Shown here: piece after piece, positions 1 through 47,892 of the stretch | How positions within the stretch are numbered: the first letter of the stretch is position 1 | Layout: every line of letters begins with the position of its first letter | IMG/VR virus record: IMGVR_UViG_3300009703_000002 | Location: 1-47,892 of that record | Source of the DNA: a virus | Reading direction: 5' to 3' (one strand) | DNA: 47,892 bases | Position numbers and translations under genes: made by a program | The notes under the pieces: generated by a model | The model's database searches: none | The model's input: only the letters and a program-made list of their open reading frames with translations | Told to the model about the DNA's origin: nothing

Positions 1-123
1 AAAGCACTAATAATCCCATCTTGCCATTTAAACATTCCGGCTCTTGTTGAAGCCATATGACCATATAAAGACTGTCCTTCAGCTATCTGAGCTCGTGCTG
101 TATGAGTTTTCCAATCTTTTCCG
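1..123. repeat. Terminal redundancy, left copy (identical to 47770-47892)
   Basis: Direct reading: the window opens aaagcactaataatcccatcttgcc... The same string restarts at 47770 and runs to the last base. This implies a 47,769-bp unit genome. Confidence 0.9.
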
Positions 124-1556
124 GGATTTTCTTCTATCCAACGATGTCTTGAATATAACCATAAAGTAACTTGATTAGTTAATTCACCTACATCATATCC
201 TAAAGAACGTCCAAGTTTTCCGGGAAGACCTGCTGTTGTAGCAATCCCCTCAGTTCCTTTTCGATAAGCTTTTTCAAAGAGACTTTTATCTTGAGGAGAA
301 AGTTCTTTAGTAACATCTCGCCACATACCATGAATCATTTGATTCATATCAACAGCTTGCATAATTCCAGACTCTTCTAGAGCTTGTAAAACATCGTCAT
401 ACTCATCAACAACACGTCTACCCATATCATCTATTTGAGAGGCTAATGGTTTAAATGTCCTAGATTTCCCTAGTAATCCCATAAGAATTGGAATAATATC
501 TTTTACAGATTTAGCATAAGAAGGTGTCATAAACATAAGTTCTTTAGCTTGCTGTGGCTGAATTAAGAGCATTCTAGGAACTCTCCAGTATAACCAGATA
601 TGAGAACCAATTGTTTTTACGCCTCTCAGAGGAACAAAACCACGCTGTCCCCACTCACGAAGAACCTCAGCAGAGATGTCTGTCTTTTCAATAACATCTG
701 CAAAATAATTCATTGTACTCTTCCACATAATATCTGATGTGGTATTAGCAACTTGCTCACGATTCATTTGCTCAAATATCTTTTGAGCTGTAAGGAACTC
801 ACGTTCCTCTAATTTGTTCATTCGACGTAGAGCTACAATATCACTAAGTTGTTGAGGCCACTTTCCTTGTGAGAACTTACCAAAAGCTTTTAACCAAGCT
901 TTCTGACGAACTTCGGTTAAATCAGACCACGCTGTTGTCTTAGCCACATTACGAATAGCTTTTGTTTGAGCAACAAGAATATCTTCTATACGAGAAGGTC
1001 TATCTAATGAAGGTATCCGAGAACCTCGTTTATGTGTCTCTTTTAGATAAGTTTCATAAACTTTACTATCATGAATAATCTTATCTTCAATTTCTTTTTC
1101 TTCTCTACGAATATTATATGTTGCTTCTTTATTTTCAAGCTGAAGTTTTTCTAATAGATTATTAGCTTCTTTTAATGTACCTGCCATAGCAACGGCTTGT
1201 TTATGATCTCGTAGTTCAGAAGCAGCCACCTTCTTCCCATTAACCCAACGAGCAGTAGGAATTTTATCTACAACAAACCATTCTTTATAATGACGAGCTA
1301 TATATCCAGGAATCTTAGGTAATGCTCCTGCATAAATAGGCCCAAACTGGTGTTTAGGACTAACTACAGCATATTGTAGTACATGGTCTCCACTAAGAAC
1401 AGGAGAACTCAGTCGTACAATAGATTGATTCTTTGGAGTTTTAACAACAGTTTTATTTGTTATATCCCATACACGAGTAACGTCTGCGGGAACTTCTGTC
1501 AAAGCTTCTGTAGCATGGGCAATAAAAGCTCCTGATTCATCAAAGAGAGATTTCAT
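1..1556 (-). CDS. Large internal virion (core/ejection-like) protein, N-terminal part. It is the same gene as 46734-47892 once the redundancy is collapsed (about 863 aa).
   Basis: Manual translation shows the minus-strand frame open from 1703 to base 1 (...LIKDGMKSLFDESGAF...GQSLYGHMASTRAGMFKWQDGIISAF). The first ATG is at 1556, preceded by AAGGA. It is absent from the ORF track because it has no stop inside the window. Function is inferred from position only. Confidence 0.6.
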   Translation of the reverse strand, partial: MKSLFDESGAFIAHATEALTEVPADVTRVWDITNKTVVKTPKNQSIVRLSSPVLSGDHVLQYAVVSPKHQFGPIYAGALPKIPGYIARHYKEWFVVDKIPTARWVNGKKVAASELRDHKQAVAMAGTLKEANNLLEKLQLENKEATYNIRREEKEIEDKIIHDSKVYETYLKETHKRGSRIPSLDRPSRIEDILVAQTKAIRNVAKTTAWSDLTEVRQKAWLKAFGKFSQGKWPQQLSDIVALRRMNKLEEREFLTAQKIFEQMNREQVANTTSDIMWKSTMNYFADVIEKTDISAEVLREWGQRGFVPLRGVKTIGSHIWLYWRVPRMLLIQPQQAKELMFMTPSYAKSVKDIIPILMGLLGKSRTFKPLASQIDDMGRRVVDEYDDVLQALEESGIMQAVDMNQMIHGMWRDVTKELSPQDKSLFEKAYRKGTEGIATTAGLPGKLGRSLGYDVGELTNQVTLWLYSRHRWIEENPGKDWKTHTARAQIAEGQSLYGHMASTRAGMFKWQDGIISA

Positions 1557-1703
1557 TCCATCCTTAATTAAATCAGAGCGAAATTTTCTATCCACAAATT
1601 TATATAGGTGGTCTTGTATTCTACGGAAGCCTACATATTCACCATGTAATTGTATATTCTCAGCACGAGTAAGGTGTTGATTCTTAACAATGAAATCCTC
1701 TGC

Positions 1704-3476
1704 TTACCATACCTTACCCTCTTCTTCTCCAAGAATAGTCATATTAGAGAGTTCCTTAGGATGTTTAGTACCTAAGAATAAATCTCTTTGAGCATTGATA
1801 AAAGCTTTTTCAATATGACCTTCACGCCACGCTGTAGTAGCCCCTTTAACAGGGATTGAAGAATCCATTCTCATGTAGCTAGGGAAGATTGCTTCTCCAA
1901 CAGGACTATTAGCAAACTTAGTTATATCCAACCCTTTATGAAAAGCGTGTGCTGTTAGAGATTCAGCACCAAAAGATAGGTGCTCCCACTCATTATATTC
2001 CCGCTTGAAATCCCATTGAATATAAAATTGTCCATCACGTTCAATGATTTGAAAATTTCCTTTATCAGGAAGGCTCTCCGCCTGAGCCTCTAATTTCTTT
2101 TGATAGTTCTCAGCTTTTTTATGAGTTGAATATCCATAATAAGAGTTTCTACCAAAGACAGCCGTACCAGATAATTGATTTCTATCTGAGATAACATAAG
2201 CTTCATGTTGTGAGCCCTTACGTCCAAAGGCAGTTTTCTCTGGAGTAATGTCCAAAACAGAAGACGAGAGTAATAGATGAGAACGCTCTGTCTCACTCAT
2301 TAATGTAATGTATTGATCTCTCTCTGCGAGTATTGTATCTACATCAGTAACATGAGGATTAAATTCTGAATAGTCATACACAGCATTTAAATCTTTATCA
2401 GCCGCTGCAAGCTTATTTCTAATATCTGGATGAATAGGGCCAAACTCATCAGGAATCTTAGGTAAAACATATGTATTAAGAATCTCTGCTTTAGTTGTAT
2501 TAATCGCTTCTGCTGCCGCAGATGATTTTGTTTGTAGTACTGTAGCAGCAATATTACCAGCAGATTCCTTGGATGCTGCTTCTGTTGTTCCTAATGGGCT
2601 GGTAGGAGAAACCTTCTTTTTCCCTTTAATATGTTTAAATCCATACTTGTAACCACCAGCAATATTAAATGTACCTGTTCCGACATAAGCTAAAGTTGCT
2701 AAAGCAGCACTACCAGTAGCTTCAAGAGTAGCATCTCCAAGAGCTTTAAAAGGGATATCAATTATTTCAGCAATATCAGCTAGATTCTGCTCAATTTCTT
2801 TTCCTTTTTCAGTAGTAGGATTTTGTCCCCATTCACCAACAAGATCAAGAATTTTCTCAGCATGAACTTTTTTTGATTCATCTTCTTGACCTAAATCAAC
2901 AAGAGAAGCAAATAGAGCTGCCCAGCCTAGAGGAATAGATAAAAGTAATTTAGATGCAAGTGACCGACTAACTTCTACTGATCCTTTAACTTCTTTTTTC
3001 ATCCTCTCAGCAAAGAGAGAATAAGTAATAGCTGCTTTTTGAATAGCTCCTTGTTGTTGTGCAGTATTATCTCTAGGAATAACAGTAGCAGCATATTCAT
3101 TTTGAGCTTCTATATCTTCAATAGAATTTGATTCAGCAGTACTAGCAGATTGAATAAGAAATTTATCTCTAAGATTCTTAATTGGCAAACCATTAATTAA
3201 GTAATTCTCAATAATTTTACGTCTCTCAGAAAGAGATATAGACTCATCTACTATAAGTTCTTCTACTGATTTATTATAAATTTGTTCTTGTTCAGCAATC
3301 CATTTATTTCTTTCTTGAATAACAAGAGAAGATTGTCCTGTGAGGGTAGCCTCATTCAGTGCATTAATATAGTTTTCTTGTTTATCACCCTCAGCTACAG
3401 AAGCAGCATAAATAATTTCATCTTTATTTGGTGCTGGCCCTGTAGTAACATCAGGTATATTATATAGATTTTCCAT
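1704..3476 (-). CDS. Hypothetical internal virion protein (590 aa)
   Basis: Long ORF in the track, start-stop coupled to 3476-3931. It sits in the block of large proteins downstream of the tail tubular genes. No recognisable motif. Confidence 0.6.
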   Translation of the reverse strand: MENLYNIPDVTTGPAPNKDEIIYAASVAEGDKQENYINALNEATLTGQSSLVIQERNKWIAEQEQIYNKSVEELIVDESISLSERRKIIENYLINGLPIKNLRDKFLIQSASTAESNSIEDIEAQNEYAATVIPRDNTAQQQGAIQKAAITYSLFAERMKKEVKGSVEVSRSLASKLLLSIPLGWAALFASLVDLGQEDESKKVHAEKILDLVGEWGQNPTTEKGKEIEQNLADIAEIIDIPFKALGDATLEATGSAALATLAYVGTGTFNIAGGYKYGFKHIKGKKKVSPTSPLGTTEAASKESAGNIAATVLQTKSSAAAEAINTTKAEILNTYVLPKIPDEFGPIHPDIRNKLAAADKDLNAVYDYSEFNPHVTDVDTILAERDQYITLMSETERSHLLLSSSVLDITPEKTAFGRKGSQHEAYVISDRNQLSGTAVFGRNSYYGYSTHKKAENYQKKLEAQAESLPDKGNFQIIERDGQFYIQWDFKREYNEWEHLSFGAESLTAHAFHKGLDITKFANSPVGEAIFPSYMRMDSSIPVKGATTAWREGHIEKAFINAQRDLFLGTKHPKELSNMTILGEEEGKVW

Positions 3477-3931
3477 TAAGCTTTTTTCACAGGTTTACTT
3501 GGTTGCCACAAACTAAAACCAATATTAGCTATAGATTGCCATTGCTGTGCTGTAGCTTGCCATTCATTTGCTTTACCAGCAGCTCTAGCAGCATTAATAT
3601 TTTCATTAGTAGCCATAGAAGAGAAGTCTTGAGCAATATTTACATCTCGTACACCACCTCTCGATTGAGAAGTAATACTTGCTTGTCCTCCACTTATTCC
3701 AGAAGAACTTTGTCCTAGACCACTAGTAGCAGCAGCATTAGTAAGAGAAGCTCTAGCTATCCTAGCTTCTCTCATTATTTTTATTCTTTCTTTACTCGCC
3801 TCTAAGTCGGCTTTCCTTTGATTGATCTTCTCACTTCTAATACGAGCTTCTGTTGCTTTCTTATTCTGGCGTTTACTCTCTTCTCCAGATATATATGATA
3901 TAGCAAAGGCTGCTATGGCAAATCCAAGCAT
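3476..3931 (-). CDS. Small internal virion protein with hydrophobic N-terminus and Ala/Ser/Gly-rich body (151 aa)
   Basis: ORF track. N-terminal MLGFAIAAFAISYI hydrophobic segment followed by a charged helix. One-nt overlap with the next gene. Confidence 0.55.
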   Translation of the reverse strand: MLGFAIAAFAISYISGEESKRQNKKATEARIRSEKINQRKADLEASKERIKIMREARIARASLTNAAATSGLGQSSSGISGGQASITSQSRGGVRDVNIAQDFSSMATNENINAARAAGKANEWQATAQQWQSIANIGFSLWQPSKPVKKA

Positions 3932-3932
3932 C

Positions 3933-4391
3933 TTAATCTCCTACAAAACTGTTTATCTTAATTTTAGATAATTCTTTCCACCTATCTTTATCAAAAGGAA
4001 TCTCTGGATAAACAAACTCCCAAAACTCCCGCGCCTCATCCTCTGAGACAAATAAAGAATCAAAATATATTATATAATCTGCTAATCCTTTTACTTTCAT
4101 AAATCTTTCATAGAAATATTTTGTTACTAAAGGAAATTTTAATTTTGTTAAGGATTTATTTACGTCCTCTATAGGTCTCTCTATTACAATTAATTTCCTT
4201 GTTTTTTCTCTACACCAATCCATATCAAACCAAAGACCTGTATCACAAAGACCTCCATTAAATAAAGACATCTCTTGCTTAGAAAAAAATGCTGATGGGT
4301 CATGTAAACACTGACATTCATCTATAGATAAGAAATGTGAGAGCCATGTTGTTCCTGATCTAGGTAATCCTACAATAATATATTTTAGCAT
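3933..4391 (-). CDS. Sulfotransferase-like P-loop protein (152 aa from MLKYIIVGLPRSGTTW)
   Basis: GLPRSGTTW matches the 5'-PSB (PAPS phosphate-binding) loop of sulfotransferases. I place the start at 4391, where ATG overlaps the TAA of the upstream gene (TAATG), rather than at the track start 4427. Confidence 0.5.
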   Translation of the reverse strand: MLKYIIVGLPRSGTTWLSHFLSIDECQCLHDPSAFFSKQEMSLFNGGLCDTGLWFDMDWCREKTRKLIVIERPIEDVNKSLTKLKFPLVTKYFYERFMKVKGLADYIIYFDSLFVSEDEAREFWEFVYPEIPFDKDRWKELSKIKINSFVGD

Positions 4392-6736
4392 TATGGAGTA
4401 CCGTCCCCAGTCACTATTGTAGCCCAACCATATAAATGCAAGTCTTTACCTGTTTCAGAGTAAATTTTAAGAGATAAAGCTTTTCCTCTACCCCTAAGTT
4501 TATTCTTTGTAGTAATTAAAGCATCACCAGTATCAAAGAGGTCAGAAGCATCTACTGGGACATAAGCTCTTTTATATCTATAAGCTTGGAAAGGAGTTCC
4601 CCACTTACCACCAGAAGCACTATTAGCCCAATTCCATTGTGCTTGTACCATACAACTAGATTGATTATTAGAAACTAAAGTTCCTGCTGTATCAGTAAAA
4701 CCATCTTCAGTTCTTTTTAGATAGAAGAAAACATATGGAGACTGCTTATTTCGTATAATATCATCATATATTTCATATCCAGTTACTAAATAACTAGAAA
4801 AATCTATTCCTATGCCATCTGCTGTTTCCCAGTCTAAAAAGGAATTATTTTTAAATTGTCCTATTGTAAAAGAAGCTCCTTGAAAAATAAGAAATGAATA
4901 TGGTTCTGTTCGTATAGAAGAACTAGAGATTGGAACCCGGACTTGAATAGCATTAGCTTCTATTGGGTCATTATTAACAAAAACATCATCTGATACTGAT
5001 GTAATGACATGATTAGGTATTAAAACATTATCAGAAACATAAGGAGAATTAGAAGCTAGGGGCGATATAGTGTATTGATAAAAAGCTTGTAAACCTAAGT
5101 CTAAATTAAGTATCTTATTATACCTATTTAAATAAGCATCCTCTGCATAAGTGCTCTCATCATTATATAACCAACGAATGTGATGCTCATGTTCATCATA
5201 AAAACCACGAGTATTTCTTTTTGCTAAATCTGATATAGAATTATAAAAAGATTGTATTGTGGAAAGAGAAATATTTTGAGCAGAATATCTTCCAGTAACC
5301 TGATTTGGAGTAAGAACAAATATTCCTGCTTTAGACCAATAAGTAATTTCAGTTCCAGTTACAACAACTGTATTAGGATTACTGATACCAGAGGAAGATA
5401 TTTTACCTATCTGATAATTAGAGGCTTTAAACCCTCCTGTATCACCATACACCTCCCAAATACCATTCTCTGCAAAAACAATTAAAGAGTCTTTTATATT
5501 AACTAATTTAATTATTTTAGATATTTCTGGTATTGAAATTATTCCTCCATCAGTGTCTAGAATATCAGAAATTTCTGATGTAGGGTCATTTTCTTGGTAA
5601 CATTTTCCTAACTTATCTTCTCCAGTAATTACCTGTGAAAAGAAAATACTTCCTGTTGTATTAGGAGAATTAGTATCTGAATCTGTTATTTTAGAAGTAA
5701 TTCCTGCATAGAAAACTCTCCCTGCATAGGAAGCTATTGTACTTAAATTTCCTGTTTCTTTATCTAAAGACAGAGTATTTAATCCAGACAAACTTCTTCT
5801 TGTTTGTCCTCTATTAAAAGCATCTATAATATAAGCTCCTTTAGGAGCCTCTATATTATATATAGAATAGGTATTAAGTCTTTCTGGACTATATTTACCT
5901 ATATCAGTAAGTGTTAAACTATTTACAACCTCACCTAGTTTCCATGTATCAGCATTACTAGGATATACACCTAAATCAGTAGCAGTACATCTAATAGCTG
6001 TAAATACTGATGTAGAAGGTGTTGTTAGTGTTGGAGAAGGTACCCATAAACCATTATCATCTAAATGATAATATCTACCCCTAACATATCTATATGCTTT
6101 TACTCCACAAGTAGTGGATATATCATCATTCCAACCTTGATTTTTTAAATTATATTCGTGAGATTCTGACAGAGTTGAAGGTCTTTCATTAACTGACAAA
6201 CCATCTACAACTCCCCAAAAGTCTCTTGCTTGAATAGGAATTGTTGTTTGAGAAACAATATCTGTTGCTTCATCATAGGTCAATAAAACGGGTCTATCTA
6301 AATCTTCAGAGACTAAAACAAAAAGACCACTAATTACTGCTGTTTGAATTTCATTGTTAGCAAGCCCTGAAATACTTATAGAACTTCCTCCATTTAAAAG
6401 GCTTGCTGATGGAGTAGAACTAAGCATATTAATAAACCAAAGTTTATTGTATGCTCTAACAACACCTATAGATTTTGATGTTGACCCTCCAGGAAAATCC
6501 CATTTATGAAAAGATTGCTTACTAGATTTTAAAATAGTTTCTGATATTCCTGTAGCTGTTAATGAGTAAGAATTCTCATAATCTATTCCTTGTCTACGAG
6601 ACCTAGAGCCATCCATATGTAAATCAAAATTATCTTCATCCAAAGAAGCGTTCTCAGGATATGCTAAAGGACTTGCTTCAGTAACAAACCCTTTTATAAA
6701 AGAGACAAATTTCTTTTCTGAAACAACTTTAGGCAT
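4391..6736 (-). CDS. Tail tubular protein B / nozzle-like protein (781 aa)
   Basis: Size close to T7 gp12 and position after the adaptor-like gene in a podovirus-style module. This is an inference from order and size, not from motifs. Confidence 0.5.
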   Translation of the reverse strand: MPKVVSEKKFVSFIKGFVTEASPLAYPENASLDEDNFDLHMDGSRSRRQGIDYENSYSLTATGISETILKSSKQSFHKWDFPGGSTSKSIGVVRAYNKLWFINMLSSTPSASLLNGGSSISISGLANNEIQTAVISGLFVLVSEDLDRPVLLTYDEATDIVSQTTIPIQARDFWGVVDGLSVNERPSTLSESHEYNLKNQGWNDDISTTCGVKAYRYVRGRYYHLDDNGLWVPSPTLTTPSTSVFTAIRCTATDLGVYPSNADTWKLGEVVNSLTLTDIGKYSPERLNTYSIYNIEAPKGAYIIDAFNRGQTRRSLSGLNTLSLDKETGNLSTIASYAGRVFYAGITSKITDSDTNSPNTTGSIFFSQVITGEDKLGKCYQENDPTSEISDILDTDGGIISIPEISKIIKLVNIKDSLIVFAENGIWEVYGDTGGFKASNYQIGKISSSGISNPNTVVVTGTEITYWSKAGIFVLTPNQVTGRYSAQNISLSTIQSFYNSISDLAKRNTRGFYDEHEHHIRWLYNDESTYAEDAYLNRYNKILNLDLGLQAFYQYTISPLASNSPYVSDNVLIPNHVITSVSDDVFVNNDPIEANAIQVRVPISSSSIRTEPYSFLIFQGASFTIGQFKNNSFLDWETADGIGIDFSSYLVTGYEIYDDIIRNKQSPYVFFYLKRTEDGFTDTAGTLVSNNQSSCMVQAQWNWANSASGGKWGTPFQAYRYKRAYVPVDASDLFDTGDALITTKNKLRGRGKALSLKIYSETGKDLHLYGWATIVTGDGTP

Positions 6737-6903
6737 TATTTTCTATTTTCTAAAAAAGATTGTTTAACTATACTAGCTCTTTGTTCCGTTGTAAATAATC
6801 CTGTGAGGGCTTGTGGTAATTCTCCACCAGTAGTGAATTGCATTTTCCATAACCCTGTTTTAGAATCTCTCACAATAGCAATTTCTTTTGTAATCTTAGC
6901 CAT
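6736..6903 (-). CDS. Micro-ORF, 55 aa (MAKITKEIAIVRDSKTGLWKMQFTTGGELPQALTGLFTTEQRASIVKQSFLENRK)
   Basis: Found by manual translation and below the track cutoff. Its ATG directly follows the stop of 6904-7653, and its TAA overlaps the ATG of 4391-6736 (TAATG). It exactly fills an otherwise empty 167-nt gap. Confidence 0.45.
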   Translation of the reverse strand: MAKITKEIAIVRDSKTGLWKMQFTTGGELPQALTGLFTTEQRASIVKQSFLENRK

Positions 6904-7653
6904 TTACTTCCTCCCATAATTAGGGTATTTAATACCTTTACTAATTTTCCAAGCTTGTTGAGACATTCTACGACGTTGGGAGACTGAGTGTTGTTCTGCT
7001 TTTGTGTTAATTGTTTGCTTTAGTGTAGAGAAACAAGTAGCTTTAGCCTCATTCAATAAATAAGTAAACATTTGAACAGGCAAATCTGGAGTAAAAGTAT
7101 CACTTAAAGTAAAAGCAGGATGTCTTTTCCCAAAACATTGTGTCTTAGAAGTTTGAAGAGTACTATCTACAGCAGAATCAAAACTGTCAAAAACAATATA
7201 ATTATCATCAAAAGATGTATAATATGTTGGAGCAGTATTATTAAGAATATTTAAAGATAGTCCTGAAGGGTCTGTTACTACTGTAACAGTTGGAGCATCA
7301 GATAATCGTTGTTCACACAAAGCAGTAAATTCTGAAGGTGTTTTATATGTAACAGTTGAAAATCTATCAAATGTATCTGTTGATGTTCTTTTATTATATT
7401 TAACCCAAAGTACTTCAATAACTAATTCTGGTATTTGTACATGGCTAGGTTTAGTTACATCACCTAATCCTGTTAGAGTATAGAGAGATTTTAGCCAAGG
7501 CCATTCTAAACCATCAACAATATTATAGTAAGTTGATTTAATTATTTGAGCGACTTGAAGAGATTCTACTGTATCTGTAATAGAATTTACTTCATCACTT
7601 TCCATATCGGAGAGTATATCTTGAGTAATATCTAGTAAAGTTTGTTTAGCCAT
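6904..7653 (-). CDS. Tail tubular protein A / head-tail adaptor-like protein (249 aa)
   Basis: Position between the capsid block and the nozzle-like gene. The N-terminus LLDITQDILSDMESDEVNSITDT resembles gp11-type N-termini as I recall them. Unverified. Confidence 0.45.
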   Translation of the reverse strand: MAKQTLLDITQDILSDMESDEVNSITDTVESLQVAQIIKSTYYNIVDGLEWPWLKSLYTLTGLGDVTKPSHVQIPELVIEVLWVKYNKRTSTDTFDRFSTVTYKTPSEFTALCEQRLSDAPTVTVVTDPSGLSLNILNNTAPTYYTSFDDNYIVFDSFDSAVDSTLQTSKTQCFGKRHPAFTLSDTFTPDLPVQMFTYLLNEAKATCFSTLKQTINTKAEQHSVSQRRRMSQQAWKISKGIKYPNYGRK

Positions 7654-8240
7654 TATACAGAAATTTCTAATTTAGATATAAGAGAAGCATTCTCTATGGT
7701 AACAGTATCTCCAGCAACACCTCCTTCACCAGTTAAAAATGTAACTCCAATTTGTATATAATCAGTTGTACTCAAAGTAGGGAGAAAAGAATGTATTGTA
7801 AGAGCTCCAACATCAGAACCAGTACCTATTTTCCGTCTTATTCTAGGGCCTACTTGAACACCATTAACTAAAATAGTAAAACAAACAACCGCAGTACTTC
7901 TAGAACTTATCATAGAAAGACTTGCTGAAGCTAGATAACTTCCCGGAGTTACTACAGTAATCCTTCCTGAAGCTACTGTTGTTGTCATACCAACAGCATC
8001 TTCTTCAGTAAATGTTCCGGCAACAGGGTAATAAGTATCTAGAGCTGTGATTGTAGTAGCTGCTGTATTATTAGTAGTTTTACCTAAAGAGATAGCAGCT
8101 CCCACTCCGTCAGTACTTGGAAGAGCCCAAGACCCACTGCCTAGTCCATCTGATATATAGATTTCTCCAGCAGAAGCAGTTGAAGCTCCTTTAGGTTCAT
8201 GTATATAAGGGTCTTGTATTACATCATGCTGGACAGCCAT
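7653..8240 (-). CDS. Hypothetical structural protein (195 aa)
   Basis: ORF track; coupled by a 1-nt overlap to 6904-7653; Gly/Thr/Ser/Ala-rich. Confidence 0.5.
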   Translation of the reverse strand: MAVQHDVIQDPYIHEPKGASTASAGEIYISDGLGSGSWALPSTDGVGAAISLGKTTNNTAATTITALDTYYPVAGTFTEEDAVGMTTTVASGRITVVTPGSYLASASLSMISSRSTAVVCFTILVNGVQVGPRIRRKIGTGSDVGALTIHSFLPTLSTTDYIQIGVTFLTGEGGVAGDTVTIENASLISKLEISV

Positions 8241-8263
8241 TTATTATACTCCATTTTTATGTT

Positions 8264-8296
8264 AAAAAGGGGCTGCTGTTGTTACACAGAGCCCCT
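8264..8296 (-). terminator. Intrinsic terminator-like hairpin after the capsid block
   Basis: On the minus strand, AGGGGCT-N15-AGCCCCT (7-bp GC-rich stem) is followed by TTTT(T). It lies in the only real gap of this part of the operon (8241-8313). Confidence 0.5.
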
Positions 8297-8313
8297 ATTT
8301 AAGTTACGTTAGA

Positions 8314-8823
8314 TTAAGCAGTTGGTACAATATAAGAAACAAGCAAGCGAGCCTTACCTACAGTAGGAGCACTACCTGTATATAAAACACGAATAACTGT
8401 GTCTGCTGTAGTAGCACCAAGACCTGCTGTACCAGTTGCCAACTGAGCACCAGAACCAACCAAACGATCTCCATCAGCATCAATAGTAGCTAGTGCAGAA
8501 GATACTGCTGTAACCAAACCATCTGCATCAACAGCAGTAGTGCCGTCAGAAGCTAAATAAGTTCCAATTGTTAGGGCAGTTAAAGCGTCAAAAGCTGTCT
8601 CAACAACAACATCTGCTGATTTAAAGACAGAACCTGATGGAATAATTGCATCCAAACCATCAATAGCCCAAGCAGCCGCCGCGATACCTGTAGAAGGAGC
8701 AGTAAATTCAATTGAAAGATACTTAACTACTTCGTCTCCTTGATTTCCACCAAAATGACTATCTGTTGTTCGTACCCCATAAGGTACATTTACACCACGA
8801 AGGGAATCTGTTTCAAAAGACAT
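8314..8823 (-). CDS. Hypothetical capsid-associated protein (169 aa, Ala/Thr/Gly-rich)
   Basis: ORF track. It sits immediately downstream of the major-capsid-like gene and upstream of the terminator. Confidence 0.5.
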   Translation of the reverse strand: MSFETDSLRGVNVPYGVRTTDSHFGGNQGDEVVKYLSIEFTAPSTGIAAAAWAIDGLDAIIPSGSVFKSADVVVETAFDALTALTIGTYLASDGTTAVDADGLVTAVSSALATIDADGDRLVGSGAQLATGTAGLGATTADTVIRVLYTGSAPTVGKARLLVSYIVPTA

Positions 8824-8842
8824 AGTTTATTTCTCCTTTAGA

Positions 8843-9826
8843 TTAGTATGTAGAACCGCTTGTCAGAATAACACCAAGAGTATCTACTCGTTGTGCTCCA
8901 AAACCAAAGCGAGAAGTTGTTTGGAACTTATCACCACGATTATCAGGGTCACGCCAACCTTCAGTGCTAGGAGACCTACGCCATGCATGCATAATAGGTT
9001 TAGTACCATCATCTGCAACACTCATAAAGATATTAGCAACATCACCAATTTGTGCTGTAGTATTAGCTAGACCATATGAAGAAGCATTAATTGCTTGAGT
9101 TGCTGTCAATACAGGCAAATGATTTGCTGTATAAACATCCCAACCAAAAATGTTCTTAACAAACTTATGGTCACGAGCAAAACCTTCATTGACGATACCT
9201 TCAAACATTGGGTTATTACTTACATTGACCAAATTAGTTAGACTATTCAAAGTAGCTTCAACAATTGGATCAACTATAGCAATACGACCACCAGCAGGTA
9301 CATTTGCTTTATCAAATGCCAATTTCATAGCAATAAAATCACTAATAGACATTAGACGAGTTGTTACACCAGAACCACCTGCAATCCAGCGGTGAGGGCG
9401 GGTGTTAATTAAATTTACATCAGCAGTAGTTTGAGCAGCATTAGCTACAGCAAAGAAACGGCTTTCATGATTTGTTGCTAAGGCACGAGTCGATTCCATA
9501 GCTCGCATAGCCATCAAAGAGTCTACCTGAGAACCATCCTCACGTAGATCATCTGTTACGCGCCAAGCATCACCAACATAATCTGTAATAGATAGAGTGA
9601 TTGTACTAGTATCAATTGGATTGAATACCAAAGGAGTGTCTTCAGCAGCGTCTTGAATAGTAGCTGTACCTACTGTTTTGATATTAAGAGTTGTACCAGA
9701 ACCAAAGTCAGATACATCTCGCCACATACCTTCAGGCAAGAGATAATCTGGAAGATTCTCTGAAATAAACTGCGAGTATTGTTGTGCTTCAATAAAAGCA
9801 GTTGTATTAGTTGTATTTTGAGACAT
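8843..9826 (-). CDS. Major capsid protein (327 aa)
   Basis: It follows the scaffold-like gene and a consensus internal promoter. Size is typical of podovirus major capsid proteins, and a strong AGGAA-type RBS is present. No motif-level proof. Confidence 0.65.
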   Translation of the reverse strand: MSQNTTNTTAFIEAQQYSQFISENLPDYLLPEGMWRDVSDFGSGTTLNIKTVGTATIQDAAEDTPLVFNPIDTSTITLSITDYVGDAWRVTDDLREDGSQVDSLMAMRAMESTRALATNHESRFFAVANAAQTTADVNLINTRPHRWIAGGSGVTTRLMSISDFIAMKLAFDKANVPAGGRIAIVDPIVEATLNSLTNLVNVSNNPMFEGIVNEGFARDHKFVKNIFGWDVYTANHLPVLTATQAINASSYGLANTTAQIGDVANIFMSVADDGTKPIMHAWRRSPSTEGWRDPDNRGDKFQTTSRFGFGAQRVDTLGVILTSGSTY

Positions 9827-9844
9827 AACTTATTCCTTATAAAA

Positions 9845-10567
9845 TTAAGTTTGTTTTCCTACTTTTTTTCCTGCATTTCTCCATCGTTCAGTCACTTCTC
9901 GTGTGCTAGCCCCAACAGGGACTCTAGCAGAAAGATTACTATTATCACTAGGTTTTACAGCATCAGTATTAACTGTTGGCTGTATCCTAGCGGCAGGGGT
10001 TTCTTTTTGCTCAAAACCAACCATTTTAAAAATAGCTTGAGGAGATGTTGCAGCTAGTTGATTCATCATTTGAACACTTAGACCAGCTTCTTGTGCTAGA
10101 GCAGTATAGACCTCTTCCGCTTTTTCACCAAATTGTTTATCAAAAGCTTCGACAACTTTTTGGGAATTAGCTTTAGTAACAGCCTCTTGCTCATGCTTTG
10201 AAAGAACACTGGAAACTATTTGTTCTACTGTATCTTGAGTTAATGAATCTCCAGAGGGTTTCTCTTGAGGATTAATTCCAGACTTAATTTCATTAAGAAT
10301 ATCTTCTGCGGTTTGTCTTTTTTCGAGCTCAGTTTTTGCTTCTTCGGCTGCTTGCTTAGCAGCAGCTAGTTCCGTCTTCATGTTAGCAATGTGCTTCTGT
10401 GCATAAGGAACTGATTTAAGAGCTTCGTCTAAAGTTGCATATTTTTTTCCTTCTCCTACAAGCTCAACAAGTTCTTGTGGAATAGTTGGTGCTGGTGGAG
10501 TATCTACTACAGTTGGTTTATCTTCAGGAAGGGTTTCCTGATTATCAAAAATTGTCGGTTCTGTCAT
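9845..10567 (-). CDS. Scaffolding protein (240 aa)
   Basis: Acidic, Ala/Glu/Lys/Gln-rich, helical-looking sequence between the portal and capsid genes. Confidence 0.55.
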   Translation of the reverse strand: MTEPTIFDNQETLPEDKPTVVDTPPAPTIPQELVELVGEGKKYATLDEALKSVPYAQKHIANMKTELAAAKQAAEEAKTELEKRQTAEDILNEIKSGINPQEKPSGDSLTQDTVEQIVSSVLSKHEQEAVTKANSQKVVEAFDKQFGEKAEEVYTALAQEAGLSVQMMNQLAATSPQAIFKMVGFEQKETPAARIQPTVNTDAVKPSDNSNLSARVPVGASTREVTERWRNAGKKVGKQT

Positions 10568-10788
10568 TATTTTCCTTGGTCAGGTATTAATTTAAGAATC
10601 TTGGATAAAGCTTTTTGTTGTCCTAATTGGAATGCTTGGTATTCAGACCAACTAGGTAAAGTAAAACTTTCTTCACTAAGACTATTTCTTGTGGAAATAG
10701 CTAGTTCTTCTTTAAGAAATTTAATTAAGAAAAGATATACTTCTTCTTTAGTTAATTTATTATCTTCTTGATTTAAAATATTAATCAT
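10567..10788 (-). CDS. Hypothetical protein (73 aa)
   Basis: ORF track. It is the first gene after the internal promoter and has a 1-nt overlap with the scaffold gene. Confidence 0.5.
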   Translation of the reverse strand: MINILNQEDNKLTKEEVYLFLIKFLKEELAISTRNSLSEESFTLPSWSEYQAFQLGQQKALSKILKLIPDQGK

Positions 10789-10797
10789 ATAATGTCT

Positions 10798-10826
10798 ATT
10801 ATATCATACTTTTCTTGTTTTGTCAA
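10798..10826 (-). promoter_or_regulatory. Consensus sigma-70 promoter inside the late operon
   Basis: The minus strand reads TTGACA (10826-10821), a 17-nt spacer, then TATAAT (10803-10798). It lies 9 nt upstream of the ATG at 10788. Confidence 0.65.
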
Positions 10827-10833
10827 GAGAAAA

Positions 10834-12597
10834 TTACTCTTCTGGGAGTAATCCTTCCTCAACAGGAGTTATCGACTCTTGTTCAACAGAAGATTGTGCT
10901 TGATTCATTAACTGTTGTGTTTCTTTGCCTTCAAATACAGCAGCGTTATCTTTAATAAAACTAAATTGTTCAAAACCCATGTATTCATCTATCATTTTAG
11001 CCATATTCTTAGCTGAGATATGTGGAGCAATAATATTTCCAACAGGACTATTAAAGACACCAACTAAGTTTTGCATTAATTGCGCTCTAGCAGCATAATG
11101 TCTAGCTCCTATAGGACGTAGTTTCCCTCGTGAAGTAATGTCTTCTTTAGTTATACTAATGAAATCCATAACTCCTAAATCATCATCAATAACTCTAGCA
11201 ACATCTGTAGTATCCATATAGCGTTTAGCCGTTTCAAGCATCATATTAATAAGAGGCTCAATAAATTGAGTTTCAAATTTATTGATTTTGTTTTGAAAAA
11301 TTCTACCAGCGGCATTCTGAAGACTTTGAACTTCAAAGGCTGTTTTCTCTCCGGGAGAACGAATACCCATTGCTTCTTTAGGAGCACCAGCCATTTCTTC
11401 CATTAATTGAAGTAGATATGCTATTTCATTATTTACTTGAAAAGCTGCTGATTCAGGAGGTAGTGTTGTAAAATCTCCGTCTTCAGAAAGTTGAATTACT
11501 GCATCTGGCCCCCACTCAAAAGGTTCTACCTGTCCTTTAAGAATCTTAGGCGGGTGTATAGTCATATCAAGAGCATCAGCTTTAATATTTTCTAGATGAT
11601 CCAAACGATATTGCATTCCTACTAGATTATCCAGTGGCCCCATTCCATACAGATTGTCTGGTCTATCTCTCCAAGTAACATGAGCTTTATTAGCAGAACC
11701 AAGCCAACTAGGATTAGGAATATTTCTTAAAATATGAGTCCTATCTGCAATAGTGATAATTCTATTTTCTTCTAATTCTCCTGTATTAATATTAAACCAA
11801 TCTCCCTCAAATTCAAGGAGTTCTACCATACCAGATTGATAATATTCTTGTAGAGAACCAAAGCCATCTATCATCATAGACTCTGCTTTAGCAATATCTT
11901 CTGTTTTAAAACTAGATAATTGTCCTCGTATTTCAAAGAGAGCGTTAAAAGTATCCTCTTTAAACTGTAAGTCTGGACGACTTTGTATATCTTTCTTAAT
12001 CTCTCCTAGAGACTTCAAATATCTTGTAAACTTAGGAGCTTCTTTATAAGACATTGCTGTTGGATTAAATACATGGTCAAACATAGAAACTCGAACAGCT
12101 TTAGGCCCAATATATACAGGAACATCATTCCCTTCAACATCTTTTGTTTTCTCTGTTACCCAGATAACCTCAGCAAAAGCATTTCCATTATCAATATAAT
12201 CATAAAGAGCTTGACTAACAAACTCACGAAAACCACTCTCTCGAATTTTATTTCCCATGTAAGCTTCAATAGCAACACGTTTACTTTTGATAACAGCGTC
12301 TTTACTATATCCTTCCCATTTTAACCAAGAATCATTCGGAAATAAAGCATCCATATAATTAGCATGAAGGTTATCTCTGATTTGAGTTATCTTAGGGATA
12401 GTTGTTTTATTTTTCCAAGGAAGTTTACTATTAGTTGTCTTTGTTGTATCTGTAGCAAAAAGATAATTACGAAGCTCTCTTGCTTCGGCATCCTTAACAC
12501 CTCTTTGCATATACCAGTTATCATAGAGCATAACAAGTTGTTTTGCCATATTATCTGGTGTAAGTATTCCTTCGATTTGTGCTATTTTACCAGCCAT
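10834..12597 (-). CDS. Portal (head-tail connector) protein (587 aa)
   Basis: Immediately downstream of the terminase large subunit. Size and position are typical of podovirus portals. Confidence 0.7.
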   Translation of the reverse strand: MAGKIAQIEGILTPDNMAKQLVMLYDNWYMQRGVKDAEARELRNYLFATDTTKTTNSKLPWKNKTTIPKITQIRDNLHANYMDALFPNDSWLKWEGYSKDAVIKSKRVAIEAYMGNKIRESGFREFVSQALYDYIDNGNAFAEVIWVTEKTKDVEGNDVPVYIGPKAVRVSMFDHVFNPTAMSYKEAPKFTRYLKSLGEIKKDIQSRPDLQFKEDTFNALFEIRGQLSSFKTEDIAKAESMMIDGFGSLQEYYQSGMVELLEFEGDWFNINTGELEENRIITIADRTHILRNIPNPSWLGSANKAHVTWRDRPDNLYGMGPLDNLVGMQYRLDHLENIKADALDMTIHPPKILKGQVEPFEWGPDAVIQLSEDGDFTTLPPESAAFQVNNEIAYLLQLMEEMAGAPKEAMGIRSPGEKTAFEVQSLQNAAGRIFQNKINKFETQFIEPLINMMLETAKRYMDTTDVARVIDDDLGVMDFISITKEDITSRGKLRPIGARHYAARAQLMQNLVGVFNSPVGNIIAPHISAKNMAKMIDEYMGFEQFSFIKDNAAVFEGKETQQLMNQAQSSVEQESITPVEEGLLPEE

Positions 12598-12607
12598 TTA
12601 ATTTCCT

Positions 12608-14143
12608 CTAATTGAAAGCAACGCCGCCAAAACGTTTGTGAGTAACAACATTGTCACCTAAAGACATCATACCAAAATTTATTCTTGGAATAATAGCTAT
12701 GGATATTGCATTTGCCAAACTATCTTTAATATCATCATGTGGAGGTCTAACCATTGTAAGTTCTTCTTCTAAAGTTTGACAATTTCCTCCTTTATAATGC
12801 CAAACCTGTAAATTATCATATTTAGGTTCTAGAATGGCACTGAGCCTTTCCTCCTTTTGTCCTTCATGTCTATTAGGACGATACTCATCTACAGACAATG
12901 GAAGTCCATTTGGTTTAATATAAGACTCTTTTAATTCTTTTACAATAGTTTGTTGAGCTACAGTAACTTCTGCTCTAACTTTTCTAAAACCCCATTTCTG
13001 TTGAGCTTTTACTAAGTGATTAAAATATTCAACAATTCGGTCTGTTTTAAATCTATCTATATCTAAAACATAGAAGTTACCTTGATGATCTACACCAACT
13101 ACAACAATAGCAGAGTAATCAGCCTTTTTCTTCATAGAGAAAGCAAAGTCAATCGCTGCATAGACATTTAATTTTTTATCTCGGAAAAACCAATCTCCCT
13201 CTCTATTTACGAGAAAAGACCTTTCATAATACTGGAACTTGTCTGAATTAATTCTAGAGTTTTCTGAGGCATTTGGATTATTATAATATTGAGAATAAAA
13301 TTGTGTATAGTCAACATATTTTCCTTTTATCTTAGCAAGAATTTCCAGATTAAATCCAAAGGATTTTCCATCTGGTCTTGTTTGCCTAGGCCAAAGGAAT
13401 TCTTGGTCAATTTCTACAACTTGCTGAAAGAGTTCATATAAATCATCTTCATCTATCGAATTACCTTCCCCATCGAAGATTTCCTCTTTCATATTAATCA
13501 TGGTATCATAAATATCTTTGGGATGGTATCTAGTACCAACAACCCATTCCTGAGCTTCTGGATTCTCAATAGAAGCTAATTGAGAGTATGCCGATGCGAC
13601 TTTACTTCGTCCCTCTTCTGTGTAAGCATTAGTAGGAACAACAATATCATCAAGAACAACAACGTCAGCATGAAAGCCAGTAGTATTAGAGGTGAGACCA
13701 ACAGCCTTACAAGTTGCATCACGAATACCCTCAAGCTTTCTTTTAGGATGATCTATGGCTATTTCAGCTACAGCCCATTTTTCTCTCTTACCCTCTTCAG
13801 GGTCAATCATTTCAGGCCAATATCTTTTATATATCTTAGAAGATAGAATTTGTTTTATTTGATATAACTGTTTTTCTGCTAAATCTGCTGTAGCAGACAC
13901 ATATAAAATAGTTGTTTCTGGGTGTTTAGTTATCCACCAAGCAGCTCTATAAGCAGCTAGTTTACTTTTAAGATGTCCTCTAGGAAGAAGAACAAGTTGA
14001 TTTGCTTTTGCATCTTCTCTATTCCACCAGCTAATTAGTTCTTCATGAATAGAACCTAGTAAGAGATGAGGAGCTACTAACCTAATAAAAGAAAGTAGAT
14101 CATTTTCTGCCTTCTCTTTTATTAGTTGTATTTTATTATTCAT
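12608..14143 (-). CDS. terL: Terminase large subunit (511 aa)
   Basis: Walker A-like LLPRGHLKSKL, Walker B-like ADVVVLDDIV, and a C-terminal nuclease-like region (AAIDFAFS...VVVGVD). Confidence 0.85.
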   Translation of the reverse strand: MNNKIQLIKEKAENDLLSFIRLVAPHLLLGSIHEELISWWNREDAKANQLVLLPRGHLKSKLAAYRAAWWITKHPETTILYVSATADLAEKQLYQIKQILSSKIYKRYWPEMIDPEEGKREKWAVAEIAIDHPKRKLEGIRDATCKAVGLTSNTTGFHADVVVLDDIVVPTNAYTEEGRSKVASAYSQLASIENPEAQEWVVGTRYHPKDIYDTMINMKEEIFDGEGNSIDEDDLYELFQQVVEIDQEFLWPRQTRPDGKSFGFNLEILAKIKGKYVDYTQFYSQYYNNPNASENSRINSDKFQYYERSFLVNREGDWFFRDKKLNVYAAIDFAFSMKKKADYSAIVVVGVDHQGNFYVLDIDRFKTDRIVEYFNHLVKAQQKWGFRKVRAEVTVAQQTIVKELKESYIKPNGLPLSVDEYRPNRHEGQKEERLSAILEPKYDNLQVWHYKGGNCQTLEEELTMVRPPHDDIKDSLANAISIAIIPRINFGMMSLGDNVVTHKRFGGVAFN

Positions 14144-14342
14144 TCTTAGGAATCTTCTTCCTCAACTCATGAATCTTTTTTCCTGTGTACATCTCAACAA
14201 GACGACCTACAGTCCAAACCCCAGTAAGAATAGCAGCAATAGTTGCTGTAATGAGTTGTAAATCTCCCAGCCAAATTACTCCTACAGTTGTTACTGAGAC
14301 TGCATCTACTGTGTGTTTAATATTTTCAACAGCTCTTTGCAT
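14136..14342 (-). CDS. Small membrane protein (68 aa)
   Basis: ORF track. It has a hydrophobic core VTTVGVIWLGDLQLITATIAAILTGVWTV and a basic C-terminus, and overlaps both neighbours. Confidence 0.5.
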   Translation of the reverse strand: MQRAVENIKHTVDAVSVTTVGVIWLGDLQLITATIAAILTGVWTVGRLVEMYTGKKIHELRKKIPKNE

Positions 14343-16264
14343 TATAATCTAACATCATAATAAACATTATATATCCCAGCCGTTACTACTGCACCCGCAG
14401 AAGCATCATATACTTGAACATCAATATTCGTAGCATCAAGAGCAATAACATTGAAAATGTAATCTACTCCAGGATGTCTTCCAGTGACTTGTGCAAATTG
14501 TGGTGTACTACCCAAACCATGTGCTATTACAGCAGTACCATCTCCCTCAGTTGTCATATTTACTGAACCAGCAGCATAATCAGAAGCACCTCTTACATTG
14601 ACAAACTTATTACTTGTATCACCACTTGAATTTGTAATAGTTCCAGCGATTCTACCTCCTGTGAAAGTATTATTTTGTGAACCAGCAAGAAGAGTTAGGT
14701 CAGTAGTCACCCCGCCCTTTAAATGTCCAAGTTTAAAGTTGTTATTATCAGCCGTCCCTTGTAAATATAAATTATTATTAGCATCTTTAGAAGATACAAA
14801 TAAGGAATTATCCGTGCCATATACATTTATTCCTATTAATGGAGTTACTTTAGTTCCATTAGGGTCATAATCAACCACAATACGACCACTCCAAGTGTCC
14901 CCTCTCAAATTTACTCCATTTGTATTGTCAGCAGGATTTACAACCTGTACATCAATATTATTATCGCTTATCGTCCCATATGTTTCCAAGGTAGTGACTC
15001 CTGTGTCAGTGGTGTTACTTATAATGCCCTCGAATGAACAGTGGGTAAGTGTTCCAGCATGAGCCAAGGTTCCGGGGATTAAATACAATCCATTACTACA
15101 CGCATCAACAGTAAAATTTATGTCAATATTGTAATAACTTGCTCCCTGTAAAATCACAGCTTGACCTACGCAGTCCTTAGCGACAACATTGCCAATTGAA
15201 ATGTTGGATATAGTTCTTGCTCCCGTTGCTACTGCGACATCCTGCAATAACAGAACACCACGTTTACCAGCAGACACAGCGGATGTCGGAGCCTGTACAA
15301 TAATATTCCCAATTGAGTAGTTATAGACATCTTGGCCTAATGCCTCAATAATGAAAGCATCATCACCTAATGTTTTAATGTAAATTTCACCACCAACTAC
15401 ATTAATAGTATCAATAAAGTGAATGCCGTCAGAGTTGCTTTCAGCACTGTGGTCACAACGGGTGTTATGAATGTCTACCTCATTGCATTTCTGAATGCGA
15501 ATACCCCAATCTCCGGGATTTATGGAGGTAATATCAAGGTCAAAATTTGTGATGTCAAACGCCCACAGATTAAACCCGCTATTAGTTTGATTTGCCTCAT
15601 TCCCATCAATTGTAAAGTCTTTCAATGAAACATTACTTACCGACGCGGCTCTATCGGTGTTGATTACATCAATTTCAGAAGCATCTTTTGCTTTAAATGT
15701 AAAAGAACCTGATATATCCAAGTCGCTCTTGAGTAACAACCCATAAGCCCTTCCTGAAATGGTTGAGCCAGAATCTCCTACAATATAGGTATTGCCCGTG
15801 TTATCAACAATAGGTATGCCATTAGCCGAGGCATAATCTATTACAGCCTGCAATGCTACTGTGTGGTCTGCATCACTCAAAGTCACATAATCCGCGAAAC
15901 TTAGCGTGTCTCTTACTTTATCTTGTAATGTTCTCGCTATTGCACCGGCTCCATTTTGAAGAAAACCACTTAAAGAAGAACCACTAGAAGCTCCCAAATC
16001 GCTTCGAAGAACTGCGGAAGCTGCTCCTGTAGCATCTACATCTGAAATGTCTGATAATCTAGCAGCACTTGAGGAAGTCGTAGGAGGGCCAAGATTAGGA
16101 ATCTCATTTCCATTCATATCTAGAGCAGCACTCATCTGATTAGGAGCTGTCCCATCACGAGAAAGAGTGTTTTCTAACGCCGTTTCTATTAGAGTATTAT
16201 TTGCATTATAAGCAGAGACAAGTTGAAAGCCTCCTGCAATATCAGTTAGAATAAGTTTTGCCAT
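14342..16264 (-). CDS. Tail fibre / tailspike with probable beta-helix (pectate-lyase-like) body (640 aa)
   Basis: The N-terminus (AYNANNTLIETALENTLSRDGTAPNQMSAALDMNGNEIPNLGPP) matches the widespread phage tail-fibre N-terminal motif. The body has repetitive Asn/Gly/Ile-rich turns typical of right-handed beta-helices. Confidence 0.6.
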   Translation of the reverse strand: MAKLILTDIAGGFQLVSAYNANNTLIETALENTLSRDGTAPNQMSAALDMNGNEIPNLGPPTTSSSAARLSDISDVDATGAASAVLRSDLGASSGSSLSGFLQNGAGAIARTLQDKVRDTLSFADYVTLSDADHTVALQAVIDYASANGIPIVDNTGNTYIVGDSGSTISGRAYGLLLKSDLDISGSFTFKAKDASEIDVINTDRAASVSNVSLKDFTIDGNEANQTNSGFNLWAFDITNFDLDITSINPGDWGIRIQKCNEVDIHNTRCDHSAESNSDGIHFIDTINVVGGEIYIKTLGDDAFIIEALGQDVYNYSIGNIIVQAPTSAVSAGKRGVLLLQDVAVATGARTISNISIGNVVAKDCVGQAVILQGASYYNIDINFTVDACSNGLYLIPGTLAHAGTLTHCSFEGIISNTTDTGVTTLETYGTISDNNIDVQVVNPADNTNGVNLRGDTWSGRIVVDYDPNGTKVTPLIGINVYGTDNSLFVSSKDANNNLYLQGTADNNNFKLGHLKGGVTTDLTLLAGSQNNTFTGGRIAGTITNSSGDTSNKFVNVRGASDYAAGSVNMTTEGDGTAVIAHGLGSTPQFAQVTGRHPGVDYIFNVIALDATNIDVQVYDASAGAVVTAGIYNVYYDVRL

Positions 16265-16527
16265 TATTTAGCCTTCCTTTTTTTACGTGATGCCTCTTTA
16301 TTTGCATTAGTCTTAGCAGAAACTATTCTGATATTACTTTTTTTATTTGAACCTCCACGAGAGAGCTCTTTTTTATGGTCAGCTTGTCGTGGGTCTCCTA
16401 CTTTTAGTCCAGCTTTTTTACGAGCAGCATTTCTTTGTGCTCGTTGCTTAACCCGCTTAGGCTTCTTTTTGTGCTCCCAAGCAAGCTCTTTTTTATAATC
16501 TCTTTTCCCATTTGTCATAAAGGGCAT
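16264..16527 (-). CDS. Very basic 87-aa protein with a degenerate HNH-like core
   Basis: ADHKKELSRGGSNKKSNIRIVSAKTNANK parallels the HNH pattern DH-x3-LS-x-GG-x4-SN-L-x3-C-x2-CN-x2-K, but Ser/Thr replace the cysteines. The protein is Lys/Arg-rich throughout. Confidence 0.4.
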   Translation of the reverse strand: MPFMTNGKRDYKKELAWEHKKKPKRVKQRAQRNAARKKAGLKVGDPRQADHKKELSRGGSNKKSNIRIVSAKTNANKEASRKKRKAK

Positions 16528-16649
16528 TAAAGTCTTCTCCTTCTTTTATTTATCATCCAATGAGCTGCATTAATAGCAGCACTTACAATATTAAAATACC
16601 ATGAGTTTGTGTCAAAAGAGTTTGTACTAAAGGAGTTTTCATCAAACAT
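16527..16649 (-). CDS. Micro-ORF, 40 aa (MFDENSFSTNSFDTNSWYFNIVSAAINAAHWMINKRRRRL)
   Basis: Manual translation. It fills the gap between 16654-17988 and 16264-16527, and its TAA overlaps the next ATG (TAATG). Confidence 0.3.
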   Translation of the reverse strand: MFDENSFSTNSFDTNSWYFNIVSAAINAAHWMINKRRRRL

Positions 16650-16653
16650 TAAA

Positions 16654-17988
16654 CTAAACTCCTCTCCATTTATCTCCAGAAGCTCCTGTACCTAATACTT
16701 CTGCATCATTCATTGATACTGTATTAGCATCCACTTCTCCTGCAACTGTAAATGTCAAACTATCTGTTTTGGTTTTAATTGAAGTTACTCCTGTTTCAAT
16801 AGTAGCAGCATTAGCTATAAAAGAATTAGCACTACAATCGTTCTGAATTGATCCGCTTGTTGAGGCTACTAAACTACTGCCATCAGAACGGTATAGACGT
16901 ACATCAAGGTCAGTGAATCTTACTGGCGTTGTTGTATTTATATTATCCAACAGTAAATTTACAACACTTTCATTTATCATTATCCAATTCAAAGCTGGTG
17001 TGGTGATAGCCCCTATGTAATTTCTGATACCGTTGTCAGTAGTAATTAGATATGCGTACCACGCGCCAATATCCGTTTTTTCCATTTGTCCATCAGGGTC
17101 GTTTATATCAATCTCAATATGACCAACAGTGTCAGCTGTAAGCCCTGTGATAGTTGAACCATCTTTAGCCCAAGAGTCATAAGCCGCCCACGCAGTTTGT
17201 GTATCCAAGAACGTATAGCCAGAAGTAGTTACAACCCCCGTTGAATTTACAATAGGCTCATAAGCACTCGTTCCGCTTTGGTATGTCGCATCAAGCCTGA
17301 CTGTGAAATCCGATGTAAAAGCATAGTTGTTTATATATCCCGCACCACCAGAAACAATTGCTGTTTCAATCTCGACTGTATCTGTCACGTTATATAAACG
17401 AACTTTAGTCCCGTCTGCTAGGTTAGGTGCAGTGATTGCAACTGTGCCCAATACCACTGTGATATTTGGCCCTGTGTTTACATAAGTCGTGCCAGCAGGT
17501 AAATACACAGTAAGACTTCCGCCGCCTGTGTTCACTAGGGTTTGTGTTCCAGTGAAGTCCGCACTACTTAATGTGTAAGAGCCTGACGCTGCTCCGAAAG
17601 ATATAGTACAAGTACCTAGTGTCGGAGAGTACACTCCTGCTGTTGGGTAAATGATCGTACCGCCTGCCACCCTCCCTGATTGATAATCAAGATAGAGTTC
17701 AGGGGTTAACGACCAACCTGTACTTAGTGTGAAGTTGATTCCGTCAGGTGTTATTAAAGGCTCTGTATATTGTAAATTCGCTGCGGTTGCGCCCAAATCT
17801 TGAGAGTAATCATAAAGCTCTTGCAAAGTCCTTGCGCCAGAAAGCACAATTGTCTTTGCACTTCCTGTTATGGTGATTCCGGTATATGCCGCCGCCGTCG
17901 CTTCCGATGCTACGACAAAATTATTATCAGCCATACCATTTGTTTCTACAGAACGAGAACTCCAATCCCTTGCAACAGTCTGAAACAC
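16654..17988 (-). CDS. Tail-fibre-like / receptor-binding-like protein (444 aa)
   Basis: Thr/Gly/Ser/Ala-rich, beta-rich-looking sequence within the fibre block. GC content is visibly higher than the genome background. Confidence 0.45.
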   Translation of the reverse strand: MFQTVARDWSSRSVETNGMADNNFVVASEATAAAYTGITITGSAKTIVLSGARTLQELYDYSQDLGATAANLQYTEPLITPDGINFTLSTGWSLTPELYLDYQSGRVAGGTIIYPTAGVYSPTLGTCTISFGAASGSYTLSSADFTGTQTLVNTGGGSLTVYLPAGTTYVNTGPNITVVLGTVAITAPNLADGTKVRLYNVTDTVEIETAIVSGGAGYINNYAFTSDFTVRLDATYQSGTSAYEPIVNSTGVVTTSGYTFLDTQTAWAAYDSWAKDGSTITGLTADTVGHIEIDINDPDGQMEKTDIGAWYAYLITTDNGIRNYIGAITTPALNWIMINESVVNLLLDNINTTTPVRFTDLDVRLYRSDGSSLVASTSGSIQNDCSANSFIANAATIETGVTSIKTKTDSLTFTVAGEVDANTVSMNDAEVLGTGASGDKWRGV

Positions 17989-17994
17989 ATATCC

Positions 17995-19620
17995 TTACTT
18001 CCTCATTGTTAAGGAAAAAGGCGAATAATCTGTATTGGTAACTGCTGTCCGGTAACACGTTCTATCATAGCTTGCATTGTATGCTTGTCCTAAATGCGTG
18101 CCGGACTGAGTTCCCGCACCGTCTAAAGCAGTTCCGGTAGGGGTCAATGCAACTTGGAATGTGTTGGCTGTAGTGTTTAATGTCCCCGTTTTAACATAAA
18201 TAACCGTATCATTTGGGATAGCTGTAGGAATTGCGCCGGTAGTATGAATAACAAGCTCGCCCCCACTTGTATAAACATCAGCTCCAGTGTAAGTGACGAT
18301 AGCTGGATTAGCAGAGCTTATCGTTATCGAGTTTTGGCAAGTGTGTGTTGGGTTCGCACATTCAATCTTGTTGCGAATGATGAACATCCCTTCACTTGTC
18401 CCGTAAGGGCCAGTATATGTACCATTTGAATCTGTGGCTATCGTGCCAAAAGTCGGCTCATAGTCCGGTGAACCTGCTTTACCTGTGACAATTACATCAT
18501 TGCCGTTTGTGTCTGCAACCCTTATTTGAACATCTTGTATGCCAACAGACGAACTGTTGGTAATAGTTATATCAACAGTGTTACCTATATAACCGTCTAA
18601 ATAACCATCTTTATAGCCTGTGAAACGCATCCACATAAAAACATTGTGCAAATAGTTTGCTTCATCTGTAGTTAAATTCCAGAAGTACACCGAGCCATAA
18701 GTGTTTACATAATTAGATAGAATTATCTGAAATGGCGTATCCCCAACGGGAATACCATTTACAGACATGTCAACTATATCTTGGCCTTGCATTGCAACCG
18801 TTTCACTTGGCGTGACAGAAGCATCCACTAGCGTTATATTATCTGCATCCTGCCCCTGCTCAATAGCAATTCCGAAAGGGGAAGATATTTTCATATATGA
18901 AGCTGAATCATTTGGATATAACCAAACCGGAAAATCTGTACAGGCACAATCAATAAATTCACAGCCATCTTTAGCAAGTGCGGTGTACCAAGCTATTAAA
19001 TGTTTCTCCGCAGGCTGTTTTAGTACGAGTAGTGAACATCCATAGAAACGACCCTCTGAACGCAAGGCTGAGTAAATCCAAGCTGTTGAAGTATTCTTAC
19101 CAGAGGTTATTCTTACCCCTTCCACCCCGCGACCACTTGATAAACGTCCGAACTGCACCTTGCCACCCTGATCGCCGGAAAAGGTTTTATCCAAAGTAGT
19201 AAAGTGTATTGCACCACCAACTTGCCCTAAAAACCCTGTAGCAGCTATATGTATTCCATAAGTCGGAACTCGTAATGAGCGTTCTGCAACTCCAATTTCC
19301 CACGTTCCGTATCCAGCAGCTTGAATGTCAGTAACGTCATAACCAAATGCGTAGGTAGATGTGTTATCAGGGTTTGTATCCCAAGGATGGGAAGGGTGGA
19401 TATTAGCGACAGTACCAGTATTACTTATAACAGCCCTACTTTGCCCCGATCCTGTTCCACCAGTTATCCATACAATACGACGTTCAAGTGATGCTGTAGC
19501 GGGTGAGGCTGTCCATGCTGCACCCGTGTCAGTAATAGATGTGGATGTTCCAGACGTAGCAGTACCACTGGCATATGGAGTGCCGATGTTTATTTTGCCA
19601 CCGGAGATTGTAATAGCCAT
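17995..19620 (-). CDS. Tail-fibre-like / receptor-binding-like protein (541 aa)
   Basis: Thr/Gly/Ser-rich N-terminus with a large beta-rich body, in the same GC-elevated block. Confidence 0.45.
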   Translation of the reverse strand: MAITISGGKINIGTPYASGTATSGTSTSITDTGAAWTASPATASLERRIVWITGGTGSGQSRAVISNTGTVANIHPSHPWDTNPDNTSTYAFGYDVTDIQAAGYGTWEIGVAERSLRVPTYGIHIAATGFLGQVGGAIHFTTLDKTFSGDQGGKVQFGRLSSGRGVEGVRITSGKNTSTAWIYSALRSEGRFYGCSLLVLKQPAEKHLIAWYTALAKDGCEFIDCACTDFPVWLYPNDSASYMKISSPFGIAIEQGQDADNITLVDASVTPSETVAMQGQDIVDMSVNGIPVGDTPFQIILSNYVNTYGSVYFWNLTTDEANYLHNVFMWMRFTGYKDGYLDGYIGNTVDITITNSSSVGIQDVQIRVADTNGNDVIVTGKAGSPDYEPTFGTIATDSNGTYTGPYGTSEGMFIIRNKIECANPTHTCQNSITISSANPAIVTYTGADVYTSGGELVIHTTGAIPTAIPNDTVIYVKTGTLNTTANTFQVALTPTGTALDGAGTQSGTHLGQAYNASYDRTCYRTAVTNTDYSPFSLTMRK

Positions 19621-19623
19621 TAT

Positions 19624-20100
19624 CTACTCATTGAGAAGAGAGCGAAACTTCTCTCTTGTTTGTGATAATTTAATTTCTAAACTATTCTGTTGGTTCTCTT
19701 TATCATCACATTTCTTTTGTAATGTAACTAGATTCTCCTGCTCTTTTTCTACTTTTGATTTTAACTTTCTTAAACTCTCTTGTTGCTTTTGTTTTGTTTC
19801 TTTAAATTCTTTTTCTAAAGCTTCTTGTTGTGTCAGATAAGTCTCTTCTAGAGTAGAAAGTCTTTTTTCATGTATTGAAATAATTCTTTTCTTTTCATTA
19901 TCAGACTGAGCTTTAAATTTTTCAAGTAAAGTTTTTTCATCTTCTAGTTGCTTAATTAAAATCTTCTTTTGTTTCTCAAGTTCAGAAACATTCTGGTCTA
20001 AAGAAGCAAGAGAAGCTAGAGCATTCTTAGCTTCATCAAAAGCTTTGAAGACACGAACAAATTTCTCAATCTCTTGCATTGCTAGTTGATGATTTTGCAT
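19624..20100 (-). CDS. Coiled-coil protein (158 aa)
   Basis: Almost uninterrupted Glu/Lys/Gln/Leu heptad-like sequence. Confidence 0.55.
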   Translation of the reverse strand: MQNHQLAMQEIEKFVRVFKAFDEAKNALASLASLDQNVSELEKQKKILIKQLEDEKTLLEKFKAQSDNEKKRIISIHEKRLSTLEETYLTQQEALEKEFKETKQKQQESLRKLKSKVEKEQENLVTLQKKCDDKENQQNSLEIKLSQTREKFRSLLNE

Positions 20101-20459
20101 TATTTATTTTTCCTCACTAACATTGAAACTGTCAAGTTAGTTGTACCATCTCCTCCAGCAACATTAGGACGTATCTGGACAACAAGCTCTGTCACAGCTT
20201 CTATCTGAGAAGTACTTATTGCAATGGCATTACTAAACGGATCATTAAGAACAGCCCAATTAACAGTATCATTTGTTCCTTCAATATTTACTAAGCCTCC
20301 TGCACCAAAAGTTCCTTCAACTTGAACAGACCTATCGGCATATTGAGCTAGAATAAAAGGAGCTCCTGTATCACCATTAGCCATATTAGGCCAAGACACC
20401 AACATGAATTCACTATTACCATCTATAGGGTTAGTTTGAATAGGGGTTATAACTGCCAT
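20100..20459 (-). CDS. Hypothetical structural protein (119 aa from MAVITPIQTNP)
   Basis: I moved the start from the track's 20513 to 20459, where ATG overlaps the TAA of the upstream gene (TAATG). Confidence 0.5.
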   Translation of the reverse strand: MAVITPIQTNPIDGNSEFMLVSWPNMANGDTGAPFILAQYADRSVQVEGTFGAGGLVNIEGTNDTVNWAVLNDPFSNAIAISTSQIEAVTELVVQIRPNVAGGDGTTNLTVSMLVRKNK

Positions 20460-20911
20460 TAGTTTACGGATACTCCTGCGGTTAGTGGTTGATACCTCAT
20501 TACAATCTTCCAAGTTCCTGTTGTAGAACCAACACCTACTACAGCAGTAATAATACCTGCGGGGACAACAATATCTACTGTTCCAGTAATACCAATACCA
20601 TTATTATATACAGCCAGAGCTGTTGCAAGAGTACCAGGAACTGTTGCTACAATAGTACCAGCAGTTTTACTAGATAAAGAAGCACTTGCTCCAGAGATAG
20701 TAACAGCACTACCATCATCACCATCAGCACTAAATTGTAGAGTAGAAGCTGTAGCATCATTATCTGTAATACATACAGCAGCAAGTTCTTTAATAAGAAT
20801 AGGGCCACCTGTTACTGTAAACAGTGTAGCCCCATTTACTAAAACAGCAGCATCTTTTGTTGCTGTCTGTATTTGTGTTTCAACAATATCATTAACACTT
20901 CTTGTTACCAT
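20459..20911 (-). CDS. Hypothetical structural protein (150 aa)
   Basis: ORF track; Thr/Ala/Gly/Val-rich. Confidence 0.5.
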   Translation of the reverse strand: MVTRSVNDIVETQIQTATKDAAVLVNGATLFTVTGGPILIKELAAVCITDNDATASTLQFSADGDDGSAVTISGASASLSSKTAGTIVATVPGTLATALAVYNNGIGITGTVDIVVPAGIITAVVGVGSTTGTWKIVMRYQPLTAGVSVN

Positions 20912-21466
20912 CTATTTAACTCCTTTAGCTACTACATGAAGGTTTAGTCGTTCCATATCATCAGCTAGGTCTTTATTTACTCCAGCTTCAATTCTACGTT
21001 CTCTTTCTAATTCAGCTTTAGAGTGTCTCCCAACTTTCTTAGGAACGTATCCTTTATCAGCAAGGTATTTAGCAGCAGCAACACCACGAGCGTCATCACC
21101 TTTACTTGCATAAATCATTTGTTTCATTGCCTCTGCTTTGAGACGTACATCAAGCTCTTCTCTCCAAGCAACAATATGGGAGCGAAAGGAAGAACGAGTA
21201 ATCTTCTCCCAATGCTCCCAAGAACCAAACACATCCATAGCAAAGTCATACTCAAAGCCGGGGATGTGATCGTAAGACATATATATCTTTTTCATAGAGA
21301 TGTAAGTCTTGTCTCCAACAGTATAATCATCATGACGTAGAGTGTACATAGGAGCAAACTCAGGATTAGCTTCTCGCTTAGTCTCCCAGAAGAGAGAGGT
21401 AGTTCTCATAATATTTCTTTCATCCCGCATTAGCGGGTGAAATTTACTTAAATTTATTTTAGACAA
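20912..21466 (-). CDS. Hypothetical protein, first gene of the leftward operon (184 aa). It could be a small terminase or DNA-binding protein, but this is unproven.
   Basis: ORF track. The basic C-terminal region (AAKYLADKGYVPKKVGRHSKAELERERR) and its position suggest DNA binding, but I see no decisive motif. Confidence 0.5.
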   Translation of the reverse strand: MSKINLSKFHPLMRDERNIMRTTSLFWETKREANPEFAPMYTLRHDDYTVGDKTYISMKKIYMSYDHIPGFEYDFAMDVFGSWEHWEKITRSSFRSHIVAWREELDVRLKAEAMKQMIYASKGDDARGVAAAKYLADKGYVPKKVGRHSKAELERERRIEAGVNKDLADDMERLNLHVVAKGVK

Positions 21467-21605
21467 GAGGTATGTCCTTGAAAGAGTAGAGATAGAAACA
21501 CCAAGAGTAAAGTTTTATCTTTTTAAAGATATAGTTCTCCTAAGGGTATGTATAATATATATGTTTTTTTATATATTGTTTTTAATTAATCTTTATTACA
21601 TGTAT

Positions 21606-21634
21606 ATTATACCATATTTTAAAGAGAAAGTCAA
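21606..21634 (-). promoter_or_regulatory. Near-consensus sigma-70 promoter for the leftward (virion) operon
   Basis: The minus strand reads TTGACT (21634-21629), a 17-nt spacer ending in TGG (extended -10 TGn), then TATAAT (21611-21606). Confidence 0.6.
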
Positions 21635-21800
21635 TAGGTAAATGAAAATAAATATCTGTATCTAAGTAAAACTAAGCGAGGTGTGTAAATTATTATCTTT
21701 GATAACACACCGAGCACTGAGTTTCAATCTATTTTATTATCCCGATTCTCATAATTTTTATTAGATTTTATTTTGGTGTAATGCAATATAATAAGTAATA

Positions 21801-21825
21801 CCCCTATCCCCCCTATACCCCTATT
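21801..21825. repeat. C-rich triple motif CCCCTAT / CCCCCCTAT / CCCCTAT
   Basis: cccctatcccccctatacccctatt read directly. It stands out in an otherwise very AT-rich spacer. Confidence 0.5.
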
Positions 21826-21859
21826 AGAATATCATTATATAATAAATTAATCAATTCAA

Positions 21860-21899
21860 TTGGCATGATTATTGCTTTATATTTTATGGTGTATTACAA
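21860..21899 (+). promoter_or_regulatory. TGGCAT-N5-TTGCT (sigma-54 -24/-12-like) element overlapping a sigma-70-like TTGCTT-N17-TACAAT promoter
   Basis: GG at 21861-62 and GC at 21873-74 have the canonical 12-nt register. TTGCTT (21871-76) plus a 17-nt spacer plus TACAAT (21894-99) is an equally good sigma-70 reading. Confidence 0.45.
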
Positions 21900-21961
21900 T
21901 ATAATCATATTCTCACATAATAATTATCTTATTACTCTATATTAATCAATCACTTATCATT

Positions 21962-21998
21962 CATTCTCATTATTGATAACTCATTCCCAATTATGAGA
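21962..21998. repeat. Palindrome-ended ~37-nt unit A (ATTCTCA...TGAGAA)
   Basis: The unit attctcattattgataactcattcccaattatgagaa has a second copy at 22028-22067. Confidence 0.6.
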
Positions 21999-22027
21999 AC
22001 CTTTAGAATCAATGACTTAGCCCTTGT

Positions 22028-22067
22028 ATTCTCATTGTTGAGACATTATATTCCCACTTCTGAGAAT
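22028..22067. repeat. Palindrome-ended ~40-nt unit B (ATTCTCA...TGAGAAT)
   Basis: The unit is attctcattgttgagacattatattcccacttctgagaat. It shares ATTCTCATT-TTGA and ATTCCCA-TT-TGAGAA with unit A. Confidence 0.6.
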
Positions 22068-22119
22068 AAAAATACATTAGCTTTATCTAATATATAATAA
22101 AATCAAACACTTACAATTC

Positions 22120-22135
22120 TGGCATGGGGATTGCT
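22120..22135 (+). promoter_or_regulatory. Second TGGCAT-N5-TTGCT (sigma-54 -24/-12-like) element
   Basis: The sequence is ctggcatggggattgctt, with GG at 22121-22 and GC at 22133-34 in the same 12-nt register. No sigma-70 -10 lies downstream. It also overlaps a small hairpin, ATGGGGAT/ATCCCAT. Confidence 0.4.
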
Positions 22136-22162
22136 TCTATCCCATTGCCCTTGTTGGCCCTC

Positions 22163-22180
22163 GTTCTTTAACAATCTATC
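22163..22180 (+). promoter_or_regulatory. rrn-type boxA-like element, copy 1
   Basis: The phage reads GTTCTTTAACAATCTATC; the E. coli rrn leader, as I recall it, reads GCTCTTTAACAATTTATC. A boxC-like AATCTGTGGGGG follows at 22230-22241. Confidence 0.45.
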
Positions 22181-22416
22181 CGATTCTATGGAGAGGTTGC
22201 CCTATGTGCAGCCAACCTGTGAATCTGCGAATCTGTGGGGGATAACTGCGTCTATCGCTTCCATTCCTCTTAACAGTCAAGCCCTTGCTACGCTCAAAAC
22301 CTGACAGCTATCTGTCGTCTGGTGTCTAAAGCTATATATGGCGGTATGCTGACTGAGAGTAAGCACTCACTCACTTCAAAATAGAACGCACCTTTCGAGG
22401 ATGGCGGATAGATTTA

Positions 22417-22449
22417 TTCTTTAACAATCAATATCTTATCTGTGATAAT
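22417..22449 (+). promoter_or_regulatory. rrn-type boxA-like element, copy 2, with boxC-like TATCTGTG. The alternative reading is a sigma-70 promoter, TTAACA-N17(TGt)-GATAAT.
   Basis: TTCTTTAACAAT lies at 22417-22428 and TATCTGTG at 22437-22444. The same bases give TTAACA (22421-26), 17 nt, then TGtGATAAT (22441-49). Confidence 0.45.
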
Positions 22450-22706
22450 CTAACCTGATTAATTTAGTATGATTATGTGACAGCAGATAAAACTATACCC
22501 TTCAGTGGGTTATCTGTATTTATGGGATAGCACATTAATACACACTCACACTTAACGAGGGGTAGAATATAAGCACATTACAGGCAATCGCTCTGTAATT
22601 CACCCTCTTATTATAATTTGCTTTGTAGTGTGTTTATATTCTAAGTAGTATCTATATGCTTAGATTCTTTGTATCATTTCAATAACTTAGAAAGGAAATA
22701 TATATT

Positions 22707-23246
22707 ATGAATACTCCAACTAAAAAACCTATGACAGAAAAAGGTTTTACTACCGCAATCAAGCAAATTACTAGCAAAGCTAACACTCTTGCTCAATCAG
22801 TGCATGAGGCGGGTCTTTTTGCTATCTCTCAATCCATCCTTCATGGCAATAACGGCTTTGCACAACGCTTGATTGAAGCTCTCGGTGGTAAACACGACCA
22901 TCATAGAGACGCTATCTGGCTCTGTCATTTTGGTAAACTAAAAATTAAGAAGGGTGATATTGTCTATCGCAATAAGCAAGACATTAAAACAGAAATGCAT
23001 GATGTTATCATGGCTAAGGCTGACTCAACTCCATATTGGGAATTGACACCAGCTAAAAAGCTCAATGCTAAAATTGACTTGCTTGCAATGTTGAATAGTA
23101 TTATACATAAAGCTGATAAATTTGCTGACCGCAAACAAGCAGGTGAACAGGTATCAGTAGAGCATGGTGAATTGCTTTCAGGAATCAATAAATTAATTGA
23201 TTCTATCAAGGTAGAACCTACAACAAAACCAGCATCAGCACAATAA
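22707..23246 (+). CDS. Early hypothetical protein (179 aa)
   Basis: ORF track. It is the first rightward gene, with RBS AAAGGAAA 8-9 nt upstream. Confidence 0.65.
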   Translation: MNTPTKKPMTEKGFTTAIKQITSKANTLAQSVHEAGLFAISQSILHGNNGFAQRLIEALGGKHDHHRDAIWLCHFGKLKIKKGDIVYRNKQDIKTEMHDVIMAKADSTPYWELTPAKKLNAKIDLLAMLNSIIHKADKFADRKQAGEQVSVEHGELLSGINKLIDSIKVEPTTKPASAQ

Positions 23247-23253
23247 GTAATGG

Positions 23254-23292
23254 GATGATATGATGAAAGTATTTCATATCATCTTTTTTTTT
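23254..23292 (+). terminator. Rho-independent terminator
   Basis: GATGATATGA (23254-63) pairs perfectly with TCATATCATC (23274-83) around a 10-nt loop, followed by a T9 run (23284-92). Confidence 0.75.
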
Positions 23293-23306
23293 AGTAAGGA
23301 AATAAA

Positions 23307-23417
23307 ATGAAAACTACAACTCCAACAGCAACAAACCAGCAAATTATTGATACTCATAATAAATGGTATCAATCTGTTAAAGAAGAATATCTACAGCAAT
23401 CTCGTATGAGGTTTTAA
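23307..23417 (+). CDS. Micro-ORF, 36 aa (MKTTTPTATNQQIIDTHNKWYQSVKEEYLQQSRMRF)
   Basis: Manual translation; RBS TAAGGAAATAAA precedes the ATG. Confidence 0.4.
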   Translation: MKTTTPTATNQQIIDTHNKWYQSVKEEYLQQSRMRF

Positions 23418-23546
23418 TCGGTCATCACATACTAATAAAGCCTCTATTTATTACTTTTATAGTGGGGAACATAATTTTATAGCGGATTTTATCCATCCTA
23501 TTTATGTGATAAAAGCAGAGATTCTTAATAAAAAGGAAATTAATAT

Positions 23547-24560
23547 ATGAATAAGTACAGCTTAGAACAAAGGGTCTTTCTTTATGTAGAAAACACAAAG
23601 CTATTTAGAATAAAAGCCCTGAAAGACTTTGGTAATGTAAAGAAAGGTGACTACGGCGGATTTGTAGAGTCTGAGAAGAACCTATCTCAAGAAGGTAATG
23701 CTTGGGTATTTGGTAATGCTCAGGTATTTAGTAATGCTCAGGTATTTGGTGATGCTCGGGTATACGGTAATGCTCGGGTATTTGGTAATGCTAAGGTATA
23801 CGGTGATGCTAAGGTATACGGTGATGCTAAGGTATTTGGTAATGCTTGGGTATCTGGTAATGCTCGGGTATACGGTGATGCTCGGGTATTTAGTAATGCT
23901 CGGGTATCTGGTAATGCTTGGGTATCTGGTAATGCTCGGGTATTTAGTAATGTTCGGGTATACGGTGATGCTCGGGTATTTGGTAATGCTTGGGTATCTG
24001 GTAATGCTAAGGTATTTGGTAATGATTGGGTATCTGGTAATGCTCGGGTATTTAGTAATGTTCGGGTATACGGTGATGCTCGGGTATTTGGTAATGCTAA
24101 GGTATTTGGTGATGCTCGGGTATCTGGTAATGCTGAGGTATATGGTAATGCTCAGGTATATGGTAATGCTTGGGTATCTGGTAATGCTAAGGTATTTGGT
24201 GATGCTCGGGTATATGGTGATGCTAAGGTATACGGTGATGCTAAGGTATTTGGTAATGCTTGGGTATCTGGTAATGCTAAGGTATTTGGTGATGCTCGGG
24301 TATTTGGTAATGCTCAGGTATCTGGTAATGCTTGGGTATCTATAGAACCTTTCTTATTATCAGGTGGGAAATATAAGATAACTATTACAAACAAACATAT
24401 TGCAATAGGTTGTCAGCAACATACTTTTAAGCAATGGCATTCTTTTACTGACAAGGAAATTTTTGCTATGGATACAGGAGCTCTAACTTGGTGGAAAAAA
24501 TGGAAAGGTATGGTATTAAGTTTATACTTAGCTCATGAAGAAGCTTTGTCTAAGCGGTAA
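23547..24560 (+). CDS. Hexapeptide-repeat (left-handed beta-helix-like) protein: 49-aa N-domain, 36 tandem hexapeptides, 73-aa C-domain
   Basis: G[ND]A[QRKWE]V[FYS] repeats 36 times without a break. The N-domain is LFRIKALKDFGNVKKGDYGGFVESEKNLSQEGNAWV. RBS AAAAGGAAA. Confidence 0.8.
   Translation: MNKYSLEQRVFLYVENTKLFRIKALKDFGNVKKGDYGGFVESEKNLSQEGNAWVFGNAQVFSNAQVFGDARVYGNARVFGNAKVYGDAKVYGDAKVFGNAWVSGNARVYGDARVFSNARVSGNAWVSGNARVFSNVRVYGDARVFGNAWVSGNAKVFGNDWVSGNARVFSNVRVYGDARVFGNAKVFGDARVSGNAEVYGNAQVYGNAWVSGNAKVFGDARVYGDAKVYGDAKVFGNAWVSGNAKVFGDARVFGNAQVSGNAWVSIEPFLLSGGKYKITITNKHIAIGCQQHTFKQWHSFTDKEIFAMDTGALTWWKKWKGMVLSLYLAHEEALSKR
23694..24341 (+). repeat. 36 tandem copies of an 18-bp unit (GGTAATGCTNNGGTATNT)
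   Basis: Counted directly: 648 bp with no spacers, all in frame with 23547-24560. Confidence 0.95.
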
Positions 24561-24612
24561 GGTAAGTTTATCACCTATATTAAAGATAAACAAATAAAAA
24601 AAGGTAATCATT

Positions 24613-24909
24613 ATGAAAAAGAATATACTTAATGTTATTGGTAAAGTAAATCCTAGAGCTGCACAGGTATTTGCCAAAATGAATCGGAGACAAAGTAGTA
24701 ATGTCATTGATGTTAATTTTAACAGACAAGATGGGTCGGTCATTGCTCTGTCTGATAGAGTCTTAAATGTAATGGGAAAAGTAGAGCCTCGTCGTTATGT
24801 ATCACAACCTATGCCAGTAACTTATTCAAAATTAAAACGTATCTTCTTTGACCACACTACACCTAATGCAATGCAAGAGGCTTTTATGGGTATATTCTTA
24901 CGAGGTTAA
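24613..24909 (+). CDS. Hypothetical protein (98 aa) with an internal duplication (LNVIGKVNPR / LNVMGKVEPR)
   Basis: ORF track. Confidence 0.55.
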   Translation: MKKNILNVIGKVNPRAAQVFAKMNRRQSSNVIDVNFNRQDGSVIALSDRVLNVMGKVEPRRYVSQPMPVTYSKLKRIFFDHTTPNAMQEAFMGIFLRG

Positions 24910-24935
24910 ACTACGATGAAATATAAATTAGGTAC

Positions 24936-24964
24936 TTGACAAAAAGAAATTGATTCTTTAGTTA
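24936..24964 (+). promoter_or_regulatory. Possible sigma-70 promoter (TTGACA-N17-TAGTTA)
   Basis: Perfect -35 in the same ctTGACA context as the 32627 and 36903 promoters, but the -10 is weak. Confidence 0.3.
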
Positions 24965-25057
24965 CATTCTGTGATTCTCGTAAAATTAACTGAGGTCGGT
25001 CATGAGGCAGTACCGTGTGCCTATTTCAAACACGGTAATTTGTATTAAGGAATAAAT

Positions 25058-25243
25058 ATGAAAATTATCTATTTGAGTTTTGGTTTTGCTGATGTATTTC
25101 TTGGAGAGGGTTGGGAAAGTTGGACTCGAATCCGTGTTAATAAGAAAACAAAACATATTAAACACGTAGCAGGTAAACATCTTTCTGCTATTCAGTTAAA
25201 AAAGGTGTATTCTCTTGTATTTTCTGATAGAAAGGTTAAATAA
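25058..25243 (+). CDS. Hypothetical protein (61 aa)
   Basis: ORF track; RBS TAAGGAATAAAT precedes the ATG. Confidence 0.45.
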   Translation: MKIIYLSFGFADVFLGEGWESWTRIRVNKKTKHIKHVAGKHLSAIQLKKVYSLVFSDRKVK

Positions 25244-25328
25244 TGAATGAAAATCTAGCTAAAGCTTTTGTAACACTTCTTAATAAAACAATTAGTGGGG
25301 TTGAAGAAGGCATCTCTTGAGATAATCA

Positions 25329-25356
25329 AAATATATTTTGCTCCTAAAATATATTT
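25329..25356. repeat. AT-only 11-bp inverted repeat (AAATATATTTT-gctcct-AAAATATATTT)
   Basis: Read directly. It lies in the gap upstream of 25402. Confidence 0.5.
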
Positions 25357-25401
25357 AATTGAGTATGTAACAACCTTTGTTAAATAAAAGGAGAAATAAA
25401 T

Positions 25402-25782
25402 ATGTATTTTTATTTAGGTTTAGTGTCCTTTATTGTTTTATTTAGTTTGCTATGGTATAAATCTACCATAAAAATAACTCTTATGAAACCAAGTAAAGTT
25501 CTTGAGTATATTAAGAAAAACTTTCAAAATAAGAAAGAGACTTCTAGTTACATTTGTATTAATTTAGAGGATTGTTATAGAAAAGGTCTTATAAAAAGAA
25601 CAGTTTATGATGAAATTCGTTCATTTATATCTCAACAATTAGAAGGCTGTGCATCATATGAGGGTTGGTTGATTGAAAAACGTTCTTTTCCTTATAAGAC
25701 AATTAAAAATACAGATTTACGTGAAGAGCGTATTAAGTGGCTTGGTAGTATGATTGATTATTATAAAGCTAGAGGAAGGTAA
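25402..25782 (+). CDS. Hypothetical membrane-anchored protein (126 aa)
   Basis: N-terminal hydrophobic segment YFYLGLVSFIVLFSLLWY; strong RBS AAAGGAGAAA. Confidence 0.6.
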   Translation: MYFYLGLVSFIVLFSLLWYKSTIKITLMKPSKVLEYIKKNFQNKKETSSYICINLEDCYRKGLIKRTVYDEIRSFISQQLEGCASYEGWLIEKRSFPYKTIKNTDLREERIKWLGSMIDYYKARGR

Positions 25783-25784
25783 GA

Positions 25785-26324
25785 ATGAAAAAACCACTTA
25801 TTTTGTGGGGAGGAACAGATATTGGGACACACTTATACAATGAAGAGCCTTCTTCATTTACTGAGAAGCCTGACGTTCCTCGTGATATTAATGAAGAATT
25901 ATTAGTAAAAGAAGCTATTAAAAAAGGACAACCTATTATAGGTATTTGTCGAGGTTCACAACTTCTTTGTGCTCTTAATGGAGGGAAATTATGGCAACAT
26001 AGTAAAACAAAGCAACAAAGTCATTCTATTGTTGTGGTTAAGGATGGACATTTAATTTCTATGTGTCCAGCAGACCATCATCAAATAATGATTCCTAAAG
26101 GAGATTTTGAAATCCTTGCTTATAGTCCTCATACTTCTTATATCTGGGACGAAGAGCAACAAACTTACTTTGAGGTTATAGATACACCAGAAGTGGTTTG
26201 GTTTCCTAAGACTAAGTGTCTTGCAATACAACCACATCCTGAATGGACAACTAAGGAACATCCTTTTGTTCAGTGGATAAATAAAGTAATACAAGAGTTA
26301 GATATTAATTATGAATTTAAATAA
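25785..26324 (+). CDS. Class I glutamine amidotransferase / peptidase C26-like (gamma-glutamyl hydrolase-like) protein (179 aa)
   Basis: Nucleophile elbow PIIGICRGSQLL and the His-Pro-Glu motif IQPHPEW. Confidence 0.7.
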   Translation: MKKPLILWGGTDIGTHLYNEEPSSFTEKPDVPRDINEELLVKEAIKKGQPIIGICRGSQLLCALNGGKLWQHSKTKQQSHSIVVVKDGHLISMCPADHHQIMIPKGDFEILAYSPHTSYIWDEEQQTYFEVIDTPEVVWFPKTKCLAIQPHPEWTTKEHPFVQWINKVIQELDINYEFK

Positions 26325-26335
26325 GAAAGGTACTT

Positions 26336-27124
26336 ATGTTTGATACTATTGGAACAGATATAGAAGTTTTTGGTCTTTCTAAAACAGGAAAACCCTCTGC
26401 TATATGTGGTAAAATTGGAGGGACTAAAGAAAAACCTTTACAATTAAAAGAACATCCTAAGGGATTCTCTATTCAAGAGGATAATGTTGCCTTGGAATAT
26501 AATATTCCTGCTTGTGTTGACGTTCGTCAGTTTATATCTTATGTAGAACATATGAACATTGAGACAGATAAAATCCTTAAAAAACAAAACTTAACTAAAT
26601 CAAAAGAGTGTGCTCTGGAATTTAGTAAAGAAGAATTATCTCACCCTAATGCCCTTATTTTTGGATGTGAACCTGATTATAATGCTTGGAAATTAGTTGA
26701 GAATAAAAAACCTCTTTCTGAAAATAAATCTTTGCGTACTTGTGGAGGACATATTCATGTAGGGACACAGGCTCCTATTATAGAAGTTGTTAAATGGATG
26801 GATTTACTTCTTGGAATTCCTTCTGTTATTCTAGATGATTCTCCACAATCAATTAAACGAAGACTTTTATATGGAAAAGCTGGAGCTATGCGTCCTAAAA
26901 GCTATGGTTTAGAATATAGGGTTTTATCTAATTTCTGGACTTTTAAAAACTCTTTGGTTTCTTGGGTCGGTCATCAAACAGCATATGCTGTTGATAAAGC
27001 CCTTCTTGTAGAGCCTATTCAGAAGTCTTTAGGGCAAAGAATTCAGAATTGCATTAATACAGGGGACAAGAAAGAAGCTTTGTCTTTAATTAAAAAGTTT
27101 AATATTAATATGCCTTCTAAATAG
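26336..27124 (+). CDS. Glutamine-synthetase/GCS2-like COOH-NH2 ligase (phage amidoligase type 2-like) (262 aa)
   Basis: GTDIEVF, VALEYNIP and CGGHIHVG strands resemble the phiEco32-type COOH-NH2 ligase family as I recall it. Needs profile confirmation. Confidence 0.5.
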   Translation: MFDTIGTDIEVFGLSKTGKPSAICGKIGGTKEKPLQLKEHPKGFSIQEDNVALEYNIPACVDVRQFISYVEHMNIETDKILKKQNLTKSKECALEFSKEELSHPNALIFGCEPDYNAWKLVENKKPLSENKSLRTCGGHIHVGTQAPIIEVVKWMDLLLGIPSVILDDSPQSIKRRLLYGKAGAMRPKSYGLEYRVLSNFWTFKNSLVSWVGHQTAYAVDKALLVEPIQKSLGQRIQNCINTGDKKEALSLIKKFNINMPSK

Positions 27125-27133
27125 AGGAGAGAA

Positions 27134-27691
27134 ATGAGTTTAAATATAGAATTAACTAATCTTTTTGAATTACTTAACCCTTGGAAAGAGGCTAGAAATA
27201 AATTAAATAATACATATCTAATTATAAATGATAGTTTGGTTTTTGTTAATCATATCTCGGCTGAAGAACAAACTATTTATTATGTAAGCCTATTTACTGC
27301 ACCTCATGAGAAAAGCCTTTGTGATCATGAAGTAAAGACACTAAAAATTTGGTTGCCAGAAGCAGGGGTATATATAAATCGTGAAACAGGGTTTGTGGTT
27401 CTTACTTATAAAACAGCTAAAAGACAGTGGCTTAGGAGTTATAGTCCTACTTATTATAATAGTCAATTTTTAGTAGAAGGAAATAAACAGCAATTTTATA
27501 GCCCTTGTGGTTCTAAAATAGAAACAATTTTTAAGTATCCAAGACAAGATATTTGGGTTTCTAAAGATAAATTTATTTATTATTGGGCATTGAAGATTGG
27601 TTTTATTAAAGATTCAGAGACAGTTGTTTGTACAGACAATAGATTTAAACAAGAGATAATTGATTGGAGTAAAAAAGATGCCTACTATTAA
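27134..27691 (+). CDS. Hypothetical protein inside the amidoligase cassette (185 aa)
   Basis: ORF track; RBS AGAGGAGAGAA. No motif recognised. Confidence 0.6.
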   Translation: MSLNIELTNLFELLNPWKEARNKLNNTYLIINDSLVFVNHISAEEQTIYYVSLFTAPHEKSLCDHEVKTLKIWLPEAGVYINRETGFVVLTYKTAKRQWLRSYSPTYYNSQFLVEGNKQQFYSPCGSKIETIFKYPRQDIWVSKDKFIYYWALKIGFIKDSETVVCTDNRFKQEIIDWSKKDAYY

Positions 27692-28718
27692 GTCTACTTG
27701 GTCACAAAATGAGGCTCTTGCATATTATGTAAATAATACTAATGAGACTTTAGATTCAGTTATAGATATTCTTACTGAGGAAGTAGAAATGAATGAAATT
27801 AAATTTAATAAGATAAAACCAACAAATAAATTAGGGGATTTATTTTCCTATAAAAAACTTTCTCCTTATGTAGGTTTAAGAGGTAGGATTCCCATCAGAG
27901 CAAATACAACTTATGTTGGAGTAGAAATTGAAGTAGAAAAGGTTTTATCTGGTATAACTTTAGCAGGTACTTGGAGGTATGATAATGATGGTAGTTTAAA
28001 AGATAATGGAGCAGAGTTTGTTACTATTCCTATTAAAGCTAAATATTTAGAAATAGAATTAAGAAGACTTTTTAGTTCTATTAAAAAATCAGAAGCTACT
28101 TGTAGATGTTCTACTCATGTACATTTAAATGTAAGAGATTTTACTTTAGAGGAATTAAAAGTCTTTCTTGCTATTTACATGGTTTTTGAAAAGAGTCTAT
28201 ATAATTTTAGTGGGGCTAGATGGAATAATAATTATTGTGTTCCTCTATTCAACACCTCTTCAGAAGTATTAAATTTTGTATCTCGCTTAGATAGAATGTC
28301 TATGAAAGATTTTCCCACTTTTATGCATAAATATTCAGGATTAAATACTTGCCCTATTTATGGTGGAGAAAGTAAATTATTTGGAACCGTTGAGTTTCGT
28401 CATATGGAGGGGACAAAGGATACTACTTATATTTTAAATTGGATTAATTTAATAATATCTTTAAAGATATTTGCGAAGAAAACTAGGTTTATAGATTTAA
28501 ATGTACACTTACAAACGATGAATACAACTTCGGGTTATTATTGGTTAGCAAAAGAAGTTTTTGGTAATTGGGTACATTTAATAACAGAACAAAAAAGTTT
28601 TAAATCTGATGTGGAATCTTGTATTACTAAAGCTAAAACAATCTTTCAAAAGAAGAAGACTATAAAAAAAGAATTAAAATTAAACTTATCTGGAAAGGAT
28701 ATAATATGTGTGGAATAG
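27678..28718 (+). CDS. Amidoligase (GS-like putative amidoligase family) (346 aa from MPTIKSTW)
   Basis: YVGVEIEVE, DNDGSLKDNGAEFVTIP, STHVHLNV and GTVEFRHMEGT motifs. The start at 27678 has GGAG 8 nt upstream. Confidence 0.6.
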   Translation: MPTIKSTWSQNEALAYYVNNTNETLDSVIDILTEEVEMNEIKFNKIKPTNKLGDLFSYKKLSPYVGLRGRIPIRANTTYVGVEIEVEKVLSGITLAGTWRYDNDGSLKDNGAEFVTIPIKAKYLEIELRRLFSSIKKSEATCRCSTHVHLNVRDFTLEELKVFLAIYMVFEKSLYNFSGARWNNNYCVPLFNTSSEVLNFVSRLDRMSMKDFPTFMHKYSGLNTCPIYGGESKLFGTVEFRHMEGTKDTTYILNWINLIISLKIFAKKTRFIDLNVHLQTMNTTSGYYWLAKEVFGNWVHLITEQKSFKSDVESCITKAKTIFQKKKTIKKELKLNLSGKDIICVE

Positions 28719-29926
28719 TAGGAATAATTTCAAAAGAAACGATGGGACTGTCCTCTTTTCAAACAAGTGCATTTAATCAGATGCTTTTTGTAGATCAATT
28801 AAGGGGTATGGATGGGACAGGTATATTCTATAATAATAAAAGATATAAGCCTTCTGTTCAACTTGTTAAAGGAGCTATGACAGCCTCAGCTTTTCTACAA
28901 ACAGAGGCTTTTATAAAAGCAGACAAACAAATATATCAACAAGCAAATTTTGTTATTGGTCATAACCGTGCTGCTACTAAAGGAAAACATACCTTTAAAA
29001 ATACCCATCCATTCAAAGTAAAACATATTACACTAATTCATAATGGTACTCTACGAACTCAAAAAGAGCTTCATCCTGATTTAGAAGTAGATAGTCATGC
29101 TATATGTCATAGTATTGCTGAGATTGGATATAAGAAAACCTTAGAAAAACTTAATGGAGCTTTTGCTTTAGTCTGGTTTAATTCTAAAACAGGAAAACTA
29201 CATTTTTGTAGAAATCATGAGAGACCTCTTTTCCTTATTGAGTGTAATTTATGTTATGTTATTGTCTCTGAAGCTAAATTAGCTGAGTGGATATTAAGTA
29301 GAAACGGGATTAAAATTAAAAAAATAGTTCAAGTTCCAACAGAAAAAGTATTCTCTTTTCATATTGAAAATATGGGAGTTTATACAGAAGAGGAAGTAGA
29401 TTATAAAGATTGGTACTCTAGTACTTGGGGAGGCTATGGAGGATATTTAAAGGATAAAGAGGAGCAGTTATATAAACCACTTAAATTTAAAAAAGGCGAT
29501 GTTGTAAGATTTAGGACTGGTAGAATGATTGGTAAAGAAGGAGCCTTAGGAAATTATATTGAAGCAGATATTTTTAAGAATCAATATATTAATGAGAAAA
29601 AATATATTGACCTTGATTATGAAGATAAATGGAGAATTAAAGTTATCCCTTCTAAAAAAGCTCCTTTAACAAGTAGTTTAAGGCATGAATATAATTGTGC
29701 TGGAGAAATTATTAATACAAGTCTTTCTAGCGATGGTAAAACTACTTTTTATTATGTAGATAATATTATTATTATAGATGAAGAGAGTAATACGGTTCCT
29801 AATAAAGGAGCTTTAGTAGAGTGTGATAGTTGCCATGAATTCTCAAGAGAGTCTCATGTGTATATACAAGGATTTTTAATGTGTCCTAGTTGTTGTCAAT
29901 CTACTTTTAATTCCCACTTTGGTTAG
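28706..29926 (+). CDS. Class II (Ntn) glutamine amidotransferase domain protein with a Cys-rich C-terminal domain (406 aa)
   Basis: MCGIVG N-terminal nucleophile, GHNRAATKG, IHNGTL and VDSHAI motifs. The C-terminus has CDSCHEF...CPSCC. Confidence 0.75.
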   Translation: MCGIVGIISKETMGLSSFQTSAFNQMLFVDQLRGMDGTGIFYNNKRYKPSVQLVKGAMTASAFLQTEAFIKADKQIYQQANFVIGHNRAATKGKHTFKNTHPFKVKHITLIHNGTLRTQKELHPDLEVDSHAICHSIAEIGYKKTLEKLNGAFALVWFNSKTGKLHFCRNHERPLFLIECNLCYVIVSEAKLAEWILSRNGIKIKKIVQVPTEKVFSFHIENMGVYTEEEVDYKDWYSSTWGGYGGYLKDKEEQLYKPLKFKKGDVVRFRTGRMIGKEGALGNYIEADIFKNQYINEKKYIDLDYEDKWRIKVIPSKKAPLTSSLRHEYNCAGEIINTSLSSDGKTTFYYVDNIIIIDEESNTVPNKGALVECDSCHEFSRESHVYIQGFLMCPSCCQSTFNSHFG

Positions 29927-29940
29927 AGGAGAAAAATTAT

Positions 29941-30660
29941 ATGAAAAAAGCAATTATATTATATCCTGATATAGCTAAGGATTCTGCTAATGAGTTAGCA
30001 GATGCTCTAGGAATTGATAGAGAAAATCCTTATGAAACAAAAAATAGGCATTTTTTAGCTTATGATACTGTAATTCGATATGGGTTTTCCAGACCAGTAG
30101 CAGCTAATTCTTTTATAAATCATCGTAAAGGAATTAATAGAGCTATTAATAAATTAAAAGTTTTCTCTCTTTTGAAAGATTCTGTTAAGACATTAGAGTT
30201 TACAGAAGATATTAATGTGGCTAAGAAATGGTTAAAGGACGGTCATTATGCTGTAGCAAGAGCTAAAGGGGACTCGTCTAATGGTATTGGAGTAAGTTAT
30301 TGTGATACTTTAGAAGAATTAGAGGAAGCTCCAGCTCTATTTTGGACTAAATATGTTTTTCATGAGAAGGAGTATAGAGTAAATTTTTGGAGAGATGAGG
30401 TTATTTCTGTCTATGATAAGATTGTACCTAACCATGATTTTAAATTTAAACTTATGTTTAGTTTAACTAAACACCCACAATTACTTGATTTCGCTGAGAA
30501 AATATATGATAAGATAGGATTAGATTTTTACGGAGCAGACTTTCTTTGTGATGAAAAAGGAACACTCCACTTACTAGAAATAAATTCCAGTCCAGTATTA
30601 TTTCCACACACAATAAAGAAACTTAAAGCTAAACTTGAAAAGGAATTACAAAATGATTAA
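29941..30660 (+). CDS. ATP-grasp ligase (RimK-like size, 239 aa)
   Basis: GADFLCDEKGTLHLLEINSSP (E-x-N Mg/ATP motif) with preceding Lys/Glu-rich strands. Confidence 0.65.
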   Translation: MKKAIILYPDIAKDSANELADALGIDRENPYETKNRHFLAYDTVIRYGFSRPVAANSFINHRKGINRAINKLKVFSLLKDSVKTLEFTEDINVAKKWLKDGHYAVARAKGDSSNGIGVSYCDTLEELEEAPALFWTKYVFHEKEYRVNFWRDEVISVYDKIVPNHDFKFKLMFSLTKHPQLLDFAEKIYDKIGLDFYGADFLCDEKGTLHLLEINSSPVLFPHTIKKLKAKLEKELQND

Positions 30661-31327
30661 AAAAATTATTGTAAAAATCTCAAAAGGAGCAGCAGAAATT
30701 TTTCAGTCTCTTGATATTAAGTTTGCTCTTGTAGCAGAAACAAATAAAGATACTTATACACAACAACATTTAGCAATTAAGTGTCGTGATTTTCTTGGGG
30801 ATTGTCTATGGAGTAAGAAAAAGAAATTAAGAGCTCAAATCTATGGTTTTTCTTACGACTTCTTAGAGGCTCCTTTTGATGCTAATGCTTTAAAATTAAC
30901 TTTAAAGTTTCCTAATGATATTTCTATGAAGAATTTTAAAGATAATATCTCTTATCTTCATAATAAAGAAGAACAAGCTGGAACAAAACTTTCAGAAGTT
31001 TTCCCAACAGATCAAGAAAACACCCTATTGGTTATCTCAGATAAAATCTGGCAGTCTTCAGTGTGGAAGATAAGTCTCATTACTTTTTATATGAAAATTG
31101 CTTCTTATAAAAATACTAGTTTATTAGAAGAACCAGAGGATAGTTACTTTGAAATCTTATCACCTAAAGCAGAAAAGACTCTTTTGAGTAAGGTATTGAA
31201 AAAAGATAATAAATGGCATAAAGAGATTAGTTATGTTCATAACTACAGTGGTTTTGTTTCCTTGATTAAGAGTAAAGAAAACCTATTACATGAAACATTC
31301 TTTGGAGAAAAAGCTAATGCGGTGTAA
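30653..31327 (+). CDS. Hypothetical protein closing the amidoligase cassette (224 aa from MIKKIIVKI)
   Basis: ORF track with the start moved to 30653, where the ATG overlaps the upstream stop region. No motif recognised. Confidence 0.55.
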   Translation: MIKKIIVKISKGAAEIFQSLDIKFALVAETNKDTYTQQHLAIKCRDFLGDCLWSKKKKLRAQIYGFSYDFLEAPFDANALKLTLKFPNDISMKNFKDNISYLHNKEEQAGTKLSEVFPTDQENTLLVISDKIWQSSVWKISLITFYMKIASYKNTSLLEEPEDSYFEILSPKAEKTLLSKVLKKDNKWHKEISYVHNYSGFVSLIKSKENLLHETFFGEKANAV

Positions 31328-31508
31328 ATGTTGCAATAAAAATTTAAGTGATTTTGAATCTACTCGTAAAGATGACTTAGGAGAATATTTTGATATGTGT
31401 AATCATTGTTTTAATGCGAGTGCTATTTCAGAAGAAGTTATAGTTGTAGATAGAGAAGACCTTTCTCATATTGATGATACTATTGTTGAAGGAGATGTAG
31501 ATGAATGA
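31317..31508 (+). CDS. Small zinc-ribbon-like protein (63 aa from MRCKCCNKNL)
   Basis: CKCC...CNHC cysteine pairs. GGAG lies 9 nt upstream of the ATG at 31317. Confidence 0.5.
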   Translation: MRCKCCNKNLSDFESTRKDDLGEYFDMCNHCFNASAISEEVIVVDREDLSHIDDTIVEGDVDE

Positions 31509-32245
31509 ACTATGTAATCAAGCATGATAGATGTCCAAAATGTGCAGAGAATGGTCGAGATAGGGGAGGAAATAATCTTGCCGTGTATTCAGATGGTCAT
31601 AGTTTTTGCTACGCTGGGCATGGCGTGGTTGATTTTGGTAGCAAGATAACAGCATTTAACAACAAATACAAGGAGATAGAGGAACTTCATAAATATGACT
31701 TGACTTTACCGGAAGATTCTGATATAGTATATCCAGATAGATGCCTTAAATGGATGTCTCAATATGGCCTAGATAAAAATGATTTATTTTCTAATAATAT
31801 CCTTTGGTCTGAACAAAAGCAAAGGCTTCTCTTTCCAATTTATGATAATAATGGATTAGTTGCATGGCAGGGAAGGTGGTTTGGTGAAGGGAATCACGCT
31901 AAGTGGTTCACTAAAGGCAATGTCAAAGATTTATTTCATATATTAGGAAAGAGTGATATTCTTGTATTAGTTGAAGATATTGTATCAGCTATTGTTGTTG
32001 GTAAGGTTTTTTCTGCTATGCCTTTATTTGGATGTTTTGTTGGTAAAGACCGGTTTAAACGGCTTTACAGCCTTTATGGAAAGGAAATTGAGGTATGTGT
32101 ATGGCTTGATCCCGATAAACGTAAGGAAGCTATATCAGAAACTAAATTAGGGTCGTTATATGGGCTAAGGACAAGGACTATTTTCAGTGATGTAGACCCA
32201 AAGGAATTAACTACAGAACAAATTAAGGAGAAATTAAATGACTAA
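31505..32245 (+). CDS. DNA primase (T7 gp4 N-terminal-half-like: zinc ribbon + TOPRIM) (246 aa)
   Basis: CPKCAENG...SDGHSFCYAGHG parallels the T7 gp4 zinc motif. TOPRIM-like ILVLVEDIVSAIV and VWLDPDKRKEA are present. Confidence 0.8.
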   Translation: MNYVIKHDRCPKCAENGRDRGGNNLAVYSDGHSFCYAGHGVVDFGSKITAFNNKYKEIEELHKYDLTLPEDSDIVYPDRCLKWMSQYGLDKNDLFSNNILWSEQKQRLLFPIYDNNGLVAWQGRWFGEGNHAKWFTKGNVKDLFHILGKSDILVLVEDIVSAIVVGKVFSAMPLFGCFVGKDRFKRLYSLYGKEIEVCVWLDPDKRKEAISETKLGSLYGLRTRTIFSDVDPKELTTEQIKEKLND

Positions 32246-32402
32246 CCATACAGATACAGAGGCTATACGTAGAGAGTGGAAAAACTCCTTTGAGGGGTGG
32301 TGGATGCTACTTTCAAAAGTCCCTTACATGAATAAACGGGAAATTGCTGAATGTGCTTGGAATGCCGCTACCCCCCCCCCCACAAGCAAGCCGAAGAGAT
32401 AG
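32238..32402 (+). CDS. Upstream half of an ORF broken at a C11 tract (54 aa in this frame)
   Basis: Manual translation gives MTNHTDTEAIRREWKNSFEGWWMLLSKVPYMNKREIAECAWNAATPPPTSKPKR*. The ATG overlaps the end of the primase gene. Confidence 0.4.
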   Translation: MTNHTDTEAIRREWKNSFEGWWMLLSKVPYMNKREIAECAWNAATPPPTSKPKR

Positions 32403-32563
32403 AAAATCTGAACGCAGAGGTTGTCCATACCCCAGCAGGCGAAGGTGATGTGTGGGGATTCAGAGATTTAGATACCGGACAAGAAGTTTACACCCTTGAA
32501 AAATGGACGGCTTACAAAAAACAATCTACAACCAGTAAAAAGAAGACCTACCTATTAAAATAA
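32351..32563 (+). CDS. Downstream half of the same ORF in the -1 frame (track ORF, 70 aa)
   Basis: The track ORF begins only 20 nt before the C tract. Coding-looking sequence (HKQAEEIENLNAEVVH...) starts right after the tract. Confidence 0.4.
   Translation: MCLECRYPPPHKQAEEIENLNAEVVHTPAGEGDVWGFRDLDTGQEVYTLEKWTAYKKQSTTSKKKTYLLK
32371..32381 (+). repeat. C11 homopolymer
   Basis: Eleven consecutive C bases counted directly. It is the longest G/C run I noticed in this AT-rich genome. Confidence 0.95.
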
Positions 32564-32626
32564 GATATACTCTACAATGTAAAATTTGTGGTAATTTGAA
32601 GTCTTATGAAGATAATTAAAAAATCC

Positions 32627-32655
32627 TTGACAGGATTAAATAAGTGTGCTAAAAT
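32627..32655 (+). promoter_or_regulatory. Near-consensus sigma-70 promoter with extended -10
   Basis: TTGACA (32627-32), a 17-nt spacer ending in TGc, then TAAAAT (32650-55). Confidence 0.65.
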
Positions 32656-32799
32656 ATATTTATATAATTTATATTTAATTGAAAGGAGAATAATAATATA
32701 TTAATATTAATTAAACTACTATTACTTAAAGATAATTATTTTAAGTATAGAGATAGTATAAAAATAAGAAAAGAAGACAGAGAAGAATCTGCTCTTTAT

Positions 32800-34842
32800 T
32801 TGCTCTTGGATAATCTCATGTCTAAATATGACAGAGACATTACCTTCCCAGAGTATCTCCATTCCGCGCAACAAGAGTGTCCTGATTATATACATCTCGT
32901 AGAGAGGTTACGAGATGAAGAGGTCGGTCAGGACATACTGCAAGACCTCATTCAAAAAACAATCGAGAGGCAGCAAGCATATGATCTATCTCTTCTCGCA
33001 ATTGATGCGGCAGAAGGTAGGAAACCTTTATCAGATGCTCTCGATTTCATGTCAAATATCCATGTAATAGAAGAAGAAGCAAACGAAGATGAATTTGTAA
33101 CAGATGATATTGAAGAGCTTTACAATGAAACAATTCATAAGAAGGGATTACGTTGGCGGCTAAATACTCTTAATAGGTCTCTTGGTAGTCTTAGAAAAGG
33201 AGACTTTGGGTTCATATTTGCTCGCCCAGAAACAGGTAAGACTACATTCTTAGCTTCAGAAGTAACAAATTTTGCAGAGCAAACTGATAAGCCTATCCTA
33301 TGGTTTAATAATGAGGAGGGTGGTAAAAAAGTTAAAGTGCGTATAGTTCAAGCATCTTTAGGTTATAATTTGACTCAGTTGTATAGCAATAGACCTCGTA
33401 GCCAAGAAGTATTTATTAAAAATACTAAAGGTAATATTAAACTTAAAGACTCTGCAACAATAACTAAACGTCAAATTGAGAAGCTGTGTAAAGAGTTTGA
33501 CCCTGCTCTCATAGTATTTGACCAGATAGATAAAATCAAAGGCTTTAATGCTGATAGAGAGGATTTACGTCTAGGTGCGATTTACATATGGGCAAGAGAG
33601 TTGGCAAAACAATATTGTCCCGTTATAGGTATATGTCAGGCAGATGTATCAGGAGAGAATAAAAAATATCTCACTATGGAGAATGTTGCCAATGCAAAAT
33701 GTTTAGCACCAAATACTAAGGTATTGATGTTTAATGGTAAATGGAAGAGGGTTGATTCTATCTCTGTAGGAGAACAAGTTATGGGTATTGATAATACACC
33801 AAGAACAGTTTTATCTACAACTAATGGGGTAGAAGAGATGTTTTCTGTTTCTCACAAAATAGGTGGAGATACCTATGTTGTTAATAAGTCTCATATTCTA
33901 GCTCTTGAAAGTCAATCTGGTAGAAAGATTAATAAAAATATTCTTTCTTATAATCAATTTGATTTTGGTTATCGGGTATCTCATAACCTTCCAGAAGCTA
34001 TTTTGCCTATAGACCCTTATTTTCTAGGAGCTTGGTTAGGTGATGGCGGGAAGGATAAGGCTGAGATTACTACGATAGACCCTGAGATTGTTGAAGTAGT
34101 TAAAGAGGAAAGTTCTAAATGGGGATGTACATACACTCAATATATTGAGAAAGAAAGTATAATACATGCTCGTATGAAGTTTCATCAAGGTATTAAACAC
34201 CCCTTTTTAAATAAACTTAAGGAACTTAATTTATATAGAAATAAACATATTCCCCAAGAATATTTTCAGAGTTCTATAGAGCAGAGGTTACAGTTAATAG
34301 CAGGTCTATTAGATACTGATGGGACAAAAGTAGTTAAGAAACATGAGTATTATAGTTTTTCTAACAAGAATTATCTAATTGCTCATGGTCTAAAAGAATT
34401 AGCTCTTTCTTGTGGTCTAATGGCAACATTTAAACAAAGAGGTATTTATTACTATGTAACAATATCTGGAAATGATTTAGGGATTATTCCCATTAGGATT
34501 AAAAGAAAGAAATCTAATTATAAGACACATAAAAATGTACTTAAATCGAGACTTAAAATTACTCCTTTAGGAGTAGGTGAGTATGCCGGAATTGCTATTG
34601 ATGGAGATCATTTGTTTATTATAGAGAATAATATTGTTACTCATAATACAAGTAAGCAAGCTGAGGCAGACTGGATTCTTGGTATAGGCACAGTTCATGA
34701 CGAGGGATTAAAGTATGTGCGATTCCTACACCTATCTAAGAATAAATTGACTGGTGATGAGGATAGTGACCCAGCCTTACGTCATGGACGAATGGACGTA
34801 TTAATCCAACCGGAGATAGCTCGTTATCGAGATTTTAAATGA
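32800..34842 (+). CDS. Replicative hexameric helicase (T7 gp4 C-terminal-half / DnaB-like) interrupted by an intein. The true start may lie upstream of 32800.
   Basis: Walker A FARPETGKTTF, Walker B LIVFDQIDK, and ICQADVSGE. After the intein, TSKQAEADWILGIG completes the motif. The track start is a TTG. Confidence 0.8.
   Translation: MLLDNLMSKYDRDITFPEYLHSAQQECPDYIHLVERLRDEEVGQDILQDLIQKTIERQQAYDLSLLAIDAAEGRKPLSDALDFMSNIHVIEEEANEDEFVTDDIEELYNETIHKKGLRWRLNTLNRSLGSLRKGDFGFIFARPETGKTTFLASEVTNFAEQTDKPILWFNNEEGGKKVKVRIVQASLGYNLTQLYSNRPRSQEVFIKNTKGNIKLKDSATITKRQIEKLCKEFDPALIVFDQIDKIKGFNADREDLRLGAIYIWARELAKQYCPVIGICQADVSGENKKYLTMENVANAKCLAPNTKVLMFNGKWKRVDSISVGEQVMGIDNTPRTVLSTTNGVEEMFSVSHKIGGDTYVVNKSHILALESQSGRKINKNILSYNQFDFGYRVSHNLPEAILPIDPYFLGAWLGDGGKDKAEITTIDPEIVEVVKEESSKWGCTYTQYIEKESIIHARMKFHQGIKHPFLNKLKELNLYRNKHIPQEYFQSSIEQRLQLIAGLLDTDGTKVVKKHEYYSFSNKNYLIAHGLKELALSCGLMATFKQRGIYYYVTISGNDLGIIPIRIKRKKSNYKTHKNVLKSRLKITPLGVGEYAGIAIDGDHLFIIENNIVTHNTSKQAEADWILGIGTVHDEGLKYVRFLHLSKNKLTGDEDSDPALRHGRMDVLIQPEIARYRDFK
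33700..34647 (+). mobile_element. Intein (316 aa) with a LAGLIDADG homing-endonuclease domain
   Basis: Starts with Cys (CLAPNTKVLMF), ends with THN, and the +1 residue is Thr. It has a block B-like VNKSHIL and two LAGLIDADG motifs (FLGAWLGDGG, LIAGLLDTDG). Confidence 0.85.
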
Positions 34843-35993
34843 AACCCTTAATACTTGATGTAGAAACAACTATCAGTAATAAAGGCAATCCTTTTGACCA
34901 ATCTAATAAATTAGTTTGTGTTGGAATAAAAACAAAAGAAGTCTCAGAGATTCTATATATTCCAGGTTCATTGGAAGACTATATGTATCTACAAGGATAT
35001 ATAGATTCTTGTGATATTCTGGTAGGATTTAATATCAAATTTGATCTACATTGGTTAAGAAAAATTGGAATTAAATTCGACCATAAACCAATCTGGGATT
35101 GTCAATTAGGTGAGTTTATCTTAAATAATCAAAAAATTAAGATGCCTAGTTTAGATGATAGTTGTGAACGAAGAGGACTAGGAAAGAAAATTGATACAAT
35201 TAAACTTAATTATTGGGATAAAGGTATCAATACAGATGAAATTCCTCGTGAGGAACTATCTGAATATTTAGCTCAAGACCTAGCATTGACAGAAGAACTA
35301 TACAAGATACAACGAGAAATCTTTCAAAAAGATAATCGGTATCGAGTATTTAAACTTCAATGTCAAGATTTACTTGTCCTTGAAGAAATGGAATGGAATG
35401 GACTTGTCTTTAATACAGAAAAGGCTCGTGCTAGAGCTAAAGAACTACAAGGAACTTTAGATGGAATCTACAAAGAGATTCTTAATACAGTTGGCAACAT
35501 TCCTATTAATATTAACTCTAATCATCATCTTTCCGCTATTCTTTATGGTGGGAATATCGTGGTGGAGTCTCGAATACCTATCGGGGTATTTAAAACAGGT
35601 AAGAAAATAGGACAAATAAGAAACAAAGTAATTAAAAAGGTTTATGAATTACCCCGTTTGGTTGAGCCATTAAAAAATACAGAGGCAAAAGTACCAGAAG
35701 GAAGTTTACCAATATGGAAAACAAATGAGGATATTCTTAGAGCGTTAAAGGCTAACAAGTCTACACGGTATCTAATAAATTTATGCCTTGAATTTGCTAG
35801 TGTTGAAAAATTAAGAGGTACATACCTTGAAGGTTGGAGCAATCTAATTGATAAAATGAATTGGCCTCACAACAAGATACACGGTAATCTTAATCAGACA
35901 ACAGCCATAACATGTAGATTAAGTAGTACAAAACCTAATTTACAGAATGCCGATCCAATAACTAAAATATATTGTGAGAGTAGATATGAATGA
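34839..35993 (+). CDS. Family A DNA polymerase, piece 1 (3'-5' exonuclease domain and the N-terminal part of the polymerase domain, 384 aa)
   Basis: Exo motifs LILDVETT, GFNIKFDLHWL and YLAQDLALT are present. It ends just after RLSSTKPNLQN, which normally precedes motif A. Confidence 0.8.
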   Translation: MKPLILDVETTISNKGNPFDQSNKLVCVGIKTKEVSEILYIPGSLEDYMYLQGYIDSCDILVGFNIKFDLHWLRKIGIKFDHKPIWDCQLGEFILNNQKIKMPSLDDSCERRGLGKKIDTIKLNYWDKGINTDEIPREELSEYLAQDLALTEELYKIQREIFQKDNRYRVFKLQCQDLLVLEEMEWNGLVFNTEKARARAKELQGTLDGIYKEILNTVGNIPININSNHHLSAILYGGNIVVESRIPIGVFKTGKKIGQIRNKVIKKVYELPRLVEPLKNTEAKVPEGSLPIWKTNEDILRALKANKSTRYLINLCLEFASVEKLRGTYLEGWSNLIDKMNWPHNKIHGNLNQTTAITCRLSSTKPNLQNADPITKIYCESRYE

Positions 35994-36090
35994 AAAATTT
36001 AAATTCTTTTTAATTGGTGCTGGAATTATGGCAATTATACCTATTATCTTTGCAAGTTTAAAAATAATTAAAACAGCCCTATTAAACTAG
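35986..36090 (+). CDS. 34-aa hydrophobic micro-ORF lodged in the polymerase split (MNEKFKFFLIGAGIMAIIPIIFASLKIIKTALLN)
   Basis: Manual translation. Its ATG overlaps the stop of piece 1 (ATGAATGA), and its TAG abuts the ATG of piece 2. Confidence 0.4.
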   Translation: MNEKFKFFLIGAGIMAIIPIIFASLKIIKTALLN

Positions 36091-36804
36091 ATGATAATTA
36101 ACTGTGATGCAAAGGGACTAGAATGGTATTGTGCTGCCTATCTCTCACAAGACAAGGTAGCAATGCAAGAGATTTATGATGGAATTGACCAACATGGAAG
36201 TAATCAAAAAGCATTTGGTCTTCCCACTAGATTAATCTCTAAGGTATTTTTATTCCGTATTATTTATGCAAATTTAAAGTATGCAGCACATACATATGCT
36301 AATGATGCAGATTTTATGGGAACAAGTTCTAGTAAGAAATTTTGGCAAAAAGTAATAGATGAATTCGTAACTAAGTATAATGGATTCACAGCATGGCATG
36401 ATAGACTAGTTCAAGAGGTAACTCAAACAGGACGGATAGTCATGCCCACTGGAAGAATTTATTCTTTTGATAGAGATAAAAAAGGCGAATGGCCTATTAC
36501 TCAGATATATAATTATCCAGTACAGGGACTTGGTGCAGATATTATGTCTATTATACGAATATCATTTAGAAAGAGGTTTATAGATGCAGGTGTCGCTGGT
36601 GTTATTATTAATACAGTCCACGATTCTATTGTCGTTGATGTACCCAAACATGAATTACCCAGAGTGGCTCAAATATTTTATGATGTATTTAATGACTTTC
36701 CAGCTAACTTTAAGCGTGTTTTTGGTTTGGAATTTAATCTTCCATTAAGATGTGAGATTCTATATGGAAATAATATGAAGGAGTTAGAAGAGTATGGGAT
36801 ATAA
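36091..36804 (+). CDS. Family A DNA polymerase, piece 2 (motifs A, B, C; 237 aa)
   Basis: Motif A-like INCDAKGLEWYCAAYLS, motif B-like RLISKVFLFRIIYA, and motif C-like NTVHDSIVVD. Confidence 0.8.
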   Translation: MIINCDAKGLEWYCAAYLSQDKVAMQEIYDGIDQHGSNQKAFGLPTRLISKVFLFRIIYANLKYAAHTYANDADFMGTSSSKKFWQKVIDEFVTKYNGFTAWHDRLVQEVTQTGRIVMPTGRIYSFDRDKKGEWPITQIYNYPVQGLGADIMSIIRISFRKRFIDAGVAGVIINTVHDSIVVDVPKHELPRVAQIFYDVFNDFPANFKRVFGLEFNLPLRCEILYGNNMKELEEYGI

Positions 36805-36949
36805 AGATGAATTAGCATTATTTTTAGCAATACATATTGAAGAAAATTATTTCCCAGAAACAATGGGAAGAACCGAGTTAGTTATTATTATTAAAAATTT
36901 CCTTGACAATAGAGAGAAATTGACTTATAATAATAGTACACTTAAATAA
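36794..36949 (+). CDS. Possible micro-ORF, 51 aa
   Basis: Manual translation (MGYKDELALFLAIHIEENYFPETMGRTELVIIIKNFLDNREKLTYNNSTLK). It overlaps the polymerase end by 11 nt, and its 3' end contains the SSB promoter. Confidence 0.3.
   Translation: MGYKDELALFLAIHIEENYFPETMGRTELVIIIKNFLDNREKLTYNNSTLK
36903..36931 (+). promoter_or_regulatory. Perfect consensus sigma-70 promoter
   Basis: TTGACA (36903-08), 17 nt, then TATAAT (36926-31). It lies 35 nt upstream of the ATG at 36966, with an AAAGGAG RBS in between. Confidence 0.7.
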
Positions 36950-36965
36950 AAAGGAGATTTACTTA

Positions 36966-37484
36966 ATGCAAATAACGATTTTATCAGTGTCAATAGAAAA
37001 GATTAGTACAGGTAAGACACCATATGAGAAAGCAGAAGTAGCTTACAAAGATAATGAAGGACAGATTAAAGGTAAAAAAGTTATGTCCTTTGTTAATCCT
37101 GATGTTTTTGAAAAACTTAAAAATGCTCAAGCTAATGAAGTATATACAATATCGTCAGCTAAAGATAATAATGGATACTGGCAATGGACTTCTTTTGATA
37201 AAGCAGAAGCAGGACAAGTTGCTTCAGCACAGTCCTATAGTGCTCCAAAAACTAATAGTGGTAATTGGCCTACAGCAGAAGAAAGAGCCCAGACTCAGGT
37301 ATATATCATTAGACAAAACGCATTGACTAATGCTACATCACTAGCTGCTGTACATGGAGATAAGAAAGTAACACCAGAAGCTGTCATTCAGATAGCAAAA
37401 CAATTTGAAGCTTTTGTATTAGATACAAAATTTGATGATGGTACATTAGCTGGTATGTCAGAAGATACAGAAGGGATAATTTAA
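36966..37484 (+). CDS. Single-stranded DNA-binding-like protein (172 aa)
   Basis: It has its own consensus promoter, sits in the replication module, and has an acidic C-terminal tail (SEDTEGII). No motif-level proof. Confidence 0.45.
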   Translation: MQITILSVSIEKISTGKTPYEKAEVAYKDNEGQIKGKKVMSFVNPDVFEKLKNAQANEVYTISSAKDNNGYWQWTSFDKAEAGQVASAQSYSAPKTNSGNWPTAEERAQTQVYIIRQNALTNATSLAAVHGDKKVTPEAVIQIAKQFEAFVLDTKFDDGTLAGMSEDTEGII

Positions 37485-37485
37485 T

Positions 37486-37692
37486 ATGAGTGAATTTAAA
37501 CATAGAGAGAATCGTGGTTCATTGTTTCCTAATGATCTAGGTAGGTCTGATTATAGTGGAACAGCTAATATTGGTGGAGTAGAATATTTTATTAATGGTT
37601 TTATCAATACATCAGAAACAACAGGTAGAACATGGACAGGACTCTCTTTTACTAAGAAGTCTGATGTCCCTGATAGGAATCTTCCTCAGTAA
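37486..37692 (+). CDS. Hypothetical protein (68 aa)
   Basis: ORF track. Confidence 0.5.
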   Translation: MSEFKHRENRGSLFPNDLGRSDYSGTANIGGVEYFINGFINTSETTGRTWTGLSFTKKSDVPDRNLPQ

Positions 37693-37865
37693 TGTTAGCT
37701 ATTAGTTTTAGTATCTTTGTATTATCTCATTTATATTTATCATTAGCTAATGAGATTTTTATGGAGAATAATGAGAACTTGACTTTTACTGCTGAATTAG
37801 GTCATTTACAAGGAATTATAGTTGGGTCATTATACTTTATTCCATATTTATGGTATAATTATTAA
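37692..37865 (+). CDS. Micro-ORF, 57-aa membrane protein (MLAISFSIFVLSHLYLSL...GIIVGSLYFIPYLWYNY)
   Basis: Manual translation. It has TAATG overlaps at both ends and two hydrophobic segments. Confidence 0.5.
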   Translation: MLAISFSIFVLSHLYLSLANEIFMENNENLTFTAELGHLQGIIVGSLYFIPYLWYNY

Positions 37866-38551
37866 TGGTAGAAGCTTTAATAGATGGCGATATTTTAGCA
37901 TATCGTAATGCCATTTCTGCGGAGGGTGATCCAGTGGAGATTGCCCTCCTTAGAACAGAAGAGCACTTAGCAGAGATATTAAAGGCCGTTAATACAGAGA
38001 AGTTTAGGATTTTTATATCAGGAAAGAATAATTTTCGATATGATATAAATCCTTTTTATAAATCTGATAGAACAACACCAGAACCAATACATTTAAATGC
38101 CTGTAAAGAATTTCTTATCCTGCAATATGGAGCTACTGTTACTGATGGATATGAGGCTGATGATGCTTTAGCAATCAATCAAACAGAAGAGACGGTCATT
38201 TGTTCTATTGATAAAGACTTATTACAGATTCCGGGTAAACATTATAGTTGGCCTATCTTTAGAAAAGGTGAGGTTATTAGAGAAGAGTTTTTCTCTGATG
38301 TATCTGAGTTAGAAGGACTAAAAAACTTCTATAAACAAATGCTTATAGGAGATATTTCAGATAGTATTATTGGAGTTAAAGGAATAGGTAAAGTTAAAGC
38401 AAGTAAATTAATTGACCCCCTTGAGACAGAAAAAGATATGTTTAATGTTGTTTATCCTCTATATAATGATATAGATAGGTTCTGGATGAATGCTGATTGT
38501 GTTTGGTTGCTTAGGAAAGAAAACATTATTTTTAGTGACAGGAGACAATAA
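37865..38551 (+). CDS. 5'-3' exonuclease / flap endonuclease (228 aa)
   Basis: LIDGDILAYR, GYEADDALA, SIDKDLLQIPG and the helix-hairpin-helix GVKGIGKVKASKLI. Confidence 0.8.
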   Translation: MVEALIDGDILAYRNAISAEGDPVEIALLRTEEHLAEILKAVNTEKFRIFISGKNNFRYDINPFYKSDRTTPEPIHLNACKEFLILQYGATVTDGYEADDALAINQTEETVICSIDKDLLQIPGKHYSWPIFRKGEVIREEFFSDVSELEGLKNFYKQMLIGDISDSIIGVKGIGKVKASKLIDPLETEKDMFNVVYPLYNDIDRFWMNADCVWLLRKENIIFSDRRQ

Positions 38552-38949
38552 TGGAATTATGTCTGACTCGATTTATGTTTACAGATAAATCTACAATAGG
38601 TAAGTTATCTATTGATGGAGTAGAAGAGTGTTATACTCTAGAAGACCCTGTAAGAGATAAAAAAATTAAACACGAGACAGCTATTCCTGCTGGTATCTAT
38701 GAGATTATTATTACTTGGTCTCCAAGATTTAAAGTCTTTCTTCCACTACTACTCGATGTAGAAGGCTTTAGTGGAATTAGAATCCATCCCGGAAATTATC
38801 CAAGAGATACAAGTGGTTGCATTTTAGTGGGTACTAGTGCTGGTACAAATATTGTTAAAACATCAAGAAAGGCTTTTGATAAATTGTTTGATAAAATAGA
38901 AGAAGCTCTCTATAGAAAACAAGAATCTTGTTTTATTAGAATTTCATGA
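38551..38949 (+). CDS. DUF5675-like protein with an H-x-GN...DTSGC motif (132 aa)
   Basis: STIGKLSIDG..CYTLED...AIPAGIYEI...GIRIHPGNYPRDTSGCILVG matches a conserved phage family as I recall it. Confidence 0.55.
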   Translation: MELCLTRFMFTDKSTIGKLSIDGVEECYTLEDPVRDKKIKHETAIPAGIYEIIITWSPRFKVFLPLLLDVEGFSGIRIHPGNYPRDTSGCILVGTSAGTNIVKTSRKAFDKLFDKIEEALYRKQESCFIRIS

Positions 38950-39356
38950 GAGTAACTAAAAGAACAGCAAGACAAGAAGCATTTGATAATGGTTATAGGT
39001 CTAAATTTGAGTATGATTTTGCTAAGAAATTAAAGAAATATAAACTTAAAGCTACTTATGAACCAGATAAAATAAAGTATGTTCAACCAGAAATATCTAG
39101 AACATATTGTCCAGATTGGAAAATAAAACATAATGTATATATTGAAACTAAAGGGATTTTCTCTTCCTCGGATAGGAAGAAAATGCTCCTTATGCGAATC
39201 AGCAATCCCAACATCAAAGTCTATATGTTATTCATGTCTGCACGAAATACACTCAATAAACGAAGTAAGACCACGTATGGAATGTGGTGTGATAAAAACG
39301 GAATCGAGTGGGCAGACATAAAAAATGTTAAGAAATGGAAAGGATGGTTTAAATGA
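38946..39356 (+). CDS. Endonuclease I (T7 gp3-like Holliday junction resolvase) (136 aa)
   Basis: The phage reads SKFEYDFAKKL...YCPDW...VYIETKGIFSSSDRKKMLL...TTYGMWCDKNGIEWAD. T7 gp3 reads SGLEDKVSKQL...YTPDF...IFVETKGLWESDDRKKHLL...TSYGEFCEKHGIKFAD. Confidence 0.85.
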   Translation: MRVTKRTARQEAFDNGYRSKFEYDFAKKLKKYKLKATYEPDKIKYVQPEISRTYCPDWKIKHNVYIETKGIFSSSDRKKMLLMRISNPNIKVYMLFMSARNTLNKRSKTTYGMWCDKNGIEWADIKNVKKWKGWFK

Positions 39357-39493
39357 GAGAAGATGAGAGTGCTTTTTCTTGGCTTAATGTTAAAATAAAA
39401 AATGGTTGTAATCATGTTTGGGAATATATAGGACATGGACATAATTATTCTTGTTACAGATGTATTATATGTCGTGAAGAAGGAGAGTATTAG
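39353..39493 (+). CDS. Micro-ORF, 46-aa Cys/His-rich protein
   Basis: Manual translation (MREDESAFSWLNVKIKNGCNHVWEYIGHGHNYSCYRCIICREEGEY). ATGA overlap upstream, and its stop abuts the next ATG. Confidence 0.45.
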   Translation: MREDESAFSWLNVKIKNGCNHVWEYIGHGHNYSCYRCIICREEGEY

Positions 39494-40228
39494 ATGAAAA
39501 TATTACTCCTAGATATTGAAACAGCCCCAAATTTAGTTCATGTGTGGGGATTATGGCAACAAAATGTAGGTATTCCTCAGATAATTAAGCCGGGATACAC
39601 CCTTTGTTGGGCAGCTAAGTGGCTAGGAAGTGACGATGTTTATTATGATTCAATAAAAAAATCTTCTAGTAAAAAGATGCTTAAGAATATTTATAAATTA
39701 ATTAGTGAAGCAGATACTGTTGTCCATTATAATGGAACTAAGTTTGATATGCCTACATTAAATCATGAATTTCTTTTAGCAGGTTTTTCTCCCCCAGCAC
39801 CATATAGGCAAGTTGATTTACTTAGGACTGTCCGTTCTCAGTTTAGATTACCAAGTAATAAATTAGATTTTGTTGCTCAGTTTTTTGGATTAGGTGGAAA
39901 AACTAAGCATGAAGGACATGAACTATGGCTTGGTTGTATGTCAGGTAATAAAGAAGACTGGCTTACAATGGAGAATTATAATATTAATGACGTTCTCCTT
40001 TTAGAGAAAGTCTATCAAAAATTAAAACCTTGGATTAAAACACATCCTAATCATGGTCTTATGGATAATACAGAAGTATGCCCTAACTGTGGAAGTAATC
40101 ATTACCATAAAAGAGGCTTTGCTTATACTCATGCAGGTAAGTACCAACGCTATCGTTGTACTGAATGTGGTAACTGGTTCAGGGCTAAAAAGAATGAAAA
40201 AACTAATGTATTTGTGAATGTGAATTAA
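39494..40228 (+). CDS. RNase H-fold 3'-5' exonuclease-like protein with a C-terminal zinc ribbon (244 aa)
   Basis: ILLLDIETAPN and VVHYNGTKFDMP exonuclease-like motifs, plus CPNCGS...CTECGN. Confidence 0.6.
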   Translation: MKILLLDIETAPNLVHVWGLWQQNVGIPQIIKPGYTLCWAAKWLGSDDVYYDSIKKSSSKKMLKNIYKLISEADTVVHYNGTKFDMPTLNHEFLLAGFSPPAPYRQVDLLRTVRSQFRLPSNKLDFVAQFFGLGGKTKHEGHELWLGCMSGNKEDWLTMENYNINDVLLLEKVYQKLKPWIKTHPNHGLMDNTEVCPNCGSNHYHKRGFAYTHAGKYQRYRCTECGNWFRAKKNEKTNVFVNVN

Positions 40229-40281
40229 TATGGATGATTACGATGAAGTAGAACGATGAGAATTCTGGAAAGGAGAATATA

Positions 40282-40692
40282 ATGAGTTTTGATCCCTTAA
40301 CTGCAATAGTAGATGTTGGAGGTAAGATAGTTGATAAATTATTTCCTGACCCTGTAAAAGCAGCGGAAGCTAAACTTCAATTAGCTTCTCTTAAACAGCA
40401 AGGAGATTTGAAAGAACTTGAAGTCAGTATGTCTGCTATCTTAGCAGAAGCTCAAAGTGAAGACCCTTGGACAAGTAGAGCTAGACCTAGTTTCTTATAT
40501 GTGATATACTTCTTACTATTAATGGGAGTTCCTATGGGAATATTGTCAGCATACAGTCCAAACACAGCAACAGCAATTGCTACTGGTTTTGGGGAATGGT
40601 TAAAAGCTATTCCAGACGCTTTGTATGGTTTGTTTGGAGCAGGTTACTTAGGTTATACTGGCTTTAGGTCTTTGGATAAAAGGAAAAAATGA
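40282..40692 (+). CDS. Holin-like protein (3-TM holin family-like) (136 aa)
   Basis: Amphipathic N-terminus, then AEAQSEDPWTSRARPSFLYVIYFLLLMGVPMG and further hydrophobic segments. This resembles the 3-TM holin family as I recall it. Confidence 0.5.
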   Translation: MSFDPLTAIVDVGGKIVDKLFPDPVKAAEAKLQLASLKQQGDLKELEVSMSAILAEAQSEDPWTSRARPSFLYVIYFLLLMGVPMGILSAYSPNTATAIATGFGEWLKAIPDALYGLFGAGYLGYTGFRSLDKRKK

Positions 40693-40871
40693 GTATTACA
40701 TTAGTAGAACTAGAAGAAAAATTAAAAGATATTGATGAGATTACTTTATTAGAAACTCTTAATATTACAAGTGAAGAGTTAGTTGATAGATTTGAAGATA
40801 GAATTGAAGATTCCTTTGAATCTCTAGCTAAAGATTTTGAGTTAGCAAAGGATAATAATGACGAAGAATGA
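40689..40871 (+). CDS. Small highly acidic protein (60 aa)
   Basis: ORF track; Glu/Asp-rich. Confidence 0.5.
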   Translation: MSITLVELEEKLKDIDEITLLETLNITSEELVDRFEDRIEDSFESLAKDFELAKDNNDEE

Positions 40872-41055
40872 ATTACCAACAACATATCAGACAGTAATTA
40901 GTAAGAGTCGCTATGCTCGTTATCTCCCAGAGGAGAAACGTAGGGAGTCATGGGAAGAGACTGTAGATAGAGCAGTAGACTTTCTTCACAAACAAATAGA
41001 GGCTTCAACTGCATCTAAAGAAGATAAAAAATACATGAAAGAGATTTTAGGATGA
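40858..41055 (+). CDS. nrdJ: Class II ribonucleotide reductase, N-terminal fragment (65 aa)
   Basis: YQTVISKSRYARYLPEEKRRESWEETVDRAV is the characteristic NrdJ N-terminus. Confidence 0.7.
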   Translation: MTKNELPTTYQTVISKSRYARYLPEEKRRESWEETVDRAVDFLHKQIEASTASKEDKKYMKEILG

Positions 41056-41447
41056 AGCCAAAGAAAGTTTATGATGACCACAAAAGGCATGCTTTAGATA
41101 GAGGTATTGGTTGGCAAATATCCTATGAAGATTGGTTAGAATTATGGTTGAATAGTAATAAATGGACACAACGAGGAAAAACAAAAGGTAAGTATCAAAT
41201 GTGTCGGTATGGTGATACAGGAGCTTATAATATTAAGAATTGTTATATAGGTTCTGTAGAACAAAATCAAGAAGACCGCTCCAAGATTAATATTAGCGTT
41301 GTTAGGGCTATTGTCTTTGAGTACCTATCATCAGGAAAAACTCAGTATGACGTTGCAAAAGAATTCGGTGTAGACCAATCTTATGTGAGTCGTCTTGTAA
41401 ACAAGCACAGGAGGAATCATGGACAAATCCATCAGACAAGCAATTAA
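41052..41447 (+). mobile_element. Free-standing homing-endonuclease-like gene (131 aa) inserted within nrdJ
   Basis: RYGDTGAYNIKNCYIGSVEQNQED resembles the HNH_3 pattern HH-x-DG-x5-N-x2-NL-x4-EN but lacks the first His. The C-terminal helix-turn-helix is TQYDVAKEFGVDQSYVSRLV. ATGA overlap upstream; 29-nt overlap downstream. Confidence 0.55.
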
Positions 41448-43167
41448 AGATTTAGATATATGTCCTAGTATGCGTTTAATGATGTCAGCAGGTGAAGCTT
41501 GTAATCGAGATAATATTTCAGCCTATAATTGTGCTTATGTGGCTATTAATAATAAACGAGCTTTTAGTGAAGCTCTTTATGTATTAATGAATGGTACAGG
41601 AGTCGGATTTAGTTGCGAGAGACAGGAAATTGCTGGTCTACCAGTAGTACCAGAAAAGCTTGAATATGTTGATGATGTTGTTGTAATTGGAGATAGTAAA
41701 TTAGGATGGGCAAAAGCTTTTAAGAAATTATTATCATCTCTTTGGGAAGGAGACATACCTACATTTGATTTCTCTCGTGTCAGACCCGCAGGGGCTAGAC
41801 TCAAGACATTTGGTGGACGTGCCTCTGGGCCTGACCCTTTAAAGAAGCTCTTCGACTTTGTTGTTGAAACCTTCAAAACAGCACAAGGACGCAAGCTTAC
41901 TAGCCTTGAAGTCCACGACATTATGTGTATGATTGGGGAGATTGTAGTAGTTGGTGGTGTTCGTAGATCGGCTTTGATTAGTTTATCTAATCTTACTGAT
42001 AAAAGAATGAGAGAAGCTAAATCAGGTGCTTGGTATAATGATTATTCATATAGAGGATTAGCTAATAATAGTGTTTCTTATACCGAGAAGCCTGATGTTG
42101 AAACTTTTATGGAAGAATGGCTTAGCTTAGTTAAATCTAAATCAGGTGAGCGTGGAATCTATAATCGAGTGGCTGCTCAAAACCAAGCCTCACGATGGGA
42201 TAGGAGAGCTAAGGATATAGCTTATGGAACAAACCCATGCAGTGAAATCATCTTACGAGATAAGCAATTCTGTAATCTCACAGAAGTAGTCGTGCGACCA
42301 AACGACACCTATGAAACTCTTAAACATAAAGTAGAATTAGCAACAATTCTAGGTACTATTCAATCAACACTGACAAATTTTAATTTTCTTAGTGAAGCTT
42401 GGAAAAAGAATACGGAAGAAGAAAGATTGCTTGGCGTATCCTTAACTGGTATCATGGATAATGAATTTCTTAGTGGTTCTGATAGGCCAAAAGGAGACGA
42501 TTATTTACCACAAGCTTTGGAGAACTTAAGAGCTTATGCAAGAATAACAAATGAAAAGTGGGCTAAAAAACTGGATATTCCTGTTTCTACTGCTATTACT
42601 TGTGTTAAGCCTAGTGGTACAGTATCTCAATTGGTGGATAGTGCTTCTGGGATTCATGCTAGGCACAATCCTTATTACATAAGACGTATTCGAATGGATA
42701 AAAAAGACCCTATATATACATTTTTAAAAGATAAGGGTATTCCAGTAGAAGACGAGGTTTTTAGACCTGAGAGTACTGCTGTATTTAGTTTTCCAATGAA
42801 GGCTCCTGACAATGCTATCTGTCGTAATGATATGACTTCAATTGAGCAACTTGAACTATGGTTAATTTATCAACGACATTGGTGTGAGCATAAACCTTCA
42901 GTAACTATTACAGTTAAGGATTCGGAGTGGCCTGAAGTAGGTTCTTGGGTGTGGAAATATTTTGATGAAATTAGTGGAGTTAGTTTTCTTCCTCATTCTA
43001 ATCATACATATCAACAAGCCCCATATGAGGATATAACAGAAGAAAAATATAATGAATTGCTATCTCAAATGCCTACAGGTATTAATTGGGAAGAGTTTGT
43101 AGAAGATGAGGATAACACAGAAGGTACACAGACACTAGCATGTGCTGCTGGTAATTGTGAGATTTAA
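41419..43167 (+). CDS. nrdJ: Class II (cobalamin-dependent) ribonucleotide reductase, main body (582 aa)
   Basis: CPSMRLMMSAGEA, AYNCAYV, GTGVGFS, the catalytic loop TNPCSEIIL...FCNLTEV, and the C-terminal Cys pair CAAGNCEI. Confidence 0.85.
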   Translation: MDKSIRQAIKDLDICPSMRLMMSAGEACNRDNISAYNCAYVAINNKRAFSEALYVLMNGTGVGFSCERQEIAGLPVVPEKLEYVDDVVVIGDSKLGWAKAFKKLLSSLWEGDIPTFDFSRVRPAGARLKTFGGRASGPDPLKKLFDFVVETFKTAQGRKLTSLEVHDIMCMIGEIVVVGGVRRSALISLSNLTDKRMREAKSGAWYNDYSYRGLANNSVSYTEKPDVETFMEEWLSLVKSKSGERGIYNRVAAQNQASRWDRRAKDIAYGTNPCSEIILRDKQFCNLTEVVVRPNDTYETLKHKVELATILGTIQSTLTNFNFLSEAWKKNTEEERLLGVSLTGIMDNEFLSGSDRPKGDDYLPQALENLRAYARITNEKWAKKLDIPVSTAITCVKPSGTVSQLVDSASGIHARHNPYYIRRIRMDKKDPIYTFLKDKGIPVEDEVFRPESTAVFSFPMKAPDNAICRNDMTSIEQLELWLIYQRHWCEHKPSVTITVKDSEWPEVGSWVWKYFDEISGVSFLPHSNHTYQQAPYEDITEEKYNELLSQMPTGINWEEFVEDEDNTEGTQTLACAAGNCEI

Positions 43168-43285
43168 TAGTGTTATATGGAATGATTTAACTCTTCCACC
43201 AATTAATTTAAACAATATGCCCTGTGCATTATGGTTCTATAATAAAGAATACTATGATAAACATTATTTGATAGTCGATGATTAC

Positions 43286-43402
43286 GGGGGTGATTTGGAC
43301 GATAGAGGAGAGATTTAGTCAGGTAGGTAGTGACCTATCAACCACTTGTGAAAAGTGTCTCAATTCTTTAACGCGGGGTTCGACTCCTCGCCACCTCCAC
43401 CA
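43286..43402 (+). ncRNA. 117-nt tmRNA-like (tRNA-Ala-like domain) RNA
   Basis: The 7-bp acceptor stem GGGGGTG/CACCTCC has a G3-U70 wobble, followed by discriminator A and an encoded CCA. The T arm is CGGGG-TTCGACT-CCTCG. The 5' GGGGGUGAUUUGGACGA and 3' ACGCGGGGUUCGACUCCUCGCCACCUCCACCA closely parallel E. coli ssrA ends as I recall them. Two internal hairpins lie at 43322-39 and 43343-57. Confidence 0.6.
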
Positions 43403-43420
43403 TTTTAAGAAAGGAAAAGT

Positions 43421-43528
43421 ATGTGTGTAGTTAGTATGATTTCAGATCAACCTGACTGTGAAAAAGGTGATTTAGTTGAATGGGAAAAACAAATGGAAGA
43501 ATTTCTTAGGAAGAAAGGGTTAATCTAA
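43421..43528 (+). CDS. Micro-ORF, 35 aa (MCVVSMISDQPDCEKGDLVEWEKQMEEFLRKKGLI)
   Basis: Manual translation; RBS GAAAGGAAAAGT precedes the ATG. Confidence 0.4.
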   Translation: MCVVSMISDQPDCEKGDLVEWEKQMEEFLRKKGLI

Positions 43529-43530
43529 AA

Positions 43531-43725
43531 ATGAAACAACTTAAAAAAGATTTACAGTCTTTAGTAGAAGACATACGAACAAATTCAAAGATTAATATGA
43601 AGGAACAACATCCTCTATTTAAGTGGAAGTATGATGATGATCCCACGATTGAATTTCAATTAATGATTAGAGAAATTGAAGAGTTCGCACCTGAGCAACT
43701 TGAATTTAATTTGAAAGATAAGTAA
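43531..43725 (+). CDS. Hypothetical protein (64 aa)
   Basis: ORF track. Confidence 0.5.
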   Translation: MKQLKKDLQSLVEDIRTNSKINMKEQHPLFKWKYDDDPTIEFQLMIREIEEFAPEQLEFNLKDK

Positions 43726-44102
43726 TGAAAGCTTGTATAATTGGTAGTCGCTCTATTACTAGACCAGAAGTAATCTTTCCTATTATTGATAAATTTATTC
43801 GTAATCATATTATAGGAGAACCAACTATAATTAGTGGTGGAGCAAATGGAGTAGATTCAAATGCAAAAGAATATGCTAAGGTTCAAGGATTTGATTTTGT
43901 TGAATTCCTTCCCTATCATTTAGTAGATAAACACACACCTTTTTCTGCAAAACACTTTTATTCTAGAAATAGGCAGATGATTTCTAATGCAGATATTGTA
44001 CTTGCTATATGGGATGAAGAGTCTTCTGGTACTCAGCACTCAATTAAGTATGCTCAGAAGCTTGGAGTCCCTGTTATGGTGGTAAAAGTACCTAAATCTT
44101 AA
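43725..44102 (+). CDS. SLOG/DprA-LOG-like Rossmann protein (DUF2493-like) (125 aa)
   Basis: IIGSRS...ISGGANGVDSNAKEYA...IWDEESSGTQHSI fits the GGAxGxD-type SLOG pattern as I recall it. Confidence 0.5.
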   Translation: MKACIIGSRSITRPEVIFPIIDKFIRNHIIGEPTIISGGANGVDSNAKEYAKVQGFDFVEFLPYHLVDKHTPFSAKHFYSRNRQMISNADIVLAIWDEESSGTQHSIKYAQKLGVPVMVVKVPKS

Positions 44103-44145
44103 TAGAAGTATTCTAAAGTATCATACATCAATTTAAGATATAATT

Positions 44146-44174
44146 AAGGGTAGCCATAGAGCTACCCTTTTTTA
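44146..44174 (+). terminator. Hairpin terminator at the convergence of the two arms
   Basis: AAGGGTAGC (44146-54) pairs with GCTACCCTT (44161-69) around a 6-nt loop, followed by a T run on the plus strand. On the minus strand the stem lacks a T tail. Confidence 0.7.
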
Positions 44175-44204
44175 TCTGATTCTGGGAACATCTGAGAGGT
44201 CGTT

Positions 44205-44984
44205 TTATCGGAACTTACCTCCTAAACCTTCAACAATACCTCTGAATCCTTCTGACATAGATTTTATACTTGCTGGAGTTGCTGGCTCGTCTGTAGTGCT
44301 AACATCTAGACCAATTGATTTAGCTACCTCATATCCCGGAACTAAAATAGCAAATGCTGGAGCAGTTAATGGATTCTTTTTAACTGTTTCTCTCATAAAA
44401 GCACGATGGTCATAAGGAGCTAATTTTTCTTGTGCTTCTAAATCTCCCTTATAAGCAAATCGTAGTTTAATAATTGAGTCTAAGTCCATCTTAGCTAATT
44501 CTTTTTCTGAAGGAATCTTAGGCTTCTCTATCATAAGAGATTCTTTTTTCTTACTTGATAGCTTACTAAATTTTCTGATATAATCAGAAGTCTCTTTTGG
44601 AATAAAATCTTTCCACTTATCCCCACCTTTATCAATAGCTTCAGATAACTTCCCCGGCCCATAATTATATGCAGCAAGCATCTTATCTACAGAACCGAAC
44701 TTGGTGTACATAGCTTCTAGATAGTCTTTAGAAAATCTAATCATTTCATTTTCAGAAGTATCTTTTAATGGTTTCACACCATATCCGGGGTCTTCTCCAG
44801 TCTTAGGCATTATCTGTGTTATTCCTTGAGCACCTGCTGGAGAGGTTAATAAATTACCATTTTTATCCCTATGCCTACCAGAGGATTCTATTTGAATAAT
44901 ATGTTGTATGGTATTATTAAAATCTAAGTTCTTTTTATTTTTTACTGGTTTGAATATTGCTTGAGCATTCTTACCCATTTCCAT
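44205..44984 (-). CDS. Internal virion protein with a lytic transglycosylase (SLT) domain
   Basis: IESSGRH (catalytic Glu-Ser), GAQGITQIMP and AAYNYGPG motifs. I place the start among the clustered ATGs at 44978-44990 rather than at the track start 45080, because the latter overlaps the upstream gene by 110 nt. Confidence 0.7.
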   Translation of the reverse strand: MEMGKNAQAIFKPVKNKKNLDFNNTIQHIIQIESSGRHRDKNGNLLTSPAGAQGITQIMPKTGEDPGYGVKPLKDTSENEMIRFSKDYLEAMYTKFGSVDKMLAAYNYGPGKLSEAIDKGGDKWKDFIPKETSDYIRKFSKLSSKKKESLMIEKPKIPSEKELAKMDLDSIIKLRFAYKGDLEAQEKLAPYDHRAFMRETVKKNPLTAPAFAILVPGYEVAKSIGLDVSTTDEPATPASIKSMSEGFRGIVEGLGGKFR

Positions 44985-46731
44985 AGGCATCTCCACCATC
45001 ATCATTGAATAACTGAGGCATATAAGTAGGATAGAAATCTTTAACAGCTTCTTTAGTTGAAATACCTCTAACATTAGCATATGCTTTTAAAGCAATATTA
45101 ATTCGAGTCCCAAACTTAGAATTAAATTCATTTAGTTGATTTCCTTGAAAGATAATATTACCATTAGGTAGTAAATCCAATGTACCTTCACGGCCTTCTA
45201 AAGCTTTCATCATTGGGATCATACCAGATACAGGGTCATTAAACATAGTAGATACATGGTCATCTACAGCAGCTATAGAAGTAGAAGGAGCATTCTCAAA
45301 CTCAGTTTGAGCTATTGTTTTTAAATTATTGAAAATAAATTGACTACGTGAAACAGGATTATCAATAGAAACTGCTTTTAATGAAAAAGTATCTATTACA
45401 TCTTCAAAAGTTTTCCAGCGAGCTTCTTTATTACCTATAGCAACACTAGAAGTAATAAAAGAAGGAGCTTGTGTTTGGTCTCCAATATTCTTAGGAACTA
45501 TGTCATTTAAGGCTGGAGATTGAATATTACCATTAAAAATAGACTCTAAAATCTTTAGCCATTTCTTGCGTAAGTCTCCGTCATTAACCATAATTTCAGG
45601 AGCATTCTTTATCATACTATTAATTAAATCTAGTGAAGCAACATCATATTGTCCACGAACAGCTAACTCTTGTGTCCCTTTAATAATATTAAGTTCATTA
45701 GTCATTGCTTTCGCAGCATCTTCTCCAGAACCTAGTCTAGAAAATCTATCTTTAATAGCATCAATTCCTTCTCGATGTTGAGTAATAAGAGCTTTTACAG
45801 CATCATTATTACGAATCTTTGCTGGCATACTAGTAGCGTAAGCATTATGACTTGCCTCTAAAACCTGTTCTATTTGACCAGAAAAATTAGTATAATTAGT
45901 ACCATTAATTTGATTCTCTTCAATTATTTGTAGAATGGTTGAAGAAGTATTTTGAAGATTACCAATCATAACTTGGTCTCCAGTTGTATCAATCCAATTA
46001 AGTGCCTCTGCTTCTGTCATTCTATCAAATCTTTTTTGTTCTCTTAATTGTCCTGCTGCTAATCGTTTAGCCTGTTCTATTGGTTCTACTTTAGATAAAA
46101 TTTTCCAAGCAGGCTCTGTTTCTCTGTAGGAGACATCAGCTTTTCTAGCTCTAGTTCTAGCATCTTTGAGAAAGGCATCTTGAGAAGCTAGTTTTTCTTC
46201 AGCAAGAATCTCATCTTGTTTTATAATACCAGTAATTCCAGATAAATCTAATACTTTGGCTGCTTCAGCAGTAAGCTCTTTCTGTAATCCTGGATTATTA
46301 TTTACAGCTTCACGAAGATTAGTTAGTATTCTATCAGAGAACTCCGCAGGGCTCATATGTCCTTGTGCCTTTGCATTCATAAGGCGTTGATAAGTAGCAA
46401 TTTGAGCTTTTTGTATTGTAGACAAATCTCCCGGACTATCTTCTCCAGACCTAAAAATATCTTGTTGTCGTGCTGTTAAAATATCTAGATTTTGAGTTTC
46501 ATCATTAACTCTATGTTGTGCCATATAATCCGAGATAGCTTTTTGGTCTGCCTCATTGAGATCATTAACCTTATCTTGGTTATATATAGCAGTACCAATC
46601 TTAGCTGCTCCCTCAAGTAATCTTGTATTGTTTTGTATTCCTATAGCAGCAGAATTATCAACAATCTCAGGAGATACATAACTAGCAGCTCTTGTGTCTA
46701 CCGGAGATAGAGTTTTATTAAAATCAACCAT
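44971..46731 (-). CDS. Large internal virion protein (586 aa)
   Basis: ORF track; function inferred from position only. Confidence 0.6.
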   Translation of the reverse strand: MVDFNKTLSPVDTRAASYVSPEIVDNSAAIGIQNNTRLLEGAAKIGTAIYNQDKVNDLNEADQKAISDYMAQHRVNDETQNLDILTARQQDIFRSGEDSPGDLSTIQKAQIATYQRLMNAKAQGHMSPAEFSDRILTNLREAVNNNPGLQKELTAEAAKVLDLSGITGIIKQDEILAEEKLASQDAFLKDARTRARKADVSYRETEPAWKILSKVEPIEQAKRLAAGQLREQKRFDRMTEAEALNWIDTTGDQVMIGNLQNTSSTILQIIEENQINGTNYTNFSGQIEQVLEASHNAYATSMPAKIRNNDAVKALITQHREGIDAIKDRFSRLGSGEDAAKAMTNELNIIKGTQELAVRGQYDVASLDLINSMIKNAPEIMVNDGDLRKKWLKILESIFNGNIQSPALNDIVPKNIGDQTQAPSFITSSVAIGNKEARWKTFEDVIDTFSLKAVSIDNPVSRSQFIFNNLKTIAQTEFENAPSTSIAAVDDHVSTMFNDPVSGMIPMMKALEGREGTLDLLPNGNIIFQGNQLNEFNSKFGTRINIALKAYANVRGISTKEAVKDFYPTYMPQLFNDDGGDAYGNG

Positions 46732-46733
46732 TC

Positions 46734-47892
46734 CTATTTACCTTTCTGAGCATCTAAGTCTTTCATTAGTTCTCTACCTTCTTCAGTCTTCTCCATAACA
46801 TGCCTAGCATCCTCTAAATCTGCATCATATTTATCATTGTAATGATTATAAATGTTAAGTAAGATAGCTTCCTTTTTATTTTGGGCATTATATCTACTTA
46901 AAGATAGTACGGCATTTATTAATTCATTACGGTAGCTTTCAGGATACTCAAACAAAATTGTATTTAATCCAGATAAATATCTGTCATATTCTATAAAGGA
47001 ATCTGATGAGGTTCCAAGAGCTTTTTGTAAAGCAATTAGTCTAGTATGAATCTCCTTAGCATCTTTTTTAATATCTTTTTGTCTATCAATTAAACTCTTA
47101 GTAGCTTGTATTTGATTAAATTCTTCTACAGGCATAATACCAGCTAGTCTAGCTACTGCTTCAGCCCTAGTTTGTTGTACACCTACTAGTTGACCTGATT
47201 TACTTATTCCTTCTATTAATTGATACTTACCATAATCAGATAATACACCAGCAAAAGATACTGCTGTCCATATAGCAGCTTGTTGTGCTACTGGGTCTGT
47301 AATATCTCTATTATCTACATAAAATATATCGTGCATTGTTCTTACAGCATCAAATAAAGATGTTCCTGCTTGAACAAAAGGAAAGCGTTGATCTGGTTTT
47401 TCACCAGAAGACATTTTAACAAGTGTTTCTATAATATCATATAAGAATACTGTGTCTACAACAGTAGACAGACTTTTACCAGCTTCTACACGGGCTGGTC
47501 TATCTCCATCTTCTGCTACAAAGGCATCTAATACACCATTATAGATTCTATTGGTCATGCTTTCAGTCCATCTAGCTAGAGTCTCTCTATCTTCTGGGTC
47601 ATCAACATTCCTTTCTACAGCCGCATATAAAGCAGCTCCAATAGGAAGACCATACTTACCATACCAAAATAATCTAGCAGCAGCAAGTCGTGCTTTTTCT
47701 GCTCCAGTAAACTCTTTAGCACTCATCATTTGTAAAGTAGATTTCCAAGGAATAGCTACAAACTGAGTAAAAGCACTAATAATCCCATCTTGCCATTTAA
47801 ACATTCCGGCTCTTGTTGAAGCCATATGACCATATAAAGACTGTCCTTCAGCTATCTGAGCTCGTGCTGTATGAGTTTTCCAATCTTTTCCG
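46734..47892 (-). CDS. C-terminal part of the ~863-aa internal virion protein that starts at 1556
   Basis: The frame stays open upstream of the track's Met at 47825 to the window end, and continues seamlessly into 1-1556 through the 123-nt redundancy. Confidence 0.6.
   Translation of the reverse strand, partial: GKDWKTHTARAQIAEGQSLYGHMASTRAGMFKWQDGIISAFTQFVAIPWKSTLQMMSAKEFTGAEKARLAAARLFWYGKYGLPIGAALYAAVERNVDDPEDRETLARWTESMTNRIYNGVLDAFVAEDGDRPARVEAGKSLSTVVDTVFLYDIIETLVKMSSGEKPDQRFPFVQAGTSLFDAVRTMHDIFYVDNRDITDPVAQQAAIWTAVSFAGVLSDYGKYQLIEGISKSGQLVGVQQTRAEAVARLAGIMPVEEFNQIQATKSLIDRQKDIKKDAKEIHTRLIALQKALGTSSDSFIEYDRYLSGLNTILFEYPESYRNELINAVLSLSRYNAQNKKEAILLNIYNHYNDKYDADLEDARHVMEKTEEGRELMKDLDAQKGK
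47770..47892. repeat. Terminal redundancy, right copy (identical to 1-123)
   Basis: Same as the left copy. The repeat lies inside an open reading frame on the minus strand. Confidence 0.9.

Follow-up and report, generated by a model that had tools for sequence, protein, structure and literature searches.

The window, that is, the whole stretch of 47,892 nucleotides that was analysed, represented the complete genome of a tailed phage (podovirus; 47.8 kb) with an exact terminal repeat of 123 bp and a unit length of 47,769 bp. Seven close-packed plus-strand genes at 25785–31327, approximately 11.6% of the genome, encoded five enzymes and two proteins without a family match. These genes and their neighbours were as follows.

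25402–25782, 126 aa: membrane-anchored ORF preceding the cassette
25785..26324, plus strand, 179 aa: C26 (Pfam Peptidase_C26, PHROGs)
26336..27124, plus strand, 262 aa: LIG1, COOH-NH2 ligase type 2 (PF14395, PHROGs)
27134..27691, plus strand, 185 aa: ORF4, predicted tandem beta-barrel core protein (homologue search, AlphaFold2)
27678..28718, plus strand, 346 aa from ATG: AMID2, Amidoligase_2 (PF12224, PHROGs)
28706..29926, plus strand: GAT2, Ntn (class II) glutamine amidotransferase (GATase_6, PHROGs)
29941..30660, plus strand, 239 aa: GRASP, short ATP-grasp ligase (PHROGs; Pfam below cut-off)
30653..31327, plus strand, 224 aa: ORF8, predicted lineage-specific accessory protein (homologue search, AlphaFold2)
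31290..31508, plus strand, 72 aa: ORF9, zinc-ribbon protein (locus comparison)

The ORFs and all the motifs quoted for them in the original prediction were present in the translations. Start and stop codons did overlap at 27678/27691, 28706/28718, and 30653/30660, and each overlapping start (27678, 28706, and 30653) was preceded by a Shine-Dalgarno-like GGAG or AAGGA, in agreement with the proposed co-translation as one unit. Position 31327 was not a unit boundary; tight or overlapping packing ran on into ORF9, which overlapped both ORF8 and the primase gene (31505 onward), and there was no terminator-like site within the cassette block. The cassette is apparently co-transcribed with the replication genes against which it is packed. 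No signal peptides were seen among the seven cassette proteins when the translations were judged by eye. The membrane-anchored ORF, originally described as preceding the set, was not detected in any related locus (single-sequence HMM, E ≤ 1e-3) and on this evidence was not counted in the unit.

Profile searches against Pfam and PHROGs bore out the five enzyme assignments, that of the ATP-grasp protein below the Pfam cut-offs, and the support from PHROGs was much stronger than that from Pfam. LIG1 matched COOH-NH2_lig (PF14395) above the gathering score (1.2e-12; 48.1 bits, cut-off 25) and phrog_3815 (3.7e-66), and its invariant residues in five phage lineages included GxDxExF, QEDN, GCxPD, RTxGGHxHxG, and YGKAxAxRxKxYGxEYRxLSN; a profile search returned no relatives in the PDB. 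By its sequence, LIG1 is a phiEco32-type COOH-NH2 ligase type 2 of the GCS2/GS-like carboxylate-amine ligase superfamily. AMID2, for which a TTG at 27660 is a possible start besides the ATG, matched Amidoligase_2 (PF12224; 1.4e-9, 38.7 bits, cut-off 22), also above the gathering score, and phrog_7469 (1.2e-40); with GxExExE, DGSL, GxExV, RxxxHxH, and ExR invariant in the five lineages, it is assigned to the Amidoligase_2 (GS-like) enzymes. GAT2 matched GATase_6 (2.6e-16; 60.3 bits, cut-off 27) in only its N-terminal ~250 residues, as well as GATase_7 and GATase_4, and phrog_4736 (1.4e-73) over residues 1–254 only, and its MCG, GHNR, HPF, HNG, and DS residues were conserved in at least 90% of the lineage homologues (n = 51). 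The Ntn domain (residues 1 to ~250) was followed by a variable, poorly conserved C-terminal domain with a terminal Cys4 zinc ribbon, whose Cys-cluster columns were mostly gaps among the homologues. Since this C-terminal domain is not conserved, the ammonia acceptor site may lie on another subunit. GRASP fell slightly under the Pfam gathering scores for TTL, Ddl_C, and RimK and matched phrog_2599 (5e-26), a family named "ribosomal protein S6 glutaminyl transferase"; its best PDB sequence match was a D-Ala-D-Ala ligase, a weak one (E 0.026). Its Lys and D..ExN motifs were shared by at least 90% of homologues (n = 65), and it is assigned as a short RimK/Ddl/TTL-like ATP-grasp carboxylate-amine ligase.

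C26 was N-terminally short, starting at position 62 of 219 in the Pfam model, and matched Peptidase_C26 (6.7e-18; 65.7 bits, cut-off 20.5), GATase (4e-7), and phrog_7218 (2.3e-26); the PDB sequence matches were 3fij (5e-10) and PuuD (6vtv, 6.7e-6). It retained the GxCRG nucleophile and the HPE motif, both conserved in at least 90% of homologues (n = 63). In NCBIfam, GuaA/TrpG/PurQ-type amidotransferases matched as well as gamma-glutamyl hydrolases, all far under the cut-offs. C26 is a candidate class-I glutamine-amidotransferase-like thiol hydrolase, acting as a gamma-glutamyl-bond hydrolase or a second ammonia donor, and it could be a true second glutaminase instead of a hydrolase. C26 and/or GGCT, a gamma-glutamyl-cleaving enzyme, was found in almost all versions of the cassette.

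LIG1 was virtually confined to viruses. A tblastn search gave matches in 312 GenBank phage records, the named hosts of which were Gram-negative genera, and cellular genomes were almost without the gene: just 43 loci turned up in 185,579 species genomes, almost all on MAG contigs mostly well under 60 kb, most of those with enough flank bearing the same cassette. We surveyed 60 metagenomic viral loci (IMG/VR) with enough flank around LIG1. The neighbourhood was syntenic, with AMID2, GAT2, and GRASP each beside LIG1 in 59 of the 60 loci and C26 upstream of LIG1 in 54; the primase followed in 51, and the commonest gene order was exactly that of this genome. In PaP3, KBNP1711, and CW02, the cassette lay directly upstream of the primase/helicase. 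The block is the known cassette of phiEco32, LUZ24/PaP3, RIO-1/PSA-HP1, and CW02 and is not new; it had been put forward as the best candidate for an uncharacterised system, but has already been described in podoviruses, as a predicted and conserved "seven-gene peptidoglycan modification cassette" (PMC5498523 section 16, PMC6256558, PMC11945000), and hundreds of phages are known to carry it. As stated in the original prediction, such clusters (Aravind group, phiEco32 type) have only been predicted; a full-text literature search found no demonstrated product, substrate, target, or phenotype for any member. The genes for the amidoligase and the amidotransferase acquired missense mutations in two independently evolved lines of one LUZ24-like phage (PMC11450229). 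What this analysis adds is ORF4 as a universal beta-barrel core protein and ORF8 as a lineage-specific partner of LIG1.

The two orphans indeed had no family match, but they were not equivalent, and their predicted folds were both confident with neither significantly matched in the PDB. ORF4 had 127 representative homologues in an exhaustive search and was modelled by AlphaFold2 (pLDDT 92.1, pTM 0.84) as two small SH3/Tudor/KOW-like beta-barrels flanked by helices, two at the N-terminus and one at the C-terminus, with a best PDB match of E 0.035 (eIF5A, Kin17, and SGF29 barrels) and no catalytic signature. When the ORF4 family profile was run against 23 cassette proteins, the top three were the positional equivalents in other lineages, PaP3 orf47 (p = 1.5e-4), CW02 gp8 (6.7e-3), and KBNP1711 gp088 (8.5e-3), and the profile-profile comparison with the gp088 family gave E 7.9e-4. 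These results suggest that ORF4 is a universal non-enzymatic core component, predicted to be a scaffold or acceptor-binding adaptor. ORF8 (pLDDT 92.4, pTM 0.90; best PDB match E 0.07) had 87 homologues in which C44-R-D-F-L-G-D50 was invariant and H196-N197 nearly so, and its sole match in BFVD was an uncharacterised protein of an uncultured phage. ORF8 occurred in 28 of the 60 viral loci, lay directly upstream of LIG1 in one locus (L007), and was still beside LIG1 in reduced clusters (L099, L101, and L103) without AMID2, GAT2, and GRASP. We predict that ORF8 is a lineage-specific accessory protein and LIG1 partner with a fold unlike any solved structure. ORF4 and ORF8 could be regulators instead of machine parts. 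In 46 of the 60 loci, ORF9 separated the cassette from the primase. The ORF9 family shared MRCxxC...TRK...CNxC and, after it, an acidic tail that varied in length and in its last residue; this conserved neighbour is a candidate member of the cassette or of the replisome.

With moderate confidence, we propose that the cassette works in the cytoplasm as an ATP-driven line of enzymes that assembles, and in one step trims, a gamma-glutamyl or amidated peptide. LIG1 with its partner ORF8 would form a gamma-glutamyl-type amide; AMID2 would activate a second carboxylate, which would be amidated with ammonia supplied in trans from GAT2 or joined to an amine; and the ATP-grasp enzyme, like Ddl, RimK, or GshB, would add an amino acid to a carboxylate. 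ORF4, conserved in all lineages, might hold the acceptor or the enzymes together, and the C26 thiol hydrolase would remove the gamma-glutamyl group for deprotection/maturation or turnover, a gamma-glutamyl cyclotransferase taking its place in other lineages. The order of these reactions is guesswork, and we likewise infer the roles of the non-enzymatic proteins and the acceptor.

A peptidoglycan precursor peptide, the published guess, is a possible though doubtful acceptor. Iyer et al. (2009) and Hardies et al. (2013) proposed that the unusual linkages of the stem peptide are rebuilt or altered by the three ligases and that the stem peptide is amidated by the glutamine amidotransferase, which would block superinfecting phages or prepare the wall for lysis; by analogy this is tenable for the present cassette, though rather unlikely. 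The hypothesis is stated in the three reports above and in PMC10580990, and is favoured by the D-Ala-D-Ala ligase match of GRASP, by the Gram-negative hosts, by glutamine-dependent stem-peptide amidation being established biochemistry (MurT/GatD, PMC3267633), and by the immediate-early transcription of the cassette of a relative, PSA-HP1, after infection (PMC7082346). However, none of the Pfam matches in the cassette pointed to a Mur ligase, to a UDP-sugar-binding or lipid II-related protein, or to a component targeted to the periplasm, the sole membrane-anchored neighbour is the ORF undetected in related loci, and no muropeptide analysis of infected cells was found in the literature searched.

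The tail of a host or phage protein is a less likely acceptor, and protein tagging as a whole is likewise unlikely. Glutamyl or amino-acid units, possibly amidated, would be added to a protein tail or side chain, as by RimK on ribosomal protein S6, by tubulin tyrosine ligases/glutamylases, or in pupylation by PafA, with ORF4 as substrate adaptor and C26/GGCT as de-tagging enzyme. TTL and the RimK family were the best Pfam/NCBIfam matches of GRASP, in line with its PHROGs name, although every score was under the family cut-off. The tandem barrels of ORF4 have a fold typical for binding of peptides or translation factors, and the accessory proteins near LIG1 (ORF8; PaP3 orf49/50; KBNP1711 gp090/091) vary by lineage and are mutually unrelated, as expected if they recognise host-specific targets. 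The acidic-tailed ORF9 is a conserved neighbour, but the last residue of its tail is not conserved, in contrast to LysW, S6, and Pup, and there is no small conserved tag gene common to all lineages.

Glutathione is made by a two-step logic, with GshA followed by GshB. A soluble acceptor, giving a gamma-glutamyl peptide or polyamine conjugate, is about as improbable as a protein tail; it was likewise judged unlikely that glutathione (GshA/GshB)-like or Puu/Pau-like chemistry of the cassette serves to make and recycle a small gamma-glutamyl peptide(amide) or gamma-glutamyl-polyamine, by which host redox, polyamine, or nitrogen pools would be changed during infection. The pairing of a GCS2-type ligase with an ATP-grasp ligase parallels the glutathione logic, C26 resembles PuuD, the GGCT enzymes of other lineages work on free gamma-glutamyl compounds, and in one paper the ATP-grasp is annotated as glutathione synthase and a role in nitrogen metabolism is proposed (PMC10945688). 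On the other hand, neither the conserved adaptor ORF4 nor the lineage-specific partners are obviously needed for such chemistry, and a borrowed metabolic gene would not usually be so nearly absent from cellular genomes as LIG1 is. The PuuA/PuuD logic originally invoked was not supported, as the cassette had no Gln-synt_C-type PuuA and the scanned plus-strand genes had no PuuB/PuuC-type oxidase/dehydrogenase.

A nucleic acid or nucleotide is a very unlikely acceptor, and hypermodification, in which a base or nucleotide decorated with an amino acid or amide protects phage DNA or interferes with nucleotide-based defence, is more improbable still. The cassette always adjoins primase/helicase/polymerase genes, uncharacterised amidoligase/amidotransferase genes lie beside thymidine-hypermodification genes in viromes (Lee et al., PMC8989533), and a reduced LIG1-C26-GGCT cluster contains a weakly nucleotidyltransferase-like protein. 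Against this, the absence of thymidine-hypermodification hallmarks (dUMP hydroxymethylase and hmU kinase) was upheld in a scan of 20 ORFs, nearly all of which were on the plus strand and at least 90 aa long, and Pfam detected no dCMP hydroxymethylase, aGPT-Pplase, DpdA, or queuosine genes in the larger plus-strand ORFs. In the LUZ24-like phage U17, which bears the cassette, 11 of 16 restriction enzymes cut the DNA (PMC11945000), and no anomalies have been reported from the sequencing and restriction mapping of many other cassette phages. The remaining weight falls on some other acceptor of the proposed assembly line.

Among known systems, the uncultured podovirus ctOsX528 (MW202697.1, Manatee Spring) and approximately 50 IMG/VR contigs belonged to the same lineage as this genome and shared the order C26, LIG1, ORF4, AMID2, GAT2, ATP-grasp, ORF8 (one or two copies), and ORF9, followed by the primase, an intein-bearing helicase, and a split PolA. 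LIG1, ORF4, and ORF8 showed 54, 34, and 45% identity, respectively, there was no nucleotide-level match, and ORF8 was missing in some relatives and doubled in others. The LUZ24/PaP3-type (Bruynoghevirus) cassette (PaP3 orf48–orf42; UFV-P2 ORF21–29) shared the order LIG1, an ORF4 equivalent of ~190 aa, AMID2, GAT2, and ATP-grasp, directly before the primase/helicase, whereas a GGCT/AIG2 gene was present and C26 absent, orf49/orf50, found in Pseudomonas phages only, took the place of ORF8, and GAT2 and the ATP-grasp were longer. The phiEco32-type cassette (Gordonclarkvirinae, e.g. KBNP1711 gp091–gp079), the type example of PF14395, shared the core order and the place upstream of the primase/helicase, with gp088 as the ORF4 equivalent; it differed in the replacement of C26 by GGCT, in unrelated accessory proteins gp090/gp091, in a larger GAT2 (627 aa) and ATP-grasp (405 aa), and in a genome of 76 kb. 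The Zobellviridae cassette (Salinivibrio phage CW02, Pseudoalteromonas phages RIO-1 and PSA-HP1), to which the published seven-gene name belongs, shared the five enzyme families, including the class-I amidotransferase, upstream of the primase/helicase, but the order was C26, GAT2, LIG1, ..., AMID2, ATP-grasp, GGCT, with C26 and GGCT together, and CW02 had several small proteins with a common ...LEENV C-terminus, none of which occurred in this genome.

As in PuuA/PuuD (and Pau), a GS-superfamily ligase would form a gamma-glutamyl amide that a C26 hydrolase would cleave; besides lacking the Puu components named above, the cassette has an extra Ntn amidotransferase, an ATP-grasp enzyme, and adaptor proteins, and is phage-restricted. 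In butirosin biosynthesis, the ATP-grasp enzyme BtrJ adds a gamma-glutamyl protecting group, which is removed by the gamma-glutamyl cyclotransferase BtrG. The likeness lies in logic alone, in the ATP-dependent gamma-glutamyl ligation and its dedicated removal on a carrier-bound intermediate, and the cassette is without acyl carrier protein or aminoglycoside genes. In the amidation of peptidoglycan iso-glutamate by MurT/GatD, the peptide carboxylate is activated by an ATP-dependent ligase subunit, while the ammonia comes in trans from a glutaminase on a second subunit, as may be the case for AMID2/GAT2; MurT has the Mur-ligase fold and GatD is a class-I amidotransferase, whereas the cassette counterparts are a GS-like ligase and an Ntn glutaminase.

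All eight consecutive plus-strand ORFs predicted for 25402–31327 were found at those positions, and each motif quoted for them in the original prediction was present in the translations. The block and the gene that overlaps its end comprised the following features:

25402–25782 (+), membrane-anchored ORF of 126 aa
25785–26324 (+), C26, a Peptidase_C26/GATase protein
26336–27124 (+), LIG1, a COOH-NH2 ligase
27134–27691 (+), ORF4, a protein of 185 aa
27678–28718 (+), AMID2, an Amidoligase_2 protein
28706–29926 (+), GAT2, an Ntn amidotransferase
29941–30660 (+), GRASP, an ATP-grasp protein
30653–31327 (+), ORF8, a protein of 224 aa
31290–31508 (+), ORF9, a zinc ribbon of 72 aa

Profile searches against Pfam and PHROGs agreed with all five enzyme assignments. 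In Pfam, C26 matched Peptidase_C26/GATase (6.7e-18), LIG1 matched COOH-NH2_lig (PF14395, 1.2e-12; 48.1 bits against a cut-off of 25), and AMID2 matched PF12224 (1.4e-9; 38.7 bits against 22), while class II amidotransferase domains covered the first ~250 residues of GAT2 (2.6e-16; GATase_6, 60.3 bits against 27). GRASP matched several Pfam ATP-grasp families, all slightly under the gathering thresholds. The PHROGs matches were much stronger, with E-values of 2e-26, 4e-66, 1e-40, 1e-73, and 5e-26 for C26, LIG1, AMID2, GAT2, and GRASP, respectively; LIG1 was assigned to phrog_3815 (3.7e-66), AMID2 to phrog_7469 (1.2e-40), and GRASP to phrog_2599 (5e-26). Searches of NCBIfam and PDB sequences gave only remote, sub-threshold matches (N-domains of GlmS, AsnB, and PurF; PuuD and Lin1909; D-Ala-D-Ala ligase and RimK), and the LIG1 profile had no match in the PDB. 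No signal peptide was evident by eye in the translations of the seven cassette proteins. The three proposed start/stop overlaps were confirmed as ATG/stop overlaps, each with a Shine-Dalgarno-like sequence ahead of it. Intergenic spacing across the cassette, which occupies ~12% of this small lytic genome, ranged from -38 to +14 nt, and the scan detected no terminator-like site within the block; promoter-like sites did not exceed chance (58 versus 57 expected), and the promoter and terminator scans were uninformative. The tight packing continues beyond 31327 into the zinc-ribbon gene and the primase gene, so the block does not stand alone as an operon. The membrane-anchored ORF, which had been counted with the set, had no match in related loci with a single-sequence HMM and was therefore left out of the unit.

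An exact 123-bp repeat at 1–123 and 47770–47892, either a terminal repeat or a circular assembly overlap, indicated that the window holds the whole phage genome (47,769 bp), in which there were no tRNA genes. On the minus-strand arms lie genes for terminase, portal/adaptor, major head, and podovirus tail proteins and for an SLT transglycosylase; the plus-strand arm has the cassette and, after it, genes for replication and accessory functions (primase, DnaB-type helicase with an intein, split family-A polymerase, 5'-3' exonuclease, endonuclease I, class II ribonucleotide reductase, and holin). The window has a contiguous same-strand cassette directly upstream of primase/helicase in a podovirus-type genome. 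The GC skew flips sign near 22 kb and 44 kb (approximate positions), coinciding with the points at which the genome changes between its structural (minus-strand) and early/replication (plus-strand) arms. The replicative helicase (32800–34842, +) is interrupted by an intein with a Hint domain and a LAGLIDADG homing endonuclease, as in two relatives (L005 and L006), and the polymerase is split into ORFs 34839–35993 and 36091–36804 (+) with 97 nt between them, as in related contigs. Toward the end of this arm lie the B12-type (class II) ribonucleotide reductase (41419–43167, +) and a 125-aa SLOG/DprA-like protein (43725–44102, +). Ahead of the cassette, 23547–24560 (+) encodes a 337-aa beta-solenoid protein (YdcK repeat, 4e-37; bactofilin, 2e-11) with dozens of GNAxVxGxA-type repeats; a 215-aa ORF at 23698–24345 (MLGYLVMLRYLV...) was rejected as a gene since it is an out-of-frame echo of this DNA repeat.

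For analysis of synteny, 80 IMG/VR loci with LIG1 relatives were fetched, and their six-frame ORFs were searched with HMMs built from the cassette proteins; counts refer to 60 of these, in which the flanks of LIG1 reached at least 1.5 kb upstream and at least 7 kb downstream. Amidoligase_2, the Ntn amidotransferase, and ATP-grasp (the last with an HMM from cassette ATP-grasp proteins) were each found near LIG1 in 59/60 loci, so the genes are syntenic in related phages, and these counts define and quantify a four-enzyme invariant core. C26 was near LIG1 in 54 loci, ORF9 in 46, the ORF4 family in 45, the ORF8 family in 28, and a gamma-glutamyl cyclotransferase (GGCT) in 7, and a primase lay downstream of LIG1 in 51. 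The two commonest gene orders were that of the window with ORF8 (22 loci) and the same order without it (17 loci). Among 185,579 bacterial and archaeal species, each represented by one genome, LIG1 was found at only 43 loci, nearly all of them contigs of metagenome-assembled genomes and most well below 60 kb. Where the flank sufficed, the same cassette was present in most cases, in some together with phage replication genes. The LIG1 family is therefore effectively phage-restricted rather than a borrowed host metabolic gene. The catalytic residues of the cassette enzymes are clearly constrained: the metal- and phosphate-binding motifs of LIG1 and AMID2 were invariant over five lineages; C26 kept GxCRG and HPE, and GRASP its Lys and D..ExN motifs. 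GAT2 conserves the residues that bind glutamine as well as Cys2, which follows the initiator Met, and MCG, GHNR, HPF, HNG, and DS were kept in at least 90% of 51 homologues. The C-terminal domain of GAT2 was poorly conserved, and its terminal zinc-ribbon columns were mostly gaps in the homologues.

The block had been put forward as a fresh candidate for an uncharacterised system, which the literature contradicts: a conserved seven-gene "peptidoglycan modification cassette" is already in print and has been described in RIO-1, phiEco32, 7-11, PA11, tf, MR299-2, LUZ24, PaP3, and CW02 (PMC5498523, PMC6256558, PMC11945000, PMC3890496, PMC10580990). The papers citing Iyer et al. 2009 and Hardies et al. 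2013 credit them with the idea. The window block is an environmental copy of this long-known, widespread phage cassette. A near-identity DNA search against GenBank phages returned no match for the window, and a LIG1 tblastn search matched 312 GenBank phage records, with hosts including Pseudomonas, Escherichia, Vibrio, Aeromonas, Proteus, and Salmonella. LIG1 showed 36–54% identity with the proteins of PaP3, KBNP1711, CW02, and MW202697; the closest record was the uncultured podovirus MW202697.1 (Manatee Spring; 54% identity), which has the gene order of the window. PaP3 (Bruynoghevirus), KBNP1711 (phiEco32-like), and CW02 (Zobellviridae) each carry LIG1, a ~190-aa protein, Amidoligase_2, Ntn amidotransferase, ATP-grasp, and GGCT directly upstream of primase/helicase, and CW02 has a class-I amidotransferase besides GGCT. 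The original statement that such clusters were only predicted holds, as no biochemical or genetic demonstration of function for any cassette member was found in full-text searches. The published name is a hypothesis. It takes peptidoglycan precursors as the acceptor, and the cassette has no Mur-ligase, UDP-sugar, or envelope-targeted component in support of that guess; in particular, the MurT/GatD test, a Pfam search for a Mur ligase domain, found none in any cassette protein. Modification of nucleic acid, as another possible role, agrees with the genomic position of the cassette beside the replication genes and with nothing else; the restriction sensitivity of the DNA of the LUZ24-like phage U17, which was cut by 11 of 16 enzymes (PMC11945000), speaks against it. 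The cassette of PSA-HP1 is transcribed immediately upon infection (PMC7082346). In a LUZ24-like phage, missense changes arose in the genes for the amidoligase and the amidotransferase in each of two lines that had evolved independently (PMC11450229).

The two non-enzymatic members of the cassette had been described together as orphan partners. Both were indeed without a recognised family; they were not of one kind. A word-indexed protein search with ORF4 returned only ORF4 itself, and a two-sequence profile did not match the phiEco32-type gp088 family significantly (E = 0.15). An exhaustive search recovered 127 representative homologues, and the deeper profile built from them matched the gp088 family in a profile-profile comparison (E = 7.9e-4, modest statistics), aligning the motifs PExGxY, PxRQxxK, and YYxxxxxG. 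When the family profile was compared with 23 cassette proteins of PaP3, KBNP1711, and CW02, the top three were the positional equivalents PaP3 orf47, CW02 gp8, and KBNP1711 gp088 (p = 1.5e-4, 6.7e-3, and 8.5e-3), all remaining proteins being above 0.038, and the identical position and size strengthened this equivalence. ORF4 is therefore the ~190-aa non-enzymatic protein that lies between both GS-like ligases, and we conclude that it is a universal non-enzymatic core component. Its confident AlphaFold2 model (pLDDT 92, pTM 0.84) starts with a pair of helices, continues through two small beta-barrels, and closes with a C-terminal helix; Foldseek found no significant match in the PDB, the weak best matches being tandem SH3/Tudor/KOW barrels (eIF5A, Kin17, and SGF29).

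ORF8 had 87 homologues with an invariant CRDFLGD motif. Its model, also confident (pLDDT 92, pTM 0.90), had no fold match in the PDB, and the sole match in BFVD was another uncharacterised phage protein. Its presence in just 28/60 loci indicates that it is dispensable, and in several relatives ATP-grasp is followed directly by ORF9. Where present, ORF8 was identified as a LIG1 partner that travels with the ligase: in one locus (L007) it lies immediately upstream of LIG1, and it still adjoins LIG1 in reduced clusters with the order ORF8-ORF8-LIG1-C26-(nucleotidyltransferase-like)-GGCT-C26. These reduced clusters (L103, 9092–14858; L099, 768–7600; L101, 1083–6900) have one or two ORF8-like genes and a GGACT-type cyclotransferase and lack Amidoligase_2, Ntn amidotransferase, and ATP-grasp. 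Their 457-aa protein had only a weak match, over ~40 residues, to a nucleotidyltransferase head domain. The L103 cluster adjoins a peptide deformylase and a T4 Rnl1-type RNA ligase. Co-occurrence of ORF8 and GGCT in L099, L101, L102, and L103 ruled out that they are mutually exclusive substitutes. No ORF8 relatives were found in the PaP3, KBNP1711, and CW02 lineages, and remote homology to their accessory proteins or to GGCT gave no signal (all p > 0.08). Other lineages instead have LIG1 neighbours unrelated to ORF8 (PaP3 orf49/50 and KBNP1711 gp090/091), and PaP3 orf49 and KBNP1711 gp090 showed no similarity that would place them in a common pre-ligase family. Assignment of ORF8 as an NlpC/P60 AmiA-like amidase was also rejected, since PF07313 matched only 1/85 members (P0195); this protein comes from an 842-bp contig, is wholly unlike the C-terminus of the window ORF8 past residue ~175, and was read as a chimera or rare fusion.

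ORF9 has the pattern MRCxxC...TRK...CNxC, and its tail is strongly acidic and varies in length. The gene overlaps ORF8 at one end and the start of the primase gene at the other, and 46/60 related loci keep it at this position. Because the terminal residue varies, the idea that ORF9 is a LysW/S6-like carrier ending in a defined glutamate was unsupported; ORF9 could be a replisome accessory or a cassette substrate. In CW02 (L004), four small proteins within the cassette (gp10, gp11, gp13, and gp17; 5035–5514, 5511–5726, 6471–6692, and 7508–7801) all end in ...L(E/G)(E/D)N(V/A). This common tail beside ligases of a type that modifies C-termini is suggestive; these proteins have no counterpart in the window.

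The phage-restricted block combines a conserved adaptor with five enzyme families, of which four are linked almost without exception, and we infer that the cassette is an ATP-driven amide-bond assembly line. In this scheme, LIG1 and ORF8 together would form a gamma-glutamyl-type amide, Amidoligase_2 would activate another carboxylate, and the ATP-grasp enzyme would add an amino acid. The glutaminase GAT2 would probably deliver ammonia in trans, since its own C-terminal domain is unconserved. ORF4 would serve as an enzyme scaffold or present the acceptor, and C26, or GGCT in other lineages, would remove gamma-glutamyl groups as deprotection or turnover. The acceptor may be a protein, with which the resemblance of the ATP-grasp to RimK/TTL, the SH3/Tudor-like adaptor, and partners that differ by lineage agree, or a soluble gamma-glutamyl peptide or polyamine conjugate, with which the GCS2, ATP-grasp, and C26/GGCT chemistry agrees. 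The cassette is conserved in three or more podovirus families, among them phages of Pseudomonas and E. coli under development for therapy, and is essentially absent from cellular genomes; in the literature found, its product is unreported more than 15 years after the prediction. The comparison sharpens the question of its function to a four-enzyme core, a universal non-catalytic protein (185-aa ORF4), and an ORF8 family of unmatched fold that accompanies LIG1. The answer would probably be a new cell-wall modification of the infection stage or else a new virus-specific conjugation chemistry, and cultured phages are better entry points to cassette function than the window.

Among known pathways, thymidine hypermodification had been set aside because its hallmark genes seemed to be lacking, and Pfam scans of 20 ORFs of at least 90 aa, almost all plus-strand, bore this out: they contained no dUMP/dCMP hydroxymethylase, TET/JBP, hmU kinase (5-HMUDK), aGPT-Pplase, DpdA, or queuosine genes. 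The proposed PuuA/PuuD logic was not sustained. No cassette protein matched Gln-synt_C, the PuuA-type domain, in Pfam at E ≤ 0.1, and PuuB/PuuC oxidase/dehydrogenase domains were absent from the same 20 ORFs (large minus-strand ORFs were covered by PHROGs only). C26 matched PuuD (6vtv) at 6.7e-6 among PDB sequences, and it scored 24.3 bits against a cut-off of 266 with the NCBIfam PuuD model, similar to amidotransferase models. An HMM from three cassette GGCTs found no GGCT in the window, so C26 is its only candidate for gamma-glutamyl cleavage, as in 54/60 related loci. GRASP scored below threshold with Pfam RimK (16.7 bits against 21) and TIGR00768 (20.1 against 143); it is not a RimK family member, though it may work like RimK. 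A further, rather improbable reading is a phage-only conjugation system that attaches a short gamma-glutamyl or amidated peptide tag to a specific macromolecule, which could be a target in host takeover or a protein of the phage replisome, for instance ORF9, with ORF4 as the universal substrate-presenting adaptor, lineage-specific LIG1 partners such as ORF8 as specificity factors, and C26/GGCT as the eraser. If this tagging occurs, the cassette would be the viral counterpart of pupylation or of glutamylation of the tubulin type rather than a form of wall chemistry.

Follow-up and report, generated by a model that had tools for sequence, protein, structure and literature searches.

A predicted TLD-only tmRNA homologue of an uncultured aquatic podophage, and the class of phage RNAs to which it belongs

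Background

The one phage TLD-only RNA on earlier record, that of DS6A (tmRNA Website 'Phage__Mycobacterium.9'), is reported to be an inhibitor of endogenous tmRNA when present in E. coli, an effect described as "perhaps acting by titrating SmpB" (PMC4131195; PMC11915505); we located its gene at L158:28478-28560. CDS-less tmRNAs of organelles likewise consist of the tRNA-like domain (TLD) only, with no tag reading frame (PMC11915505), and are exemplified by those of jakobid and oomycete mitochondria (Rfam RF02544) and of Mallomonadaceae plastids (~65 bp). The documented lengths of CDS-less tmRNAs are ~65-83 nt (PMC4131195; PMC11915505). Phage tmRNA genes have been reported in 2.3% of phage genomes (PMC9004378; PMC4131195), and full-length phage tmRNAs, such as those of the mycobacteriophage Bxz1 group and of marine myophages like Melnitz, are phage-borne ssrA homologues that keep the tag ORF and the pseudoknots and are detected by ARAGORN.

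Here we analyze a predicted RNA of the TLD-only type encoded in the window, the whole stretch of 47,892 nucleotides under study, which derives from an uncultured, lytic-type aquatic podophage of a Zobellviridae-like lineage and thus adds a lytic aquatic podophage to the DS6A record. Like the DS6A RNA it is phage-encoded and combines an acceptor stem bearing G3·U70 with a T arm, a D-loop analogue and a P2 that is short, neither RNA having a tag ORF or a pseudoknot. The DS6A RNA is 83 nt long and GC-rich and ends in ACUA without an encoded CCA; its T stem has 5 bp and its CGAC...G-CAC region is canonical, whereas the window RNA is 117 nt long, encodes its CCA, reads AAC instead of GGAC, has a 6-bp T stem and contains two extra interior hairpins; moreover, DS6A is a temperate siphophage with an integrase. 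The organellar forms share with the window RNA the reduction of a tmRNA homologue to the TLD and the absence of the tag frame. Unlike it, they are organellar and often permuted in gene order, and each is the only tmRNA of its compartment, served by imported SmpB and facing no resident full-length rival. None of the features named above for full-length phage tmRNAs (tag ORF, pseudoknots, detection by ARAGORN) is seen in the window RNA. Its TLD is comparable to that of bacterial one-piece tmRNA (RF00023; E. coli ssrA, 363 nt), with GGGGNUGAUU..GGA..CGA at the 5' end and ACGCGGG(G)UUCRACUCC..GCCANCUCCACCA at the 3' end, but ~250 nt that include PK1-PK4 as well as resume codon and tag ORF are lacking, and at its base P2 has no tandem GAC/GGA pairing. 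Short TLDs also occur in phages whose RNR is 72-82% identical to that of the window phage (L212/L073 type, 78 nt; L229, 76 nt), and with these it shares the lineage, the replication genes, the strand of those genes and the neighborhood of the RNR gene. These TLDs have retained CGAC/GGAC, are shorter by ~40 nt and reach 69-73 bits when scored with tmRNA models; they lie upstream of RNR (~215 nt from a p60-p65-RNR block, or ~4 kb away), whereas the window RNA lies downstream.

Anatomy of the RNA

We read window positions 43286-43402 (+) as a 117-nt RNA gene, as the first-pass annotation had given it (Table 1). The fully paired acceptor stem with G3·U70, the discriminator A with CCA and the T arm are all found where it had placed them, and its two interior hairpins recur exactly in the MFE fold. 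The P2-like helix that it had proposed at 43309-15/43362-69 is also present, although its extent is wider, and the E. coli ssrA strings that it quoted are correct, as is its placing of UAGUC ahead of the resume codon, which is GCA.

Table 1. Features of the RNA gene and of its genomic surroundings in the window
Feature	Positions	Strand	Remarks
RNR gene	41419-43167		5' flank of gap
Gene-free gap holding the RNA	43168-43530	+	left empty by source-contig gene calls
ATG ORF spanning the RNA, 50 aa	43278-43430		not called as gene; no PHROG match
Acceptor stem, 5' strand GGGGGUG	43286-43292	+	7/7 pairs with 43392-98; G3 = 43288
D-loop analogue AUUUGGACGA	43293-43302	+	GG dinucleotide; no D stem; MFE-unpaired
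P2-like helix, 5' strand UAGAGGA + GAGA	43303-43313	+	MFE pairing with 43358-70
Internal loop UUUAGUCA, including UAGUC	43314-43321	+	MFE-unpaired
Interior hairpin 1, 7 bp, loop AGUG	43322-43339	+	MFE fold
Interior hairpin 2, 5 bp, loop GUGAA	43343-43357	+	MFE fold
P2-like helix, 3' strand	43358-43370	+	MFE fold
AC linker 5' of T arm	43371-43372	+	AAC with A43370; canonical GGAC
T arm, 6-bp stem GCGGGG/CCUCGC (one G·U), loop UUCGACU	43373-43391	+	
Acceptor stem, 3' strand CACCUCC	43392-43398	+	U70 = 43396
Discriminator A and encoded CCA	43399-43402	+	sequence; Rfam alignment
Uncalled 35-aa ORF in gap	43421-43528		
64-aa ORF	43531-43725		3' flank of gap

The 5' strand of the acceptor stem corresponds to positions 1-7 of the Rfam tmRNA model in the alignment, and a descriptor combining acceptor stem, T arm and G3·U70 has a single match in the whole 47.9-kb window. 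Both a D arm and an anticodon arm are absent from the MFE fold. The D-loop analogue is shorter than in canonical forms and has no CGAC: the RNA carries GGACGA and AAC, and the GG...CGAC and GGAC of DS6A-type forms are not found. The AAC variant is shared by AT-rich metagenome forms (L162, L164, L167 and L178). The sixth pair of the T stem, G-C 43373/43391, lies outside CGGGG/CCUCG and brings the stack of acceptor and T stems to 13 bp; 6-bp T stems likewise occur in L170/L185 and L146.

In the covariance-model alignment all six modelled P2 pairs of the window row are canonical or G·U. The interior of the molecule, an extra domain that is absent from the phage TLDs of about 66-92 nt, can be placed in two homology registers, namely the P2 of the MFE fold or, with MAFFT, a short TLD with a 37-nt insertion. 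MAFFT aligns hairpin 2 to the stem-loop that P2 forms in the short TLDs of related phages, and hairpin 1 is without comparative support, as close homologues were not found. RNAalifold, run on the window RNA with four AT-rich metagenome forms in an alignment in which MAFFT had misaligned the window RNA, recovered only the acceptor stem and the T arm. The folding energy of the whole molecule is unexceptional (z = -1.7), and the interior hairpins therefore have no support of their own from it.

Identity

Rfam RF00023 aligns end to end (model positions 1-374) exactly at 43286-43402, with 259 internal model positions deleted and 17 nt in their place, at 42.7 bits and an E-value of 9.3e-16 in a 501-nt search (~1e-13 when scaled to the whole window). 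Because this score is below the curated gathering score of 47 bits, a default Rfam scan in gathering mode gives no match. The best member of the Rfam clan for this RNA is tmRNA, above tRNA. A TLD-only covariance model (R1) gives it 37.9 bits (E 9e-6 in 1.46 Mb), against a background in which tRNA-Ala genes reach ~40 bits and the 3' parts of full tmRNAs 42-47 bits. ARAGORN, run on the window, reports 0 genes, neither a tRNA nor a tmRNA with a tag. Of the two programs that the first-pass annotation had named as checks, the Rfam models accordingly align the locus, at a score below gathering, and ARAGORN does not detect it.

All parts of the TLD are there: the acceptor stem, 7 bp long, includes G3·U70 and is followed by the discriminator A and CCA, and the T arm has a loop of TΨC type. 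An mRNA-like domain, i.e. a resume codon and a stop-closed tag ORF, is missing. The dinucleotide GC does not occur in positions 43314-43372, which therefore contain no GCN codon, and PK1-PK4 are absent between the P2 strands, where the interior of ~69 nt holds two simple hairpins. The TLD-only or CDS-less type is distinguished by a complete TLD, a short P2, a length well below 150 nt and the absence of a tag ORF, all of which the 117-nt window RNA shows. A tRNA-Ala identity was rejected on the ARAGORN result, the lack of D and anticodon arms and the rank of tmRNA in the clan, in agreement with the first-pass annotation, which had held that this is not a tRNA. Given the Rfam alignment, the interior without GCN codons and the many analogous phage RNAs described below, we identify the locus as a predicted phage gene for a TLD-only tmRNA homologue, which upholds the original description of a tmRNA-like RNA with a complete alanine-type TLD and no tag ORF. 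It is a divergent, expanded variant of a class that was itself previously known.

Distribution of TLD-only RNAs

A strict motif pattern recovered 96 IMG/VR contigs with 70 unique sequences of about 67-92 nt, and looser patterns gave ~30 further matches, so that similar genes occur in more than 100 viral contigs overall. The view of the first-pass annotation that a functional molecule of such small size would be unusual is not supported, given these 70 sequences and the lengths documented for the CDS-less tmRNAs mentioned above. In every one of the 70 the acceptor stem comprises 7 bp, and 17 variants of this stem occur, even though the pattern imposed no pairing at acceptor positions 5-7; the T stem is paired in 70/70, and P2 is paired at 5/5 positions in 57/70. 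In a covariance-model alignment of 29 longer forms, the window RNA among them, 147/174 P2 cells are canonical, as against 75 ± 6 after shuffling, and 0/5000 shuffles reach the observed value. Covariation, which the first-pass annotation had proposed to look for in related phages, is found in P2 at the level of the class; the window RNA has no close copy. The Rfam gathering score for tmRNA is exceeded by 9/13 tested members (49-78 bits). A tRNA lies within 300 nt in 23/96 strict-pattern contigs, and many members sit in tRNA arrays, those of L162 and L164 being 1-3 nt from a tRNA. An acceptor-specific pattern found ~18 such minimal forms in metagenome contigs versus 1 in 185,579 cellular genomes. 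Calls of ARAGORN-based annotation overlap only 7 of the 96 RNAs. An IMG/VR pattern fixed to the 6-bp T stem of the window RNA had 0 matches, and in cultured phages the blastn matches of the DS6A and L212 TLDs were of T-arm size only. TLD-only RNAs are thus a large, nearly virus-only class under structural selection. The window RNA belongs to this class, the structural selection being shown at class level; purifying selection is not demonstrable for the window copy, because no close copy of it exists.

Genomic context

The window genome is AT-rich (~34% GC), and its phage is a singleton, the next RNR being only 84% identical. Upstream of the RNA no sigma-70 site matched at 9/12 positions or more, and the sole terminator-like site is at 44146-44169. 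The neighboring 64-aa ORF has no homologue that we could find. We found no integrase in the window, nor is one annotated in the relatives, and Pfam and PHROG scans revealed no ArfB, Pth or SmpB homologue in the window. In relatives, the gap from RNR to the SLOG gene is ~140 nt and holds no TLD. No TLD of any kind is present in the closest syntenic relatives (L003 and L002) or in the three closest deposited genomes, and the TLD gene is therefore dispensable. A blastn search with the window RNA against 80 RNR-related loci and 50,697 phage genomes yielded no homologue, and ARAGORN found no tmRNA in the 80 related loci, only a tRNA-Arg(tct) in 4 relatives. Twelve of the 96 strict-pattern contigs come from relatives of the window phage, with RNR 58-82% identical and with polymerase, helicase and exonuclease in common, and the 76-nt TLD of L229 is identical to the window RNA in its first 13 nt and in the acceptor stem. 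The distribution of the gene in this lineage is accordingly accessory and patchy.

Functional interpretation

On balance we lean towards the view that the window RNA is a decoy or competitor for SmpB and AlaRS, which would block or short-circuit host trans-translation. Its transcription would be part of that of the replication operon on the + strand, in the late section. As with a tRNA, RNase P would then cleave at G43286 and the 3' end would be trimmed back as far as the encoded CCA; host AlaRS would recognize G3·U70 and A73 and attach alanine, and host SmpB, possibly with EF-Tu, would bind. As the resume codon, tag ORF and pseudoknots are all absent, the RNA could not complete trans-translation, and would thus be a rival of host tmRNA for SmpB, for AlaRS and for stalled ribosomes. 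The proposed outcome is less, or short-circuited, ssrA tagging and linked mRNA decay during infection, with the putative benefit that phage proteins translated from damaged or truncated mRNAs are protected. SmpB binds a ~63-nt TLD fragment in isolation (PMC3985003), and a TLD-only construct accepts peptidyl transfer (PMC3895274). Titration of SmpB, AlaRS or EF-Tu, one of the two roles put forward in the first-pass annotation, is consistent with the precedent of DS6A. Several observations weigh against competition of this kind. The CGAC...GGAC region of canonical TLDs, which interacts extensively with SmpB (reviewed in PMC3985003), is missing from the window RNA. The R1 score is no better than that of an ordinary tRNA-Ala and the RF00023 score is below gathering; the phage is a singleton, and its closest relatives have no TLD. 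In addition, a 13-bp acceptor/T stack could weaken EF-Tu binding, by analogy with tRNA-Sec.

The same anatomy would also suit a productive counterpart of the decoy, which we consider possible but rather unlikely: the alanyl-TLD and SmpB would enter stalled ribosomes and take over the nascent chain, and the peptidyl-TLD would be released and hydrolysed, by drop-off and Pth or by an ArfB-type factor, freeing ribosomes for phage translation while leaving the products unmarked for proteolysis. The acceptance of peptidyl transfer by TLD-only constructs (PMC3895274) fits tag-less rescue equally, CDS-less mitochondrial tmRNAs with imported SmpB are thought to "help these cells deal with incomplete mRNAs" (PMC11915505), and the many class members in tRNA arrays fit a translation-supporting role. 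However, the sole experimental report on a phage TLD-only RNA describes inhibition of tmRNA and not rescue, the window encodes no release mechanism, Pfam and PHROG scans having shown no homologue of ArfB, Pth or SmpB, and the divergent D-loop analogue and 13-bp stack cast doubt on productive delivery. Another form of rescue could be read from UAGUC at 43316-20, which is followed by AGG UAG and to which the first-pass annotation had drawn attention. The resume codon of E. coli ssrA follows UAGUC, which in the window RNA lies in an unpaired loop, and natural tags as short as 2 aa have been reported (PMC11915505). It could then be supposed that UAGUC sets resumption on AGG (43321-23) with UAG (43324-26) as the stop, adding only Ala-Arg, and that the interior makes the 117-nt RNA a self-sufficient minimal trans-translation RNA. 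If so, normal termination after Ala-Arg would provide a non-degradative phage rescue by the smallest functional tmRNA known. We regard this as extremely unlikely, and the notion of a vestigial message is not supported either: pseudoknots and an Ala resume codon are lacking, ARAGORN detects no tag, AGG sits at the foot of the 7-bp hairpin, the string varies among the related short forms (UUUAG, GUCAG, GUUAG), none of which has an ORF, no homologue conserves it, and chance stop codons are frequent in AT-rich sequence.

Readings without a role in trans-translation fare worse than the competitor that we favor. It is improbable that the gene is a decaying remnant, drifting without function, of a former full phage tmRNA or of a short TLD-only gene with an insertion. 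The singleton copy, its absence from the closest relatives, the missing CGAC/GGAC motif, the score below the Rfam threshold, the overall folding z of only -1.7 and the MAFFT register of a short lineage-type TLD with a 37-nt insertion would all agree with decay. On the other side, the acceptor stem (7/7), T arm (6/6), consensus T loop, G3·U70, A73 and CCA are intact, although GC-rich elements would erode fast in a genome of ~34% GC. Moreover, the extra segments 43303-13 and 43358-70 are complementary to each other, which is unexpected of a random insertion, and the AAC variant and long P2 are shared with four unrelated AT-rich metagenome TLDs. Very improbable, too, is that the element merely punctuates the transcript as an RNase P/RNase Z site between the RNR message and the small ORFs, or that the stretch codes for the 50-aa product of 43278-43430. 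Its place within the operon and the lack of a promoter or terminator dedicated to it would suit punctuation, but a processing signal has no need of G3·U70, of A73 and CCA or of a tmRNA-type D-loop analogue, and the same junction works in relatives without such an element. The ATG ORF does span the RNA, but it was rejected as protein-coding, being uncalled and without a family match. As tmRNA genes are often integration sites and their fragments occur in prophages (PMC9004378; PMC4131195), an attachment site or a captured piece of host ssrA left by integration or excision had also to be considered, the latter having been raised in the first-pass annotation. It is hardly credible here: attachment fragments comprise the 3' part only, whereas here the TLD has its 5' half as well as its 3' half, in perfect pairing, integrases are lacking in the window and in the annotation of relatives, and the 3' 30-mer has 0 exact matches in 185,579 reference genomes. 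An attP or host ssrA 3' fragment was rejected on these grounds.

Conclusion

Trans-translation is the main ribosome-rescue and protein-tagging pathway of bacteria, and to our knowledge its handling by phages is poorly known. The comparison with DS6A suggests that the window RNA probably interferes with this rescue-and-tagging system of the host. As a divergent singleton from an uncultured phage, the window copy is a poor experimental entry point, and the 78-nt forms of related contigs or the DS6A RNA are better suited. Phage TLD-only RNAs as such are no curiosity, since a single strict pattern finds them in at least 96 IMG/VR contigs and looser ones in dozens more; the class shows compensatory changes in every helix, is often found in phage tRNA arrays and is nearly absent from cellular genomes. 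If its members are decoys for SmpB and AlaRS, they would represent a widespread RNA-based tool of phages against a core quality-control system of their hosts.

An element of the tmRNA family

The first-pass annotation had read the 117 bases of the plus strand at 43286-43402 (GGGGGUGAUUUGGACGAUAGAGGAGAGAUUUAGUCAGGUAGGUAGUGACCUAUCAACCACUUGUGAAAAGUGUCUCAAUUCUUUAACGCGGGGUUCGACUCCUCGCCACCUCCACCA) as a miniature tmRNA, and this identification proves correct: at permissive thresholds positions 1-374 of the Rfam tmRNA model RF00023 align to exactly these bases (42.7 bits, with the gathering score at 47; E = 9.3e-16), with 17 nt in place of 259 internal model positions, a resemblance far beyond chance. 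The E. coli ssrA sequences quoted there were also right. Of the searches it had proposed, ARAGORN (no gene anywhere in the window) and the Rfam scan of the window at gathering thresholds (no match) were silent, and the permissive RF00023 search responded. An extra G-C pair beside CGGGG/CCUCG extends the T stem to 6 bp. The minimum free energy (MFE) fold (-38.3 kcal/mol) contains a helix resembling P2, which closes tmRNA's tRNA-like domain (TLD), and reproduces two interior hairpins predicted earlier at 43322-39 and 43343-57; as the folding z-score is just -1.7, the interior is thermodynamically unremarkable.

TLD-only RNAs in viromes

This kind of RNA, a TLD without a tag ORF, has been described before, and the window copy is a new, divergent member. 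'Mycobacterium phage DS6A (TLD only)' is an entry in the list of Hudson, Lau and Williams, and we located this RNA (83 nt) in DS6A, where GenBank has no annotation for it. CDS-less tmRNAs are known from mitochondria and, at about 65 bp, two plastids (PMC11915505), and full-length phage tmRNAs from 2.3% of phage genomes (PMC9004378); within incomplete literature coverage, we found no paper on how widespread TLD-only RNAs are in viromes. DS6A also encodes an RtcB-like RNA ligase (gp76); tmRNA is reportedly the main target of RtcB (PMC11090510), and in the window none was seen.

A loose two-anchor pattern matched 76 IMG/VR loci, from which, after removal of tRNA-Ala genes and 3' parts of real tmRNAs with ARAGORN, about 20 RNAs of 88-118 nt with a plan like that of the window RNA remained. 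Of the 27 metagenome loci recovered with an acceptor-specific pattern, about 18 are minis, and several adjoin tRNA genes. In 185,579 cellular genomes (596 Gb) this pattern had 7 matches, five to 3' parts of tmRNAs, one to a tRNA-Ala and just one to a mini, which lies on a MAG contig of 7.5 kb. A strict canonical-motif pattern, which demanded neither P2 nor T-stem pairing, matched 96 IMG/VR contigs, whose hits amount to 70 unique sequences 67-92 nt long: the full 7-bp acceptor stem (17 sequence variants) and a paired T stem are present in 70/70, and P2 is paired 5/5 in 57. A tRNA lies within 300 nt in 23 of the 96 contigs. Nine of 13 class members tested exceed the Rfam tmRNA gathering score (49-78 bits), and the AT-rich L162, L164, L167 and L178 (metagenome loci) reach 43-47 bits, like the window RNA. 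When 29 longer members, the window RNA among them, are aligned under a covariance model, covariation of acceptor stem, P2 and T stem is of a degree reached by 0/5000 permutations, with two reservations: 7/7 pairing was a selection criterion for the acceptor stems, and the alignment was fitted to the model.

Elements of 57-76 nt matched by a TLD-only model may be still smaller TLDs; one (L159) lies between a 93-nt TLD and tRNA-His/tRNA-Met. A 6.7-kb viral contig with an 89-nt TLD-only RNA also carries a HEARO RNA (RF02033, 170.6 bits). Two tRNA-like genes, one on a 353-kb viral contig and neither reported by ARAGORN, combine alanine identity (G3·U70, ACCA) and a normal D arm with the anticodon arm CAUUC-UGUUAAG-GAAUG (anticodon UUA), and may be ochre suppressors.

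Genomic setting and mobility in the phage lineage

The window is nearly a whole podophage contig (ENA ERZ27251152 k141_1786512, 47,910 bp), with structural genes on the minus strand and replication genes on the plus strand (about 22.7-44.1 kb). Its large terminase places it nearest, among deposited genomes, to one from the Manatee Spring virome (77%) and to two Zobellviridae phages of Methylophilales (OM43), MEP401 and MEP402 (72%). The RNA occupies a 363-nt stretch without called genes, flanked by the ribonucleotide reductase (RNR) gene and, on the other side, small ORFs. As no sigma-70-like promoter was matched upstream and the sole terminator-like site lies at the convergence of the two gene blocks, the simplest route to expression would be co-transcription and then tRNA-like processing.

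The RNR gene, a single ORF of 625-650 aa in relatives, is split by an arrangement that looks like a homing-endonuclease insertion. Elsewhere in the window the DnaB-like helicase ORF holds an intein (Hint and LAGLIDADG homing-endonuclease domains), two separate ORFs encode family A DNA polymerase, as annotated in MEP401/MEP402, and an early cluster of amidotransferase, ligase and TTL-like genes recurs in the Manatee Spring relative.

Of 80 IMG/VR loci with RNR 73-85% identical to that of the window phage, none has the RNA at the syntenic position according to blastn, ARAGORN, structural-descriptor and covariance-model searches alike. In L003 (RNR 80%) a homologue of the 64-aa ORF follows the RNR stop after about 110 nt, and in most relatives a SLOG-domain gene lies within about 140 nt after RNR. 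Since this site lacks the RNA in the relatives and the phage is a singleton in a 5.8-billion-protein collection, the RNA is, on comparative evidence, an accessory insertion, and covariation is not measurable on this copy.

Twelve of the 96 strict-pattern contigs are relatives of this phage, with common polymerase, helicase, exonuclease and endonuclease genes and RNR identities of 58-82% (72-82% in 9 of the 10 having RNR). In most, a TLD of 78 nt sits on the replication strand, upstream of the p60-p65-RNR block by about 215 nt or by about 4 kb. Their variants show clear compensatory changes in P2 (AACAUG/CAUGUU, AGUGUG/CAUACU, UAGGUG/CAUCUA, AGAGCG/CGCUCU) and in the T stem, and the 76-nt TLD of L229 is identical to the window RNA in its first 13 nt and acceptor stem. 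These sites and this likeness argue that TLD-only genes recur and relocate within the lineage, the window RNA being, by the same comparisons, an expanded, divergent copy at a new position. Its extra 40 nt or so may be either a D-loop-analogue insertion (MAFFT) or a longer P2 with two inserted hairpins (MFE); AT-rich metagenome forms likewise have AAC directly abutted by a long P2, which tips towards the latter. Four relatives carry tRNA-Arg(tct) where L212-type relatives have the 78-nt TLD, so in this lineage the neighbourhood upstream of RNR looks like a hot spot of small RNA genes.

Features of the window and of fetched viral or metagenome loci (L-numbers; L158, mycobacteriophage DS6A)
Feature	Position	Details
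Acceptor stem	first 7 bases with 43392-98 (+)	includes G3·U70; then A and CCA
T arm		loop UUCGACU
P2-like helix	43303-13 with 43358-70	MFE fold; encloses 8-nt loop with UAGUC and two hairpins
Split RNR gene	40858-43167	
RNR N-terminus ORF	40858-41055	65 aa; phrog_367 positions 27-82
HNH/HTH-like ORF	41052-41447	131 aa; between RNR pieces
RNR body	41419-43167	582 aa; phrog_367 positions 84-696
Terminator-like site	44146-69	
SLOG/DprA-like (YspA-related) protein	43725-44102	125 aa; directly 3' of RNR in 34/80 related loci
DnaB-like helicase ORF	32800-34842	
Family A DNA polymerase	34839-35993, 36091-36804	
Early cluster	25785-30660	glutamine amidotransferase, phiEco32-like COOH-NH2 ligase, amidoligase, TTL-like genes
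tRNA-Arg(tct)	L025:3659-3735, L050:3473-3549, L062:3475-3551, L066:231-307	just upstream of RNR block
DS6A TLD-only RNA	L158:28478-28560	
DS6A gp76	L158:49300-50502	
Candidate smaller TLDs	L159:870-945, L137:5393-5461, L140:12895-12951, L096:2856-2914, L154:3880-3936, L086:12087-12145	
HEARO RNA	L124:794-1003	
UUA-anticodon tRNA-like genes	L154:3441-3532, L141:4887-4981	

Functional implications

The best-supported reading, held with moderate confidence, is that the TLD of the window RNA would be processed and alanylatable and would bind SmpB, thus competing with host tmRNA and, during infection, damping tagging together with the mRNA decay coupled to it. In E. coli the DS6A RNA reportedly inhibits endogenous tmRNA, possibly through titration of SmpB (PMC4131195, PMC11915505). 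An isolated TLD fragment of some 63 nt binds SmpB, whose main contact is the deformed D arm (PMC3985003). Against full confidence stand the missing CGAC/GGAC motif, a score under the TLD-only model no higher than that of tRNA-Ala, and dispensability in relatives. Further, the 13-bp acceptor/T stack might, judging by tRNA-Sec, impair EF-Tu binding.

A construct consisting of the TLD alone accepts peptidyl transfer (PMC3895274), and productive rescue without a tag is conceivable if unlikely, the divergent D-loop analogue and the 13-bp stack counting against it. Decay to a remnant is improbable: although the RNA is dispensable in relatives, its acceptor stem is fully paired. A processing signal alone, which would need neither G3·U70 nor CCA, or a small ORF, in a stretch without called genes, is very improbable. 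Tags of 2 aa are listed (PMC11915505) and UAGUC is present, and a one-codon minimal message is nonetheless a slender prospect, while an att fragment is scarcely credible, as family scans found no integrase in the window and none is annotated in the Manatee Spring genome, MEP401 or MEP402. The breadth of the class is a more interesting product of this analysis than the window RNA itself: judged from the sequences collected here, TLD-only tmRNAs are a common, nearly virus-only and structurally constrained class, often lodged inside tRNA arrays.
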